DNA of 63,323 nt, the filler included, from Folioceros fuciformis (taxonomy: Eukaryota), in NCBI GenBank assembly GCA_049999805.1. It is 5 parts of 5 records of this genome, joined end to end, with 100 filler letters (N's around TTAATTAATTAA, not from the genome) between each part and the next. Parts side by side here need not be neighbours in the genome. Positions count along the whole stretch, not along the records: positions 1 to 27,415 come from JBNGIO010005799.1; 4 more parts are not named here. One strand, given 5' to 3'. Each line of letters starts with the position of its first letter. Position 1 is the first letter of the stretch. Positions 1 to 63,323 of the stretch are shown here, in pieces. The position numbers and the translations under genes are program-made. The notes under the pieces were generated by a model. That model was not told the DNA's origin, ran no database searches, and worked only from the letters and a program-made list of their open reading frames with translations.

Positions 1-634
1 CTTTTGGGTGCCTCCTTGTGATGGTCGGCCGGAGGGCCGCTGCGGTGGGTTTGCCTGCATCGAAGCCCCGCGGGGCTCCTGATTGCTGCCATTCCAGGAG
101 GGAGTGCGCCTGCGCCGTGGAGAGTGGTGGGCGATTCTTCTCCCGGGAGGGAACTCTGGGCGCCTGCCTGGACGCCTGTTTGTGCTGCTGGGCCCTCTGA
201 ATTGTCATGCCTCGTGCTGCTGATTGAATGTTGCACCCAACTGTCGGCTCAGCGTCTGCATTGGCTGCTCGCGGCGGGCCTGCTGCCCCGGGCCTGCCCA
301 ATTGCGGTGGGTGAGGCTTCTCTAGGGTTGCTGGGTGTTGGGGTGGGTAGGATCGCGCGCCAGGTCCGCGCTTGCAAGCAAGCGTAGGGCTCTGTGCCGG
401 GCTGGCGCAATTCTGGGGCCTCATCGCCCTGCTTCTCGAGGTGCAAGCTTTTCAAGTCTGATTGTGGCGTGTTGCCGTGCAGGAGGGGGTCCGTTAGTGT
501 GCGTGCTCGCCATTTCATCTCGCTGCCTGCTCATGCTCTTGGGCTTGGAGACCCCGACCCTGCCTCTCCACTGTGGTCTCGGATTTTGCTTCGCCTCATG
601 TACATGAGGCACAATTAGTGGTGCTCGTGTAACC

Positions 635-3600
635 ATGGTTGCCACCAAAAAGGGCCCTCATCTGGAGGGCAATTTCGACAGGGATGTCCGCAGAGGTGGC
701 AGCAGCAGTGGCGTCGTCGACTCCAGGGCGGTCCCGGCCAGTCCTAGGGAGGAACTGGGAGGTTTCATCTTCATGTGTAGCAACGAGACCATGGATTTGG
801 ACCGGCACCTGTTTGGTATGTTTGACTTCTCTCTCTGTCAGCCCTGGTATTTGTGGCCTCCCCCTCCGTCGCTATGCTTCCGCTGCATCCTGCCCGCTGA
901 GCTGACTGACCGTGAAGCCGTTTGCATCTGCTGCGGTCAATTGGATGCTGCAGTGCTGTTTGAAGTCTCATGAACCCATGGGTCGGATCCTAAGCGTCTT
1001 TGCTGTCGCATTCAGTCTGCGGGTTCTCTGGCCTTCCGCTCACTGTCCGTGCAATTGGTGGGTACAGGACTGCCGCAGAGGTACCAGGACGTGGTTCGTG
1101 CCATACAGCCAGGGTTGCCTCTTTTCCTTTATAATTATTCGACTAGGAAGCTTCATGGTGTTTACGAGGTATGTGGCAGCATCCGTCCTGTCCTCTGTGG
1201 TCTCGCTTTCTAGGGTTTCTTGTGTCCGTACGTACCGCTTGTATCGTAGTCGGGTGCATCCTGGATGTCTGTATGTATGTGTACATGCATGCATGCACGG
1301 GCCTTCTGGGGGAAAGTACGGCTGTGTGGTTCTGCATTTCCTGGGTCCGTTGATGGACTCGGTGTTTGACCTTCCGCCTACCCTAAAATTTGTCCTCTCC
1401 TTTCTGGCTTTCGTGCTGATCGCACAGGCTTCAAGTAATGGGGCCTTGAACATAGAACCAGATGCATGGGCGGCAGAAGGCAAGGATCTTTCCAGGAATG
1501 GGAGGCCTGGGTCGAAGTATCCTGCACAGGTAGAAGTTCGGCTGTTTCATCATCATCAATCTTCTGTGTGGGAGGGAAAGTCAGAGAGTATTTTGTATAT
1601 ACTTGGACAGGCAACGGTCCAGCTCTTCCATTGTCATCAATCTAGCCTGTGGGGGGAAAGTGTTAGAGATGGTTTTTGTGTCTGACGTTTCTTGGGTTCC
1701 CTCTCTTCAGGTTAGAATGCGGCTCCGGGAGCAGCGGCCACCTTTAGACGAGGAGGCTTTTCGTCCAGTTTTGCGACATTATGAATATTCGAAATTTAAG
1801 CTTGATCTCACTAATGAGGAGGTAAAGCTTGACCTCTCCAGGGACGAGGTAAGGTTGTCTCTTGTGTCATGTTCTGTTCTGTTTGTCACTGTTGTGGGCT
1901 AGTGTCGAGGTAGGTATTTGAATGGCTTTGCATTCTTACCGAGCGAGAGCTGGAATGACAGGCGGAGGCATTACTCAGGTTGTTTGGTTTATTGGACGAC
2001 AAGGGCGGCTGGCAAACAGTACCTACCAAGAGTAATAAAGTGAGCCGTGGTCATCATGTGCCCAACTCTCCTGCTGGCATTAGGCGGAGGATAGCGCCTC
2101 CAGCCAATGGCACCATCACGAACGGCACTACAGCCTTGATGACTCTGAATATGCTCGCAACTGAGGCATCAGCTCGCGGCAGGGAGAGGGAAGGCAGGGT
2201 GGACAGTTGTGCTAAATGGATGCGCAGGGATGACTCAGATTCTTGCAGTGGCTCCTCTAGTGTAGGGACTGTGTCAAGCTGGATGGGGCACGAGGAAGAT
2301 AAACCCAAGAAGGTTTATGTTGCGAATGGCGTCCATGCAGATGCCAATGGTTCAGGCACAGAAGACAAACCTCAGGATGGGAAATCCAAGAAGTTGGAGC
2401 ATCCAAATGGGAACTCTGAGGTGAACCACAGTGGTGAGGTGGGGTCGAGTTGCTCAGAGACTTCACATTCAAATGGCTCAGGGGTTGGCAGCGAGGCCAA
2501 CTCTATGTCAAGCCATAGCAGGGGCAATGGGAGATCTGGCTTTGCTTCTTACAGCGCAGCTTTAAAGGCTGGCATGTCAGCAGCTTCTCTGGAGACCTCT
2601 GGGGGGGAGGTCCAATCAGGGTATGGTGCAGAGGGTGGGACTGGCCTTGCTGCCAGCAGCCTCAAATCGATACCTGACCTGACGACAGAATTTACCTTGG
2701 TGGACAGCATAACTGACAAGAGTAAACTGAAATCACCTGTTGCTAGTCGCAGTCCCAAGGCCGAGCCGCAGAGTATGTGGGTGGCTCATCCGAAGCTGAA
2801 GGTGGATGCCCTCCCGACTCCTGTCAAAAGAGGAGGCGTGGAGGATGCTAGCAGACTGCCATCTGTTTCGCCTTCGGCTGAGGACAAGCAACCTGCCTCT
2901 GAGGGAGATGCCAAAAGAGGAGATAGGGCACATCCTTGGAGCAAGCCGGGGGGATTGCCCACAGCAATTTTCCCTGATTCTGCTGGAAATAGTCCTGTTG
3001 GAGGAGGAAATGAGCCTCTAGGGCTGGGTGAAGTGATCATCGATGAAGCAAGAGGATCGGTAGAAAGAAGTAGTATGCTGGAGGAGGGAGACGTTGAGCT
3101 ACATCATAGCAAAGTTGGAGATAAAAAGAGTGCATGGCAAGGCAATGATGCAGCAGTACTAAGGAGGTTACATGATTCGGACCCTGCCGTGACTAGTACG
3201 TCTTTGATTGGTTCCTTGAGATCAACAGCCGAGGTATTGAAAGAGAAGATGGACTCTGTTGCAAAGGATGTACCGGTTCAGGCAGCAGAGTCAGATGAGC
3301 CTCTGAGTGGACCTGAGATAGCTACTCCGAAGGTCCAGCAGATTCAGCACGATCAGAACCAGGTGCCACCGAGCTCTTCTCAAAATTCGAAGATTCATCC
3401 ACAGTTTCATCACAGCAGGCCTGTACATGAGCCACGCAGGTCTCAGTTTGAGTATCCGAAGCACGACAGGCATGTGGAGGATCGCCAACCCCATCACAGG
3501 AAGCAGTCACTACCTGCTGAGCTTCAGCAGCACAGCGTACCAATGGCTCATGCACGCCAAAGCCTGGTCACCATGCGTGTACCGACGTCACCTCCACCAC

Positions 3601-5762
3601 CCAATATGCATCATGTACTCCCTCCACCTTCTTCCTCATCTCTCTACAGGGAGCGCCGTGTTCGAGCAGGTAATGGTACTGGTGATGGTTTGCAGGGTCT
3701 GACTTACAGGCCAATAAACAGGAATGCTATTGACGGCGAACTAGGATTGCAAAGTCCGATAGCAAATGGCTGGGCTTACCAATCACCAGTTGTTCTGGCA
3801 TCACCACCCTATTCTCCTTTACCAGGATATCCTGCAGGGATCTATGTGCATCAGCAGCAGTTGGTGTTCTCGCCCCCGCATCCAAATGTGGACGCCCTTC
3901 ATGCAGAGGTCCTTGAGTTTGCTCGGTCAGTTGGACCCTCCCCTGAGGCCCGTCGACGGGCTGAGGCAGCAGTTGATTGTGTGAGGCGGGCTGTCAAACA
4001 ATTATGGGAAGGGGGAGATGTTGAGGTCTGCACCACTTTCCATTCATCTACTTAACTTTCTGGCTTCGCCTCTTTCAATATTGCTTGTTGTTGGTGTTGA
4101 TGTTTTTTGGTGCACCTGTCCACTTTGCTGATAGGTGTATGGCTCATTTGCGACTGGCCTGTGCATCTCCCACTCTGATGTGGATGTTGCAGTGGTGAAC
4201 GCGCCACCACCAAGCACTGACTTTATGGAAGGAGTTCAGCATTTGGGGCCTGCGGCTGCCCTTACGGAATCGCTTTATAAGGCACTTGTGAGCAACAAGG
4301 AACAGGTTTTTGCAAGCGTAGCTTTGATTCCCGCAGCCATTCCAGTTGTGAAGCTGCGTTGTACACCAGATGGAGCAACGGATAAGGGCACTCCTGTTTC
4401 AATTGACGTGACAATCGGAACTGGAAGGAAGCGGAATCCTTCTGGGGGCCTGTCTCCTGCGGAGAATTTAACCATTAATTATCACAACGGTCAAGCAGCT
4501 CGAGAATGGGTGATAGAAAGACTCAGGCAGCTTCCTGCTTTGGCTCCTCTGGTAGGTATTTTCGCGCTTCTCTCGTTTCTGGCTCTGCAATGACTGTCAT
4601 TTATCAGAGGATTCTGTGCTGTGGATTTCCAGGTTCTTCTGTTGAAAAGCTTCCTCCACTACCGCTCCTTGAATGATGTGTACTCTGGAGGCCTAGGATC
4701 ATTTTCGCTCACACTCATGCTTGTTTTCTATCTTGAGGTAACTGTTAGGTCCTGAATGCTTTCTGCTTGGTCAGTGTTGGGAGATTTGTTTTAGTTGCTT
4801 TTTGCCTTGTGGATTCTTACAATCTTTTCTGGCTCTCTGTGTACAGTGGGCACCAATTTGGGGACTGCCGCAGGAGACACCTTCAGCCCGCTCTGTATGC
4901 TCAGCAAATGTTTCTGTGGATACCACCCATTCTGCTTCATCTCGTGACGAAGCTGATGAAGTTGATGATGATTCCTCAATTTCTTCGTATTGTTCGACAA
5001 ATACTTCAGCTTCAAGTTTATCTAATGAGAGCACTACGATGAGTGGAACAAGCGCAACCTCAAGTCGAACACTTGATGGGTCTCGCCCTGATGCGGCTGT
5101 TGGTAACTGTTCGCATGTCTCCAGGGAAAGCAGACCATCACGAACAGCAGCAATAGCAGAGGAACTGCTGAACGCAATGGAAGCTGTGCCTGCACCTGGT
5201 CTTGGTGTGCTTCTGCTGGGGTTTCTACGGTGGTTTGAGAGTACGGATTTTTCTCGCGTCCAACTTATGCTGAAGGTAAGCACTGTGAAACTGTTCTGCT
5301 TTTTTCTCTCCCTTCTCTGAAAGGCGTGTGGTGAGCTCATCTTCAGCGCTTGCTAATCTGATGGGGTCTGGATCAACCAACATCACAGGGAAAAAGTGGT
5401 CAAGGTGGGTACATCCCTGTGAAAGACTTGGCTCGTGCCCGGTGCACTCTTTTGTGGATTGATGATCCTCTGAGACCAGGAAACAATATTGGAGCAGGTT
5501 CCTTCCAAATGTATGAAGTACAGGTGAGATTCCTACAGGCAGGCTTTAGGGTCTAATGTTGGAACTGCTTTTCTGTTCGATGCACTCACTGCCTGGCTTG
5601 GTGTGGTTGCAGAGAGCATTGAAGGAAATGCTCACCATCTTGTCCCAGATCCCTCTTGCACCTATATATGCCCCACATGAAAGGGTTGGTATGGGACCTG
5701 GGCGAAGGCGACCGCTGTACTTTCTCGATCAATTGTTTAGTCGTGGGGCTGTTTCATCATAA
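635..5762 (+). CDS. DCD-domain + TRF4/PAPD5-like non-canonical poly(A) polymerase fusion protein (~1264 aa, 10 exons)
   Basis: Exons 635-815, 1068-1168, 1428-1529, 1711-1821 (alternative end 1848), 1962-4025, 4135-4551, 4633-4737, 4847-5275, 5389-5523, 5613-5762 join in frame over GT-AG introns. The N-terminus GGFIFMCSNETM..LFGLPQRYQDVVRAIQPGLPLFLYNYSTRKLHGVYEA..KYPAQV..FRPVLRHY..KFKLDL is a DCD domain. The C-terminus YGSFATGL..SDVDV, SIDVT, LKSFL..RSLNDVYSGGLGSFSL and LWIDDPLRPGNNIGAGS is a Pol-beta nucleotidyltransferase plus PAP-associated domain of the TRF4/PAPD5 type. Confidence 0.88.
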
Positions 5763-7316
5763 ACAACAATGCCTCGAAGGGTGAGCCCTAGGGTTTTTGT
5801 AGACATGGGTCACGGTTTTTTGAAGTGACACTATGACGGGTGGGGAAGTTATGCTCCCCGACATAACCTTGCACTGTTCTGGGGTTCAAGATAAGAAATC
5901 GGTCTAAGACCCCATGCTGCCTCCTTCCTCACTGCTGTTCATTATTGAACGCTGGCCAATATGGAGAGATAGAATATGGCTATTCACTTCCAGAGACACA
6001 GGATGGTGTGACTGGATGCCTTACGGTGGAATGCCTGGTTTGATTGGATGCCCTACGTGGGAAGGCCTGAGGGTCAATGATGTTGGTACAGCAGAGGAAT
6101 ACTATCATGGTAATGGGGTTGGAGGTTGTAATGTAGCCTCCTCAGCTTCAAAAAATTTTGTCTGGTTGTTTCTGTTTCAGATAAACGTTCTCGGAAGACT
6201 GCAGTATAATGGGGTGAGCCTCAGCAACGGCAGTGACACCCACAGAGTGCACTCATGAATTTGGATATCCGAAGAAAGTCTTCTTGTTCTACCGAGAAAG
6301 CTACAGTTGCAGGCTCAAGATGCGCTTGGACCTGAAAATTGGCAAATGCTATGTCGAAGTTGCAAACTCAGTTTTTGTACATGTTTCAGAGCAACACTCT
6401 ACAGATGAGGTGCGTTGTTGTGAATACCTGATGGTGGTTGGTGGCGACGCTTCTTTGAACTAAGCTGTCATATCAAAGTGCAGAGCTGTATCGCAAATCA
6501 CTTGTGGGAGAAAAGTCAGATGGTGTTTTGGTTAGGGAGCCCAGGCAACGAGGTTGCGTAGGGATCTTTCTGTAAACATGCTGGATTCCATCACCCTGTG
6601 GTGTCAGAACTGGATTTCCCAGCCTTGCTGTTGTAGCGCACACCTAGTTAGCTTACATACATCAAGGGATGGCTGAAGGGACTGGTATATAGCTAGAGAC
6701 TTGCCATGAACTTGGGTGGCTCGTTTTGAAGTCACTAGACATTAGTAAGTCTACTATCCATAGGTAGTACGATTGTCCTATCTTTCAGTAGCGGTCGATC
6801 TCAAGCCGGTCTGCAGGCTTTACGAGGAAAAAAAAAAATAACAAAATTGGCTTGGCATGTAAACAGGACACGCAGTTCCCCAAGGGAGCTGATTTGGCTG
6901 CCGAATAATGTGGCAAATTTCACATTCCACTGACTACGTCTGAATTGGGATTGCAAAAGATAATATACCACACTAGACGGCCACTACGGCTACCCCTTGC
7001 TGCACCACGAAGGTTTGTGTGGCTAATTTGCGGTTCGGTGGTATCCCATCTGCAGATGTTGAACACCCTATTAACCAATTGCAGATATTAACAACACGCC
7101 AGTCTCTGCTGGATCTCTTCAATACTACGTGAAACTCCCCGATCGCGAGAAAGGGAGCTTGGATATTTTGCTATACAACACGATTGCACTGGGCAACCGA
7201 CCAAACAGCTTTCACGATTACGATAGGTTAAGATCCCGAAGCACGACAATAGGTAGTAGGTGGAGATGTTCCTTCCGCCGCCAGTGTCAACGAAGGTAGT
7301 GGAGAAGCAGCCACAG

Positions 7317-8026
7317 TTAACGTTCACCACGGGCCTGCTGGCCCTGGTCCTGAGCCTGACCCTGGGCCTGGGCCCGGGCCTCCGCCTGCCGCTGCAACTT
7401 TGCTTCATACTTCCGCTTACGTATGTCTTCCTGCATATTAAACTGCATTTCCTTGAGCTTCTGCATAATCTGCAAATACTCCTCTACACTCTTCCCAGGG
7501 GCGTTGAACCTAGGACAAACTTCTTCCTCATCTGCCAGTGCCTCCTTCCTCCTCTGCTCCACAGCTTCTGGCGAAAAGTCCGTAACCTCCGGAAGGGGAA
7601 TGAGTTCAGGGCTCCCTGGCCTACACGGTCATCACGGCAACATCAACCTCCACACGCACACAACTCAACCCGCCAAAATGAAACTTAGAAACGCAAACGA
7701 AATCCACTTACGGTCTTGGCCGCTTTGGCATGTGAGCCCGAATAGGTTGGTACGCAACACCTTAACACGGAGAACCAGTCGGTGAAGAAAATCCGAAGTT
7801 AAGATCCAAGAACCAGAAACAAGCAGGAAGCAGCGGGGAGGGAATGGGTAATACCCCTGTAACTGGCGCTACGAGAGGGTGCGACGGACAAGGCTGCCGG
7901 GATGTAGTGGCGGCGAATCACAACGCCGTGGGGTTTCAAGCTGACCCCTGAGCAGGCCCGTGCACCTGCCTTCGCTCCTCGAGTGATGACCTTGGTTGCA
8001 GACGGAGACGCCATTGTCGAATTCAT
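7317..8026 (-). CDS. Hypothetical two-exon protein (~155 aa) with a presequence-like N-terminus and a coiled-coil/QA-rich C-terminus
   Basis: Exon 1 8026/8014-7855 (MASPSATKVITRGAKAGARAC..SASYR; Ser/Ala/Arg-rich, no acidic residues). A phase-1 GT..CAG intron at 7854-7616 joins in frame to exon 2 7615-7317 (GSPELIPLPEVTDFSPEAVEQRRKEAL..QGQQARGER*). I recognise no family. Confidence 0.55.
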
Positions 8027-8108
8027 CACGATCGGGGTGGGGAGGGGAACTAGCCGACGGGGATTCTGGGGACAGACGGCGTGGAATGCACAGGACAGAG
8101 AAATCTTA

Positions 8109-8151
8109 TGGGCTTTCCAACCCTAAAAGTCTGTCCCCTTCCAAGGGTTTA
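8109..8151. promoter_or_regulatory. Site II element plus telo-box-like motifs in a probable bidirectional promoter
   Basis: TGGGCT at 8109-8114, CAACCCTAAA at 8118-8127 and AAGGGTTTA at 8143-8151 lie between two divergent ATGs. The site II/telo-box pair is typical of plant ribosomal-protein promoters, but these telo-boxes are imperfect. Confidence 0.4.
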
Positions 8152-8219
8152 AGCAGCGATTAACGAAGAGGTATATTAATGAAAAATTCTTTTCCTATCT
8201 TTCTCCTTTGCATCCGGTC

Positions 8220-8959
8220 ATGGCTAGGCGTGCGTCGCACAGTCTGAGCAGCTTGCTCTCACGCGTCACACTGGCCGCGTCTCCGCCCCCTCTGCGACAT
8301 TCCGTTTGCCAAGGTAACGCAGCCGTTGCAGAAGTGCTGGATTTTTCAGTCCATTTTCAGCATTGGTGGCCTGTTGCTTCCTCGTAGTCAATCAGGTTCC
8401 TCGCCGGTTGCAGACGTTCCAGGGCGAGAGGTCGGAGCGTTGAGTCTCGTCTTCAGGAGATGGGCCACTAAGAAGGCTGGAGGCTCCACGCAGAATGGGC
8501 GTGATTCGTTGCCCAAGTACTTAGGGGTGAAGAAATTCGGTGGCCAGGTACACCTTCCACCAAGGGTTTTTCTTGGCCTGCCACTGTCCATGGTGAAAAG
8601 TGCTTTAAGACTTCGTGACCGGTACGCAGAGAGTGATCCCCGGCAACATCATTGTCAGGCAACGAGGCACCAGGTTTCATCCAGGAGATCTTGTTGGCAT
8701 GGGCAAGGACCATACGTTGTATGCGTTGTCTGCAGGGCAAGTTCGCTTCGCTAAGAACAAACTTACCGGTCGCAAATGGGTTCATGTTGAACCAGCAGGG
8801 GGCGCACCTGTGCACCCGGTGTACTCTCGGTCACATGGGCAAAGTCCGTCTGGTCCGGTCGGCAAGGAGATTTCTACTCCCATGTCAATCAATGGGGAAA
8901 GTCCGTCTGGTCCGGTCGGGAAGGAGATTGCAACTCCCATGTCAATCAATGTGCGCTGA
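8220..8959 (+). CDS. RPL27: Organellar (probably mitochondrial) large-subunit ribosomal protein L27 (bL27), 3 exons
   Basis: Exons 8220-8313, 8414-8547, 8630-8959. Presequence [16 protein letters not shown].., then [61 protein letters not shown], the L27 signature. Confidence 0.93.
8835..8951 (+). repeat. 57-bp in-frame tandem duplication in the L27 C-terminal tail
   Basis: Copies start at 8835 and 8892 and encode [19 protein letters not shown] and [19 protein letters not shown]. Confidence 0.9.
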
Positions 8960-9540
8960 TTTTCTATTGAATCCCTAGGGACGGATCCATCTCGACTACA
9001 CAGTTTCTTGGAGTGAATAACTCTACTAGACAATGAGGACGAACTTGCAACTGGTGTATTATCAGACGTGGATTTGTTGGGGCTGGTGTAGCAAACTTGG
9101 TGTTTTAACGTGTCAGCAGGTGGTCATCCGCTGCAGGTAGGGGTCGACTCAACGCTTGGAATTCACCTGACCCCAAAAAGACAACAGCACATTTTGAGGG
9201 TGTGACAGTCATGATAATGACGCGCAAAATGTTTTTCTTGGTGTTGATACACGTACTGAGGAACACTTCACAAGGTAAGGAAAGCACTTACTTTGCCACA
9301 GGGACTCAGGATGCCAAGATAGTCCAGGTTTGATCCCGCAGTTTTGTTATTACACCTGTCGCAACGGCAGGTGAGGATGTCGTTAATAAGTATGCTCACG
9401 AAACCGGCCCGGATGCAAATAATGTTCGACGAACACGAGCATTGTAACCTGGCAAAACGTACCTTGCACAGAGGTACGCGCGCTCCATCCCAATATCCGA
9501 AGAGTCCGACTACACCCTCACCGTCATCCTTCTTTCCTCC

Positions 9541-11618
9541 TTACGCTGAGGGCTTTGCTTTGGATTTGTGGCCAAGGCTATTCACCAAAGCCCTCCGAGT
9601 GCAGACAGGAAACATGTTAATGTTGGGGATGGGCAGCTTGGTCAAAACGTACACAAAACTGAGCTGATCTCTGGCAGTGAACAACGCAACCTCGTTGAAC
9701 CATAGGCACATGAACAAATTGGTCCTTGGTGTGTGCTCGCGAATAATAACAGACGCTTCAGCCAATGCTGCAACACAACCAACTTCTTAGAAGCTACTGA
9801 AGACATCTTTAAACACGACTAAATGATTTGCCCAAAGCAAATCCTGTCAGCCGGTCAAACTCACCTTTGTGGCCTTCTATCTTCGCTTTCCTTGGCAATC
9901 CTTCAGACTCGTACTGGCCAAGTTGAGCTGCAACCTCCCTAGGTGTCGCTTTGTGTTTTTGCACAATTGCATTTCCTTCTTCATAAACACAATCCCGTGC
10001 TCCATGCTGAGAAATGGCAAAAGTAGCTCGCGGCCGCCAGAGAAGGGCTTCAAACACACCCAGAGGATCTCGACGAAACTGTGATTTTGAATCTACCCAA
10101 ACAGAATACTTGGCGTTTGGAAACAGTCTATGACTCAACATCTGTAGCAGAAAGAAAGAAAAACTCGAGTTGTTGCAATTTCCCTGCAAGAAAAACACTG
10201 CCCATCCTGGAGCGACACGCAGAAAACTGAGCATCCAAAGCGGGGAAGACCAACCTTTGGAACCTTCCCATTTTTTCGCTGATCAGAGAAAGGAAGATGG
10301 TCAACAATTACAATTCTCCAATGCCCTATTTTCCTGCTCACTTTGTCAGGGTATATTCCACGTTCCTGCATAGCTTGTTCTGTCACATCATCCCAGAACG
10401 CTACATAGCATACCTGCCATACAGGTGCATGTCTAGTTAGAATTAGATCCAGGAGCTGGCGGATATAATGATCGGGAACCAAGAGATGAACACCTTATCA
10501 AGAGAAGCACTGGACATTCCAACAGGCTGGTACAGGTCATCTCCTCCGCCAAATATGCAAGTCATGACGACTGCTTCACACTTAGCCAGGACCTGTCTAT
10601 CTGTCGCAGAGATGTCAAATCCACCGTGCTCATGGCAGAACCCACAATGGACAGCCACAGTTTCACCAATCTGACGACAACAGGGCAAACATGAGCTACA
10701 CCTCACCACAGCCCGAGTTGCTTCCAAGCTCCTGGCACAAACACATTTGTGGGCAAGCACAGCGAACGGACCTTGAAGCTGGCGCTTCTTGTTCTACCTG
10801 TGAGGTTCCCAGTAAAGAGATTCGTACTTCTATTATTGTGGAAAACCAGGAATTGGCCATCAGACCCGTCGACCTGTAAGAGTTCGTTCTCATAGTAGTT
10901 CATGTAGTGTAGGTGTTTGATGGTGTCATCACCAGTCCTGGGAGGAAACGAAAGCTTCTCAAGTTCTTCAACGGGAAGGAGCTTTAGGCAAGCTGCAAAT
11001 ACGAGACCACAGTCATGCACAGCTAAAGAGGACGAACTAGCTCACAGCTCCCCCCGCCCGGCGGCCCCCAACACTTACGTTCCAGAGTCCCGTTTCTCCT
11101 TCTCATGGGCATGTCTAGATTATTCAGCTTAGACTTTGTGCTGCCAGGCTTCTTCACGTCCTGAGAGTCTACACGTCCACCTGCAACAACCCATCTGCAA
11201 ATTCAGCTAAATGACGTGGTGCTACAAGCTAAACCTGGCGATTGCCCGAGAAGATCACCTGGTCTGACATGAGGAACCTGAACGGAAACAAACCAAAAGC
11301 AAAAGAGGACTATAAGAGCACCCAATCCCCATGTCCCGCAATTGCTCCTTTCTGGACCTGCGCAGATCCGGAAGCCGCGGTGAGAGCAGATCTTAGCCCA
11401 TCAACTGTCGCTAACAGACCGGTCACAGAATGGAAGCCCTCACACAAGTCACCCGGCACCCTGGTGAGCCTCCTCCTCCTCCTCTTTTTCTTGGTGTCGT
11501 CGGCATCAAAATCCCCTTCGAAAATAGGCACAGAAATCGATCCGGGCGACAGGGTGCTCGAAGACCCAGATTCGCGAGAGGAAACACGTGAAGGGAAGGC
11601 GGGCACCCTGGCAGCCAT
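9541..11618 (-). CDS. DUF616 / TOD1-MUCI70-like putative glycosyltransferase, type II membrane protein, multi-exon
   Basis: Spliced minus-strand frame: MAARVP..ISVPIFEGDFDADDTKKKRRRRR, TM segment WGLGALIVLFCFWFVSV, LNNLD..CLKLLP, NLFTGNLT..R..SFKV, VHCGFC..GGFDIS..D, FGGGDDLYQPVGM, VCYVAFWD, LPFSDQRKNGKVPKMLSHRLFPNAKYSVWVDSKSQFRRDP, LAEASVIIREHTP..LFMCLWFNEV..FTARDQLSF. Stop at 9541-9543. Confidence 0.88.
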
Positions 11619-11768
11619 TCTTCCCGATACTTCAAATACAGCTTCATTTGGTAACATCCTCCAGCTGCTTCCTTCTGTAACATTCCATATTTAGTGTTAG
11701 AGACAGCGGATGAGTTGCACTAGGGCTTTCAAATATTAACCATCGGAGCAGATGATTGGAGATCTACG

Positions 11769-14700
11769 ATGGGGAACAAATTAGCCCGCACAACCCAGGC
11801 ATCGGCTTCGGAGTACTACCTGCAGGATCTGCCAACCACTTTGAATTTGGTGTTGAAGGAATCGCTGGGCAAAGGCCGCTTCCTTAAATCCATAGTTTGT
11901 GTTCATGATGAAGGGTGGCTTGTTGTCAAGGTCTACTTCAAGCGTGGCGAATTCCCCGATGTGAAGGTGATTGGCGGCAGTATTTGGTTCATATGAAGAA
12001 ATTCCCTGTTTCTGTCTGACCTCCACAGTATGGCAAGTTTTTTTCTAGCTGGTCAAGGATTTGCTTGCGTCTTTCATTCCTTCAGGCTCATGAACGGAAG
12101 CTGAAAGAAATTAAGGAGAAACTGAAGGACATCAAGCATTCACATGTTTGGCCCTTTCAGGTGACTTAGCTTGATCAGGTAGTATCCGCTTTCTCATTCC
12201 TTGCATCTTCTACTGAAATGTAAGCGTCCTGTGTGGCAGCATTGGATGGACACAGACAAGGCTGCGTACCTCATACGGCAATACTTCTACAGCAATCTCC
12301 ATGATCGCATGAGCACACGCCCTTTCCTGAGCATCATGGAAAAGAAATGGCTAGCATTTCAGGTTAAAGAAGATTTAGGCTGCCAGGATTCTAATGATGA
12401 GGGGGGTGAAGTGAATTTGTCCAGCTAGAGAGACTGCCTTCAGTCTTTGCAACATGGAAGAGTCCTGAATTTGCTCTCAGTTTCACTCTTGAAATTCTGA
12501 TGGAAGGGTTTTGATTGAGGATAGAGCATGGCGATCTGTCAAAGTCAGGGATTGTGCAAGATGCCAATTTGAATCTGTGGTTTTGCAGCTACTGCATGCA
12601 GTGAAGCAGAGCCATGAGCACAAAGTCTGCCACGGTGAGTCCTTTGCAAGTGGCTAGGCTTGTGTTTCAATAACGCTCCCTTTACCATTTACTTCTTGGT
12701 GCTGAGAATGGTTGTCCCGAGCAGGTGACATAAAATGTGAGAATGTCCTGGTGACGTCCTGGAACTGGGTTTACCTTGCGGACTATGCCTGCTTCAAGCC
12801 AACATATCTTCCAGCCGATAATCCTGCTGACTTTTCATTTTTCTTTGACACCGGTGGCAGCCGTCGCTGCTATCTTGCACCTGAGGTTAACTGTCCTTAT
12901 ATCTACCTACGTCTTAGATGTGAATTGAGAAGTTCGTAGCCCAGCCTTATACTTGAGCCAATTGTGCTTCTCGTCTTTGCAGCGATTTTGTGATCAGGTT
13001 CCGGTTGGCGATGGCCCTCTGCAACCTGCTATGGACGTGTTTGCACTTGGGTATCAACGTCTTGGTTCCTTCTGGTTTCCACTAGATAGTGTCGAAATGT
13101 CTGCACATGAGCAGCTAGTCATTTGCCAAAGATGCTCTTGTGATTTCTGATAGGGCACGTTAGCCAGGTATTTTTTTGTAGATCAAAAAACCTGATGGCA
13201 CTTATCTGTAATGGTTCTCCCGCTGTTGTGCATTTACAGGTGCGTAATTGCAGAACTCTTCCTTGAAGGTCAAGCTATTTTCACCCTTTCACAGCTCCTC
13301 ATGTATCGTAGGGGGGAATATGACCCAAGGCCTTCTCTGGAAAAGGTGAACTACAGCTTTTCTTGTGCTCGTGCTTTCTCAAGACTTGGGTGTGAATATA
13401 TGTCAGGTTGTGCAGAGCGACTGATTGGTGGGATAAATTGCTTCAGATTCCTGATTCTGGAATACGCGAGATGGCTTTGCACATGATACAGCAGAATCCA
13501 GAATCCCGTCTGTCGGCACATGAGTATCTGGAAACCTGGGCACCTACATTGTTCCCAAGCTATTTCTCACCACTTCTGCACAATTTCTTCTCTTGTATAG
13601 TTCCCCTGGACCCAGACACGAGGGTGAGTTCTCCGTCTTTCCAAAGCACATTTGTAACGCATCCGTGTCATGAAATGCTCCTCTATGTAGATGTCCTTGG
13701 AGCCCGTTTGATCACTTACAAAGCATGGACTTCAGCTGCCAAGTAGTTGAATCTATTAGTGCATCTTATGAACAGGTGGCAGTCACACAAGGTGCCTTCC
13801 CAGAAATTCGCAAGCAAATGTTAGCAGATGCAAGGCGAAAAGTGGAAAGGAAGCAAACTGGAGAGAGACAATCCAGGTTATTTACTGGTAGTCAGAATAT
13901 GCCCCAGGGGGCCAGCACGCTTTTGCAGAATCTAACCGTATGCGTGGTGCTGATGGCAGTGCACTTGGTCGGAGATATGGACGTTCGAAGACCATCTCAG
14001 GGTATTCCCGTGTGAGTCTGCAGTCAGAGATAAATGCACTGATGAGAATTGAATGGAGGGCCAGTGATGTGGGCCTGCCGTCTACAGATGTTACTTCTCA
14101 AGTCAGATCCTTCAAAGATGAGGATGGTGAACGGGATGATGTTCTGGATAAATTCAGTAAGCGAAGTCTGGGTAGGGCTAGGTCTGTAAACATAACACTC
14201 TCGAGTATCCCAACAAAAGGCTCAGAAGCAAAGGTCCCACTAGGTGTGATACGAAGCTTGGGGATTGTGGAAGAATCGTCTTCCCTGGATGGAGGCCACG
14301 TTAGCCTTGATGGCCAAGTACCGACCACCTCAGGATCCCAAGTTCGCATAAAGCCAGCATCACTTGCAATGGCAGATGCAGCCCTTGCAGCGGAGGAGGT
14401 TATAGTTGAGGAGGTGAATATGCGAGGTCTTGATCCTGTTCATCTGTGTTGACACTCTTGTGCAAATATTCACATGACTGTCGGGTCTAGTTCTCAACTG
14501 CCCTTACCTTAGAGTGTGCTTTATCATGTGCAGGTCTACGAGAATCAAGTTAGAGAGCCTGGTGGTACGTTTAGTGAGTGGCCGTTCTCATCTGGAGAGT
14601 CAAGTGAAAGTGTTGGGAGGGGTGCAGGCGGGCGGCAAAAGGGCGACATCACTCTTCCGTTGGAGAGTGGTTGGATGTGGGAGGGCGATTGGGAGGTTGA

Positions 14701-17700
14701 CTTAAATTGGCTAATGAATGGTACGAAGTGTATGTTTTTGCACTCCAGCAGCTGCTGCCTTGCAACGAACTCAGTTTAAGTCTTGTTTGACAAGTCTATT
14801 TTTTGCAGGTGTTGCAGTTGATAGGGAAGGGTGGAGATATCGAAAGGTGGTTGCAAAAGACCTGGAAAAGGGTATAATAGGTGATGTAGTCGCTGCACAA
14901 GGTGAGAAACAATCTCAACAAAAACTGGGATTGCGCCAAGGGCTTTCTCAAACTTGGACAGCTGCATGTACGCCTGACTGCACGTGGAGACGAAGGCGCT
15001 GGTTACGGAAACGTAGGAGGCGACTTCCCACTCCAGTGCAAGGTGCAATCAAAAGTGGGTCTATGCAAGTAGCAGGTGGAACCATGGATTCATCGGTGGT
15101 TGCAAAAAGTGTAGAGCAGGACTCCGAATCGAAAGTATTAAGGTGTGATGGCATGGTTCTTATTGCTTCCCTGTTATGCTCTTGCCTACGGAATGTTAGG
15201 CTTCCACAGGCACGGAGAGGGGCTGTTCAGTTGCTACAAGATGCCTCAGAGTTCTGTGATGATGATTGCAGACTGCAACAAATCATCCCATATGTTGCTG
15301 CATTGCTTTCTGATTCAGCAGCTATAGTACGGTGTGCTGCTCTACAGACCCTCTGTAATGTGCTGTCAAAGGTTTCAAGCTTTCCTCCAGGTGATGCAAA
15401 GCTTTTTCCGGAGTACATCCTTCCTCTTCTTTCCATGTTGCCAGATGATCCAGAAGAAAGTGTCCGCATAGCCTATTCAGATAACGTCAGTCTGATTGCA
15501 GAGACTGCTGACAGGTGTCTCAAAAACTCCCAGTATTTCAGTGATTTAGGAGGCCTAGACAGCCCGAGTCGTGCCTTTAGGGTCCATGCAAATGAGAGGC
15601 CACCTCTGCCCAGTGTTCAGCATACTGCCAGCAAAATTGAGAATGAGCTTTCTCACTTGCGTGAGGCAATAGCTCGAGTTATTCAAGAGTTGGTCATTGG
15701 GCAAAAGCAAACACCCACGATCAGGCGTGCACTCCTGACACACGTTGGGTCACTTTGCAAATTTTTTGGCCAGAAGCAGAGCAATGACTTCCTTCTCCCC
15801 ATACTGCCAGCCTTTTTGAATGATCGGGATGAGCAGCTCCGTTCTGCTTTCTTCGAGCATATAATTCATGTGTGCTTATTCATTGGCCAAATGAGTGTAG
15901 AGGCTTATCTGCTCCCTTACGTAGAACAGGCTCTGAGTGATGTTGAAGAGATTGTTGTTGTTAACTCCTTGAACTGCCTCGCTGCTTTATGTTGTCATAG
16001 AATGTTGCGGAAGCGTGTGTTGCTGGAAGCAGTGGAACGGGCAGCTCCACTCCTCTGTCATCCAAGCCAGTGGGTTCGGAAGGCAGCAATGACTTTCGTG
16101 GCTGCAACCAGCTGCAATTTGGATATAGCAGAAGCCTATTCCCTTTTATCTCCCATTCTATCTCCCTTCCTTCGAAGAGAACCTGCCTCATTATGCTCAG
16201 AGGAAGCTCTTATGCCTTGCTTGAAGCCGCCTATGTCAAGAGAGGACTTTAACAGGTTGTTAAGTGACATTATGTTATTAGAAAAGCCTTCTGATCAGCT
16301 GTGCACCAAAGTTGTGCATCAACGGAAAGGAAATTCTTCTGAGCAGCTCTGCACCAAAGTTGTCCAACAGCGAAAAGGTAGGCAGAGGTCATTGACGCAG
16401 AGCCAAGTCAAGCCACTGGAAAGAAGTCGGTTTGGGAAAGAGGCTGACATTACCTCGGCAACAGCAGACTCACGAGGTCTGAAGAATGTGGAATCCAAGC
16501 TGCCGTCCTCACCAGGGCGCACAAGTTGCTTTAGTGATGGAGTGCAAGGCTCTGAACCGGGTGATGGTGAAAAACTGAAAGCAATGGAAGGCTACATTCG
16601 CAACTTATCAAGCACTATGCAAACTAGAATGCACAATTGGGAGGTGGAAAATACGGAGAAGCTACAGAGTTCGGCTCTTGGCGGTCTGGGCACTGGAGTG
16701 GGAACAGGTTATTATTCACACTATGATGGTACCTCGGAAGGTATCCCCTTGTACTGGGTTTCCGTTAATGAGAAAAAGCAAGATGGCCCAAAGAAGCACG
16801 ATGGGCAAGCGGCTGTATTGGATGCGAGCCTCTCTAGTAATGAGGAATGGAGCCGAGTCTTTGGTGCACGTCAGGGTAATGTGCCTTATTTCATGACAGC
16901 TGTTGCGGCCCCACACATGGGTAGCTCCTTGGCTGTGGCTTCATCTCAATGGGCCACGATTGGAGCTACCCACTCTTCCATGTTGCCAGCAGATCCTTAC
17001 CAAAGTTCGGTTTCCATGACTGGATCTGTTTACAATGGAGGTCATTTCATGTATGATGTGACAAAGGACACTTACAGGAGAGAAAGGGATGGCAATGTGC
17101 TACACACATCAATTCAGGCTGTTCCTGTAGCATCTCTGGATTCTTTTGTGCAAAGTCAGAGTGGACCAAGTGCAGATGCTTTGGTTGATCAAGACCCAAC
17201 CACAGAGGTCCCTGGGGGAGGGGAACCCGAAGGGTCTAACGTGGATACCTCTTGGCGCCCAAAAGGAGTCCTGATCGCACACCTCCAAGAACATCAACGA
17301 GCGGTCAATGAAGTGGCTGTATCTAGTGATACTGTGTTTTTTCTCAGTGCATCAGATGATGGGACAGTGAAAGTTTGGGATTGCCGACGCCTGGAGAGGG
17401 ATGTTTCATTTAGGTCGAGACTTACATATTGCTGTAAAGCTGGGCGTGTGCTTCATGTGCAAACGGTTGGCAGTGACAATAAGGTAGCGGCTGCAACAAG
17501 TGATGGTCAGATTCATGTATTTAATGTAGATTATGTTGGTCGTGAGGGTAACAGTGGAGAAAAATACTCTGGCTTCTCGGAGATCAGGAAGCTAGAATCA
17601 CATGAGGGGCCAGTAACATCTTTGCAGAACTTTTGTGGGGAAGGCACCCAATTACTGCTGTACAGCACACTGAAAGATAATATTCACCTCTGGGACATGC

Positions 17701-18849
17701 GAAAACAGGTGGATGCTTGGTCATTGTGCGTGGAACCTGCACAAGGCTATGTTACAGCAACTGCACTTGACTCGAATTGTAACTGGCTTGTATCTGCAAC
17801 ATCGAGGGGCTTCCTGACTCTGTGGGACTTGAGATTCCTGATTCCAGTGAATACTTGGTGCCATCCTTCTGGATGCTTCATCAAGTGTATGTCACCCCTG
17901 CAGCCTTGGTCTTGGGATCCGTTAAAACCTTCTAGAAGTCCATGGGTGTACGTTGCAGCAGGACGGAACGAAGTGGCTTTATGGAATGCCGAAAACGGGA
18001 ATTGTAGTCAGGTGACTTGTCTCAGCCCAGTCTCGGAGCTTGTTTGTGAGGAAGAGCGTGACTGACTTCGTATATCATTCATTAGTCCGTGGGCAATTTT
18101 GTCTGTCAATCCAGTTCTTGAAAATTTGTGGGGTTGCAGGTGTTGCAGATGCAGGGAGACACAGCTGCTTCAGAGACACATGAGCTTCCTGCCGCTTTGA
18201 AAGCAAGTCGGTCCAGTACAGATGAAATCGCTAGTCCCAAAGAAAGGTACAAAGTTGAGGAGCTCATTGATCCGCCTCCTCAACTTCCTGGAGTTCGTGC
18301 ACTTCTGCCCCTTTCAGGTGGTACCGCGATCATATGTGGAGGGACAGATCTGCGGATTCGTCTATGGGATCGCCACAGGTACAGTCAAAGTCGTGGAAGC
18401 CGAAGGGTGATTATGAACCTGCACTTCCTGGTCCTTCCTTTTTCTGATTCTCCTGGTGTTGTGTAGGCCTGGGAAGAGCTACTGCATTTGTGGGCCAACA
18501 GTCAAGGGACCTACATCACCCGATTCTCAGGTGTACACTCCAAGGGACATCTCAGGTGTTCAAGTCGTTCAGGTGACTCATGTTATCTCTGTACACGATT
18601 ATGGTTACACTTCTTGGAGAGAAATTTTCAGCTGATCTCTCTCTATGTTGTCTTTCGTAGGAGCACCCTCCTAGGGATGGCAGCACCAGTACCAAATTGA
18701 AAAACTCATCGAAACCCAGCATTGTAGCGGCAGCAACAGATACTGCAGGGTGTCACCGCGACTGCATCACATCTCTTGCCTTGGCGCAGACCAATCAGCG
18801 GCTCCTCATCTCCAGCAGCAGAGATGGGGCAGTGAAAGTGTGGAAGTAG
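11769..18849 (+). CDS. VPS15: VPS15 / PIK3R4 class III PI3K regulatory subunit (pseudokinase, HEAT, WD40), ~15 exons, with an inserted DysF-like domain
   Basis: Myristoylation-type start [97 protein letters not shown] region [36 protein letters not shown]40 region [14 protein letters not shown]..; C-terminus [11 protein letters not shown] with TAG at 18847-18849. Confidence 0.96.
16288..16379 (+). repeat. 48-bp in-frame tandem duplication in the VPS15 linker
   Basis: [14 protein letters not shown] and [14 protein letters not shown]; copies start at 16288 and 16336. Confidence 0.85.
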
Positions 18850-19107
18850 TCTGAGCTCTCGTATCTCAACGTCTCATTGTTCGACTACATCGTTGTTCTC
18901 GAGTGTACAAAAGCTAGCTACGTTACGCAAACATTTTTAGGCCCATATTGGGATCGCCGCAAAGTATGTACATAATCGGCATATGCTACATTCTCATTTA
19001 CTACCATTGCAACGAATCCGAGGAAAACCTACGGGAGTTGTGAAGCCCTTCCCGTCGGGTGCCTTCGAGGACTTCAGAGATCTGGCCTGTAATCAAATTG
19101 AGTATCG

Positions 19108-19272
19108 ATGGGCCAAGATTTGGATGACCAGAGTGCGGCAGCGGCCATGGAAGTGGATCTGGATGGCGATGCCGTCGACGTGATGGGCGACGCTGCTTCA
19201 GACAATAAGCCGTCCGACTCCGATTTCTTCAATTCCTTTGAGGATGATTTCGATGACGTCGACATTGCCTAG
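19108..19272 (+). CDS. SMAP1: Small acidic protein 1 (SMAP1; CSNAP/CSN9-like COP9 signalosome-associated peptide), 54 aa, single exon
   Basis: ATG 19108 to TAG 19270-19272 encodes MGQDLDDQSAAAAMEVDLDGDAVDVMGDAASDNKPSDSDFFNSFEDDFDDVDIA. The F/D-rich C-terminus DFFNxFEDDFDD and the MxVD motif match plant SMAP. It is below the ORF-track length cutoff. Confidence 0.88.
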   Translation: MGQDLDDQSAAAAMEVDLDGDAVDVMGDAASDNKPSDSDFFNSFEDDFDDVDIA

Positions 19273-19965
19273 GGTCTATCGCTGCTCAGGTGCTGCTCTT
19301 GCTCCTCCAACGCTGGTATTCTCGTTTGTCTAGTCGAGAGTGTGGTCGAACTCGGGGAGATGAGCTTTGCATCGATGAAGTCCGAGCTCCAATCAACAGG
19401 TTGCATACAGAACTTGTTGGGTGAGGATCACTCTGAAGTCTCTAACGCCTCCTTTGTCTGATACCAGGATATGGCAGATGAGGTCCCGCGTGTGGCCTGG
19501 GTGGTATTACCGTCTCACCTAACTTATGGCGCTTGGGCTTTAAAGATTCCGTCAGACCTGGGATCTAGATGTACATGAAGTTTGGGGAACGCAGTTGGCT
19601 GGCATCGCAGCTTAGATTGAGTGTTGGTAGTGTCTGTGAAGATCGGGCTGTGGACAACAATCTACCTGTCGACGCCCATTCTGTTCGGAAATGTAAATTG
19701 TTCAAGACGCCGCGAAGGAATCAGCTCCAGACCATTCCCCTGCCATGTCCGATTTTTTCCAAGACTGCAAAATGTCGTTGTCATCCACGGATTCGTTGGA
19801 AACAATCGCCTCACCAACGTCCGATGTTTCATGCACCCTGGTCATGGTGAAGACGTTCCCTCGAGACTAGAGTACATTGTGTTGCATTGTGTCCTCGTGT
19901 GCAGCAGGGGCACATTCGATTGCGCCGCAAAATCGGGAAGCCCTAACCTGCAAACGGCAACGGTC

Positions 19966-22395
19966 ATGTCCTCGATCGGTAGTGGGGCCTCAAAACAGGA
20001 CAAGCGGCCATTAATGAACGGAAATGAGCATGAGAAATCATGCAAGGCTGAGAGGTATTCCTGTATGGCGGAGTCCCAGGGAATGTCCACGTGGTTGATT
20101 GAGGAGGCTATCCGTGTGTCAGCCATGACTGCAGGCCCGGAGGCGAAGTGGTTGCATGACCTGGATCGGTTTGGTCTCCCCGCGTCCCAGACTGAGGTGG
20201 AGGGAGCTGTGGAGGACTTAGAGAAGCGGGGCGAGGAAATCACCTTGTGTGCACTCGTGAATTCTTTGCTGGATGCCCGCGCCTCCAGTCCCCCCTGCCA
20301 CTTTCCTTCGAGCCCACGGCATGCCACTTTGTCTTGCGAGCAGGAGGAAATGTGCTGTGCGGCAAGGGAGCAGAGCCAGAAGCTCGGCCTTGAAGGCGTC
20401 GACCTTGAAGAGGAAACGGACGGCGAGTCTTCGGGGGGGTTAGGGATAAGTGAGCAGGAGCCGGCAGGCGATGCTGGAGACTCGGAGTACGCTGCGGATG
20501 GTGGCACACGTTTTAGAAGTAACGAAGCAGGATGCTCGAAGCCAGCATGGTGGTGTGACCTCGCGTCGCTAGGGTTCTCTGAGGCCGAGGTGGAAAGCGC
20601 TGTTGAAAGCTTAGAGAATGCAGGGAGAGAAGTGACAGCAGAGGTTGTGGCGAACGTGATCTTGGAAAACCTTGGGGACCCTTGCGATGAAACTGCAGCT
20701 GCAGCTGTAGAGGAATCTGAACCTCATAGTGGCGAAGATGATCAGGGCGGGAGAAGTTGCGATATGGACGTGGACGTTAAGGATGTCGCTGACGATGCTA
20801 CTGGTGCACGTACTGGCGATTACCGCTTGGAGCAGCTGGTAGAATTGGGTTACGACTTCGACGTCGTCACCGTTGCAGTCAGCTACCATGCACTTGATGA
20901 CCCTGTGGAGAAAGTGGTGGACTGGCTGGATGCCTACTTACTGTCTGACACTCCGAGCAAGCCTAAAGCCGAGGGAGTGGACTTGGTTGTGGAGCAAGTG
21001 AAGAGCATGGTGCAGCTTAGCCCTCGTTTGGAAGACGCTATACGGAAGCATGACTGCAAAGACGTCACGGAAGCATTGGACCTGCAGAAAGCTTTGGAAT
21101 TGCAGGAACTAGTGGAAGACGATGGCCAGCCTAACGAGTCAGATACTTTTAATCGTCGGAGATGTGCATCTGCGCGTGACTGGGATCCGGACGTCATCGA
21201 TACAGCTGAGGATCTGGATTCCTATGACATGGGGCGAACAGGTCTTGGCCGGGGAGAAGAATGTAGCGTGATCAGAAAGCAAAGGAAAACGAAGCAACGC
21301 GGTGGTAGGTCTACTGTCTATACCCTGCAGAGGGAAGACTATTACTCTTTCGAAGAAGATTCGAGAACAGGGCATGGAGTTCCTGGTGGGCCTGTGATTC
21401 CTCGGACTTTGCCGGAAAGTTTAGCTAGACCTCCGTATTTCTACTTCGAGAATGTGGCATCGATGCCAAAGTTCGAATGGGACAAGATCTCCAGTGAGCT
21501 GTATGGCATCAAGCCAGAGTTTGTGGATGCTTTGCACTTCTCGGCTTGCAGAAGGGCACGAGGCTATGTCCATAACCTTCCAGTTGAGGGAAGGCAGTTA
21601 CTGATTCCTCAGCCTCCTATGACCATTCAAGAGCTATTTCCAGAAACTTCGAAGCATTGGCCTGCATGGGACCTCAGGAGAAAACTAAATTGCATAGATT
21701 CTAGATCAGCATGCCACACTGTTGTCGAGCCCATTGTCGAGTCCATCAAACAACACGGAGCTAGACTTGTGGTGGATGAGAACTTCCGGAAGGAGATGTT
21801 GATAGAACTGAAGAAATGGAATTTAGTTTGGACGGGACCAAGTCAAGTCTCTCCCATGAGTGCCGAAGAGATGGAGGTGGTTTTAGGGTACGACGTCAAT
21901 CATACCAGAGGTGTGGTGAACAAAACCGATCGATGGAAGTGCTTAGGAAGTTGTTTTCAGGTTAACACGGTTGCGTATCATCTCTCGGTATTGAAGCCCT
22001 TGTTCCCCCAAGGAATGAACGTCATCTCTTTATTTGCGGGGATAGGAGGTGCTGAGGTTGCGTTGCACAAGAATGGCATCCAGCTCAATGTGGTGGTAAG
22101 CATAGAATTGAACGATAAGGTTAGGCAGGTAGTTTCTAATTGGTGGCAAGTCACAGGTCAGAAGGGCCATCTGGTTCATCACATTCATGACGTGAAGGAT
22201 TTGACGAAGGATAAGCTAGTAGACCTTCAACTTAGATACGGAAAATTTGACCTTTTAATTGGTGGGAGCCCTTGCAACAATTTGTCAGGCAGCAACAGGG
22301 TGTCTCGAACAGGTTTGGCGGGTGAGCACTCCAGTTTGTTTTATGAATACAAGCGAATACTACACGACTTAAGGCTGCTTACAGGCCCTCCTTGA
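19966..22395 (+). CDS. DRM: Domains-rearranged DNA (cytosine-5) methyltransferase (DRM family), intronless, with N-terminal UBA-like repeats
   Basis: Circularly permuted motif order: PPYFYFENV (VI), RARGYVHNLP (VIII), LGSCFQVNTVAYHLSVLK (X), SLFAGIGGAEVAL (I), DLLIGGSPCNNLSG.NR (IV). UBA-like helical repeats (e.g. LASLGFSEAEVESAV, LVELGYDFDVVTVAV) lie upstream. The start codon is uncertain: the frame is open from 19621 and ATG 19966 is my choice. Confidence 0.93.
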   Translation: MSSIGSGASKQDKRPLMNGNEHEKSCKAERYSCMAESQGMSTWLIEEAIRVSAMTAGPEAKWLHDLDRFGLPASQTEVEGAVEDLEKRGEEITLCALVNSLLDARASSPPCHFPSSPRHATLSCEQEEMCCAAREQSQKLGLEGVDLEEETDGESSGGLGISEQEPAGDAGDSEYAADGGTRFRSNEAGCSKPAWWCDLASLGFSEAEVESAVESLENAGREVTAEVVANVILENLGDPCDETAAAAVEESEPHSGEDDQGGRSCDMDVDVKDVADDATGARTGDYRLEQLVELGYDFDVVTVAVSYHALDDPVEKVVDWLDAYLLSDTPSKPKAEGVDLVVEQVKSMVQLSPRLEDAIRKHDCKDVTEALDLQKALELQELVEDDGQPNESDTFNRRRCASARDWDPDVIDTAEDLDSYDMGRTGLGRGEECSVIRKQRKTKQRGGRSTVYTLQREDYYSFEEDSRTGHGVPGGPVIPRTLPESLARPPYFYFENVASMPKFEWDKISSELYGIKPEFVDALHFSACRRARGYVHNLPVEGRQLLIPQPPMTIQELFPETSKHWPAWDLRRKLNCIDSRSACHTVVEPIVESIKQHGARLVVDENFRKEMLIELKKWNLVWTGPSQVSPMSAEEMEVVLGYDVNHTRGVVNKTDRWKCLGSCFQVNTVAYHLSVLKPLFPQGMNVISLFAGIGGAEVALHKNGIQLNVVVSIELNDKVRQVVSNWWQVTGQKGHLVHHIHDVKDLTKDKLVDLQLRYGKFDLLIGGSPCNNLSGSNRVSRTGLAGEHSSLFYEYKRILHDLRLLTGPP

Positions 22396-23090
22396 TCGTG
22401 TGTTTTCCGTCAACATGGCAACCTGGGACGGTACGACAGGATGATCGGCAGCCATGGTTCCTGTCATCCACTTTTGGCTCCAGATGCCGTCGATCCTCAC
22501 GTAAAACTGTCCACGCTAAGCAGCGGCAATCTCACGTGGGATTGTGCTTGTGATAAGCCAAGTGTCATTAATTTACGCAGAGCTGTTGGCCGGCTCAAGA
22601 TCAGGGACCCTTTTAGACACATTTATTCTGGTAGAATCTCGGTTTCACATTGATATGCTAGTGCCTTCCACATGTAAATTCGGAAGCAGAGGATTCGAAA
22701 CAAGGCGGAACCAGATGACTCTCATATCACACTGCGGTTGCTGGGAACAAAGTCCTCAGGTAACTGGATTATTTCATGTTGTTTCTAAACGCTAAGCGTA
22801 TGAAAGCATCTTCCAGGACACCTTTTATTGAGCATCGACTGACGTCGTCTTGAATAGCTTTTGGAATCGTTTGGCATGAAAACATGGGCTCCTCGAGGAC
22901 GTTCAGCGCCAGAGTAATGTCCAAATTTGGACAGGTATCGTTCGCAGTGGACTGCGCACTCTTACAGACCTCTTAAGCTGCGCTGAGGCTAGGGAGAGTT
23001 AATTCCTTGTCAGAGTCTTAAGTTCTGCAGTTAGAAACCATGGCACCAGGCAAGTTGGCATTCCTTCTAATCCTCAGCTTGCTAGTAGCA

Positions 23091-26000
23091 TGTTAGAAAA
23101 CGGTGAATCCCAAGATAAGCCTCAACTCAGTACTTCTAGATTGGCAGCCCATGCGTATATATGTAGCCTTCAAGCATGTCTATAACTCGATAAAGGGTAA
23201 ACATTACCTCGATCGTAGTTTTATTCTAACCCTAGCATCTTGCATCTTGCTAAACTTCTTATGCTTCTTTCAAGCTAAGCATGTAGTAAGAAATCAACGG
23301 GCATGTCCTCAACTTCTTATGCTTCTTTCAAGCTAAGCATGTAGTAAGAAATCAACGGGCATGTCCTCAATAGGACAATAAACTAAAGCTATTTCCTTGG
23401 ACTTGACTTTCTCCCTGATCAAGTGATGTCTAACTTCGATGTGCTTAGTGCTTAGTTCTTGCGTGAAAAATAGCACTCTTAGCCAAATAAATATAGCCCT
23501 CATTGTCGTTGAATATGGGCGTTGCACCTAGTTGCTTGAACCCTATTTCTTCGAGCAATCGCCCAAGCCACATAACTTCCACGGTTGCAGCTGAGGCTTG
23601 AGGCTGCCATATACTCAGTCTCTTTAGAAGATAGTGTCATTGTAGGCTAGCGCCAACTACTCCATGAAATGGCTCCCCCAAATAACATGAAGGCATACCC
23701 TGTCGGAGATCTGCAAGTGTCGACATTTCCGGCCCAATCTACGTCGCAAAATCCCACAATACGGGCTTCTTCGTCCTCCTTCTTCCGATAGGTCAATGTC
23801 CAATGTTTTGTGCCCTGCAAGTATCTGAGTACTCTCTTGACGGCTTGATAATGGTGAGGTTGGGGGTTGACCAGGAATTGGCTCACAACTCCCACTGCCT
23901 ATGTGATGTCTAGCCTGGTGCTTATTGCCAAGTAAGTAAGGCAGCCAACAGCACACTGGTAGAGATTCTTATCTACTTATTCCTTCACATTGGAATCCAC
24001 CTCTTGTGATAGCTTCTCATTGTGGATCATTGGCGTCTGCATTGGTTTGCAATCCTACATCTCAAAACGCTCTAGTATGGTCCACACATATGTCTGCTGA
24101 CTTAGGGAGATTGCCCTATTGGTCCTATCTCTATTGACTTTTATTCCTATGAAATAGTTCAGCTCCCCAAGGTCTCGTACAACGAAGCTTTCTCGAAGGC
24201 CTCGCTTTGCTAAGGTCAGAAGCTCCTGATCATTGCTAACGATGATTAAATCATCCATATATATGGCAATGATGACGACAGAAGCTCCCACTCGCTTCAT
24301 GTAAATATTCCAATCAACATTGGTCTTCTTGAAATCTTTAGACTAGAAATGATCATCAAGTTTATAATACCAAGTAAGGGTAGATTGCTTAAGATCGTAA
24401 ATGGCCTTTTGCAACTTACATACTCTCGCTCTCACATCCAGGTACCACGTAGCCTTCAGGTTGCTCCATGTAGATCTCTTCATTCATATCTCCATTTAGA
24501 AAAGCGGTTTGGACATCCGTATGATGTAACTCCATATCCAAAGCAGCGGCGAAAGCAAGGAGTGGTCAGATAGAGGCTATCTTTGCAACAAGAGAGAAGG
24601 TATTTGTGTAGTCCATACCTGAAATCTGTGTATACCCTTGCCCCACTAGTCTTGCCTTGTAGCGCTCTATGCTGTCATCGGCCTTCCGCTTGATCTTGAA
24701 AGTCCACTTCGATCTTATGCACTTCCTTCCAAGAGGTAGAGGAGTAATAATCCATGTTTTGTTGGTAATGAGGGAGTTATACTCACTGTCCACAGCTTCT
24801 CTCCATTCTTTTGCCTTTGGGCCTGCGAATGCCTCCGTCAAGCTGTGGGGTTCTCCAACATCTGCAAAACACACCGCCTCACTGACACATCCATTAAAAG
24901 ATTCTATGAGCTTTTGTGACGGCTTTCGCAACCTGGTAGATCTGCGTAATGCCGATTGCGATTCTATAACTCGATAGTCTTCTTCTACTTCTTTAGTAAC
25001 ATTAGGAGTTTTTCTCTCTCCTTCCTTGATGTCACATTCTACACCTGCGGCTAGGGGTAAGACTCCAACTACGTCTTCAACCACAATGATGTCAGGAGTG
25101 TCTCTCCCTCCCCCCTATGTCGCAAGGTTAAGAAGAGTCGACAGGCATCGGAGCAGAAATCACACCGTAGTCTTCAACAGACCTAGAGGAAGCCAACAAG
25201 GGAGGAGATGAAGCTCCCACTTCAGTTGTAGCCTCGGCAACCTCTTGAAAAACAACATCCCTGCTAAAAATGACCTTCTTCGTAGTNNNNNNNNNNNNNN
25301 NNNNNNNNNNNNNNNNNNNNNNNNNNNNNNNNNNNNNNNNNNNNNNNNNNNNNNNNNNNNNNNNNNNNNNNNNNNNNNNNNNNNNNGACACTTCGTACCA
25401 TTAGGATCCCATTTGGTCTGGCTCGCCTTTGGAACACGAGCATAGACCACGGAACCAAAAACCCTAAAATGTCGAACATCAGGTTTGATACCAGACCATG
25501 CTTCCTCTGGCGTCATATCGGGTACGGCCTTTGTCAAAACCCTATTCAACACGTAGGTTTTCGTCATGACAACCTCACCCCAAAAATTGACCTACAGCCA
25601 CTGAGAAACAACATGCACTTGGCTGCTTCCACAAGGCTCCGTATCTTCCGCTTTGCAACTCCATTTTGCTGCAGAGTGTGCGGAATCTTGAGTTGCCGTT
25701 AAATGCCGTTCTCCTTACAAAAGACCTGGAACTGAGAAAAAACATATTCACCTACATTATTGCTCCTAAGCGTCTTAAGGTGTTCACCATGTTCGATCTC
25801 GACCGAAGTCTTCCAGTCCTTGAAAGTCTGGAACACTTGGGATTTCTCCTTCAAAAGATAAGTCCACATCTTTCGTGTAAAATCGTTGACAAAGATGAGC
25901 ATGTAGCGGTTCCCACCCTGGATAGGGTTCCTCATGGGCCCACTTACGTCAGTGTGGACTAATTCCAATGCCTTTTGCGTGCAATGTGCCTCATCAACTT

Positions 26001-27415
26001 GAGTTTGTCTGCTCTAATGTGGCCCAAACATTGATGCCATAAGTCGACAAACCCAATGTTGTCGTGTGAACTAGTTAGGAACGTACAAGCTTGTTGTCCC
26101 AGGGAAGCACAAAGTTTGTACAGATTGCCCACATGAACACCTCGAGCAGTCACGTGTGACTGCTCAGGTTGTACAAGTTGGATGCAACAACCTGCAGAGT
26201 TGAACACGACTTCATGACCTACATCTGCAATCCGCACAACAGAAAGGAGATTCCTCGCAAGATAGGGTACATGATGCACATCCTCAATACTTGTAGAGGT
26301 TGCAAATGAACTCATAAGACTCCTTTCCCCTCGATATCATGTGACATATTGTCACCGAGTGCCATCGTATGGCCCTTTGGGAGTCATGTGTAGTTGGTGA
26401 CCCAGGGAAGGTGGTAGCTGTAATGTTGAGATGCAGTAGAGTTAAGATAAAGACTCTCATCCTTCTACGATGAAGTAGCTCGATCCCTGTCCGTGGAGCA
26501 CACAAAAGTTTGTTCTTGTTGAGTCGGCTCACTCACTTGATTGGCTTGAGATGATTTGTCCTTTTTCAACTCGTCTGCCAATTTGGTTCTGCATTCTTTT
26601 GCATGATGACCTGGCTTCCTGCAATAATAGAAAGATCCTTTCACCGTACTGCTAGTACTGTCGTTCTTCGTCTCGTCCGTTGACTTGGACTTGTACTCGT
26701 CCTTAGACTTGGACTTCGCTTTTGCTTTGCCTTTCTTGGAGAAGAGAACTGCATCATCAGTCTTCGCTTGTTTGGGTGAAATCTCCAACTCCTCCTGCAA
26801 AAGCAACCCAACCACCTCATCCAATGACGGTGGGTTGTCGCTTGGACGCATTGCCATCAATGTCCTGAAAGCCGACACGAAGGGCTTGTAAGTTGATGGT
26901 AAGCTACTCAACAACTGTACGAGGATCCTTTCGTCGGTCGATTTGATGTCCATCGTCTTCATTTGGTCCACCAAGGTCTTCAACTTGTTGACATGTCATT
27001 GTATGGTGTCACCTTCGGCCATCTTGAAGTTCGCAAGTTGTTGCTCCAACAGCATCGCACTCACCATACTTCTCTTTCCGTATGTGTTGTAGAGGGTGAT
27101 CCAAGCTTCTCTCGATGTTGCACATTCGCTGAACAGAGAGAGAATGTTGTCTGAGACATTCAACAGGATTGTTGCCAACACTCGTCCATCCTTGTCAAGG
27201 TCTATTTTTATGGGTATATCATCGAGGTCCCTTATTGACAAATTTCCAAAATCCTTTCTCAGTGAGAAGCATCTTCGTCTTCACCTTCCACAATGTGAAG
27301 TTCTTGCCTCCGAACTTCTCCACCACACGAGTTTCAAGAAAACGTGTCTTTATGCTTGTGTCCTTCACGGCCAAACAAGATCACGTCCTTGCACCGATAA
27401 CTATCACCAAGCTCC
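23091..27415 (-). mobile_element. Decayed Ty1/Copia LTR retrotransposon (gag-protease-integrase-RT-RNaseH with stops and frameshifts)
   Basis: Gag (QLLSSLPSTY, decayed zinc knuckle CRKPGHHAKEC), LWHQCLGH, integrase LVHTDVSGP, RT KWTFKIK..RYKARLVGQGYTQ..DY and YMDDLII, RNaseH GFCDVDWAG..TKHIEVRHH. Possible short 3' LTR TGTT..AACA at 23091-23213 (weak support). The 5' end is cut by a linker. Confidence 0.92.
23253..23368. repeat. 58-bp exact tandem duplication at the Copia RNaseH end
   Basis: AACTTCTTATGCTTCTTTCAAGCTAAGCATGTAGTAAGAAATCAACGGGCATGTCCTC at 23253 and 23311. Confidence 0.85.
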
Positions 27416-27515
27416 NNNNNNNNNNNNNNNNNNNNNNNNNNNNNNNNNNNNNNNNNNNNTTAATTAATTAANNNNNNNNNNNNNNNNNNNNNNNNNNNNN
27501 NNNNNNNNNNNNNNN
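27416..27515. other. Artificial contig linker (44N-TTAATTAATTAA-44N)
   Basis: The same 100-nt structure recurs four times; TTAATTAATTAA gives stops in all six frames. Confidence 0.95.
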
Positions 27516-27520
27516 CAAGG

Positions 27521-28136
27521 TGTAATGACCAGGGTGTAGGGGCTTGCCCCTAGCTCTTGATTGTAAAGGATGTGTCTTTCTCTCAACCTGTCCACTCTTG
27601 TTCCTTGCTTGGTCAAGTGTTGTAGGCCGGCCATGTCTCATGGTGTCTGGTAAGGTTGTAGGGGGGAGATACCCAAGAGGGGAGTGTGTTCCCTTCTTCC
27701 TTTTGTTTGGGGTTAGTTTAGTGACTCTTGCCGGGTAGGAGGAGTCCGTAGGGAAGTGTAGAAGGTAGTGGTGTCGTTGCTGGTTGCTGGTAGTTGCTGG
27801 TGTTGGTGCTGGAGTGAGAGAGTGAGTGAGGTGTGTGAGGGAAGACGCAGATCTGAGAGGTTAGAGTCGTTGTAGTGACTGGAGTGAGTTTGTGGGCACC
27901 GAGAGAGGTGCAGCTGACCGCCGGACAGCGAGGCCTGTCCTACGCCTGATCGGAGCTGGAGGGGAGCCCTCGAATCCGTCATCGAGTCGATCAAGTCCGA
28001 CCCTCCATCCACAGCAGCAAGGAACCCCATCGCTCCTTCGTGGGAACGAAACCCAATGTCTCAACGACAGTGGGATAAGTGTGGCCACTAAAGGTGGAAC
28101 CCGTTGGTGATCGGTGCCCGGGATTTTGCCTCCACA
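27521..28136. mobile_element. Possible LTR (~616 bp) of another element interrupting the Copia protease region
   Basis: Begins TGTAATGACC and ends CCTCCACA where the Copia protease reading (..VFTLDHVLYVP) loses similarity. No TSD or partner LTR is visible. Confidence 0.3.
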
Positions 28137-30655
28137 TAGGTACATACAATACATGGTCAAGGGTGAACACAGTGTTATTGGCAAGTCAAAATGAACAGGT
28201 GCCAGTTCCAAGTATCATGAGGCCAATATGAGTAAGCTCATCACCTAGCAGCACTCTCTCAACTACACTAGCTGATGTGAAGTTACTCATTAAAGTCTTG
28301 TCCTTGCATATGTGTGAGGTAGCTCCTGAATCGAGGTACCAACTGTCATAGTCACTAATGGAAGTGGAGAGACAAACAATCATAACCACAGGGTGCTTAG
28401 AAGTGCTGGCCGAAGTAGGCCAATCCTTGGTGACGGAGTGTGCCTCAGCCTGTTTGAAGAGCTTCTCGGCTTTCCGTGGTTCACCAGATTCCTTCTTTCT
28501 GCATTCCCTTTCCCAGTGACCCTGAGCACCACACCAATTGCAAGAACCTAATCGCTTGTGCTGTCCTGTCTTCGCAATCCCAAAGGCAGGAAGGTTTTTA
28601 TTTTTTTGTGGTTTTCCTTTTGATGCATACAAGACTTTGTCTGTCTTTGTGTGTCCCGGGCCATGATGAGTAGCCTTGCTTTGCTCTTCTTGAAATAGTG
28701 CACCAACTACATCTGTGAAACTGATGGTGCTTGGTCGCCTTGCAGTTATAGCCGCTCCTACATGACGGAGAGAAGCTCCGTAGCTAGAAACGAAGGGCTG
28801 ATAACTTGCAGGCAGGCTTGTTAAGAGTTGAGCAACAGCATCAAGTTCACTCGTGGTGGAATCGAGTGAAATCAGCTGAGAGCGGAGATGATTGAACTTG
28901 CCAACAAAGGTTGCTGCCTTCTCGCCTTCTCTCATTCTCAAGGAGAACAGCTCTCCACTAACAACACATAAGGTAAGAATGTTCTTCACCTCATATGTTT
29001 GTGAGAGCTGATTCCATATCTCAGATGCCTTAGTCAGATAAGCAACATCTGGAACCAGCACTTCATCAAGACCACTTATCAGAAAGGCACGGGGAATGTT
29101 GTTTGCGTTGCCCCATCGTTCCTTTTCTGCATCAGTCGCCATTAGGCCTGGTGGAGGCAGAGCTCCGAATACCACACTCCAACATTTCGCACCTCGAGAG
29201 CAGAACGCATCCTAACACTCCAAACCTCGTATTTAGTCCCATTAAAGCGATCCTTCTCCTTGAAATCGGTTGTGTATGCAGGTTGCATGAAAGCAGTTGG
29301 TGGGAAACTAGGTGGCGAGGTGTTCGCTATCTCTGGGTGCCAGGCGTGTCAGGAGGAGGTGGCGGTGATGAGGATGTAGACGGTGTGGAGCTCATTGCTA
29401 AGGATGACCGTCATTCCTTATTTCATTTTTTTGAGTAGAAAAGGGGAACCTCTACTCTCCAAACACACTGTTGGTTGGAAAGTCAGCCGGCTCGCGACAA
29501 GGAAAGTAAGCTCTCCTCCTTCCAACCTATTCACCGCCTGGGGTTACATGTTTTTGAAACGCTACAGAGTAGAACTTGCAGGACTCGTCATTCATGACGA
29601 TACATATCTGAAGTCACAACCCCCTTCACACGGTTACAAATCTGTGTATGCAGAGGGCGCCACCCCTTACAGGATCTGACTCTTGCAAATCGTCTGTGCT
29701 TAGGTGGCTGGATGAAACGCTGCGCATGTTATCGGCAAGCAACGGTTGGCAGCTCCCAGTTTTGCAGAAGAAATCTAGAGAATCCTAGCACGGGCTTCCA
29801 CTGCCTGAAGAATTATACAGATCTTAGAAATTTGAAGATCGCGAGCACCCGCTTTGCGATCTTGCTTTATTTCCTCCTTCTGTCTGCTGAAGCAGGAAGG
29901 CACTTGTAGCTCATTTGACGAATGATTGTGCCCAAGAAGATCTGTAGGCAAGGAAGGAAAAAATTGCTTAGATAGACAACAACGTTCGCAACGTTCCACT
30001 GATCTGGTAGGGTTCAATTTCCTTCATGATGAAAGAACCTCGTGCTGGCAAGTGCTAAGCAAATTTTGGCTTTTTGTTGATGCAAGGTTCCGCCCAACTG
30101 CAACAGATGTCTTGGTGGGCTGAAAAGAGTCAACGGCCTTTCTATAAGCTTCGTTTCTGACGCGAGCCTGCCAGCATGCTCTGCGTCTCGGCATCTTCAA
30201 GGACGTAACCCTTTCGTAGCCAGTTTAATCGCAGCGGAAATTAATGCGGTTTCTTTGTTGATTATCAAAATTCTAAAATAGTGTAGGCGGTGAAGCCTTG
30301 CTGGGCACAGAAACCAGAAGCCATCAAGGATGATGACTACTGGGTCCTGAGCCCAGTTGAAGGTTTCGCCATTGGCATCTGCAAGTTTACAACAAAGAAA
30401 CTCTTTGTGATTTAGTTAGATCAGAACCCAATTGGGCTCTAATATCATGACAAAAGTCTTCATTTTGTGTTGTAAGCGTAGGAGAGGTGTAGTCCTAGCA
30501 ACACAACAAGTAGACTAAAATAATAAAATGTATGTAACAAAAATGTATATTATATGTGTCAATTGGGCTTGGTGCCCCTTTACTCTATAAGTGTAAGTTA
30601 ATATGAAACACTATGTACTTAGCATATAATTAATCAACGATTACTTATCCTAACA
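28137..30655 (-). mobile_element. 5' part of a Ty1/Copia element: LTR, degenerate tRNA-Met PBS, ~1 kb leader, gag-protease
   Basis: LTR 30448-30655 (minus strand TGTTAG..TTGTCA). PBS TGATATTAGAGCCC at 30447-30434 resembles TGGTATCAGAGC. Gag zinc knuckle CNWCGAQGHWEREC; protease WYLDSGATSHIC. Confidence 0.85.
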
Positions 30656-30803
30656 CCTACCAGGCACCCGCTCACATGTATCGTGGCCACATCAATCCCA
30701 CGGTCATTGTAGGCTTCCTCGAAATCGCTCCCCTCTAAGCTTGGTCAGCGACGTATATCATTCCCCTACAATAGTCAACCCTCCCAATCATGTACCTATC
30801 AAT

Positions 30804-31240
30804 CCTGCAACATGTCCAGTCAATAGGTAGGCACCATTCCTTCACTTGGAAGGGCCCCAATACCTCCCCCTACTGATTTCTACCTCCCTACACTCAATAC
30901 CTTTTCCTCACAAGGCTCGCTACAACACCTTCCTCAACCCACAATCTAGCTGCTCGTCTCCCTACGCCCAACGACAAAGTTTTCCTCCGAACTTACTCCT
31001 CTCCCTCCAACTGTGTTTATCACTCACCTTCGACATTCAACCTTCCCTAGCGCATACCTTCAACACGTCCAGTCAGTAGGAAGGCACCATTTCTTCACTT
31101 GGAAGGGCCCTAGTACCTTCCCCTACCGATTTCTAACCACCTACACTCAATACCTTTTCCTCACAAGTCTCCTCACAACACCTTCCACAACGATCTAATT
31201 GCTCGTCTCCCTACGGCCAACGACCAACAAGTTTTTCCTT
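30804..31240. repeat. Diverged direct repeat, ~180-bp homologous blocks with ~254-bp period
   Basis: GTCCAGTCA..GGCACCATT..CTTCACTTGGAAGGGCCC..CCTACACTCAATACCTTTTCCTCACAAG..GCTCGTCTCCCTACG occurs at ~30804-30985 and ~31058-31240. Confidence 0.8.
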
Positions 31241-31265
31241 GGGCCGGTTGTTGCGTGCTTGCGCT

Positions 31266-33482
31266 TGTTAGCGAGAACTTCTAGGAAGTCTTTCCTTGGA
31301 GTCTATGTAAATAAATATAGCGGAAGTGGTCTTAGACAAAACACACACGAAATGCACAAGAGCGAATTTAATTAATAAAGCACAAAAGGTCTTTAAATAC
31401 AAAACTGTGTGTAACCCTAAGTTACATAAATAACACTATTTAATTATAACCCAAGAGCAGGGTTAAATCTATTTACTAACACTCCCTCTCAACCCAAGCG
31501 CGTGTTAAAGCAGCAGAGCATAGCTTGAGCGTGCAAATCATTAAGTATAAGGGCGGCCAGCTCCTCGCGGCAGTCCCATCGAATTCCTCTGTACAGACAC
31601 GGAGACCACGCCCACGCCTGCTGAGTCATGGAGCCTCCTACTTGTAGTTCTCATCGCCACGATCCTTCCGGCAGCAATTGTGGTGAAGAGCACAATGGCG
31701 AGATCGAAGCACTGCGGGCTCACCAGCCAGGAACGGCCTCGATCACCAAGGGAGCAGGAGGTGACTCTCTACAGCACAGACGAGGAGGACAGTGACCAGC
31801 CAGCTCGCACACAAGAGTCTAGACAGGAACATGGTGACGGCAGACAAAGGACAGCTCAGCACATGGCTCCTGGTGGCCTAACCAAGCTGATATAAACCAC
31901 CGATGGCATCTCCTCAAGACCTTGGAGAAGTGCGACGAGTTGAAGACTGTTCTGGATTCTGCAAAGGAAAGGACAAGGGAGCTGGAGGAACTTATGCAAA
32001 AGACGCCATCCACGGACATCCTGGCTCATCCTTTGACTTCAGCCGAATGCCGAGAAGTCATCAGAAAGCTAGGGCTCCTTGGATACACATACCGCCCACC
32101 GGTCTGAAAAACTGGTAAGTCTCTGATTTGTTGTTTCGCAACTCACTTTCTATACTTGGCAGCATCCACGATTAAGTGTAGCAACTAAGCTTCATCCACT
32201 GAATGCTCCAAGTAACCTGTACTGACACTCATCCGTATGCAACATAAAATAGAAGGACAGCACGAGTACATGCCTTGTCCATAAAGGGACCGAAGACACT
32301 TAGCCGAAGATTGGTCCTTGCGAGAACATGTCATTTTCTTGACAGCTGTCCTGTTTGCTGCATTAGGTATAAATTTCCTGCTTTAGGCATAGTGAAAACT
32401 CTAAGCCCAAGGGCTGCAAGGTGCTTGTAGTGTTTAAGCTTGGACAAGCCTTTTGTAAGGACATCAGCTATGTTCTCATCAGTACTAGTGTATTGCACCT
32501 TTACTATGCCTCTTTCAGCCACATCATGGATGCAATGGTGATAGAGTTCAATGTGTTTAGTCCTTGCATGAAAGCGAGGATTTGACACAAGAGCTATGGC
32601 GGACATATTGTCACACAAGAGTAGAGTTGGACCTTCCTGTGGTAAGTTGATTGAGTCCAGAAACTGTCTCTCCCATTCTAATTCCTTGCATGCGTTTGTT
32701 AGGGCTTTATACTCGGCTTCCGTGGACGAGAGGGCAAGTGAGGTCTGCTTCTTGCACGACCAATTAACAGCACCCTTGGCCAACAAGAACACATGTGCTG
32801 AAAGACTCTTCCGAGAATCGGAGTCAGAAGCCCAATCAGCATCTGCATACGAGGTAAGTGTGAACTCCCTCTTACTGCTGCACACGTAGTGGAGACCATA
32901 GTCCATTGTTCCTCTAAGGTACCTGTAAATACGCTTGATAGCACCCCAATGGGCCTTGCCAGGTGACTGCAAGAACTGAGCTACTATACTCACAGCATAG
33001 CTAATTTTAGGACGTGTCCAGTTCGCCAAAAATATTAAACACCCTACAGCTTCAGCATATGGAACACCAGTCATCAAGGCCTGCTCATCAGCACTCTGAA
33101 GAGACTGTTCCAGGGTAAGTTTTTCCCCCACTGCTGTAGGTGTTGCAACTGACTTAGCTAACTCAAGATGAAAACGTTTTAATATCTCCTTCACGTACTT
33201 GGTCTGATGCAAGATGATAGTTCCCTACTGCTGATCTCGAAGAATCTGGATACCCAGACAGTACTGAAGAGGACCTTGGTCAGTCATCTCAAATTCAGAA
33301 CTAAGGAGAGCCTTGACCTTGTCCATTTGTGCCAAGCTATTGGTCAATAGGATGGCATCGTCAACATAGAGTGCAAGAATTACGAACAGATCACCCGCAG
33401 CAAGGTAAAAAACATTGCTATCCGCTGATGACTGTACAAAGCCATTTGCCCTTAAGAACTTCATAATGCGCTTATACCAAGC
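31266..33482 (-). mobile_element. 3' part of a Ty1/Copia element: RT-RNaseH, long 3' region, PPT and 216-bp 3' LTR
   Basis: LYVDDAIL, YADADWASD.DSRKS, LSSTEAEY, FHARTKHIELYHH, ADVLTKGL. PPT TTGAGAGGGAG at 31492-31482. LTR 31266-31481 has perfect TGTTAG..CTAACA termini. Confidence 0.92.
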
Positions 33483-33582
33483 NNNNNNNNNNNNNNNNNN
33501 NNNNNNNNNNNNNNNNNNNNNNNNNNTTAATTAATTAANNNNNNNNNNNNNNNNNNNNNNNNNNNNNNNNNNNNNNNNNNNN
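33483..33582. other. Artificial contig linker
   Basis: 44N-TTAATTAATTAA-44N. Confidence 0.95.
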
Positions 33583-34352
33583 AACACCTAAAACCACCCA
33601 TTCGTGTAGCGAGAGGCGGCCAATTCTTACATACACAAAAAGCGCTGAAGCCGTCATGCACAAAGTGTGGTTTCTAAAGAGATCCTCACCAAAGAATATG
33701 CTCTTCCCCCCTTGTGCATGACATGACAACCCTGCTTGCTTCCCCAGGATTGGCTTTCTTTCTAATATAGAGGACCAAGAAAAACGAATGATTTACTCAA
33801 TGAACATGCAATGGGGTGTGTTATGTCAGAGATAACGCGTTATGTAGAGGATATTCTGGTTTCCATCCGCTGGTGTTGTGTGGATATTTTCACCTAGCAC
33901 CTGCCTCAGGTGACAGGTTCGTGCTATGGCTCACGTGACCGGCTTTGGACGCCTGTCATGCAGACGGTGAGTGTTGGCACACAGGCATCTCTGCACATGG
34001 TGAGTGGGGAGGAGAGGAGGGAGCCATTAGTGTCGCACTGATACTAGGCTTCAGGGGGTCGTGGAGTGATGCATTAGAGACGTTTGCGCTTACCGGAAAA
34101 AGGATGGCAATGTGAAGCGGAGGGTGACAATGGCCTGGCATTCATCCGATGCCACGTGGCATTTCCTCCTCTCAGCACCGTCCTGCCGCGCGCGTAACCG
34201 TGCGGGTTCTGCGTAAGCGGCTGATGCGAAGGGTGAAGGCAGGTGATGAGCTGCGTCCCATGAGGTGCGACCGCTTGCGTCATGGAAGCTTGCACAAATT
34301 TTCGGATTTTGAAGTCGCTAAGATATTTCCTTGCGTTGCTTTTCTGGAGGAA

Positions 34353-34505
34353 TCAGATGGAGTGACCTGGAACGGCAAGGCACTGGTGAGTGGATGCACT
34401 GCACTGCAGGAACCAGATGGAGAGAGCTGAAACTGCAAGGCACTGACGAGTGGATGCACTGCGGTAATCAGATGTAGAGAGCTGAAACTGCAAGGCACTG
34501 ATGAG
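34353..34505. repeat. Degenerate ~57-62-bp tandem repeat, about 2.5 copies
   Basis: Recurring CAGATG.AGAGAGCTGAAACTGCAAGGCACTG..GAGTGGATGCACTGC units. Confidence 0.7.
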
Positions 34506-36852
34506 AAGGAAGGACTGTGCAGTGGCTGTCGCTCTCCGTCAGCATAAGGCGAAGACTCGCCGTCTGCTTTAAGCCTTTCGAAGAAACAGATGTCTGGACT
34601 GTATCTCGGTGGAATCGGCTTGTGTCGAGAGAGCGGAAGAGAGCGCCTCAATGTCAGGACATTTGTAGATGTCTACCTAGGTGCCAGCAATGCGGATACG
34701 AAAGTTGTATATCCTGGGTTTCATGTGACTCTCTCATCAGGTGCCCTAGTTGGACTGTAGCCGTAACAGCCTGGCTCTGTTGCAGCGAAGATTGTTGCCT
34801 TTTTTGAGGACGCGAGGCAGGACAGGGAACCTGTTTATCGCTCCAAACAATTGCAAGTTGCAAGTTGCTACATATAGCTTCAGGGGTCCCCCATAGTGCA
34901 GACAGGGGGGAAGGGCGTACATACGTACTTGTCTCCCCATCCGTGGAATAGCCGGAAATAGTGGTACCAAATTCCTGCACAGGTACGCCTTATCCCTTTG
35001 CTGATGTTGCTGATGTGAAGCGCTATTTGTCTCGACGTAGTGCTTCCTTTGTCGTCTTGTCCCAAGCATCCCTTCCGCTTCCTCGTCCCAGACTCGAGTT
35101 CCTGATGAACATGGTCGTTTGGCTTCCTCAGCATGGAATGCAAGATTGGCAATGGCCAATGAAAACAAAGTTATTAAAAGGAAAGTAAGTCGGTGAAGCT
35201 CAGCCTGCTCAGCTGGAGGCAGAGGTGGGGGTCAGGATGCACAACTACACGTGGGGAAAGTCAAGCCGGTGGTCCCCGCTATCGAAAGACAAGGGCAGAG
35301 GGATGTGGAGTACTGTACGCTGGTGGGCAAGCTAACATGCTGCCACATACATACGTACGTAGTTCGGTACAAAGTTCACATGGTTTCTTCGCCTTCTCCG
35401 GCCCAGGCCCTGGTCCAGGCCCCGGAGTATTCGAAGGCAGCATATTCTGCATGCCTGGCATGAGAAGGCAGCCTGCTCCGCACTCGTGGCAGGAGAAGGG
35501 GGAGGAAGATGAAGGATTCTATGAAAGCGGTTTCTAGGACGGATTTCCGTCATGGGACCTCGTTCTCAAAAACTTGTACCTTGGATGGGATCCCTGCCTA
35601 TTTAAGCCACCTCTCCAAAGGGCTTTCTTGCCGGCACCCCATCTAAGGATCGACCTTGGGGCAGGATGTATAATACCAGAATCCTCATAAATTGTGTCCA
35701 TTTGCCGTCCCAAAGTTCTTATAAATGTGTGTTCAATCAGTATATGCCATTTTTGGACACGGAGGAATGTGAAGTACTACGAGGGTGGGCGATGGTGAAG
35801 ACCACTGAACCTAGATGAGAACACATAGTGTGAAATGTACGCCAGATTGTTATGTGAATTCATGATATTGTACCTCGAACCCAGCACCAGGTCCTCTCGG
35901 AGCCCCTCTTCCAGCTCTTCATCCATCGCCAATTTCTTTACCCTGAGGTTTCGTGTGCAATCTGCAGCAGCTGCCATCACACTCAAAGCTGCGAAACATT
36001 GTACATCCTTTTTCCATGGATGTAAGGCCTTGGAGCTCCAGGAGAAGATCACCCTGACTACATCAGATGCACAGAGTGATTCTCCTTCCAGTCCTGAAGG
36101 AGCATTGGATGGTTAGATCAAGAAACAATCGCCAGGCAGGGTTTAGGGTTTAATTGCCATGTGGTCGAGTGTAGGCTGTCCACCCATACATGGCATTCCC
36201 GCGCGCGAGTGACCCCAAGTTGCTGTCCGCACAGCGCCATCTATGAGACGAGGAGAAGATAGTGCACTTAATTTATGTCAGCTCCTCTGGACAGTGACAA
36301 TCACCGACAGAATGACATGTCTACCTGCAACGCTTCAACTAGGTCCTCAGAAAGAGTGTTAGGAGGATGGATGAGCTTGGAAAGTTTCAGGTGACGCTCG
36401 TGTGCTTGTAGCAGACAATCAACCAGCCCAATGTGTCCTACATTTATAGCCATCAGCAACTGCTGTATAGCATGCCTTGCCATGACACGACGGGAAGGGC
36501 ATGACACCTGCACCGATGACAGTTCCGGTTGATTGTGAACTGTGTCTGGCTAGGGCAAAATTCCTTTGGCTTGTATTTGCTCATACGAGCTGTTACGCAG
36601 AATCCGAGTACCCCTCCTACTTTAACAAGACTATGCTCAACAAGACATCAGGATCAGAATCCTCAACACCAAAGGAACATCAGGCTGAACTGACCCAGCT
36701 ACAGTGGTGGAGGAAATGGGGTACGAGGCCCAAGCCGAGCGGAGCATCCGGTAGACGTTACGAGGAGGACACTCCATCAGAAGCCACGATCCAGACGTTA
36801 CCCTAATTGTTCGCTCTGTTGTCATCGTGATGTTGGTGTCGCGTCTTTCTCC

Positions 36853-38731
36853 ATGACGTTTTCAACACCATGCTGGGAACGATGCTGGGATTTTTGCGGG
36901 GAGAAGTGTGCCAACTCCGGAAGAGGGGCATTTACGAGTACCGCAGGAAAGTCGAGAGTTTCCATGTCAAGTCAGCACAGGGGGCAACTGCTGGCTTACC
37001 CTCGTCTAGCCAAAGGCTTTTCAACCATTTGTTCACCCTCGAGACCTTCTCCTTGTTCGCAGAGAAGGCGGAATGTAAGTCTAGTAGGGATCGGTTTGGG
37101 TGGGAGGAAGGACGGGTCGTCAATTCAGTGGATGAGAGGGCCAAGAGCAGCAGGAGCAGCTGGGGCAGCCGCTGACTGTAGTGGAGCAAATACGACTTGC
37201 AATGCGCATGATTACTTGCAGGTGTGGTCTGTTGGAGGAACTTGCTCAGGAGCTTCAATTATTCCAAGTTGTTTTTATCTACAATTGCTTCAGACTTGCT
37301 GTCCATTATGTCAACTTAGGTTCGAGGGGTGAAGTATCGGAAGCCTGGAACCACAGATTTTCTTCTAACCAATGTCAACTTGTGTCTCCCACAGAAGAGG
37401 TCACACAGAGTTATCCTGCAGCTGCTTCTGTTGTCAGATTCGTAGCTCTGCTTTGGCAGCTATCGTCCACCCGTTATTGAACTATGCGTTTGTTACGCAG
37501 GCTGGGTTTGATCTATGGGCGCAGTGGGAGTGGGAAAACAACCCTCTTGCAGGTGATTCCTCGTATCCAGTAGCTATGTTTCAGGCGCCACTATTTGGTT
37601 ATTTAACACAGGGGTGCTCCTTGCAGCTGCTGGCAGGGTTAAACACACCCTCTGAGGGATCAATCACGGTGGGGACAGAGACCTACGGCAACTCCAGAAG
37701 GTCCTCCCACCAGGGACCGCTCTCTGCCAAGGCTGGCATAGTGTTCCAGTTCCCCGAAAGGTAAATCTTGAGCTCGTTATGTCAGTCCGAAAGCAAGTCT
37801 CTTTTTCAGGGTGTACAGCTTCCCTTGGACCGGCTGGCTTCTTAGATTCTTCTCAACAACTTGGGTGTAGGTATTTTTTGACTGACACGATTTTGGATGA
37901 GCTTGTGTTTGGATGGCCACGACGCACTGCTGATGAAGAGCTGAGGAGGAAGCTGACGTTTCGACTGCAAAATGCCATATATGCTGTACAATACGTCTGC
38001 CCGTATTCTAGCCCCTTGTGACCACTGGCAGAACAGAGAATTTCTGATAACAGTTATCTTGCGTGTCGTTTCAGGTTGGCCTTGCAGGGATCCCATTGGA
38101 TACTGATCCCCGATCTCTGAGTGATGGTTTCAAGCGCCGCCTGGCTTTGGCTGTACAGCTGGTAATCTCACATATTTTTGGTTCAATTTCTTGGTGTGGC
38201 ATTCTGCTGATCTCCAGTTCTCAGTGTTTTTTGTTCCAAATGTGCATGTGGAAATTATCAAGAGCAGTAGAGCAGAAACTTGTTGTTTGCTGTGAAACCA
38301 TTCCGGACCTCCCCAGCTCCTTAACCAACGTCCTGTTCATGCAGGTTCGAATGCCGGACATACTTTTGCTGGATGAACCTCTTGCCGGTCTAGGTAAGGC
38401 CCTTCCATTCCCTCACTCACTGTGGTAACGACTTTGATGAACCCTAGCATTCAAGTCATCACCCAAAGTTATTTTCCTTGTCAGATTGGATGGCGCGGGC
38501 AGAGTTGGTCAGACTGCTATCAAAACTGAAGCAAACACAGACACTCATTATTGTCAGCCATGATTTGAAGTAAGCGCAAAATGCTGTGAACGCTCAGCAC
38601 TGAAAGATAAATCCCACAGTTGTGCTCATTTGTGTGATTCTGGTTGACACAGGGAATTGACGCCTTTAGTCGACAAGGCGTGGGAAATGGAGATGGGTGG
38701 GAGGCTCACTGAACAAGCCTGGCCTCAGTGA
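36853..38731 (+). CDS. ABCI11: ABC transporter I family ATPase, ABCI11/NAP14-like (ECF-type nucleotide-binding subunit, probably plastid-targeted), ~9 exons
   Basis: Spliced frame: transit-like N-terminus, VRGVKYRKPGT..LLTNVNL, Walker A GRSGSGKTTLLQLLAGL, GIVFQFPERYF..ILDELVFGWPR, signature LSDGFKRRLALAVQL, Walker B LLLDEPLAGLDW, H-loop VSHDL, ELTPLVDKAWEMEMGG. TGA at 38729-38731. The start could be 36853 or 36964. Confidence 0.88.
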
Positions 38732-39605
38732 GCTTGTAGGTTCTGCTGAAGCTTACAGGTAACAGCCAGATTACTTCACATTGATCCGACCTATCATAAG
38801 CTGTCCAGTTTTTGGCCGTAGTCACAGCATGGATCTCTTGTTCGACTGGCGCGATGACGTGCTGGCGGTATAGGCCGAAGCGTGCCAAACGAGATCAAAC
38901 CAGCTAAGTTTTTCTTCATTGAAAAAAACTTTGCAAGCATCAGGAGGAGTTTAATTGCTTTAACCGGAGTCACGTGGGACAAAATTGATATAAAGAGAAA
39001 AAGTATGCTTGATAGAAGTAAGTATAAAATTGTTAAGATTTTTGAGATACTATTAGCACAAGAGAAGAAAAATAGAGGAGCTCAGTTCATTCATTGAAGG
39101 CTACCACTCTCATGACTAGTATTCATCGTACTCTCCTAAGAAGAGACACTAGCATTTTTCAACCCTCATTCTCTTACGATAACATTTCACGCGGTACATT
39201 TGCTAACCCTCCAATGCTAACCCTCCAAGATACATTTGCTAACCCTCCAAGATAACATTCATGCAGGACACCAGTACATATTAATTTGTCAACCCTTATA
39301 CATAGTACATATTTGTCAACCCTTTGAAGATAATATAAGTTATATGTGGTACTTTCTAACCCTCCTAAATAGTGGTTTGCATAGTACTTTCCAACCATGT
39401 TAACATAACGGTTTGCATGGTCCTTTCTACTTGTCCTACAATAACGGTTTGCAGGATCCTCTCTACCCGTCCTAAGATAACGGTTTGCACTAATGTATGG
39501 ACTTTTCAATTGTCCTAACATAGGGGTCTGCATAAAATGTACTTTCCAACCCTCCTATGATAATGGACGGTTCGTACGACCTTTGGAAGACATTCGTTTG
39601 CATAG

Positions 39606-40010
39606 TACTTTCCAACCCTCCTAAGATATCGGTTTGTAGGGTATGTTCCAACCCTCCGAAGATACCGGTTTGTAGGGTATGTTCCAACCCTCTGAAGATA
39701 CTAGTTTGTAGGGTATGTTCCAACCCTCCGAAGATACCGATTTGTAGGGTATGTTTTAACCCTNNNNNNNNNNGTTCCAACCCTCCGAAGATACCGATTT
39801 GTAGGGTATGTTTTAACCCTCCGAAGATACCAGTTTGTAGGGTATGTTTCAACCCTCTGAAGATACTGGTTGGTAGGGTATGTTCCAACCCTCCGAAGAT
39901 ATAGGGTATGTTCCAACCCTCTGAAGATACCGATTTGTAGGGTATGTTCCAACCCTCCAAAGATACCGGTTTGTAGGGTATGTTCCAACCCTCCTAAGAT
40001 ATCGGTTTGG
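39606..40010. repeat. 36-bp minisatellite array (TTCCAACCCTCCGAAGATACCGGTTTGTAGGGTATG) with degenerate copies back to ~39170
   Basis: Period 36 (copies at 39611, 39647 and onward), roughly ten copies, with an internal 10-N gap. Confidence 0.9.
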
Positions 40011-40159
40011 TTTGCGTGGCACTTCGTACCCTCCTATGATACCATTTTGTATGATGCTTCCAACTCTCTTAAAATAGCAACTACTATCTAAGATACCATT
40101 TGGCATGGTACTTTCAAACTCTTTTAAGATAGAGGCTAGCATTTTCCAACTATCCCAAA

Positions 40160-40380
40160 CTTCTTAATTGTCTTCATGGGATCATGAAGATGCCAAACTC
40201 CTAAGATAAGAGTCTTCGTGAGATAGTGAAGATGCAGGACTCCTAAGATAAGAGTCTTCATGGGATCCTGAAGATGCTTGACTCCTAAGACAAGGGTCTT
40301 CATGGGATTGACAAATACCTAACTCCTTAAGATAACTTTCTTCATGGGATTGTGCAGATACTCAAATCCCAAGATATCAA
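40160..40380. repeat. 42-bp minisatellite (ACTCCTAAGATAAGAGTCTTCATGGGATC..GAAGATGC..)
   Basis: Copies at ~40197, 40239, 40281, 40322. Confidence 0.8.
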
Positions 40381-42395
40381 TTTGTAGAGGTCTCCCACTT
40401 TCACGATAAACTTCATAATAGTAAATATGTGGAAGTATATTTCTGAGTCATAGGTACCCGTACAAAACGATGCTGGCCGCCTTTATCTTCTCGGTATGTA
40501 CTGGGTTCCGTTCTTCTTGGACCATTTCCTGAAAGCCCCAACAAGTTGGACTTCCCCCTGCCAAAAGGGACGGCATGGCTAGCAGAGCCTGCCATCCCTC
40601 TTCCACTGGCAGAAGTTGAAGTCCAAGGATAAAGCTGGTGGGGTTGGTGGGCAGATGCGCGTCCAAATTGACAGCCTGCGTTTGTCTGTGTCATTTCCCA
40701 CACTTGGTGTCGGAAAGATAAAAGCGATTTGCAAACCTTGTGGGCTGTGACAGGTGGAGAAGCTTCTCGATTCCCCTGCCACCCAATACTGGCCCTGCAT
40801 TCAGGATGTCATCAACGGACAGGACGTACCGATTCCCGCAATTGGAAACGAGGAATCGTGAAAGGGCCGCAAATGTGTTCAAGGTGCTCTTGCCCGCCTG
40901 AGTGCCAGCTCACTCGGAGCTTGAAAACCCGGTTCACCACCCGGTTCGAACCGGGCCTGCGCCCGAAGCGGAGGTCCGGGTCCTACCCTCCCAGCCACCA
41001 GGGGCCGCCCTGGGAAGGCGGCCACAACGTTGCCTCTCGTGTTCAATGGACTTCCCAACGGAGCGATGTCGTAGAGCACGCGGAGGAGGGGGATTCCGAG
41101 ATCCACCACGTTTTGCGATCTTGGAGCTATAGTTTCCTAGATGGATGGTGTGGAAGTGTTGATGATCTTAGCCGATTCCGAGTTCCTCAACCAGGTCGGG
41201 AGGGAGCAGCTGATCAGCATCGTTGCGCACGTCAGATCTGCCATGGCGGCTTCCAGTGAAGTGAGCTGTAGTCTCACTCTCCTTCCTAGTATTAGAGCTC
41301 GTTGCTGAAAGTTTTGCAATTTTTCTCGATTGCTGTCTCTGAAGTTTCGAGCTAAGCTCGATATGCTTATAGCAGCCGCTGTTTTGTTTTGCTGATCATG
41401 TTGAGCCTGTGTGTGTTTTTTGGCACGGGTGGCAGAGCTTTGGGTGAACGCGTTCTGGGAATTCTTAACGTGTTGTAGTGATCTTATCGCAGCAGGGATC
41501 TGGGCTCCTTGCCTGCCTGGGTCACTGCAACCGCGCGAAACGTCGTGAGCCTCCAGGAATGGCCTAGTTTCCGGACCAACCTCGAAAACATGGAGGCAGT
41601 CCACGTCTGATCAGCTGCGTTTCTGCCTGTACAGCTTAGCGCAGCCTCGTTCCAAGCATACGAAAGAAATGTGCGGCTCAATAATCCCACTCCTTCATTG
41701 AAAGTGCACACAAGCTGAAGGCCAGGAGTGACCGGTCCAGCGCTCTGTACCTCCTTCGATCTTGGAAGCTTCCAAGGGCATATGGGCCTGCGGTGCACGG
41801 CGTCGATATGTATGTATTTCCTCTACTGGCCACCTAGCTAAAACTCAAATTGACACCTGGTGCACATCTCGTTGTGATGGCATTGCGCCCTGGACGTTGG
41901 GCGTCAACAAGGACCTCTTTGATTTGATGTTTCTCACCATGATGGTTCGATTGTACAAGACGCATGACACGTATGGGCAGTAGCTCGCTGGTCGCACGAT
42001 GTTTCCCAACGGCTTGCATGCAAGATTCGAGTATCGTGGCCTGCTGCAGCCTGCTGAGGATTGTCTGAACACCGCTTTGATAGCTTAGGTGAGACGTCAC
42101 TGTTGCCTGACCTTGCCTACCCTCCGGATTCCTCCGAACTAGGCCTGTCGGTCCTGCGCAGCCCCTACAGAAGTGTGCAGGCCCACTGGCACCACGAATA
42201 TAAATGATGGTCAGGCTGCACTCACCCCCTGGTCCTGCAGAGGAACGACTCGAATTCCTTGTTCACACAGGAACGGGCAGCGCCTTGAGTAAGTAGGAGG
42301 GAAGTTGCTGCGAGGCCCAGGCCTGTTTCTCGCTCTGAGAGGGAGCTCCGGTCTTGTCAATGTACGCCATCGCACTGGCCTCCGGAATGCGTGCC

Positions 42396-43658
42396 ATGGA
42401 CGTCCTGCAGGAGGAGGATTTGGTCTTAGTAGCGAGCTAGAGGAAGGCCACTTCTACTTCCCTGGGAGAGCATCCTGCAGCACAAGCACAGTCAGCTGCA
42501 GGAGAGGACTTGAGAAAAATATGCATCTGCGCTGGCCTCTCAGAGGAGGAGAAAGTGCAGGTCATGGACTACGCGCGTACGGAGGAGGCTCAGGAGTTCC
42601 GTGCTGAGGGTGGGATCCGGAAGAGCCGCTGGGAAGAAGGCAGCTGGGTTCGGGAAGCTGAGAAGGGTGCGTCAGAGGTGAAGAATCGGAAGAACGATGC
42701 GGCCTCAGAAGTACCGGTGAAGGCAGGAGGAAAGGGATGGGAGGAGCAAGCACCTCAGAATCGGGAGAGGAAGCAGCAGGACGGAAGGGGGGAGGCCGGC
42801 TCGGAGGCATGTGGTTGGAATTTGGTGGTCAAGTCTGGAAATGGGACATTCTTTGACTCCCGTCCGCGCTCTCCCTCCGCTTGTGTGGATGCCGGTTTGA
42901 GTTGGGGAGAGGGGTATTCGAACTTGGGGTACTTTGAAAGAGTGGTGCGCGTGGAGGCTGGCGGGTGGCTCCTGCAGGTCAGGGTGGCGTATACAGCGGC
43001 AGCAGTGGAGGAATGGCTCAGCAAATGCACCGCAGAGGACAAACTGTTCGGCTTCGATCTGAAATGGCGACCCGACAGCCTCAGCGGGGATGACAACAAG
43101 GCAGCCGTGCTGCAGCTTTCACTGGCTTCCCGATGCCTTGTGGTGCAGCTCCTCTTCATAGACCGCATTCCTTCTTCCCTTGTGGAGCTGCTGGCTGACC
43201 CACAAGTGAAACTCGGGGGAGTGGGAATCAAGGTCGATTCTCAGAAGCTGCTTGTAGACCACGGGTTGAGGTGCCGCGGCGAGGTGGACCTGGCTGTGTA
43301 TGCCGCACAAGTGCTGAACCAGAACAGGATGTGTCAGGCGGGACTCTCCACACTCTCCCAGTCCATCCTTGGCCTGCCTCACAGGACCCGCAAGGCACTA
43401 TCGTGCAGCAATTGGGAAGTGGAGGGCTTGAGCTTCTCCCAAATCCGGTACGCGGCCAGCGATGCCTGGATCTCATACTCGCTGCTTGTCGCTCTACACA
43501 ATGTGGAAGCCCAAGGCCAAGCCCGCCTGGGGCGTGAAGGCCACCCCACTCAGCCACATGTTCAGCCATTCCTGTTGAGTATGGAGGAACGAATTCGCGA
43601 CATGGAAGACGTGGTTGCATTCCTCAAACAGAGAGCAGCACGAAACCACCGCTCTTGA
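42396..43658 (+). pseudogene. Werner-syndrome-like (WEX) DEDDy 3'-5' exonuclease, intronless, probably disabled
   Basis: Exo I FGFDLKWRP (consensus DxEW), KAAVLQL..CLVVQL, Exo II GVGIKVDSQKL, Exo III SNWE...LSFSQIRYAASDAW. The ATG at 42396, homologous to the paralog start, is followed by an in-frame TAG at 42438-42440. ATG 42564 could give a shorter product. Confidence 0.75.
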
Positions 43659-46061
43659 AGAAGAACCAGGACCTACGACGTCGGACCGAGCTCGGGCACG
43701 TGCGAGATACACGATTAGCACAGAACGCCAGTGCCATGTACAAATCGAACGTGAACTTGGTGTGGAAGGAGGTGCTCTGGACTCTCTCCCCGTTCTCGTT
43801 TGTGGGAGACCTAAAGAAAAGTCTTCATCGTTTTTTTATGGTGGTTGTTGTTGCTGCGTTTTAGACCAGTTGTTTGATTGAGTTGAGCACGGTTTATGTT
43901 ACAGAATAAATATAAATATATTTTATATACTGTAATTGCCACCAAATTCGTCTCCACCCTTATGGAATAAGCTATGGCTCCCATTACATGTCTCCACATT
44001 TACCCAGTTACCGCAGTTGCGTAGGAATTTGTCAAATGTGATGCTCATCTGGTCCGCCTGGCGGGCTGGCATGCGACAGAGTACTGTAGCTCGTCGGTAC
44101 GCTACCCCTGCTGTCCAATCCTGGCCCTGAATTCAGGATGACATCAACGGACAGGACCTCGTACCGGGGTCACTCGAGAGGCGTCACAGAACCGCCACCG
44201 CACCGGTTCCTTCAAACCTCTTGGCCGCGGAACGCGACATTGCCAGCCCACCCGGCTCGGACCAGACCTTCAACCGAAGCACATGTCCGGGTCCTACCCT
44301 CCCTGCCGCCTCTCCACCGGCCCCGCCGAGGGTAACCATTGCGCTGTCTGTGCTGCTGCCGACCGACGCCGGTTGCTATGGCGGACTGGGAAATTTGGGA
44401 GGAGGCCAAAGGAGACGCGCCCTCGCGGTGGAGGAGGAAGGCCTGGTTGAGGGCCAAGTTCCGCGTGCTTCGAGCTCGTGGCCTCCCGATCCCAACGGAG
44501 AGCCGACCGGCGTGAATGCGGTATCCACTCTGAGCTCCGAACCGGTAAGGACTAGCCTGAGCTACACAGCTCGCTTTGCAGGAGAAGGTATCTCGCCGCC
44601 TTCCCTGCCGGGTTGCAACCGCAACTGCCCTGAGCCCACCCCAGGTTCCGGCTTGTTTTGGATTCAAGAGGCCATTGGAGCAGGAACGTTGATCGAAATT
44701 TGTCGAGCCTGGGTACCTTCGGATTCAGTTCATGAAACACGGACACGCGTGATGCGACTGAGCTGGTTACTCGAAGACTGAACTGTCCATGGCTGGCTGG
44801 CTGACTCCATCTTTCCCCGCAGGCCCTGTATCCGAACCCACTTCCTCCGTGGTCCCTGTTCCTTTTCCGGATCAGCCTTGCCAAGGCCGGGTCAAGCCAA
44901 AACCTCCAGTCATGCCCCGTTTGGGCCAATGATGCCTGGCCGGCAGTGCTACCAAGCGGGGAATGTTTTCATTCTAGGTGTAAGTAGCTAGGTCTAACAC
45001 CTAGCCAAGATGCAAAACACACTTTCCTGCGACCCTTCTACACTCTGAGCAGATACGCCTCAGAGTCTCTTCAGCCTGAAGAGACTCATGACACCTCAAG
45101 AGTCTTCAGGTGTCATGAGTTCACACTAGGGATACTACACGGAGCGACCTTCCACGTAGTTGCATGCCTCTGCCGCAAAGATGAGCTCATCCCTGCAGCA
45201 ACTTCTGACCATGGTCGACACTTGCTTTGTCGCTAATGCAGCCGAGGTGTTCCCACTTCCAAGCATTAGCAACATGTCGGGACCCCTTGAACCTGCACAC
45301 CATGAGTGACCAGTACAGCGCTCTGTACCTTCGACCTCAGAAGCTTGCAGGTGCGTCAGGGGCTCTTCAGTGAAGTACTAGGCGCTGTAGCGTCATCTCC
45401 ATTTGTCCTTTCTCTGTCCATGACGGAAATCAGTCCTTTAAAAGGACTTTAATAAAATTCTTCTTCCTATTCCTCTCTCTAGGCCAGCGTACCTGGCGTG
45501 CACATTATGGTGATCAGCACCGGACATTGGGGGTGACGAGAGAGCCAGCATACCGGGCGTGCACATTATGGTGATGTGCACTAGACGTCGGACCTGAAGG
45601 GACATATAATGGTTCGACTGTACAAGATACTGATGGGAAGCAGCTCCCTGATAGCACGATGATTCTGTTCCCGACGCGATTTGAATGCAAAATTTCAGTC
45701 CAAGTAAGTACCAACCTGATCAGATCTGGCTGTCTCAACAACCCTCTGACAGGGTGGCTAACGTCACTGCTGCCTGATCCCGATTCCCCTTCGGATTCAA
45801 CCTTACGTCTCCTAGGCCCTTCAGTTGTAGCCTGTCCAGCTGCCACGGGATGCCTGTAGAGCCGCTGGCGACACCGATGCAAAATAATGTCCGAGCAGCG
45901 CAGGGGCCATGGTACTGTGGAGGAAGCAGCATGTTCACGCAGGAGTAGGCACAGCCTGAGTCTGAAGACGGAAAGTTGATGTGAGGCTCGTGGGCTGCCC
46001 TGCCCTAGCTAGGTGGGAGCTCTAGGTATATCTACATACGAGTGGAACCGGAGGAGGTGAT

Positions 46062-46418
46062 ATGGAAGTCCTGACGCAGGAGGAGAATGTCGTGGCAGCG
46101 CAACTGGCTTCCATTTCCGTGGAAGAGCAGCATCCTGGAGGGCCGGTACGGTCGGCTGGAGCAGAGAGCTTGCAGGAGTTAAGCGAAGTAGGCATCTTCG
46201 GTGGCTTCGAGGAGGAGGGAGGGAAGTTAATGGGCTTCACGGATGAAGCTCAGGAGTTCCATGTTCAGGGTGGGGGGAGAAGGTGCAGTGAGTGGGAGGA
46301 AGGCGGAGTTGGGGATGTTTGGAAGGATGCATGGGAGTCCAAGGGGCACTGCGGACATGGGTCGGAGGCGAAAGCACCTGAGCTCAGAGAGCTGAATGAT
46401 GCATGGGAGTTCGAGGAC
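46062..46418 (+). CDS. N-terminal fragment of a second WEX-like paralog, truncated by the linker
   Basis: MEVLTQEE..EQHPGG..QEFHVQGGGRRCSEWEEG aligns with MDVLQEED..GEHPAA..QEFRAEGGIRKSRWEEG of the 42396 copy. The frame is open up to the gap, so the nuclease domain is not visible. Confidence 0.6.
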
Positions 46419-46518
46419 NNNNNNNNNNNNNNNNNNNNNNNNNNNNNNNNNNNNNNNNNNNNTTAATTAATTAANNNNNNNNNNNNNNNNNNNNNNNNNN
46501 NNNNNNNNNNNNNNNNNN
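46419..46518. other. Artificial contig linker
   Basis: 44N-TTAATTAATTAA-44N. Confidence 0.95.
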
Positions 46519-46667
46519 ACTCTCTAGGCTATCACTTAGTGATAGATTCGGATGACTCATAAATTTCAATGCAACCTTTTTTACTATTAGGATGTGAACT
46601 GTGAACTATGGACAAAGAGAATGTCTGCTGTATTTGTTTTCCTACATTTGTTTCCAACTTCGGCAAG

Positions 46668-46789
46668 TGGTGCATACTCGTTTTGGCCATGCTAGCCTTC
46701 TCAACAGCTTTCTCGACGTTGAGCGAATGGTGCATACTCGTTTTGGCCATGGTAGCCTTCTCAACAGCTTTCTCGACGTTGAGGGAATG
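46668..46789. repeat. 60-bp tandem duplication
   Basis: TGGTGCATACTCGTTTTGGCCATG.TAGCCTTCTCAACAGCTTTCTCGACGTTGAG.GAA at 46668 and 46728. Confidence 0.88.
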
Positions 46790-46909
46790 CGCTGCAACCA
46801 CGTGAGCATATCAACCACCCTGTACTCTGCTGCTGATGGAAAGCATGATGTTGATTTGCAAGATCTAATTTGGGCTTTCAAACTACTCAAACCACACATT
46901 AGCATTTAG

Positions 46910-49660
46910 TGTTAAATATAAAAGGATAAGGCAAGTTAGGCTTTGAAACATGAATCGTCATCTAGAGTCATCTATATAGTAAGCCAAATGTGAACTCATA
47001 ATTTTATTTTATTTTTATAATATAATTTATCTTTTCTGCTCCTCGCAAAATAAACATGGTATCATAGCTTTGCTTTGGATTCTGTCTTCCATAATCATGC
47101 CGAGTCGCGGAAGCCCATGTAGGTGGTACAGAAATGGTAGCCGCAATCACCGTGGAGGACCCTTTCCTTCGCGAGCACATGTCGCTCCCCTAGAAGCAAT
47201 TCTAGACGTGCATGAGTAGAATTTCACCTACAAGTAGCTAAAGGACTCCTCTGACAAACACTCTATATGAGGACCCAACCTACATCAAGGACGGCTTGCC
47301 AGAAATCATATGGTGGACGGTCTGTGCAGAGAGAGATTGGCAAGAAGGAGGCAAGACTTTGATCTGCCCCACAGTTGGCCAACAAATTATCAAGGCCCCT
47401 GCCACTCTGAACCACCATGCGATTACCCTGCACCCGGCGACAAGAGAAATCAAGATGTCATGGCCACATTACTTGCAAGCATCACTAGGGTTGAGAAATC
47501 CTTATCTATACTGCTGTTGAATGAGGAAGTGATCAAGACCAAAGTCTATCACTTGGATAACCTGTCAAGACGAGCAACCACAGCGATAGCAAGTTCGATT
47601 AAATACCAGATCAATGAAATCGTTGATCTCATAAAGGAGATTGAGCTTGGGCGCCATCGAGAGGAGAGAAAACACAAGATCTCTCCCCCTGCTGGAGATT
47701 GCATCTTTTGACCCTTTTTCCGCTGCAGACAGCAGGAGCACTGAGCGCCTAAACAGCGAGAGTTGAAACGTCACCAACCTTGATGAAGCGTCGCTTAGCA
47801 TCTTCCATGTCACTCGAGCGGTCATCAAGCTGGGGTGCTGGCCACTCTTCGAATCTCAAGACCTCATAATTCAGGACCCACCGGTCACGCCTCTTCACAT
47901 GACCTGGACACGCAGCAGTTAGTTAGGTTCTTCTTTTCATCAAGAGTTTATTTTATAACTTAATGACTAGCATACATTGTGAAGCGTCTAGATTACCTTC
48001 ATATGTTCCTTCGGTTGATTGAGATTGCCGAACCCTTGGCCTCTAATCCTTGCTTTGCTAGGAAGGATTAGTGTTAAGTCTGTGTCAGGACAGACGGATA
48101 GCTCCAGGTTCCCCTGTGTATCCTGGCATAAACCCAACACCTCCCTCCCTGCGAACCAAGTATTCGAAGTCCTACAAGAAAGCTCACGAACACTGCAACA
48201 TTGTTTTTAGTGTCCCCTTTTCCACGAGTCATAACTCAAGGAAGGTCACTTTACGCATGAACCCAGCGTCTCTAGATCAACTTACAAAACAACTTGGTCG
48301 TCTTAACTCACAGTCCGGGTAGAACACCACCTTGCCAATGGCTTTTAACTTGGGACTGTCCCCAAGTCTTGCAGGACCATCTTTCACTTTAGAGCTTAAG
48401 GAAAAGCACCGATTTAATGGAACACGATACCAAGTTTGGAAAGTTCGAATGAAGTCCACTCTTGTAGCGTCTGGCATCTGGAGCATGGTCGACGCTACAT
48501 TTAAGAAACCTGACCCCAACTCATTGCCTCCCCTGTCAGTCAGTGACATCCAAAATGGGACCAAATGAACTCAATAGCACTTGCCCTACTTATCAGAGGC
48601 CTGGATGTTGACCTCGTACCTGATGTCGAGTATCTCACCAGTGCTTCCGAGATCTAGGATGAACTTGCAGCCACATATGGAGTACAGAATATTCTTACCT
48701 TGTGTGCAGCCAAGCAGGAATTCTATGGGCTGCGTATGAGGGAGGGAGACAAAGTGGCATCTCATGTCACCAAGTTCTGCCACCTGTGAGCTCAAATAGT
48801 TGCCCTCGGCTGCAAGATGGACGAGGTAGAGGCTATTGCTCAACTATTGAGCAGCCTCCCTTCCTCCCACCAAAACTTTATCTCCACACAGAATGGACCC
48901 ATTCGGACTGCTCATCAGGCATCCTCTACTGGTACTCCTATCAACATTAAGCTTGAAGAAGTTATTGGTGCTTTGTTTTAGGAAGAGCAAGGGTGCCTAT
49001 TTGCAACTGGTGGATCTCGAAGTAAAGCTGACAAAGTACTTACCGCTCGGTTTAAGAAATCGAAGGGTAGAGCGCTTGATGGTTGAGCTGATGGGGCCCC
49101 ATTCCCTCCAGCAGCGCCCAAACGGACAGGGAACTATAACTGGTGTGGTGCCGCTGGACATTGGGCACGTGAGTGCCGCAAGAAGAAAGGCGGTGAACCA
49201 CAACGATCACAGCCCACAAGACCATCAGCGAACGTTGTTGTCAAGGAGAAAGGAGAAAACTCTAAGGCTACAGTGACGATACTCATAGTTTGTATGAGGA
49301 CTTCATCGCATGGCAGAGATGACTGGTTCCTAGACTTAGGAGCCACTGCACATATCTGCAACAACAAAGATTTATTCTCTAGTTTGACAGTGTGTCTAAT
49401 GAAGGATAAAGTCTTACTTGGTGATGAAAGGAGTGACACTAGCCTCCGAGTTGAAGAACATGGGGAATGTACCTTCATTCTCGATGACAACACAGTTTTG
49501 AAGGTTGCCGGAGTTCTATTTGTACCTGCGATGACCAAGAATCTTCTGTCAATGAGCAAGATCATGCAGCTCCGGACGTATGAGATACGTGTCGCTGATG
49601 ATGCCTGCTGCTTTTACATGAAGAATTCCTCTGGTGCATGTGCATTTGCCTTCATAGGAG
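46910..49660 (+). mobile_element. 5' part of a Ty1/Copia element (same family as 28137-30655): LTR, PBS, ~1.3 kb leader, decayed gag-protease
   Basis: LTR 46910-47056 (TGTT..AACA); PBS TGGTATCATAGC at 47057-47068. Gag FNGTRYQVWKVRMK..SGIW, NILTLC..LRMREGDK, NWCGAAGHWAREC; protease WFLDLGATAHIC..VLFVPAMTKNLLS. Confidence 0.87.
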
Positions 49661-49667
49661 AGTGGTC

Positions 49668-52600
49668 TACCTCATGCCCATGAGTGTGAGAGCTTATGCT
49701 AATTGCTCCGAAGAGAGCCCCTTGGTAAGAACATATGCAGGGTTCTGACTTGTGTGAACTTTGACAAGTTGTACCCTCTTGTCTTCCAACACCTCTCGAA
49801 TGAAGTGATACTTCACTTCCACATGTTTGGTCTTCGCATGAAACACTGGATTCTTCGCCAATTGGATAGCACTCTGGCTATCGCAATGCAACACTGGCAG
49901 CTTAACCTTGATTCCCAAATCTCCCACTAGACGAGCAAGCCACATGGCTTCCTTGCATGCCTCAGTCGCTGCAACATACTCGGCCTCTGTAGTAGATAGC
50001 ATTATGCACGATTGCAAACTCGATCGCCATGAGACTGCCCCTCCAGTGCACATGAAGACATAACCTGATGTGGACCTCCTTTTGTCCATATCCCCTGCAT
50101 AATCAGCATTCGTATATCCCACGACAAATGCATCTTCACTACCAAAACATATGCACAAAGCTTTTGTACCATTCAAGTACTTCATAACTCCTTTCACTGC
50201 CTCCCAATGCTTCCTACCAGGGTTTGACATAAACCTGCTAACCACTCCCACTGCAAATGCAATGTTAGGACGTGTAGCAATCATTGCATACATCAAACTC
50301 TCCACAGCTGATGAGTATGAAACCTTCTCCATTTCAGCTTTGTGCTCCGCAAAGCTTGGGCAATCTTTGCTCGAAAGTTTCATATATGGAGGCAACAGAG
50401 TACTCAATACCTTCCCGTTCTCCATATTGAAACATTGAAGCACCTTGTTAATGTATTCAGTCTGAGACAAGTAAAGCAAATGCATCTATTTGTCTCGACG
50501 AATACGCATGCCAAGAATATGGCTTGCCTCTCCCAAGCTTGTCATGTCAAAGCGACCATTCAAGTTTGACTTCAACGCTGAAATCTCATCACTGTTAGTC
50601 CCAGCAATTAGCATATCATCCACATAGAGGACCAAAATGAGCAAGCTTGCATCCTTAGCTTGCTTCGTATAGAGGCAATGATCCTCATCGCTACGTTTGT
50701 AGCCTTGAGAAAGCATAAACGAGTGGAATTTGAAGTACCACTCCCGGGCTGCTTGCTTCAAACCATAAAGGCTCTTCTTTAACCTGCACACCAGATTCTC
50801 TTTGCCTTTCTCAATGAAACCCTCTAGTTGCTGCATGTATACCTCTTCCTGGAGATCACCATGTAGAAATGCCGACTTCACATCCATCTGGACAAGTTCC
50901 ATGTGGTGCCTCGCAACCAGACCAAAAACACATCGCAAGGTGGTCATTTTGACAACTGGTGAGAAAATCTCATAAAAGTCAATACCTTGCTATTGCTTAA
51001 AACCCTTCGCAACCAATCGTGCCTTGTACTGGGGTTTGCCATAATGGGGTATGTCCTTCATCTTATACACCTACATTTGCATGGCAACGCCTTCTTGCCC
51101 GTAGGCAACCGAACCAACTCCCAAGTTTGGTTCTTACGAAGCAAATCCATCTGCGACTACATCGCCTTCTCCCACTTGTCCTTGTTAGTCACTGCCATGG
51201 CCTCTTGATAACAAGAGGGCTCGCCACAATCTGTCAGCATGACATAATCAAGAGATGCAACATACCTGTCAGGAGGACGTAAAATCCTTCCTGACCTACG
51301 AAGCACTGGCGTCTCGACCGGAGCTGGTTGCACTCTCTCCTCTTGCACAAGTGGAGGAACTTGTTCTTGCACATCACGACGTTCCACCTGCGTAGGACAG
51401 TCAAATCCATCTTCTTGAAAGACCACCCGTCGCACCTCCACAGTTGGAGTAGGCTTCTTGTGCATCTTGGTCTCATTGAAGAACACGTCATTACTGCGAA
51501 CCATCCGCTTGGCTTTTGGATCCCATAGACGGTATCCCCTCTCACTAGATTCACCATAGCCAAGAAAAATACATTTCTTGGAGTTGGGTGCCAACTTGTC
51601 CCGAAACTCCTTCGGAACATGGTAGTACGCCTCGCAGCCAAAACACTCGTAGATGCTTGTATAACAGCTTCTTTCCAGACCACATCTCCTTTGGAACCTG
51701 TTCATCCACAGCCCTATAAGGAGATTTGTTAATAAGATGCACCGCAGTAGCCACTGCTTCTGCCCAAAATTCATTAGGCAATCCAGAGTTTGACAACAAA
51801 CTACGCATCCTGTCCTGGATGGTCCTGTTCATCCGTTCGGCCACACCATTATGGGGAGGAGTATACGGCACAGTCAATTCTCTCTTGATTCCCTTGGAAT
51901 CACAGAATGACTGGAAAGCCTTCGAGACATACTCTCCCCCATTGTCTATCCTCAGACACTTTAGCCGGAGGCCAGACTGATTCACCACAAGGGTGACGAA
52001 TTTCTGAAACACTATTAGAACATCATCCTTTTTCCTCAAAGGATAAACCCACACCTTGCGTGAGAAATCATCAATGAAAGTGACAAAATAAGATGCACTG
52101 TCTAACGATACAGTGGAAATAGGTCCACATACGTCAAGAGGTTTACTTTTGTGTTTACCTCTTGCTCCATGTGGTGACTTCGTCTATTTCCCATACAGAG
52201 AGTGCTTACACACGGAAAAATCGGAGAAGTCAAAAGCAGGGACGTAACCAAAATGAGATAGTATCTTCAATCCTTTTTGAGACATATGTCCTAATCGACT
52301 ATGCCACATCGAAACACTTGGTTGTTCCGTTACACAAATCACATGATCCTTGACAGTGGTTACCTGAAGTGAGTACAAAGTGCCACACTTCGATCCACGA
52401 GCTAACACAAGAGAACCTTTGGAGATCTTCCAAGAACGATCTCCAAACCAACAATGGTAGCCAGCGTCATCCAACTGCCCTGCGCTAATCATGCTTTTGG
52501 CCAACTTCGGAACATGCCTAACATCCTTCAGTATGAATGAAGATCCATTGTCGAACTTCAGCTGCACATCATCAACGCCTGCAATCTCGCATGCGTAGTT

Positions 52601-54161
52601 ATTTCCAAGTCGTACACATCCTTTCCTAGTAGCACCATATGTGCTAAACCACTCCCTATGCGGAGTAACATGGAAAGATGCTCCAGAGTCAATTATCCAA
52701 TTAGAGAATAAGTGACTCTCCACATCTGTCAATTGTGCAGAATCGAAGGAAGAAGAGATAAGAACATCTCCATCGTCAACAGAATTCACCTCGTTAGGCT
52801 TGGATTTGCCTTGTTGTCGCTCTACTGCTTCTCCTTGCCTTCGTCCTTCTTGAACTTCTCTCAGTCCCTTCTGATGTGACCCTTCTTGTGACAATGGTAA
52901 CACTCAACATTGTTACGACTACGAGACTTACTACGGGAACGACTTCGCTCCTTGTACTTCCCCTTTGAAGTGGACCTTCCTCTCACCATGAGGGCATTGG
53001 AACCTTTCGAAGGTTCCATATTCTTCCTGTTCACCTCCTCTGTTAATAGGCTACCTTCTACATTTACAACGGTAAGACCATTGGCAGGAGCGGAATTACT
53101 CAGAGCTGTACGAAAGGTGTCCCAGCTCTCTGGTAATGTGACCAACAGAAACATAACTCTCACGGAATCTGGAAGCGAGATACCTTGAGATGAGAGCTAG
53201 CTGAAAATGGTATTGAACTCATTCAGATGATCGGACATCCTCGTCCCTTCCTTCATCTTCAAGTCCACCAGCTGTTTTAACCAGTACACCTGAGAAGCCG
53301 CACTTTGCTTCTCGTACATGTCACATAACTTCTGCCATAGCTCGTAGCTTGTGGTCTTGTCTTTCACGTTGAAGTAGACCGACTTCGACAATGTTAGTTT
53401 GGTGGTAGACCTAGCAAGCTCATTTAGGTCCTGCCACTCATCCTGAGTCATGCTAACAGGTTTCACTCCTAGCGACTTTATCGGCTTGATCTGCTTCTTC
53501 AGGTCTAGAACATTATACATTTGTTGTTTCGAGAACGGGAAGTTAGTACCATCTAACTTCTCAATATTGAACATGACGTTTTCTAAGGACGCCATGTTTC
53601 AAAAACGATGCAAATCAAGCAAAATGCTAGTTAGAAACTGTCGAAATGTAATGTAGATTCTGTTACCCTCACTCTCGTTTTGAATCGGCTGTCCACAAGT
53701 CGACTAGACAGGCCTAAATCATCCGACTAAGATGTCGCCGCCTCGTGGCCGGGATTCAGCTAGCTTGAGCTCGCGTTGTTCGCACCCCGATGCCCACGCT
53801 CGCGTGGCCCGCGCTTGTGTCTCTCTCGTCACTCGCGGTGTCCGTCGTCCGGCGTTCGCGACACTCTTTGGCCCCGTGGTTCGTTGGCCTGAACGCGTCG
53901 TGGCGCCGATGGCATGGCCAACGGCGTCTGCTTAGGCATGGCACCCGCGGCGCTTGTCAGACGCAGCGCCTGCGCCCCGGACGTCCACGGCCCGTGCTTC
54001 GGGCGTCTAGGCCTGGCGCGGCCAAGCGTCCCTGCCTCTAGCGCCCGCTGCGCCTGGCGGGCGGGTCTGGCCTCTTCAGCTGAGCTAGGCATCCTGCAGG
54101 CCGGGTCGGGCGCCCCGCGGGCTGGCGCCTGCCGCTCCTGGCGGAGCATGCCAGCCGGGGC
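49668..54161 (-). mobile_element. Near full-length decayed Ty1/Copia element (Tnt1-like) with a GC-rich 5' leader; LTRs not visible
   Basis: Gag MASLENVMFNIEKLDGTNF.. from 53595, CYHCHKKGHIRRDC, WIIDSGASFH, WHSRLGHMS, integrase LRIDNGGEY..PYTPPHNGVAERMNRT, RT QMDVKSAFLHG..LYGLKQA..YVDDML, RNaseH STTEAEY..FHAKTKHVEVKYH. Confidence 0.94.
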
Positions 54162-54261
54162 NNNNNNNNNNNNNNNNNNNNNNNNNNNNNNNNNNNNNNN
54201 NNNNNTTAATTAATTAANNNNNNNNNNNNNNNNNNNNNNNNNNNNNNNNNNNNNNNNNNNN
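54162..54261. other. Artificial contig linker
   Basis: 44N-TTAATTAATTAA-44N. Confidence 0.95.
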
Positions 54262-54639
54262 CATGAGCAACATCTCTGCAGGCTGGCTGTGCATTGTCTC
54301 TTCGTCGATGACCACTGCACAGGCGATGTTTGTCTTCACGGTCGAGTCGTGCGATTTACACAACTAGCTACGTTTCATCCCTTGTTTGATTGTCCCTCAC
54401 AAGACAAGACCTGATTTGGCCAGGCATGGTAGCAAGAGCTCGTCCATGAAGCTTACTTGGTGAAACAAGAAACGAGAAAAAGTATGTAAAGAATTTCGTT
54501 TTAGTATCAAATTATTGATAATTTTATCAATACATGTTAATCTATGCAATTTTAGCTATCTATGCATTGGATTGGACTAGGGTGGGGAGTGAGGTACTAG
54601 GTCGGGAGCACCGCTCGTGAAGGCTTTGTCTACATGGCA

Positions 54640-54755
54640 TACCGCACTCTCTGCTGCATAGTGGAGACATATCGCACTCTTTGCTGCATAGTGGAGACNN
54701 NNNNNNNNTTGCTGCATAGTGGAGACATATCGCACTCTTTGCTGCATAGTGGAGA
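54640..54755. repeat. 30-bp minisatellite (GCACTCTTTGCTGCATAGTGGAGACATATC), collapsed around a 10-N gap
   Basis: Copies at 54644, 54674 and beyond the gap. Confidence 0.85.
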
Positions 54756-57309
54756 ACACAAGGATACGAGGAAGGGAGGAGGTGAGCCATTCTTATGGCA
54801 GAGAGTGCATCCTACCCAACTGAATACATGCGTAGATGGGTAACATCAGCTGCGTTTTGCCGACGTGTTTGTAACCCACGAACATTGTCATGTTCCTCAT
54901 TTACGAGGCCGTCCTGCCAGCCCAAGCTCGTAACCCGAGACCAGCAGGTGACGTTTCGTCTGGTGAGCATGGTTCGACAAGTGATAATGTTGGCCTTACC
55001 TCTCGGGTTTAGGGAATCACGGAGTACGGGGTTTCATAAACGGCCGCATTCTAGCGGTGCAAACACGGATTTGTCACAAACACAATCCTCAAATGATGCA
55101 AGGCAGAGCCGAAGTGGCGGGAAACTGGGCTATTCACAGTTGTAGACATTGGTGCTGGTGGGGGCCGACCGCCGGTGTGGCTACATGGTTGCATCCAAAC
55201 TCCTTTATACAAGCATCTACATTTCCCATCATGTGGACATCGACGGAACAAAGATGACCCCTACTTCCCTCTCACCCGATCCACTCCCTCCCCCCATCTG
55301 TAGCACCAGCACGCCCACTTGGGTGTCACATTGAACACATATGCCATTCTAGTGAAGTTAAGTTGCCATGCATCTCCCTTGCAATGGCATGCTCGTCGAC
55401 CACAAATTTGCCCAGATAGGCTCCTCCTCACCGATCCTTGTAACTAGCCCAAGTCAGGATCATATGCGCAGTCGCTTTTGCGTCTTCAGTCCTTGCAGGC
55501 ATCAGCCAAGTGACCTAGTGCGCCTTCAGTCGTAGGTGCATCTTCAATCCTCAGTGTGTCTGCAATCGTAGGTGCATCATCGCATGCAGAGATGCAGAGG
55601 TTCTCAGTCATGGTGAAGGCACTATCCGCCGTTCGCATCGAGCAAGAGCGACGGTTCAAGGACATTTTCACATTGCAAGTTGAGGCTGGCTTGGAGTGCC
55701 AACAGCTCTTTGACAACTTCCACCAATGGGAGGGTAGAGGAGGTCCATTCCCCCCAATGCGCGTCTTGTACGCCACGAGATACGGGAAGCAAGGGGATGC
55801 CCTGCAGGAACTGGGGACAATTGACGCGAGTGGGCCAACTCTGCGTTGCATTAGGGAGGCGTGGAGGCAGTTCTAGGAGATGCCTATGTTTGTGGATGTG
55901 GTCTTCGAAAGGAACATGGCAGAGGGGGCAACTGTGTTCAATGTTAGCCCAGGCCATCATCAGACACGCTACAGCAATGCATGGTGAGGCAAACATGAAG
56001 TTCTGACGCAGTCCAAGCTAATGTTGACATCACTTGTCCGTCCCATATGCATGTGTTGCTTGCAGGCTATGTTCTTCGGGCACCTTGTGTACCTAGTGCT
56101 GTCGTGTGGGTTGCAGGTAAGTAGGCCAATGTCCTTCGTCACCCTTGCACACACCTTAGGCAGCCAGAGGGATGGAGTTCACAAATAGTGGAGGGATGTC
56201 GGCAACAAGAAGGTTCTGAAGCGAGCATTCAAGGCTGACATGGTGGCTACCCATCCCCAACTAATGGCCGTCCTGAAGATGCTGAAGTGAGCTGCGCGAG
56301 AGAGCACAATGTAACAGGAGGGTGCCATTTCAGCCGTAGTCGCTTTGATGGCTGAGAGGCTGCCTGACTTTTTCAAACACGTTGCTGAGCTAAAGCTAGC
56401 TCAAGGCCTTGGGAAGCAAGTCACTCGCATAACACGGAAGCTCATGGAGCAGCATCTGTTTTCTCGATCGCTACATGTTGGCAGTTGGGAGGGAGAGGGA
56501 TTTTGACATGTGGTGTACATCTTGGACAAGAGGGCCATGCTGTAGTGCTTAGGGGAGTGCACATTTGAAGCCGTTACTCGCTTTTTCATTGCAACTCTAA
56601 GCTGTAGGGCAGACACGTTTCTGATTGTAGTGCGTTTGGAGGCATGCATCCCCCAGCTTGTGGAGATGTTCAAGAAGACCATTCGAGGCATGACATTTGG
56701 AGATAGGGCTCGCCTGTACACCTTCGTCAACGATCGTATGTATTTCTCTAAGGCGGTGACCATAGTGGTGAGGCAAGTGCCGATGCGGTCTCATGGGCAG
56801 TTGCCGCAAGCTAGAACCTGCTCAAGAACCCTCCTCCTTCCACTCTTCGAGTCAAAGGTAGTCATGGCCGTCCGTCTGGGTGAAGCCATCCGCATCAACT
56901 CTGTGTATGGGAACCCATGAACTACAGTGTCATTGGCCCTATCTCATGTTAGATGCAATAACATGGCTTAAAACTTGACGCCCACGTGCTTTCCAACCAT
57001 ATGGAGTGAGAAACCCCAGTCCTGTGCATCTGAGGGGTTTGCCACACAATCCACTGGTGTCGGGCCGCACACCTAGCCTTATCACAGGGGGATGCTGGGC
57101 GCGCACCTTACATCTCGCAGGAGATGATGAGTGTGCGCCTAGCAGCCTACAAGGCACAAGGCTGAGCGCCCGCCCTAGCGTACCTAAGGCACATGCTGGG
57201 CGCACGACCAGAAACATTGCGTAGCAACATTGTTGGGCGTGCGCCCAGCACCGAGTGAGGCATGGGTCCTGGGTGCGCGCCCAGAATCTTGTGAGGGAGA
57301 TGTGCCCAA

Positions 57310-57580
57310 ATGAAGAGGGCACCTACCATTGAAACCCCCGTAATGTGGCTTCGATTGCGGATTGTGTAATGAAGAGGGAACCTACCATTGAAACCCCCGT
57401 AATGTGGCTTCGATTGCGGATTGTGTAATGAAGAGGGCACCTACCATTGAAACCCCCGTAATGTGGCTTCGATTGTGGATTGTGTAATGAAGAGGGCACC
57501 TACCATTGAAACCCCCATAATGTGGCTTCGATTGCAGATTGTGTAATGAAGAGGGCGCCTACCAGTGAAACCCCCATAAC
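57310..57580. repeat. 59-bp minisatellite, ~4.5 copies
   Basis: ATGAAGAGGGCACCTACCATTGAAACCCCCGTAATGTGGCTTCGATTGCGGATTGTGTA at 57310, 57369, 57428, 57487 and partially at 57546. Confidence 0.92.
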
Positions 57581-60500
57581 GAGTAATGTTCATGGCAATA
57601 GTAGAGGCCGAAGTGGGAAGGTGGGTTAAGGAAAAAAAATGTCAAAATTTTCCACAAAAAATGTAGAGTACGTGCCATAGAGTTGTAGATAGGCTATAGT
57701 GTGTCGAGAGTCATGTGCCGACATATTCTTATGAGATTGGCAAGAATAAATATGAATATATAAGTAGGACAAGGAACTTGGGAGGCCCGTTGCAAGCTTC
57801 ATTCAATCATAACGACCATGTCATCATGCCGTCATGCAAGAAACCAAGCTTTGCTTCGTTTCGTTTATATCAATGTTTCATGTAGTGTCCTCCTGCCTAG
57901 GTGATATGTTTTTCCAGCACACCAAAAGGGCTGTGAGCTGGAGCGCATTAAGCAAGAACCCTACTAGAATAGATCTAAACATGCGTGCATCATGCACGAT
58001 ACAAACAGTAATGGGCCTCATCCATTGCGCATCTATCACACTACATCCAACAATGGGACTCAGCTTGCATCCCTCAATTTCGATAGGTGCAACAACGAGT
58101 AACTACATGAATCACGACAAGCAGAGGATTGTCGTGCAAATCAGCAAGGTGGCAACATGTAGGGAGTTTAGGGAAGGACAGTCCTGCATATGCCTTGTCC
58201 TAGCAGTCTGGCAATTGAAGAACAACTGCATGAAAAAGAAAGTGAGTCATGGTCATAGGAGTAAGTTTGAGACGATGAAGCACCTACATCTTCCCCCCAA
58301 CTGTTTTCCTATGCCACGAGAACGAAAGTTGCAGTGTAAGCAACTGGGCCAGCATAGGGTACACGTGTTGCTGGAAGTTCCACCGGTACACTTTCGCACC
58401 TTTCGAAGGGCCACATAGAAAACCAGGTCTGTATGTATGACACTTGAGTACAACATGTCACAAGTCCCGACCTCCATAGCATATTGTTGTCAGGAATCAA
58501 GCAAGTATGAAGCATAACCTTTCATCTGGTCATGGCTTCATGTCCAGTAATCTAAACCCTCATGGCCCGTGGTACATCACCAAGGACTTGTAGCCATCCA
58601 TTTGGTAATGAAAACATCCCACTTTACACAAATGGGTCCCCTTACTCTCTCTCCCTAGCATACCCTACGTATCATATACTAGCCCTCCCTCGCATAGCCA
58701 TGCCTAGCCAACCCAAGGAACTACACGACTGGCCTCACCCTTCGGAGTGAGTTGCTGTACCCTCTCCTTCAAGTTGCCTAGTCCAGTCTGCATGTTGGCC
58801 TTTAGTGAGTTCAGGCACTCCACGAGCCCTCATGGCAAGCTTTCTACAGATGTGTCCCCATGGCTGCACGTGTCAAAAGGAGTGGGGGAGTGCGAAGATT
58901 GTATACGCCACTGAAGTGAGCATAGTGACGTGGGCATGTAGAAGACAAGCATAGAGTGGACACCCTTCCATATATTCCCATCATGAGTAGGCTTCAAAGC
59001 AAAATTGGTTAAGAGGGTGGCCAATGTGTGAATGGCTTGTGCACAAGGGAGCATCGTGAAAGGGCATTGTGAAGTCCTGCACATCCTAGACCCTAGTACG
59101 TGAGGCAGGAGGCAACTAGTAAGGTCGAATGCATTGCCCTTGGTGGTCCAAAGATGGTGAACCTCATGAGCTTTAGAGGAAGTTGGTATTAGGAGATTGC
59201 CATTGTATCACCATACGACGGCACGTTGGATAGGTTGCGTGGAATGTGGTGTAGGGGCGTGGTTGCCTTAATGTTCTAGTGATAAGCATATGACTTTGTT
59301 GTGAACCTGTAAGGTCAGCTGTAATCGCTAAGGTGGCTAATTCTATGCCAAATTATGAAGCTTATCACTTGCATAGAACGCTTGAAGCAGGTTGGCAAAG
59401 AACTAGCAACCCTAAACGAAAAGGGTGGTGACAAGGGACTGTGAGTATTGATGGCAACGGCCCCAAAGTCTTGGCCAAATTAAATGGCGCCAAATTCAAC
59501 CCTAGCCGTGTTGATGTGGACTATGGAGGAAACGCATGTGAACAAGGATAAAGAGGAATTGCTTGGAACAGGAGTGTACCAAAGGGGTTAGTGTAAGGAG
59601 CACCAACACGCAAAGTAAAGAAAACACAATGGCCGAGGCCTAGGAATTGCGCCATGTTGTCGAAAAGGCAAAATTGGATGCCAAGGTGGGACACAAACTC
59701 TGGGCTTTTTTTACGCGAAATGCTGTAGTGTGGAACGTCCATTGCACACTACTTGCAAAGGGGCAGACCTCACATTGCACGGTGTACGAGGAGAAGAGGT
59801 AAAGAGCACATTTCCATGAACGATAGAGATAGTTGATGGACATGCTTATGTGTGCATAAGAAAAAATAATATGACACCATTGGGTTTGTCACCATTGGGA
59901 CCCCTAGATGGTACCCTACGACCGAATGGGGCAGATTTGTGACGCCCAAAACATTGGACCATACACCGCTACGAAAAACTTTGTGTTCCACATAGCATCA
60001 CCATATCGGTATTCCATGGAACATACCCCAAGATGCCTGTCAACCCTTAAGTGCTTTAGGAATCACCAACAAGTGGCTAGTGTAGCCATACAGGTACCCG
60101 AAGGTTGCACACGGTTTACCATGGCTTAGCCTCACGACGAGCACGACATCTTGCAAAACACTTTATACACAAACAAGAATGAACCCTTGGTAGGGAAGGG
60201 GGCNNNNNNNNNNAACACTTTATACACAAACAAGAATGAACCCTTGGTAGGGAAGGGGGCTACGTGAACAGAACTACGGTACAGTCTAGACCCACCATGC
60301 ATGGAGAACGAATTGATGGTTGGTGAGCGAGAGATGGTTGTCTGCCATGAGCGGCACTTCGCCGTGGATGCACAGGTGTGTCATAACTGTTCTCACCTGC
60401 GTAGGAGCACAACTTAGAGTAGGAGAGCTCGCATTGCCTCATCCACACCCTCCTCGTTGGCGGGATGCTAAACCCGAAACTTCGATCTGAAACCCTAAAC

Positions 60501-61284
60501 CCGCCGGCCGTCTTGATTTGCACTATTGCTTGGGGTCCCCCGGCTATTATCACACATAACGGGTCCGAAAGTGAGGGATAAAATATTATCACAAAGTAGG
60601 TGTCCCGATCGAGACACCTACTTTGTGCTCTACGGCCGAAGCGGGCACATTTGTTACGTCTAAAACGTTTGGACCATATACCGCCCTCATGAAGTTTGTG
60701 TGACAGCTAGCCTAACCATTTCGGTATTCCATAAGCCATACCTACCAGTGCTCCTATACATGCACACCCACCAACCCATGCTCCAATGGTGCCGGTGTAT
60801 ATGGAATTGTGATGAATGAAAGTCCAAATAAGGCATACGAGCCCATCTCAGGGCCATTGTGGCCAATGGACAAGGGCGAACGAACAAGACTTTGCCAACA
60901 TGCTGCATTATAGTGCATATGAATCGGAAAGTGGAGATAACTAGAAAAACATTGGGAGGATCTTGTTGCAGGCATAGGGACGCCGATGAACACACCTTAT
61001 TAGGCGACCCTAATGACCATGGTCGAGGTCGTACGCTTTCATGCAAAGATGATACTGTAGTATGAACACGTGATGTATGCTTTTGTGGTGAACCCTCTGA
61101 CCAAATGGGAAAGGTGATTTTAACACTTCAAGAGTTTGTTGCGCAATGAGTAAGGTCTGCCAATCCGTGAGGCAAGACACAAACCAAGCCACTACGAGAG
61201 TCATCATGTGTTCCACACGGGATCGAGGGCATCAAGGTGGAGTCCATTCTTACCAAAGTCCAATGATGTACATTATCACTAGCA

Positions 61285-61397
61285 ATGCATGCTGAGCAGG
61301 TGCTTGACTTCCATGCTATATATGCATGCTGAGCAGGTGCTTGACTTCCATGCTATATATGCATGCTGAGCAGGTGCTTGACTTCCATGCTATATAT
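61285..61397. repeat. 37-bp exact tandem repeat, three copies
   Basis: ATGCATGCTGAGCAGGTGCTTGACTTCCATGCTATAT at 61285, 61322, 61359. Confidence 0.92.
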
Positions 61398-61979
61398 GTG
61401 GCCATGAGTACGCCTATTGTAAAATATTATATAGATATTTATATATTTATGTAGCTATCTATCTACATACCTATATGTGAAAACATGAGAATGTGGTATT
61501 GGTGGCATTTGTGGGAGGAAAGGGAGCTATTGAAGAATTTTCGAGAACCACAAAAACGGGGATGGAGCATACTATATATAAATGGCAAGCAATATTATAT
61601 GTCGCTTGTGTAGGCAATATGAAGGGTACTAAAATTATCCCTCCTGTTGGCAATCAATGGAGGTATGGTGGATTTGGGTGACGGGGTAGAGTAGCAAGGT
61701 TTGTGGGGTACACGGAAAGGGGCCAAATGTGTGGACCCCTAAATTTCAAAAACTAGAGAGGTGGATGTTGCATTCGTAGGCCCTGCAATTGACGTACGAC
61801 ATTGTTTACAAAACCCTCCCAGTGCTGACTGATGGATGACCGGAAGGAAGCCATCGTGCCTGAGCATATTGTGCGTGGGGTGTCGTGTTCGACAAACATG
61901 GCAACTTGCAGTGCCAGTTGCCGTGAGCATGTGTAGGGCAGAGGAAAGGCAGACCCCGCAGTGTTAGTAGCTGCATTGG

Positions 61980-62410
61980 GTGCAACGTGCAGTGGATGAA
62001 TGCAATGCACCAGATGGGCCTATTGAAGTGGGAGCAATTGTCGCTGCCATCGATACATCCAAATCCTTGGTATACCACGGGTGCAATGTTTGCCGCACAG
62101 CCGGGGACACGGCCTGGTGCAAAAAAGTGCGAGGGCTAGTGCGGGAGGTCATTAATGTTCCGAGTATGCGTTTTGCTCCAGAACGGCAGCTGTCGATATC
62201 GGCAATAGCATTCTCTACAGCAAGCCAGATATTTGGCATGGAGGCAACCGATTTTGTCACCATTGAGGCTAGTGGCAATGCCATGGACGTCGTCAGCCGC
62301 ACAATGAGGAGAAGGGTGCAGTTGGTAATTCCAGTGAGGAACCCATTCGACAATTGGAAGGCAGATGTGGTCCTGCAGCACGTTGTGTGCATGGAGGACG
62401 AGGGTGGGGG
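61980..62410 (+). pseudogene. RPA70 C-terminal-like OB-fold/zinc-ribbon remnant, possibly Helitron cargo
   Basis: IEVGAIVAAIDTSKSLVYHGCNVCR....WCKK..AIAFSTASQIFGMEATDF resembles the RPA1 DBD-C pattern (Y.xC..C..C..C; F...A..IFG..A). The last Cys is missing and flanking frames are broken. Confidence 0.5.
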
Positions 62411-63323
62411 ACTCTTCTTCCCTAAAAACAAATTCTTTGTGGGAAGTCCGCGGACTAGCATGCCAAACCTTTGGGCATGCCAACCCGCCTTGCAATTGGA
62501 ACAGAAGATGGGTTATATTTGGGGGTGCTGTTGTGGCCTGCATCCTGGTTGTCATGGCTACCATCCCACCCTCCGCGGTTGTGGCAATTACATTTAATGA
62601 CATCTGGACCATTGCTGTCGCCGCATACACGTACCCAGAAGCTTTGAGAGGGGAGTGAAGGTTGGAAGTAGGAAAAAAGGGTTGGTAAGGCAAGCAGGAG
62701 GTGCCCATATGGAATGATGTGAGTAATGTGCACGGGTAAACCAGAAGCTATGAGGCAGCCGTGAGTGAAGGTATGGTGTTCGCCTGGATGGGAGTATTCC
62801 CCGAATGAATAGCAAGAGGGGGGGAGGTTCTGGAGGGGTGGTAAGGTGTCTAGAATGGAGGTCGGCCATGCAGAAGGGTGACCCTTCAAAAATCAATGGC
62901 TTCCACTTCGAAGTTGCAATGCAATGCCCAAATGATGTTGGTAGAGTACCAGATGAGTGGTGCACATTTCTAGGAGACAGGAAAATGGTGAGCTGAACAT
63001 GCAATTCTCGCATGCAGGTTGGATCACCATTTGTATGGATGTGGATGTAAGGGTGGCATTTGGGTCGCGAGCTTGTAGTTGTCCACAGTGAGAAGTGCAT
63101 GCAATAGGCACCTCGCGGCAGGAACTGCAAAGGATGCAAAGCTTGCGGTTTCGCATGGGCACATCGTACTTGCAGTACAGAAGTGAAGAGTGTACAGCCA
63201 AGTCGTGTGTGAGATTGATGGCCCCTAAACCTTGGAGTGGGAGCGCAACATTCAAGATTGAAGTGCAGTGTGGCAAGGTGTGTTTGCTTGGGAGGGTGGG
63301 GGGCAGGGAGCAGGCGAGCGGGC

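Follow-up and report, generated by a model that had tools for sequence, protein, structure and literature searches.

The VPS15 protein of Folioceros fuciformis contains a genuine DysF (peroxin/ferlin) domain, inserted between its pseudokinase and its HEAT solenoid, and we hold its identity, expression and antiquity, taken jointly, with very high confidence. Both VPS34 complexes, which act in autophagy initiation and in endosome/vacuole traffic, have VPS15 as their invariant scaffold, and the textbook architecture of this protein consists of a kinase, HEAT repeats and WD40. A literature search found no paper describing DysF in VPS15, and the finding is new in the sense that a known kind of domain occurs in a host protein for which we found no earlier description of it.

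The VPS15 gene of Folioceros fuciformis

Within the window, by which we mean the whole stretch of 63,323 nucleotides that was analyzed (filler included), the gene and the exons and introns around the insert are located as follows, with the kind of evidence in parentheses:

11769–18849, + strand: VPS15 gene, 15 exons, 1810 aa
13960–14413, + strand: exon 10, end of the low-complexity linker, conserved helix and first DysF β-strand (sequence, contigs, HMM)
14414–14533, + strand: intron of 120 nt, GT..AG, spliced out in contigs of all four runs
14534–14720, + strand: exon 11, 187 nt, N-terminal half of DysF (sequence, junctions, alignments)
14721–14808, + strand: intron of 88 nt, GT..AG, phase 1, interrupting the DysF domain
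14809–15029, + strand: first part of exon 12, C-terminal half of DysF (sequence, profile, alignments)
15147–18011, + strand: remainder of exon 12, solenoid, second linker and start of WD40 (Pfam, protein model)

The gene model opens with an ATG at 11769, closes with a stop codon that ends at 18849 and has no internal stop, and all 14 introns have GT-AG borders. The protein begins with MGNK, in which MG is a myristoylation-type start, and continues with the pseudokinase, a long linker, the DysF domain, the VPS15 helical/HEAT solenoid and the WD40 propeller, so that the order Gly2, (pseudo)kinase, helical solenoid and WD40 expected of VPS15 is found. Physcomitrium VPS15 (P0001) matches the window in a tblastn search over residues 1–1772, in order and with a gap at residues 366–405, and the kinase exons are 42–80% identical to its Pkinase region; single kinase exons searched alone against Pfam gave no match. 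The large exon (window 14811–18062) matches the Pfam families VPS15-like_hel (6e-25) and WD40 (1.2e-13). In a maximum-likelihood tree of 24 VPS15 sequences, the window protein falls within the embryophyte VPS15 group (SH-aLRT 100), as an ortholog would. The NCBI models of Physcomitrium VPS15 include a DysF segment too.

Exon 10 carries a conserved helix with the motif R-x-K-x-A-x-x-A-M-A, which is retained even in VPS15 proteins without DysF, and ends with the first DysF β-strand, EEVIVEE (14393–14413; 14390–14413 for the stretch AEEVIVEE). Exon 11 opens with VYENQ and continues through a variable loop to LP-x3-GWxWxGDWEVD, which provides three stacking Trp residues. The DysF part of exon 12 contains DREGWRY with the fourth stacking Trp, a loop some 35 residues longer than that of compact DysF domains, the tip motif W-x3-CTPDC and the final strand W-RRRR-W-x-R-K-RRRR; a run of 12 residues after DREGWRY ends at 15023. 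The helical solenoid begins at aa 679 with a helix marked by a stretch of ten residues, and is followed by the second linker and the start of the WD40 propeller. Canonical VPS15/PIK3R4 from yeast, human and Arabidopsis shares this domain order and is orthologous by the tree, but has a short or disordered linker where the window protein has a DysF domain of about 145 residues after a further 150 or so linker residues.

Sequence evidence for a DysF domain

The insert spans about aa 485–639 of 1810, the HMM envelope starting near position 14357 (aa 485) and ending at aa 639. An HMM built from 14 DysF domains of proteins other than VPS15 gives the spliced window protein 73.8 bits, whereas shuffling the 171 residues in question 2000 times yielded at most 10.0 bits, which excludes chance. 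A profile made from VPS15 inserts alone and searched against 177,635 PDB sequences gave seven matches at E ≤ 10, of which the best four are all DysF, viz., TECPR1 (PDB identifier 8p5p; 5.9e-6), dysferlin (PDB identifier 4cah; 2.3e-5) and full-length dysferlin (1.6e-3 and 1.7e-3). When searched against 1.84 billion representatives, this profile also picked up DysF proteins of the TECPR1-like, Pex24p and VPS13 types. Pex24p (PF06398) is the only Pfam family matched by the DysF segment, over profile positions 231–335/358; exon 11 alone matches it with E = 0.024 and 14.1 bits (profile positions 251–316), and the Physcomitrium paralog P0002 scores 26.6 bits against a gathering cut-off of 26.8. The DysF part of exon 12 alone gave no match in Pfam, and Pex24p is absent among the 25 best Pfam families listed for P0001.

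According to the passages of the TECPR1 study drawn on here (PMC10476172), the fold-defining stack of its DysF domain comprises Trp 116/118/122/138 and Arg 159/161/165/167, a ladder that keeps the long loop on the β-hairpin. When mapped through HMMER alignments, all eight of these positions are W or R in the window protein, where they lie in GWxWxxxW, EGW and R-x-R-x-W-x-R-x-R. Four Trp columns and one Arg column are at least 90% identical in an alignment of 28 rows.

The sequence-only reading had named the gene VPS15 and had placed a DysF-like domain between its pseudokinase and HEAT repeats, naming [VI]YENQ/ER, LPxxxWxWxxxWxVD, DxEGWxY and RRRRWxRxR as hallmark motifs. The peptide that it quoted is present where it had put it, the gene is VPS15 by its Pfam domains, the Physcomitrium tblastn match and the ortholog tree, and the insert is DysF by its HMM score, the PDB profile matches and the fold predicted for an ortholog.

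Predicted fold of the orthologous insert

The fold evidence is that of the Physcomitrium insert, which is 51% identical to the window DysF over the domain. Its AlphaFold2 model, built from an alignment with bona fide DysF domains among its rows, has a pLDDT of 80.1 and a pTM of 0.67, with strands at residues 18–30 and 143–156; an earlier model, based on six aligned rows, was of poor quality (pLDDT 46.9). A Foldseek search of the model against the PDB retrieved only DysF-containing entries as the eleven best matches listed (ranks 1–13, minus two further chains of entries already counted), with E-values of 8.8e-6 to 5.9e-3, and the next match has E = 3.9. The target-normalized TM score is 0.60–0.65 for the three isolated DysF domains among them. 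The orthologous insert is thus predicted to have the DysF fold, with two long antiparallel strands and a wrapping loop.

Comparison with known DysF proteins

The N-terminal DysF of TECPR1 (PDB identifier 8p5p) is the closest PDB sequence match and shares the Trp/Arg stack, with a target-normalized TM score of 0.65. Both proteins have a single, non-nested DysF domain and belong to the autophagy pathway. They differ as hosts, VPS15 being a PI3-kinase scaffold and TECPR1 an ATG5-ATG12 adaptor, and the loop before the last strand is about 35 residues longer in the window protein. The inner DysF domains of dysferlin and myoferlin (PDB identifiers 4cah and 2k2o, and full-length cryo-EM structures) are the best fold matches (4cah, E = 8.8e-6, target-normalized TM score 0.65), and ferlins share the motifs [VF]-[FY]-E-N-Q, W-x-W, D-x-x-G-W-x-Y and R-R-R-R-W-x-R with the window. 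However, ferlins are multi-C2 membrane-fusion proteins of animals in which one DysF is nested in another, unlike the single DysF of VPS15. The Pex30/Pex24 DysF of ER contact sites corresponds to the C-terminal part of PF06398, the family that P0002 narrowly misses, but proteins of the Pex30 type sit in the ER membrane and resemble reticulons, whereas VPS15 is a soluble myristoylated scaffold.

A possible membrane or lipid role

The domain lies directly after the conserved post-pseudokinase helix and directly before the first HEAT helix. As described in the excerpts cited, the VPS15 pseudokinase and its N-myristate belong to the face by which the complex docks on membranes (bioRxiv 10.1101/2023.09.28.559894), the DysF domain of Pex30 binds phosphatidic acid (PMC12101077, PMC12101078) and that of TECPR1 mediates sphingomyelin-dependent recruitment (PMC10476172); a membrane role for the VPS15 domain is inferred from these. 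A constitutively spliced and correctly folded DysF, as a Trp/Arg-stacked finger with an exposed tip loop and a strongly basic last strand, would then provide an additional membrane-contact or lipid-recognition element next to the N-myristoylated pseudokinase. It would help the VPS34 complex to dock on particular membranes or to take up its orientation there, much as DysF serves TECPR1 through sphingomyelin and Pex30 through phosphatidic acid. The domain itself is no recent acquisition; green-lineage VPS15 had it ancestrally, and it was lost in the sampled liverwort, Selaginella, fern and seed-plant VPS15. Taken as a whole, an ancestral, folded DysF domain in VPS15 together with a putative role in membrane or lipid recognition is probably the best explanation, and on the role by itself, which draws on the analogy with TECPR1 and Pex30, our judgment is evenly divided. 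By the same analogy, the domain might sense lipids and target the VPS34 complex to damaged membranes. A DysF domain is, however, not the same as a lipid sensor.

TECPR1 is a sphingomyelin sensor of damaged endomembranes, and the excerpts cited name twelve of its DysF residues as required for recruitment (R76, W77, C84, L88, L89, S90, I142, D143, K152, K153, W154 and C157; PMC10476172). Only one of the twelve, S90, is identical in the window, in a hand mapping of HMMER alignments that is approximate because the loops are hard to align; R76, W77, L88, K152, K153 and W154 correspond to V, R, F, C, T and P, respectively, so that both W77 and W154 are missing. With these tip residues not conserved in the approximate mapping, the window domain does not group with sphingomyelin sensors of the TECPR1 type. 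Plants are not known to synthesize sphingomyelin, and it is unlikely to be the ligand. A bolder proposal, which we entertain tentatively and with more doubt than belief, is that the ancestral green-lineage PI3KC3 had a lipid-reading finger of its own, with the VPS15 DysF recognizing a specific lipid and thereby coupling PI3P synthesis directly to membrane state, in parallel with TECPR1 of animals, whose DysF ties the lipidation of ATG8 to the exposure of sphingomyelin. Candidate ligands would be an anionic lipid, or a sphingolipid of plants that endomembranes expose under stress or damage. Liverworts, ferns and seed plants would later have passed the task to other factors and lost the domain.

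We judge it unlikely, at the same time, that the DysF serves regulation through protein-protein or intramolecular contacts and not as a lipid sensor, for example by packing on the pseudokinase or on the kinase domain of VPS34, or by bringing in a green-lineage partner. The insert does adjoin the pseudokinase, which gates activity through its contacts with VPS34 according to the portion of the preprint cited (bioRxiv 10.1101/2023.09.28.559894), and the lipid-site residues of TECPR1 are not kept. Against this, no partner is known, the domain lies next to that end of VPS15 which is myristoylated and faces the membrane (same source), and in the literature cited above TECPR1 and Pex30 have the two DysF domains for which a biochemical role is defined, both of them lipid binders. 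On the preferred reading of a membrane-recognition element, a folded domain from a lipid-binding family, fixed beside a membrane-docking pseudokinase, would open a new route to targeting or gating PI3P synthesis, and VPS15 would give the poorly understood DysF fold a third biochemical context.

Distribution and evolutionary age

VPS15 proteins with DysF at the same site are found in the chlorophytes Tetraselmis, Volvox and Sanguina, the early streptophyte alga Chlorokybus, the mosses Physcomitrium (two paralogs) and Sphagnum, and the lycophyte (clubmoss) Diphasiastrum. From algae to land plants, these inserts have the flanking helix and VPS15-specific motifs in common, and in an alignment of 13 sequences the columns that are at least 90% identical include five Trp and five Arg. 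With a DysF profile test, the domain was undetected in 112 of 120 VPS15 relatives, including liverworts, ferns, Selaginella, gymnosperms and angiosperms; none of the seed-plant proteins scored above shuffles, and its absence from all sampled seed-plant VPS15 may be the reason that our search turned up no paper on it. The 24-sequence tree agrees with the species tree and places the algal DysF-bearing forms outside embryophytes, with at least three losses of DysF. As the insert occupies the same site in algae, mosses and a clubmoss but is undetected in most relatives, it appears ancestral to green plants and lost repeatedly; on these comparisons, an old trait of the green lineage that was dropped more than once is the simplest reading.

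Since several plant lineages do without it, the domain is dispensable for core VPS15 function, and one could regard it as a tolerated relic, i.e., a folded spacer in a disordered linker with no specific present function and on its way to being lost. The losses fit such a relic, as do a Sphagnum paralog without DysF whose close sister copy has it, and an extra loop of about 35–40 residues in the DysF of mosses, the clubmoss and the window. Nevertheless, we consider a relic improbable, given that the fold-defining Trp/Arg residues and the VPS15-specific motifs are retained from chlorophytes to land plants, and that among close relatives exon 11 diverges less (11 of 188 positions in run X2) than the preceding linker exon (74 of 637). 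That the domain has been conserved from chlorophyte algae through to mosses and clubmosses speaks for a real function. Its repeated losses are a natural experiment for identifying the replacement, and its role in the PI3-kinase complex is directly testable in Physcomitrium patens, which is genetically tractable and has DysF in both paralogs.

The sequence-only reading had taken the insert to be lineage-specific, and here the survey of orthologs overturns it: the many relatives in which DysF is undetected would suit a recent capture by VPS15 of this plant group, but chlorophyte and streptophyte algae, mosses and a lycophyte share the site, the flanking helix and the VPS15-specific motifs, and this, together with a gene tree that tracks the species tree, contradicts it and leaves such a capture very improbable.

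Transcript evidence

Single contigs of 5.7–9.4 kb extend without introns from the kinase exons across both DysF junctions to the WD40 exons, in four of four runs (X1, X2, X6 and X17) labeled 'RNA?', a guess at an RNA source. The 9410-nt contig of run X1 lacks the introns and shows no difference to the window, whereas the other three runs represent two other organisms (contigs of 5.7–8.5 kb; about 7% differing positions on the largest exon). The junctions 14411/14532 (cut +2) and 14719/14808 (cut +1), both GT..AG, are present in all four runs and hence in three organisms, and contigs without introns at GT..AG borders are the pattern expected of spliced RNA. The exons proposed earlier (up to 14413, 14534–14720 and from 14809) accordingly splice in frame, and the DysF exons, 14534–14720 among them, are part of the VPS15 mRNA. 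A mis-assembly, a chimeric model or exons outside the mature VPS15 mRNA, for which that guess leaves some room, is hardly credible, being contradicted by these intron-free contigs through both junctions and by the presence of the same segment in the NCBI Physcomitrium VPS15 models. As the 187 nt of exon 11 are not a multiple of three, skipping this exon alone would shift the reading frame.

Gene model, splicing and identity of VPS15

The VPS15 gene of the window, modelled from the joints of assembled contigs, has 15 exons running from an ATG at 11769 to a stop ending at 18849 (+ strand), encodes 1810 residues with no internal stop, and has GT-AG borders at all 14 introns. The exons and peptide that a sequence-only reading had placed at 14390-15023 are confirmed, with the same motifs and junctions being read in 13800-15600.

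Features of the inserted segment in the VPS15 gene of the window
14390-14413, + strand: AEEVIVEE, the end of the open frame, with GTGAAT directly after
Ending in CAG at 14533, + strand: first intron of the insert
14534-14720, + strand: exon 11 (187 nt), with VYENQ at its start and the motif LP-x3-GW-x-W-x-GDWEVD; followed by GTACGA
Ending in CAG at 14808, + strand: second intron of the insert
From 14809, + strand: continuation of the frame, with a codon split 1+2, DREGWRY and a CTPDC motif
Ending at 15023, + strand: run of nine basic residues around one Trp

Public assemblies were compared with the whole gene. A 9410-nt contig from sequencing run X1 matches the window without a difference apart from the absent introns, and contigs of 5.7-8.5 kb from runs X2, X6 and X17, which come from two other organisms, differ at ~7% of positions on the largest exon. 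In all four runs compared, whose RNA nature is our guess, exon 14534-14720 is present in intron-free contigs and the junctions 14413/14534 and 14720/14809 are joined at GT..AG. Single contigs free of introns and with canonical borders are the pattern expected from spliced mRNA. Since exon 11 is 187 nt long, its loss alone would break the frame.

The assignment of the gene to VPS15 is upheld by its domain matches, by full-length alignment and by its position in a tree. The large exon matches the VPS15-like helical domain (6e-25), HEAT and WD40 in Pfam; two kinase exons, too short on their own, found no Pfam match when searched singly. One of the two Physcomitrium VPS15 paralogues (P0001) is collinear with the whole gene, kinase domain included, and the N-terminus, MGNK, is of the myristoylation type with which VPS15 begins. 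Maximum-likelihood analysis of 24 VPS15 proteins places the window protein inside the embryophyte group as a lone branch, separate from the clades of mosses, liverworts, lycophytes, ferns and seed plants that were sampled, a position that would suit a hornwort.

Two other features of the gene were noted in its linkers. An 83-nt GT..AG intron at 13877-13959, in a disordered linker, is removed in the X1 contig of the window organism, while the X2, X6 and X17 contigs are uninterrupted over 13775-14411, where a 1-nt insertion near 13895-13898 preserves the frame; this difference between close relatives looks like an intron gain or loss (intronisation). A motif of ~15 residues (...QLCTKVV-x-QRKG, twice) is tandemly duplicated at ~16280-16385 (residues ~1058-1090), in the second linker, which leads from the solenoid to the WD40 region.

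Sequence and structural similarity of the insert to DysF domains

Pfam alone gives a borderline answer on the nature of the insert. Exon 11 by itself matches Pex24p weakly (E=0.024), the second Physcomitrium paralogue (P0002) reaches 26.6 bits where the gathering score is 26.8, and neither the exon 12 part nor the upstream linker, each searched alone, has a Pfam match. The question is settled by profile searches of the PDB and of sequence representatives, by a DysF HMM applied to the window protein, and by the fold and its determinants. A profile restricted to VPS15 inserts (two from Physcomitrium, one each from Sphagnum and Diphasiastrum, plus both window exons) found seven matches at E<=10 among 177,635 PDB sequences. 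The best is the N-terminal DysF of TECPR1 (PDB identifier 8p5p; 5.9e-6), followed by the inner DysF of dysferlin (PDB identifier 4cah; 2.3e-5) and two full-length dysferlins (1.6e-3 and 1.7e-3); the others are two unrelated chains (0.09 and 0.93) and myoferlin (PDB identifier 2k2o; 1.3). Conversely, an HMM of 14 DysF rows from outside VPS15 scores 73.8 bits over residues 485-639 of the spliced window protein, against 10.0 bits for the best of 2000 shuffles, which bears out the reading of the inserted segment as a DysF domain. With this HMM, only eight of the 120 VPS15 relatives listed (P0001-P0007 and P0014) score above the shuffles; it supersedes a regular-expression motif scan that had flagged only 3 of the 120 and missed Sphagnum and Diphasiastrum.

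The insert profile also found 43 proteins at E<=0.001 among 1.84 billion representatives. The 19 examined with Pfam comprise nine VPS15-type proteins, two TECPR1-like proteins (Hyd_WA, Tectonin, Pex24p), three with Pex24p only, one with Pex24p and a VPS13 adaptor-binding domain, one ankyrin protein and three with no Pfam family, one of which (P0127) has a precomputed VPS15-helical match. Two of these represent other DysF hosts: P0161, a fragment carrying a Pex24p-type DysF and the VPS13 adaptor-binding domain, and P0142, whose ankyrin repeats are accompanied by a DysF-like C-terminal part.

In the crystal structure of TECPR1, the fold is held by a stack of Trp 116, 118, 122 and 138 with Arg 159, 161, 165 and 167 (PMC10476172, in excerpt), and all eight positions are occupied in the window when mapped through HMMER alignments. 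An AlphaFold model from a six-row alignment was poor (pLDDT 46.9) and was excluded from the fold search. Modelling the Physcomitrium insert, which is 51% identical to the window domain, with a 28-row alignment that includes bona fide DysF rows gave a structure whose first and last strands are long (pLDDT 80.1, pTM 0.67). When this orthologue model was compared with the PDB using Foldseek, the eleven top matches listed (ranks 1-13) all contained DysF, belonging to dysferlin, myoferlin and TECPR1, with E-values of 8.8e-6 to 5.9e-3, and the next match had an E-value of 3.9. The VPS15 insert is a folded DysF domain, constitutively spliced and conserved across the chlorophyte-streptophyte divergence.

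Position and distinguishing features of the domain

In VPS15 proteins devoid of DysF from liverworts, ferns and Selaginella, a conserved helix of the form R-[VL]-K-A-A-A-V-x-M-A precedes the first HEAT helix (11 residues, letters not shown) by a few dozen residues. The DysF domain sits exactly between these two helices in the window, mosses and Diphasiastrum, and its proposed placement in the interval between pseudokinase and HEAT repeats is correct. The loop preceding the last strand is ~35-40 residues longer in the domains of mosses, the clubmoss and the window than in compact DysF domains. Besides the general DysF motifs, three VPS15-specific signatures are common to the carriers of the insert: E-E-V-x-E-x-Q-x-R-E-x-x-G-x-F, K-E-D-V-x-L-P-L-E-G-G-W and W-T-x-x-C-x-x-x-C-x-W-R-R-R-R-W-x-R-K-R-R-R. 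In the close relative represented by run X2, 11 of 188 positions differ in DysF exon 11, against 74 of 637 in the adjoining linker exon. The basic last strand was considered as a mark of VPS15-type DysF and rejected, as a net-charge comparison found it strongly basic in all DysF types.

Distribution and evolution

The DysF domain of VPS15 had been proposed to be lineage-specific. This is wrong, as its carriers extend from chlorophyte algae to a lycophyte.

Named carriers of the DysF insert in VPS15
Physcomitrium patens: insert in both paralogues
Sphagnum species: insert in one paralogue
Diphasiastrum complanatum (lycophyte): insert present
Chlorokybus atmophyticus (early streptophyte alga): insert present
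Tetraselmis striata, Volvox reticuliferus and Sanguina aurantia (chlorophytes): insert present

Several further VPS15-type proteins and two close relatives of the window organism (from contigs) also carry it, and the domain was not detected in the sampled VPS15 of liverworts, ferns and Selaginella; homologue searches with the insert gave at least three and at least seven proteins, and the counts are no census. The VPS15 gene tree matches the species tree: there is a supported clade for each of mosses, liverworts, lycophytes, ferns and seed plants, the algal DysF-bearing proteins branch outside the embryophytes, and the Sphagnum copy without DysF nests inside the Sphagnum clade. The minimum number of state changes for DysF on this tree is three. 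Under the usual land-plant phylogeny there would be four losses, viz., in liverworts, Selaginella, euphyllophytes and one Sphagnum paralogue. Given carriers in algae, mosses and a lycophyte, a gene tree that follows the species and this pattern of loss, the insert is best read as probably inherited from the ancestor of green plants, with repeated later losses, and not as a lineage-specific gain.

An ancient pair of paralogues, one with and one without DysF, was considered and rejected, given the nesting of the DysF-less copy within the Sphagnum clade. The two Sphagnum proteins concerned, P0005 and P0009, have near-alike flanks at the insertion site, one copy lacking DysF, and the difference reflects either a recent post-duplication deletion or exons skipped in the gene model. 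Candidate DysF remnants in angiosperm linkers (Elaeis, Tasmannia; 96% query coverage) have no motifs and score below shuffles, and were discarded.

Novelty and possible function

Among the papers searched, we found no description of a DysF-bearing VPS15. The excerpted text of a moss autophagy paper that mentions VPS15 contains nothing on its domains (PMC9807217), and the papers pairing VPS15 with DysF terms are a muscle-disease review and three that, by title and abstract, concern TECPR1, ATG5 and contact sites. One Physcomitrium paralogue bears an automated PF06398 label in a protein collection, and the architecture was thus already visible to databases. The domain itself is known; what is new is its host protein, a functionally suggestive one.

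Sphingomyelin is bound by the N-terminal DysF of TECPR1, the residues involved lying at the tip of a 'finger' (excerpts of PMC10476172), ferlin inner DysF domains showed no recruitment in the same assay (excerpts of PMC10476172 and PMC10476171), and the Pex30 DysF is described in excerpts as a phosphatidic acid binder (PMC12101077, PMC12101078). In the human PI3KC3-C1 complex, as excerpted from a preprint, the VPS15 pseudokinase sequesters the N-myristate in the inactive state, and in the active state the N-myristate is freed and docks on the membrane (bioRxiv 10.1101/2023.09.28.559894). By analogy, a DysF finger directly after the pseudokinase would be placed for extra membrane contact or lipid reading, which might in turn bias the place or timing of PI3P synthesis by VPS34. 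We give about even credence to such a membrane or lipid role. Of the 12 TECPR1 residues needed for recruitment, hand mapping over loops that are hard to align finds only one unchanged in the window, with R and P in place of the two exposed Trp, which counts against a simple carry-over of the TECPR1 mechanism. The basic last strand, being common to all DysF types, singles out no ligand. That the domain acts instead as a protein-contact or regulatory module seems unlikely to us, and that it is a tolerated relic highly improbable.

Neighbouring features in the window

Downstream of VPS15, a 924-residue open frame (19621-22395, + strand) has a long, acidic N-terminal part and ends in a C-5 cytosine DNA methylase domain (PF00145, E=4e-14); we take it to resemble a DRM-type plant de novo methyltransferase. 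Another open frame (42441-43655, + strand) contains a 3'-5' exonuclease domain (PF01612, E=9e-16). Fragments of Copia-type LTR retrotransposons lie at 28189-29211 (- strand; gag and Pol beta-barrel) and 52187-52903 (- strand; Pol beta-barrel and GAG-pre-integrase). Paired runs of 44 N, 12 bases apart, occur at 27416-27515, 33483-33582, 46419-46518 and 54162-54261, and together with a 100-N run at 25287 and three 10-N runs bring the N-runs of the window to 482 N; all of these masked or gap stretches lie outside the VPS15 gene.
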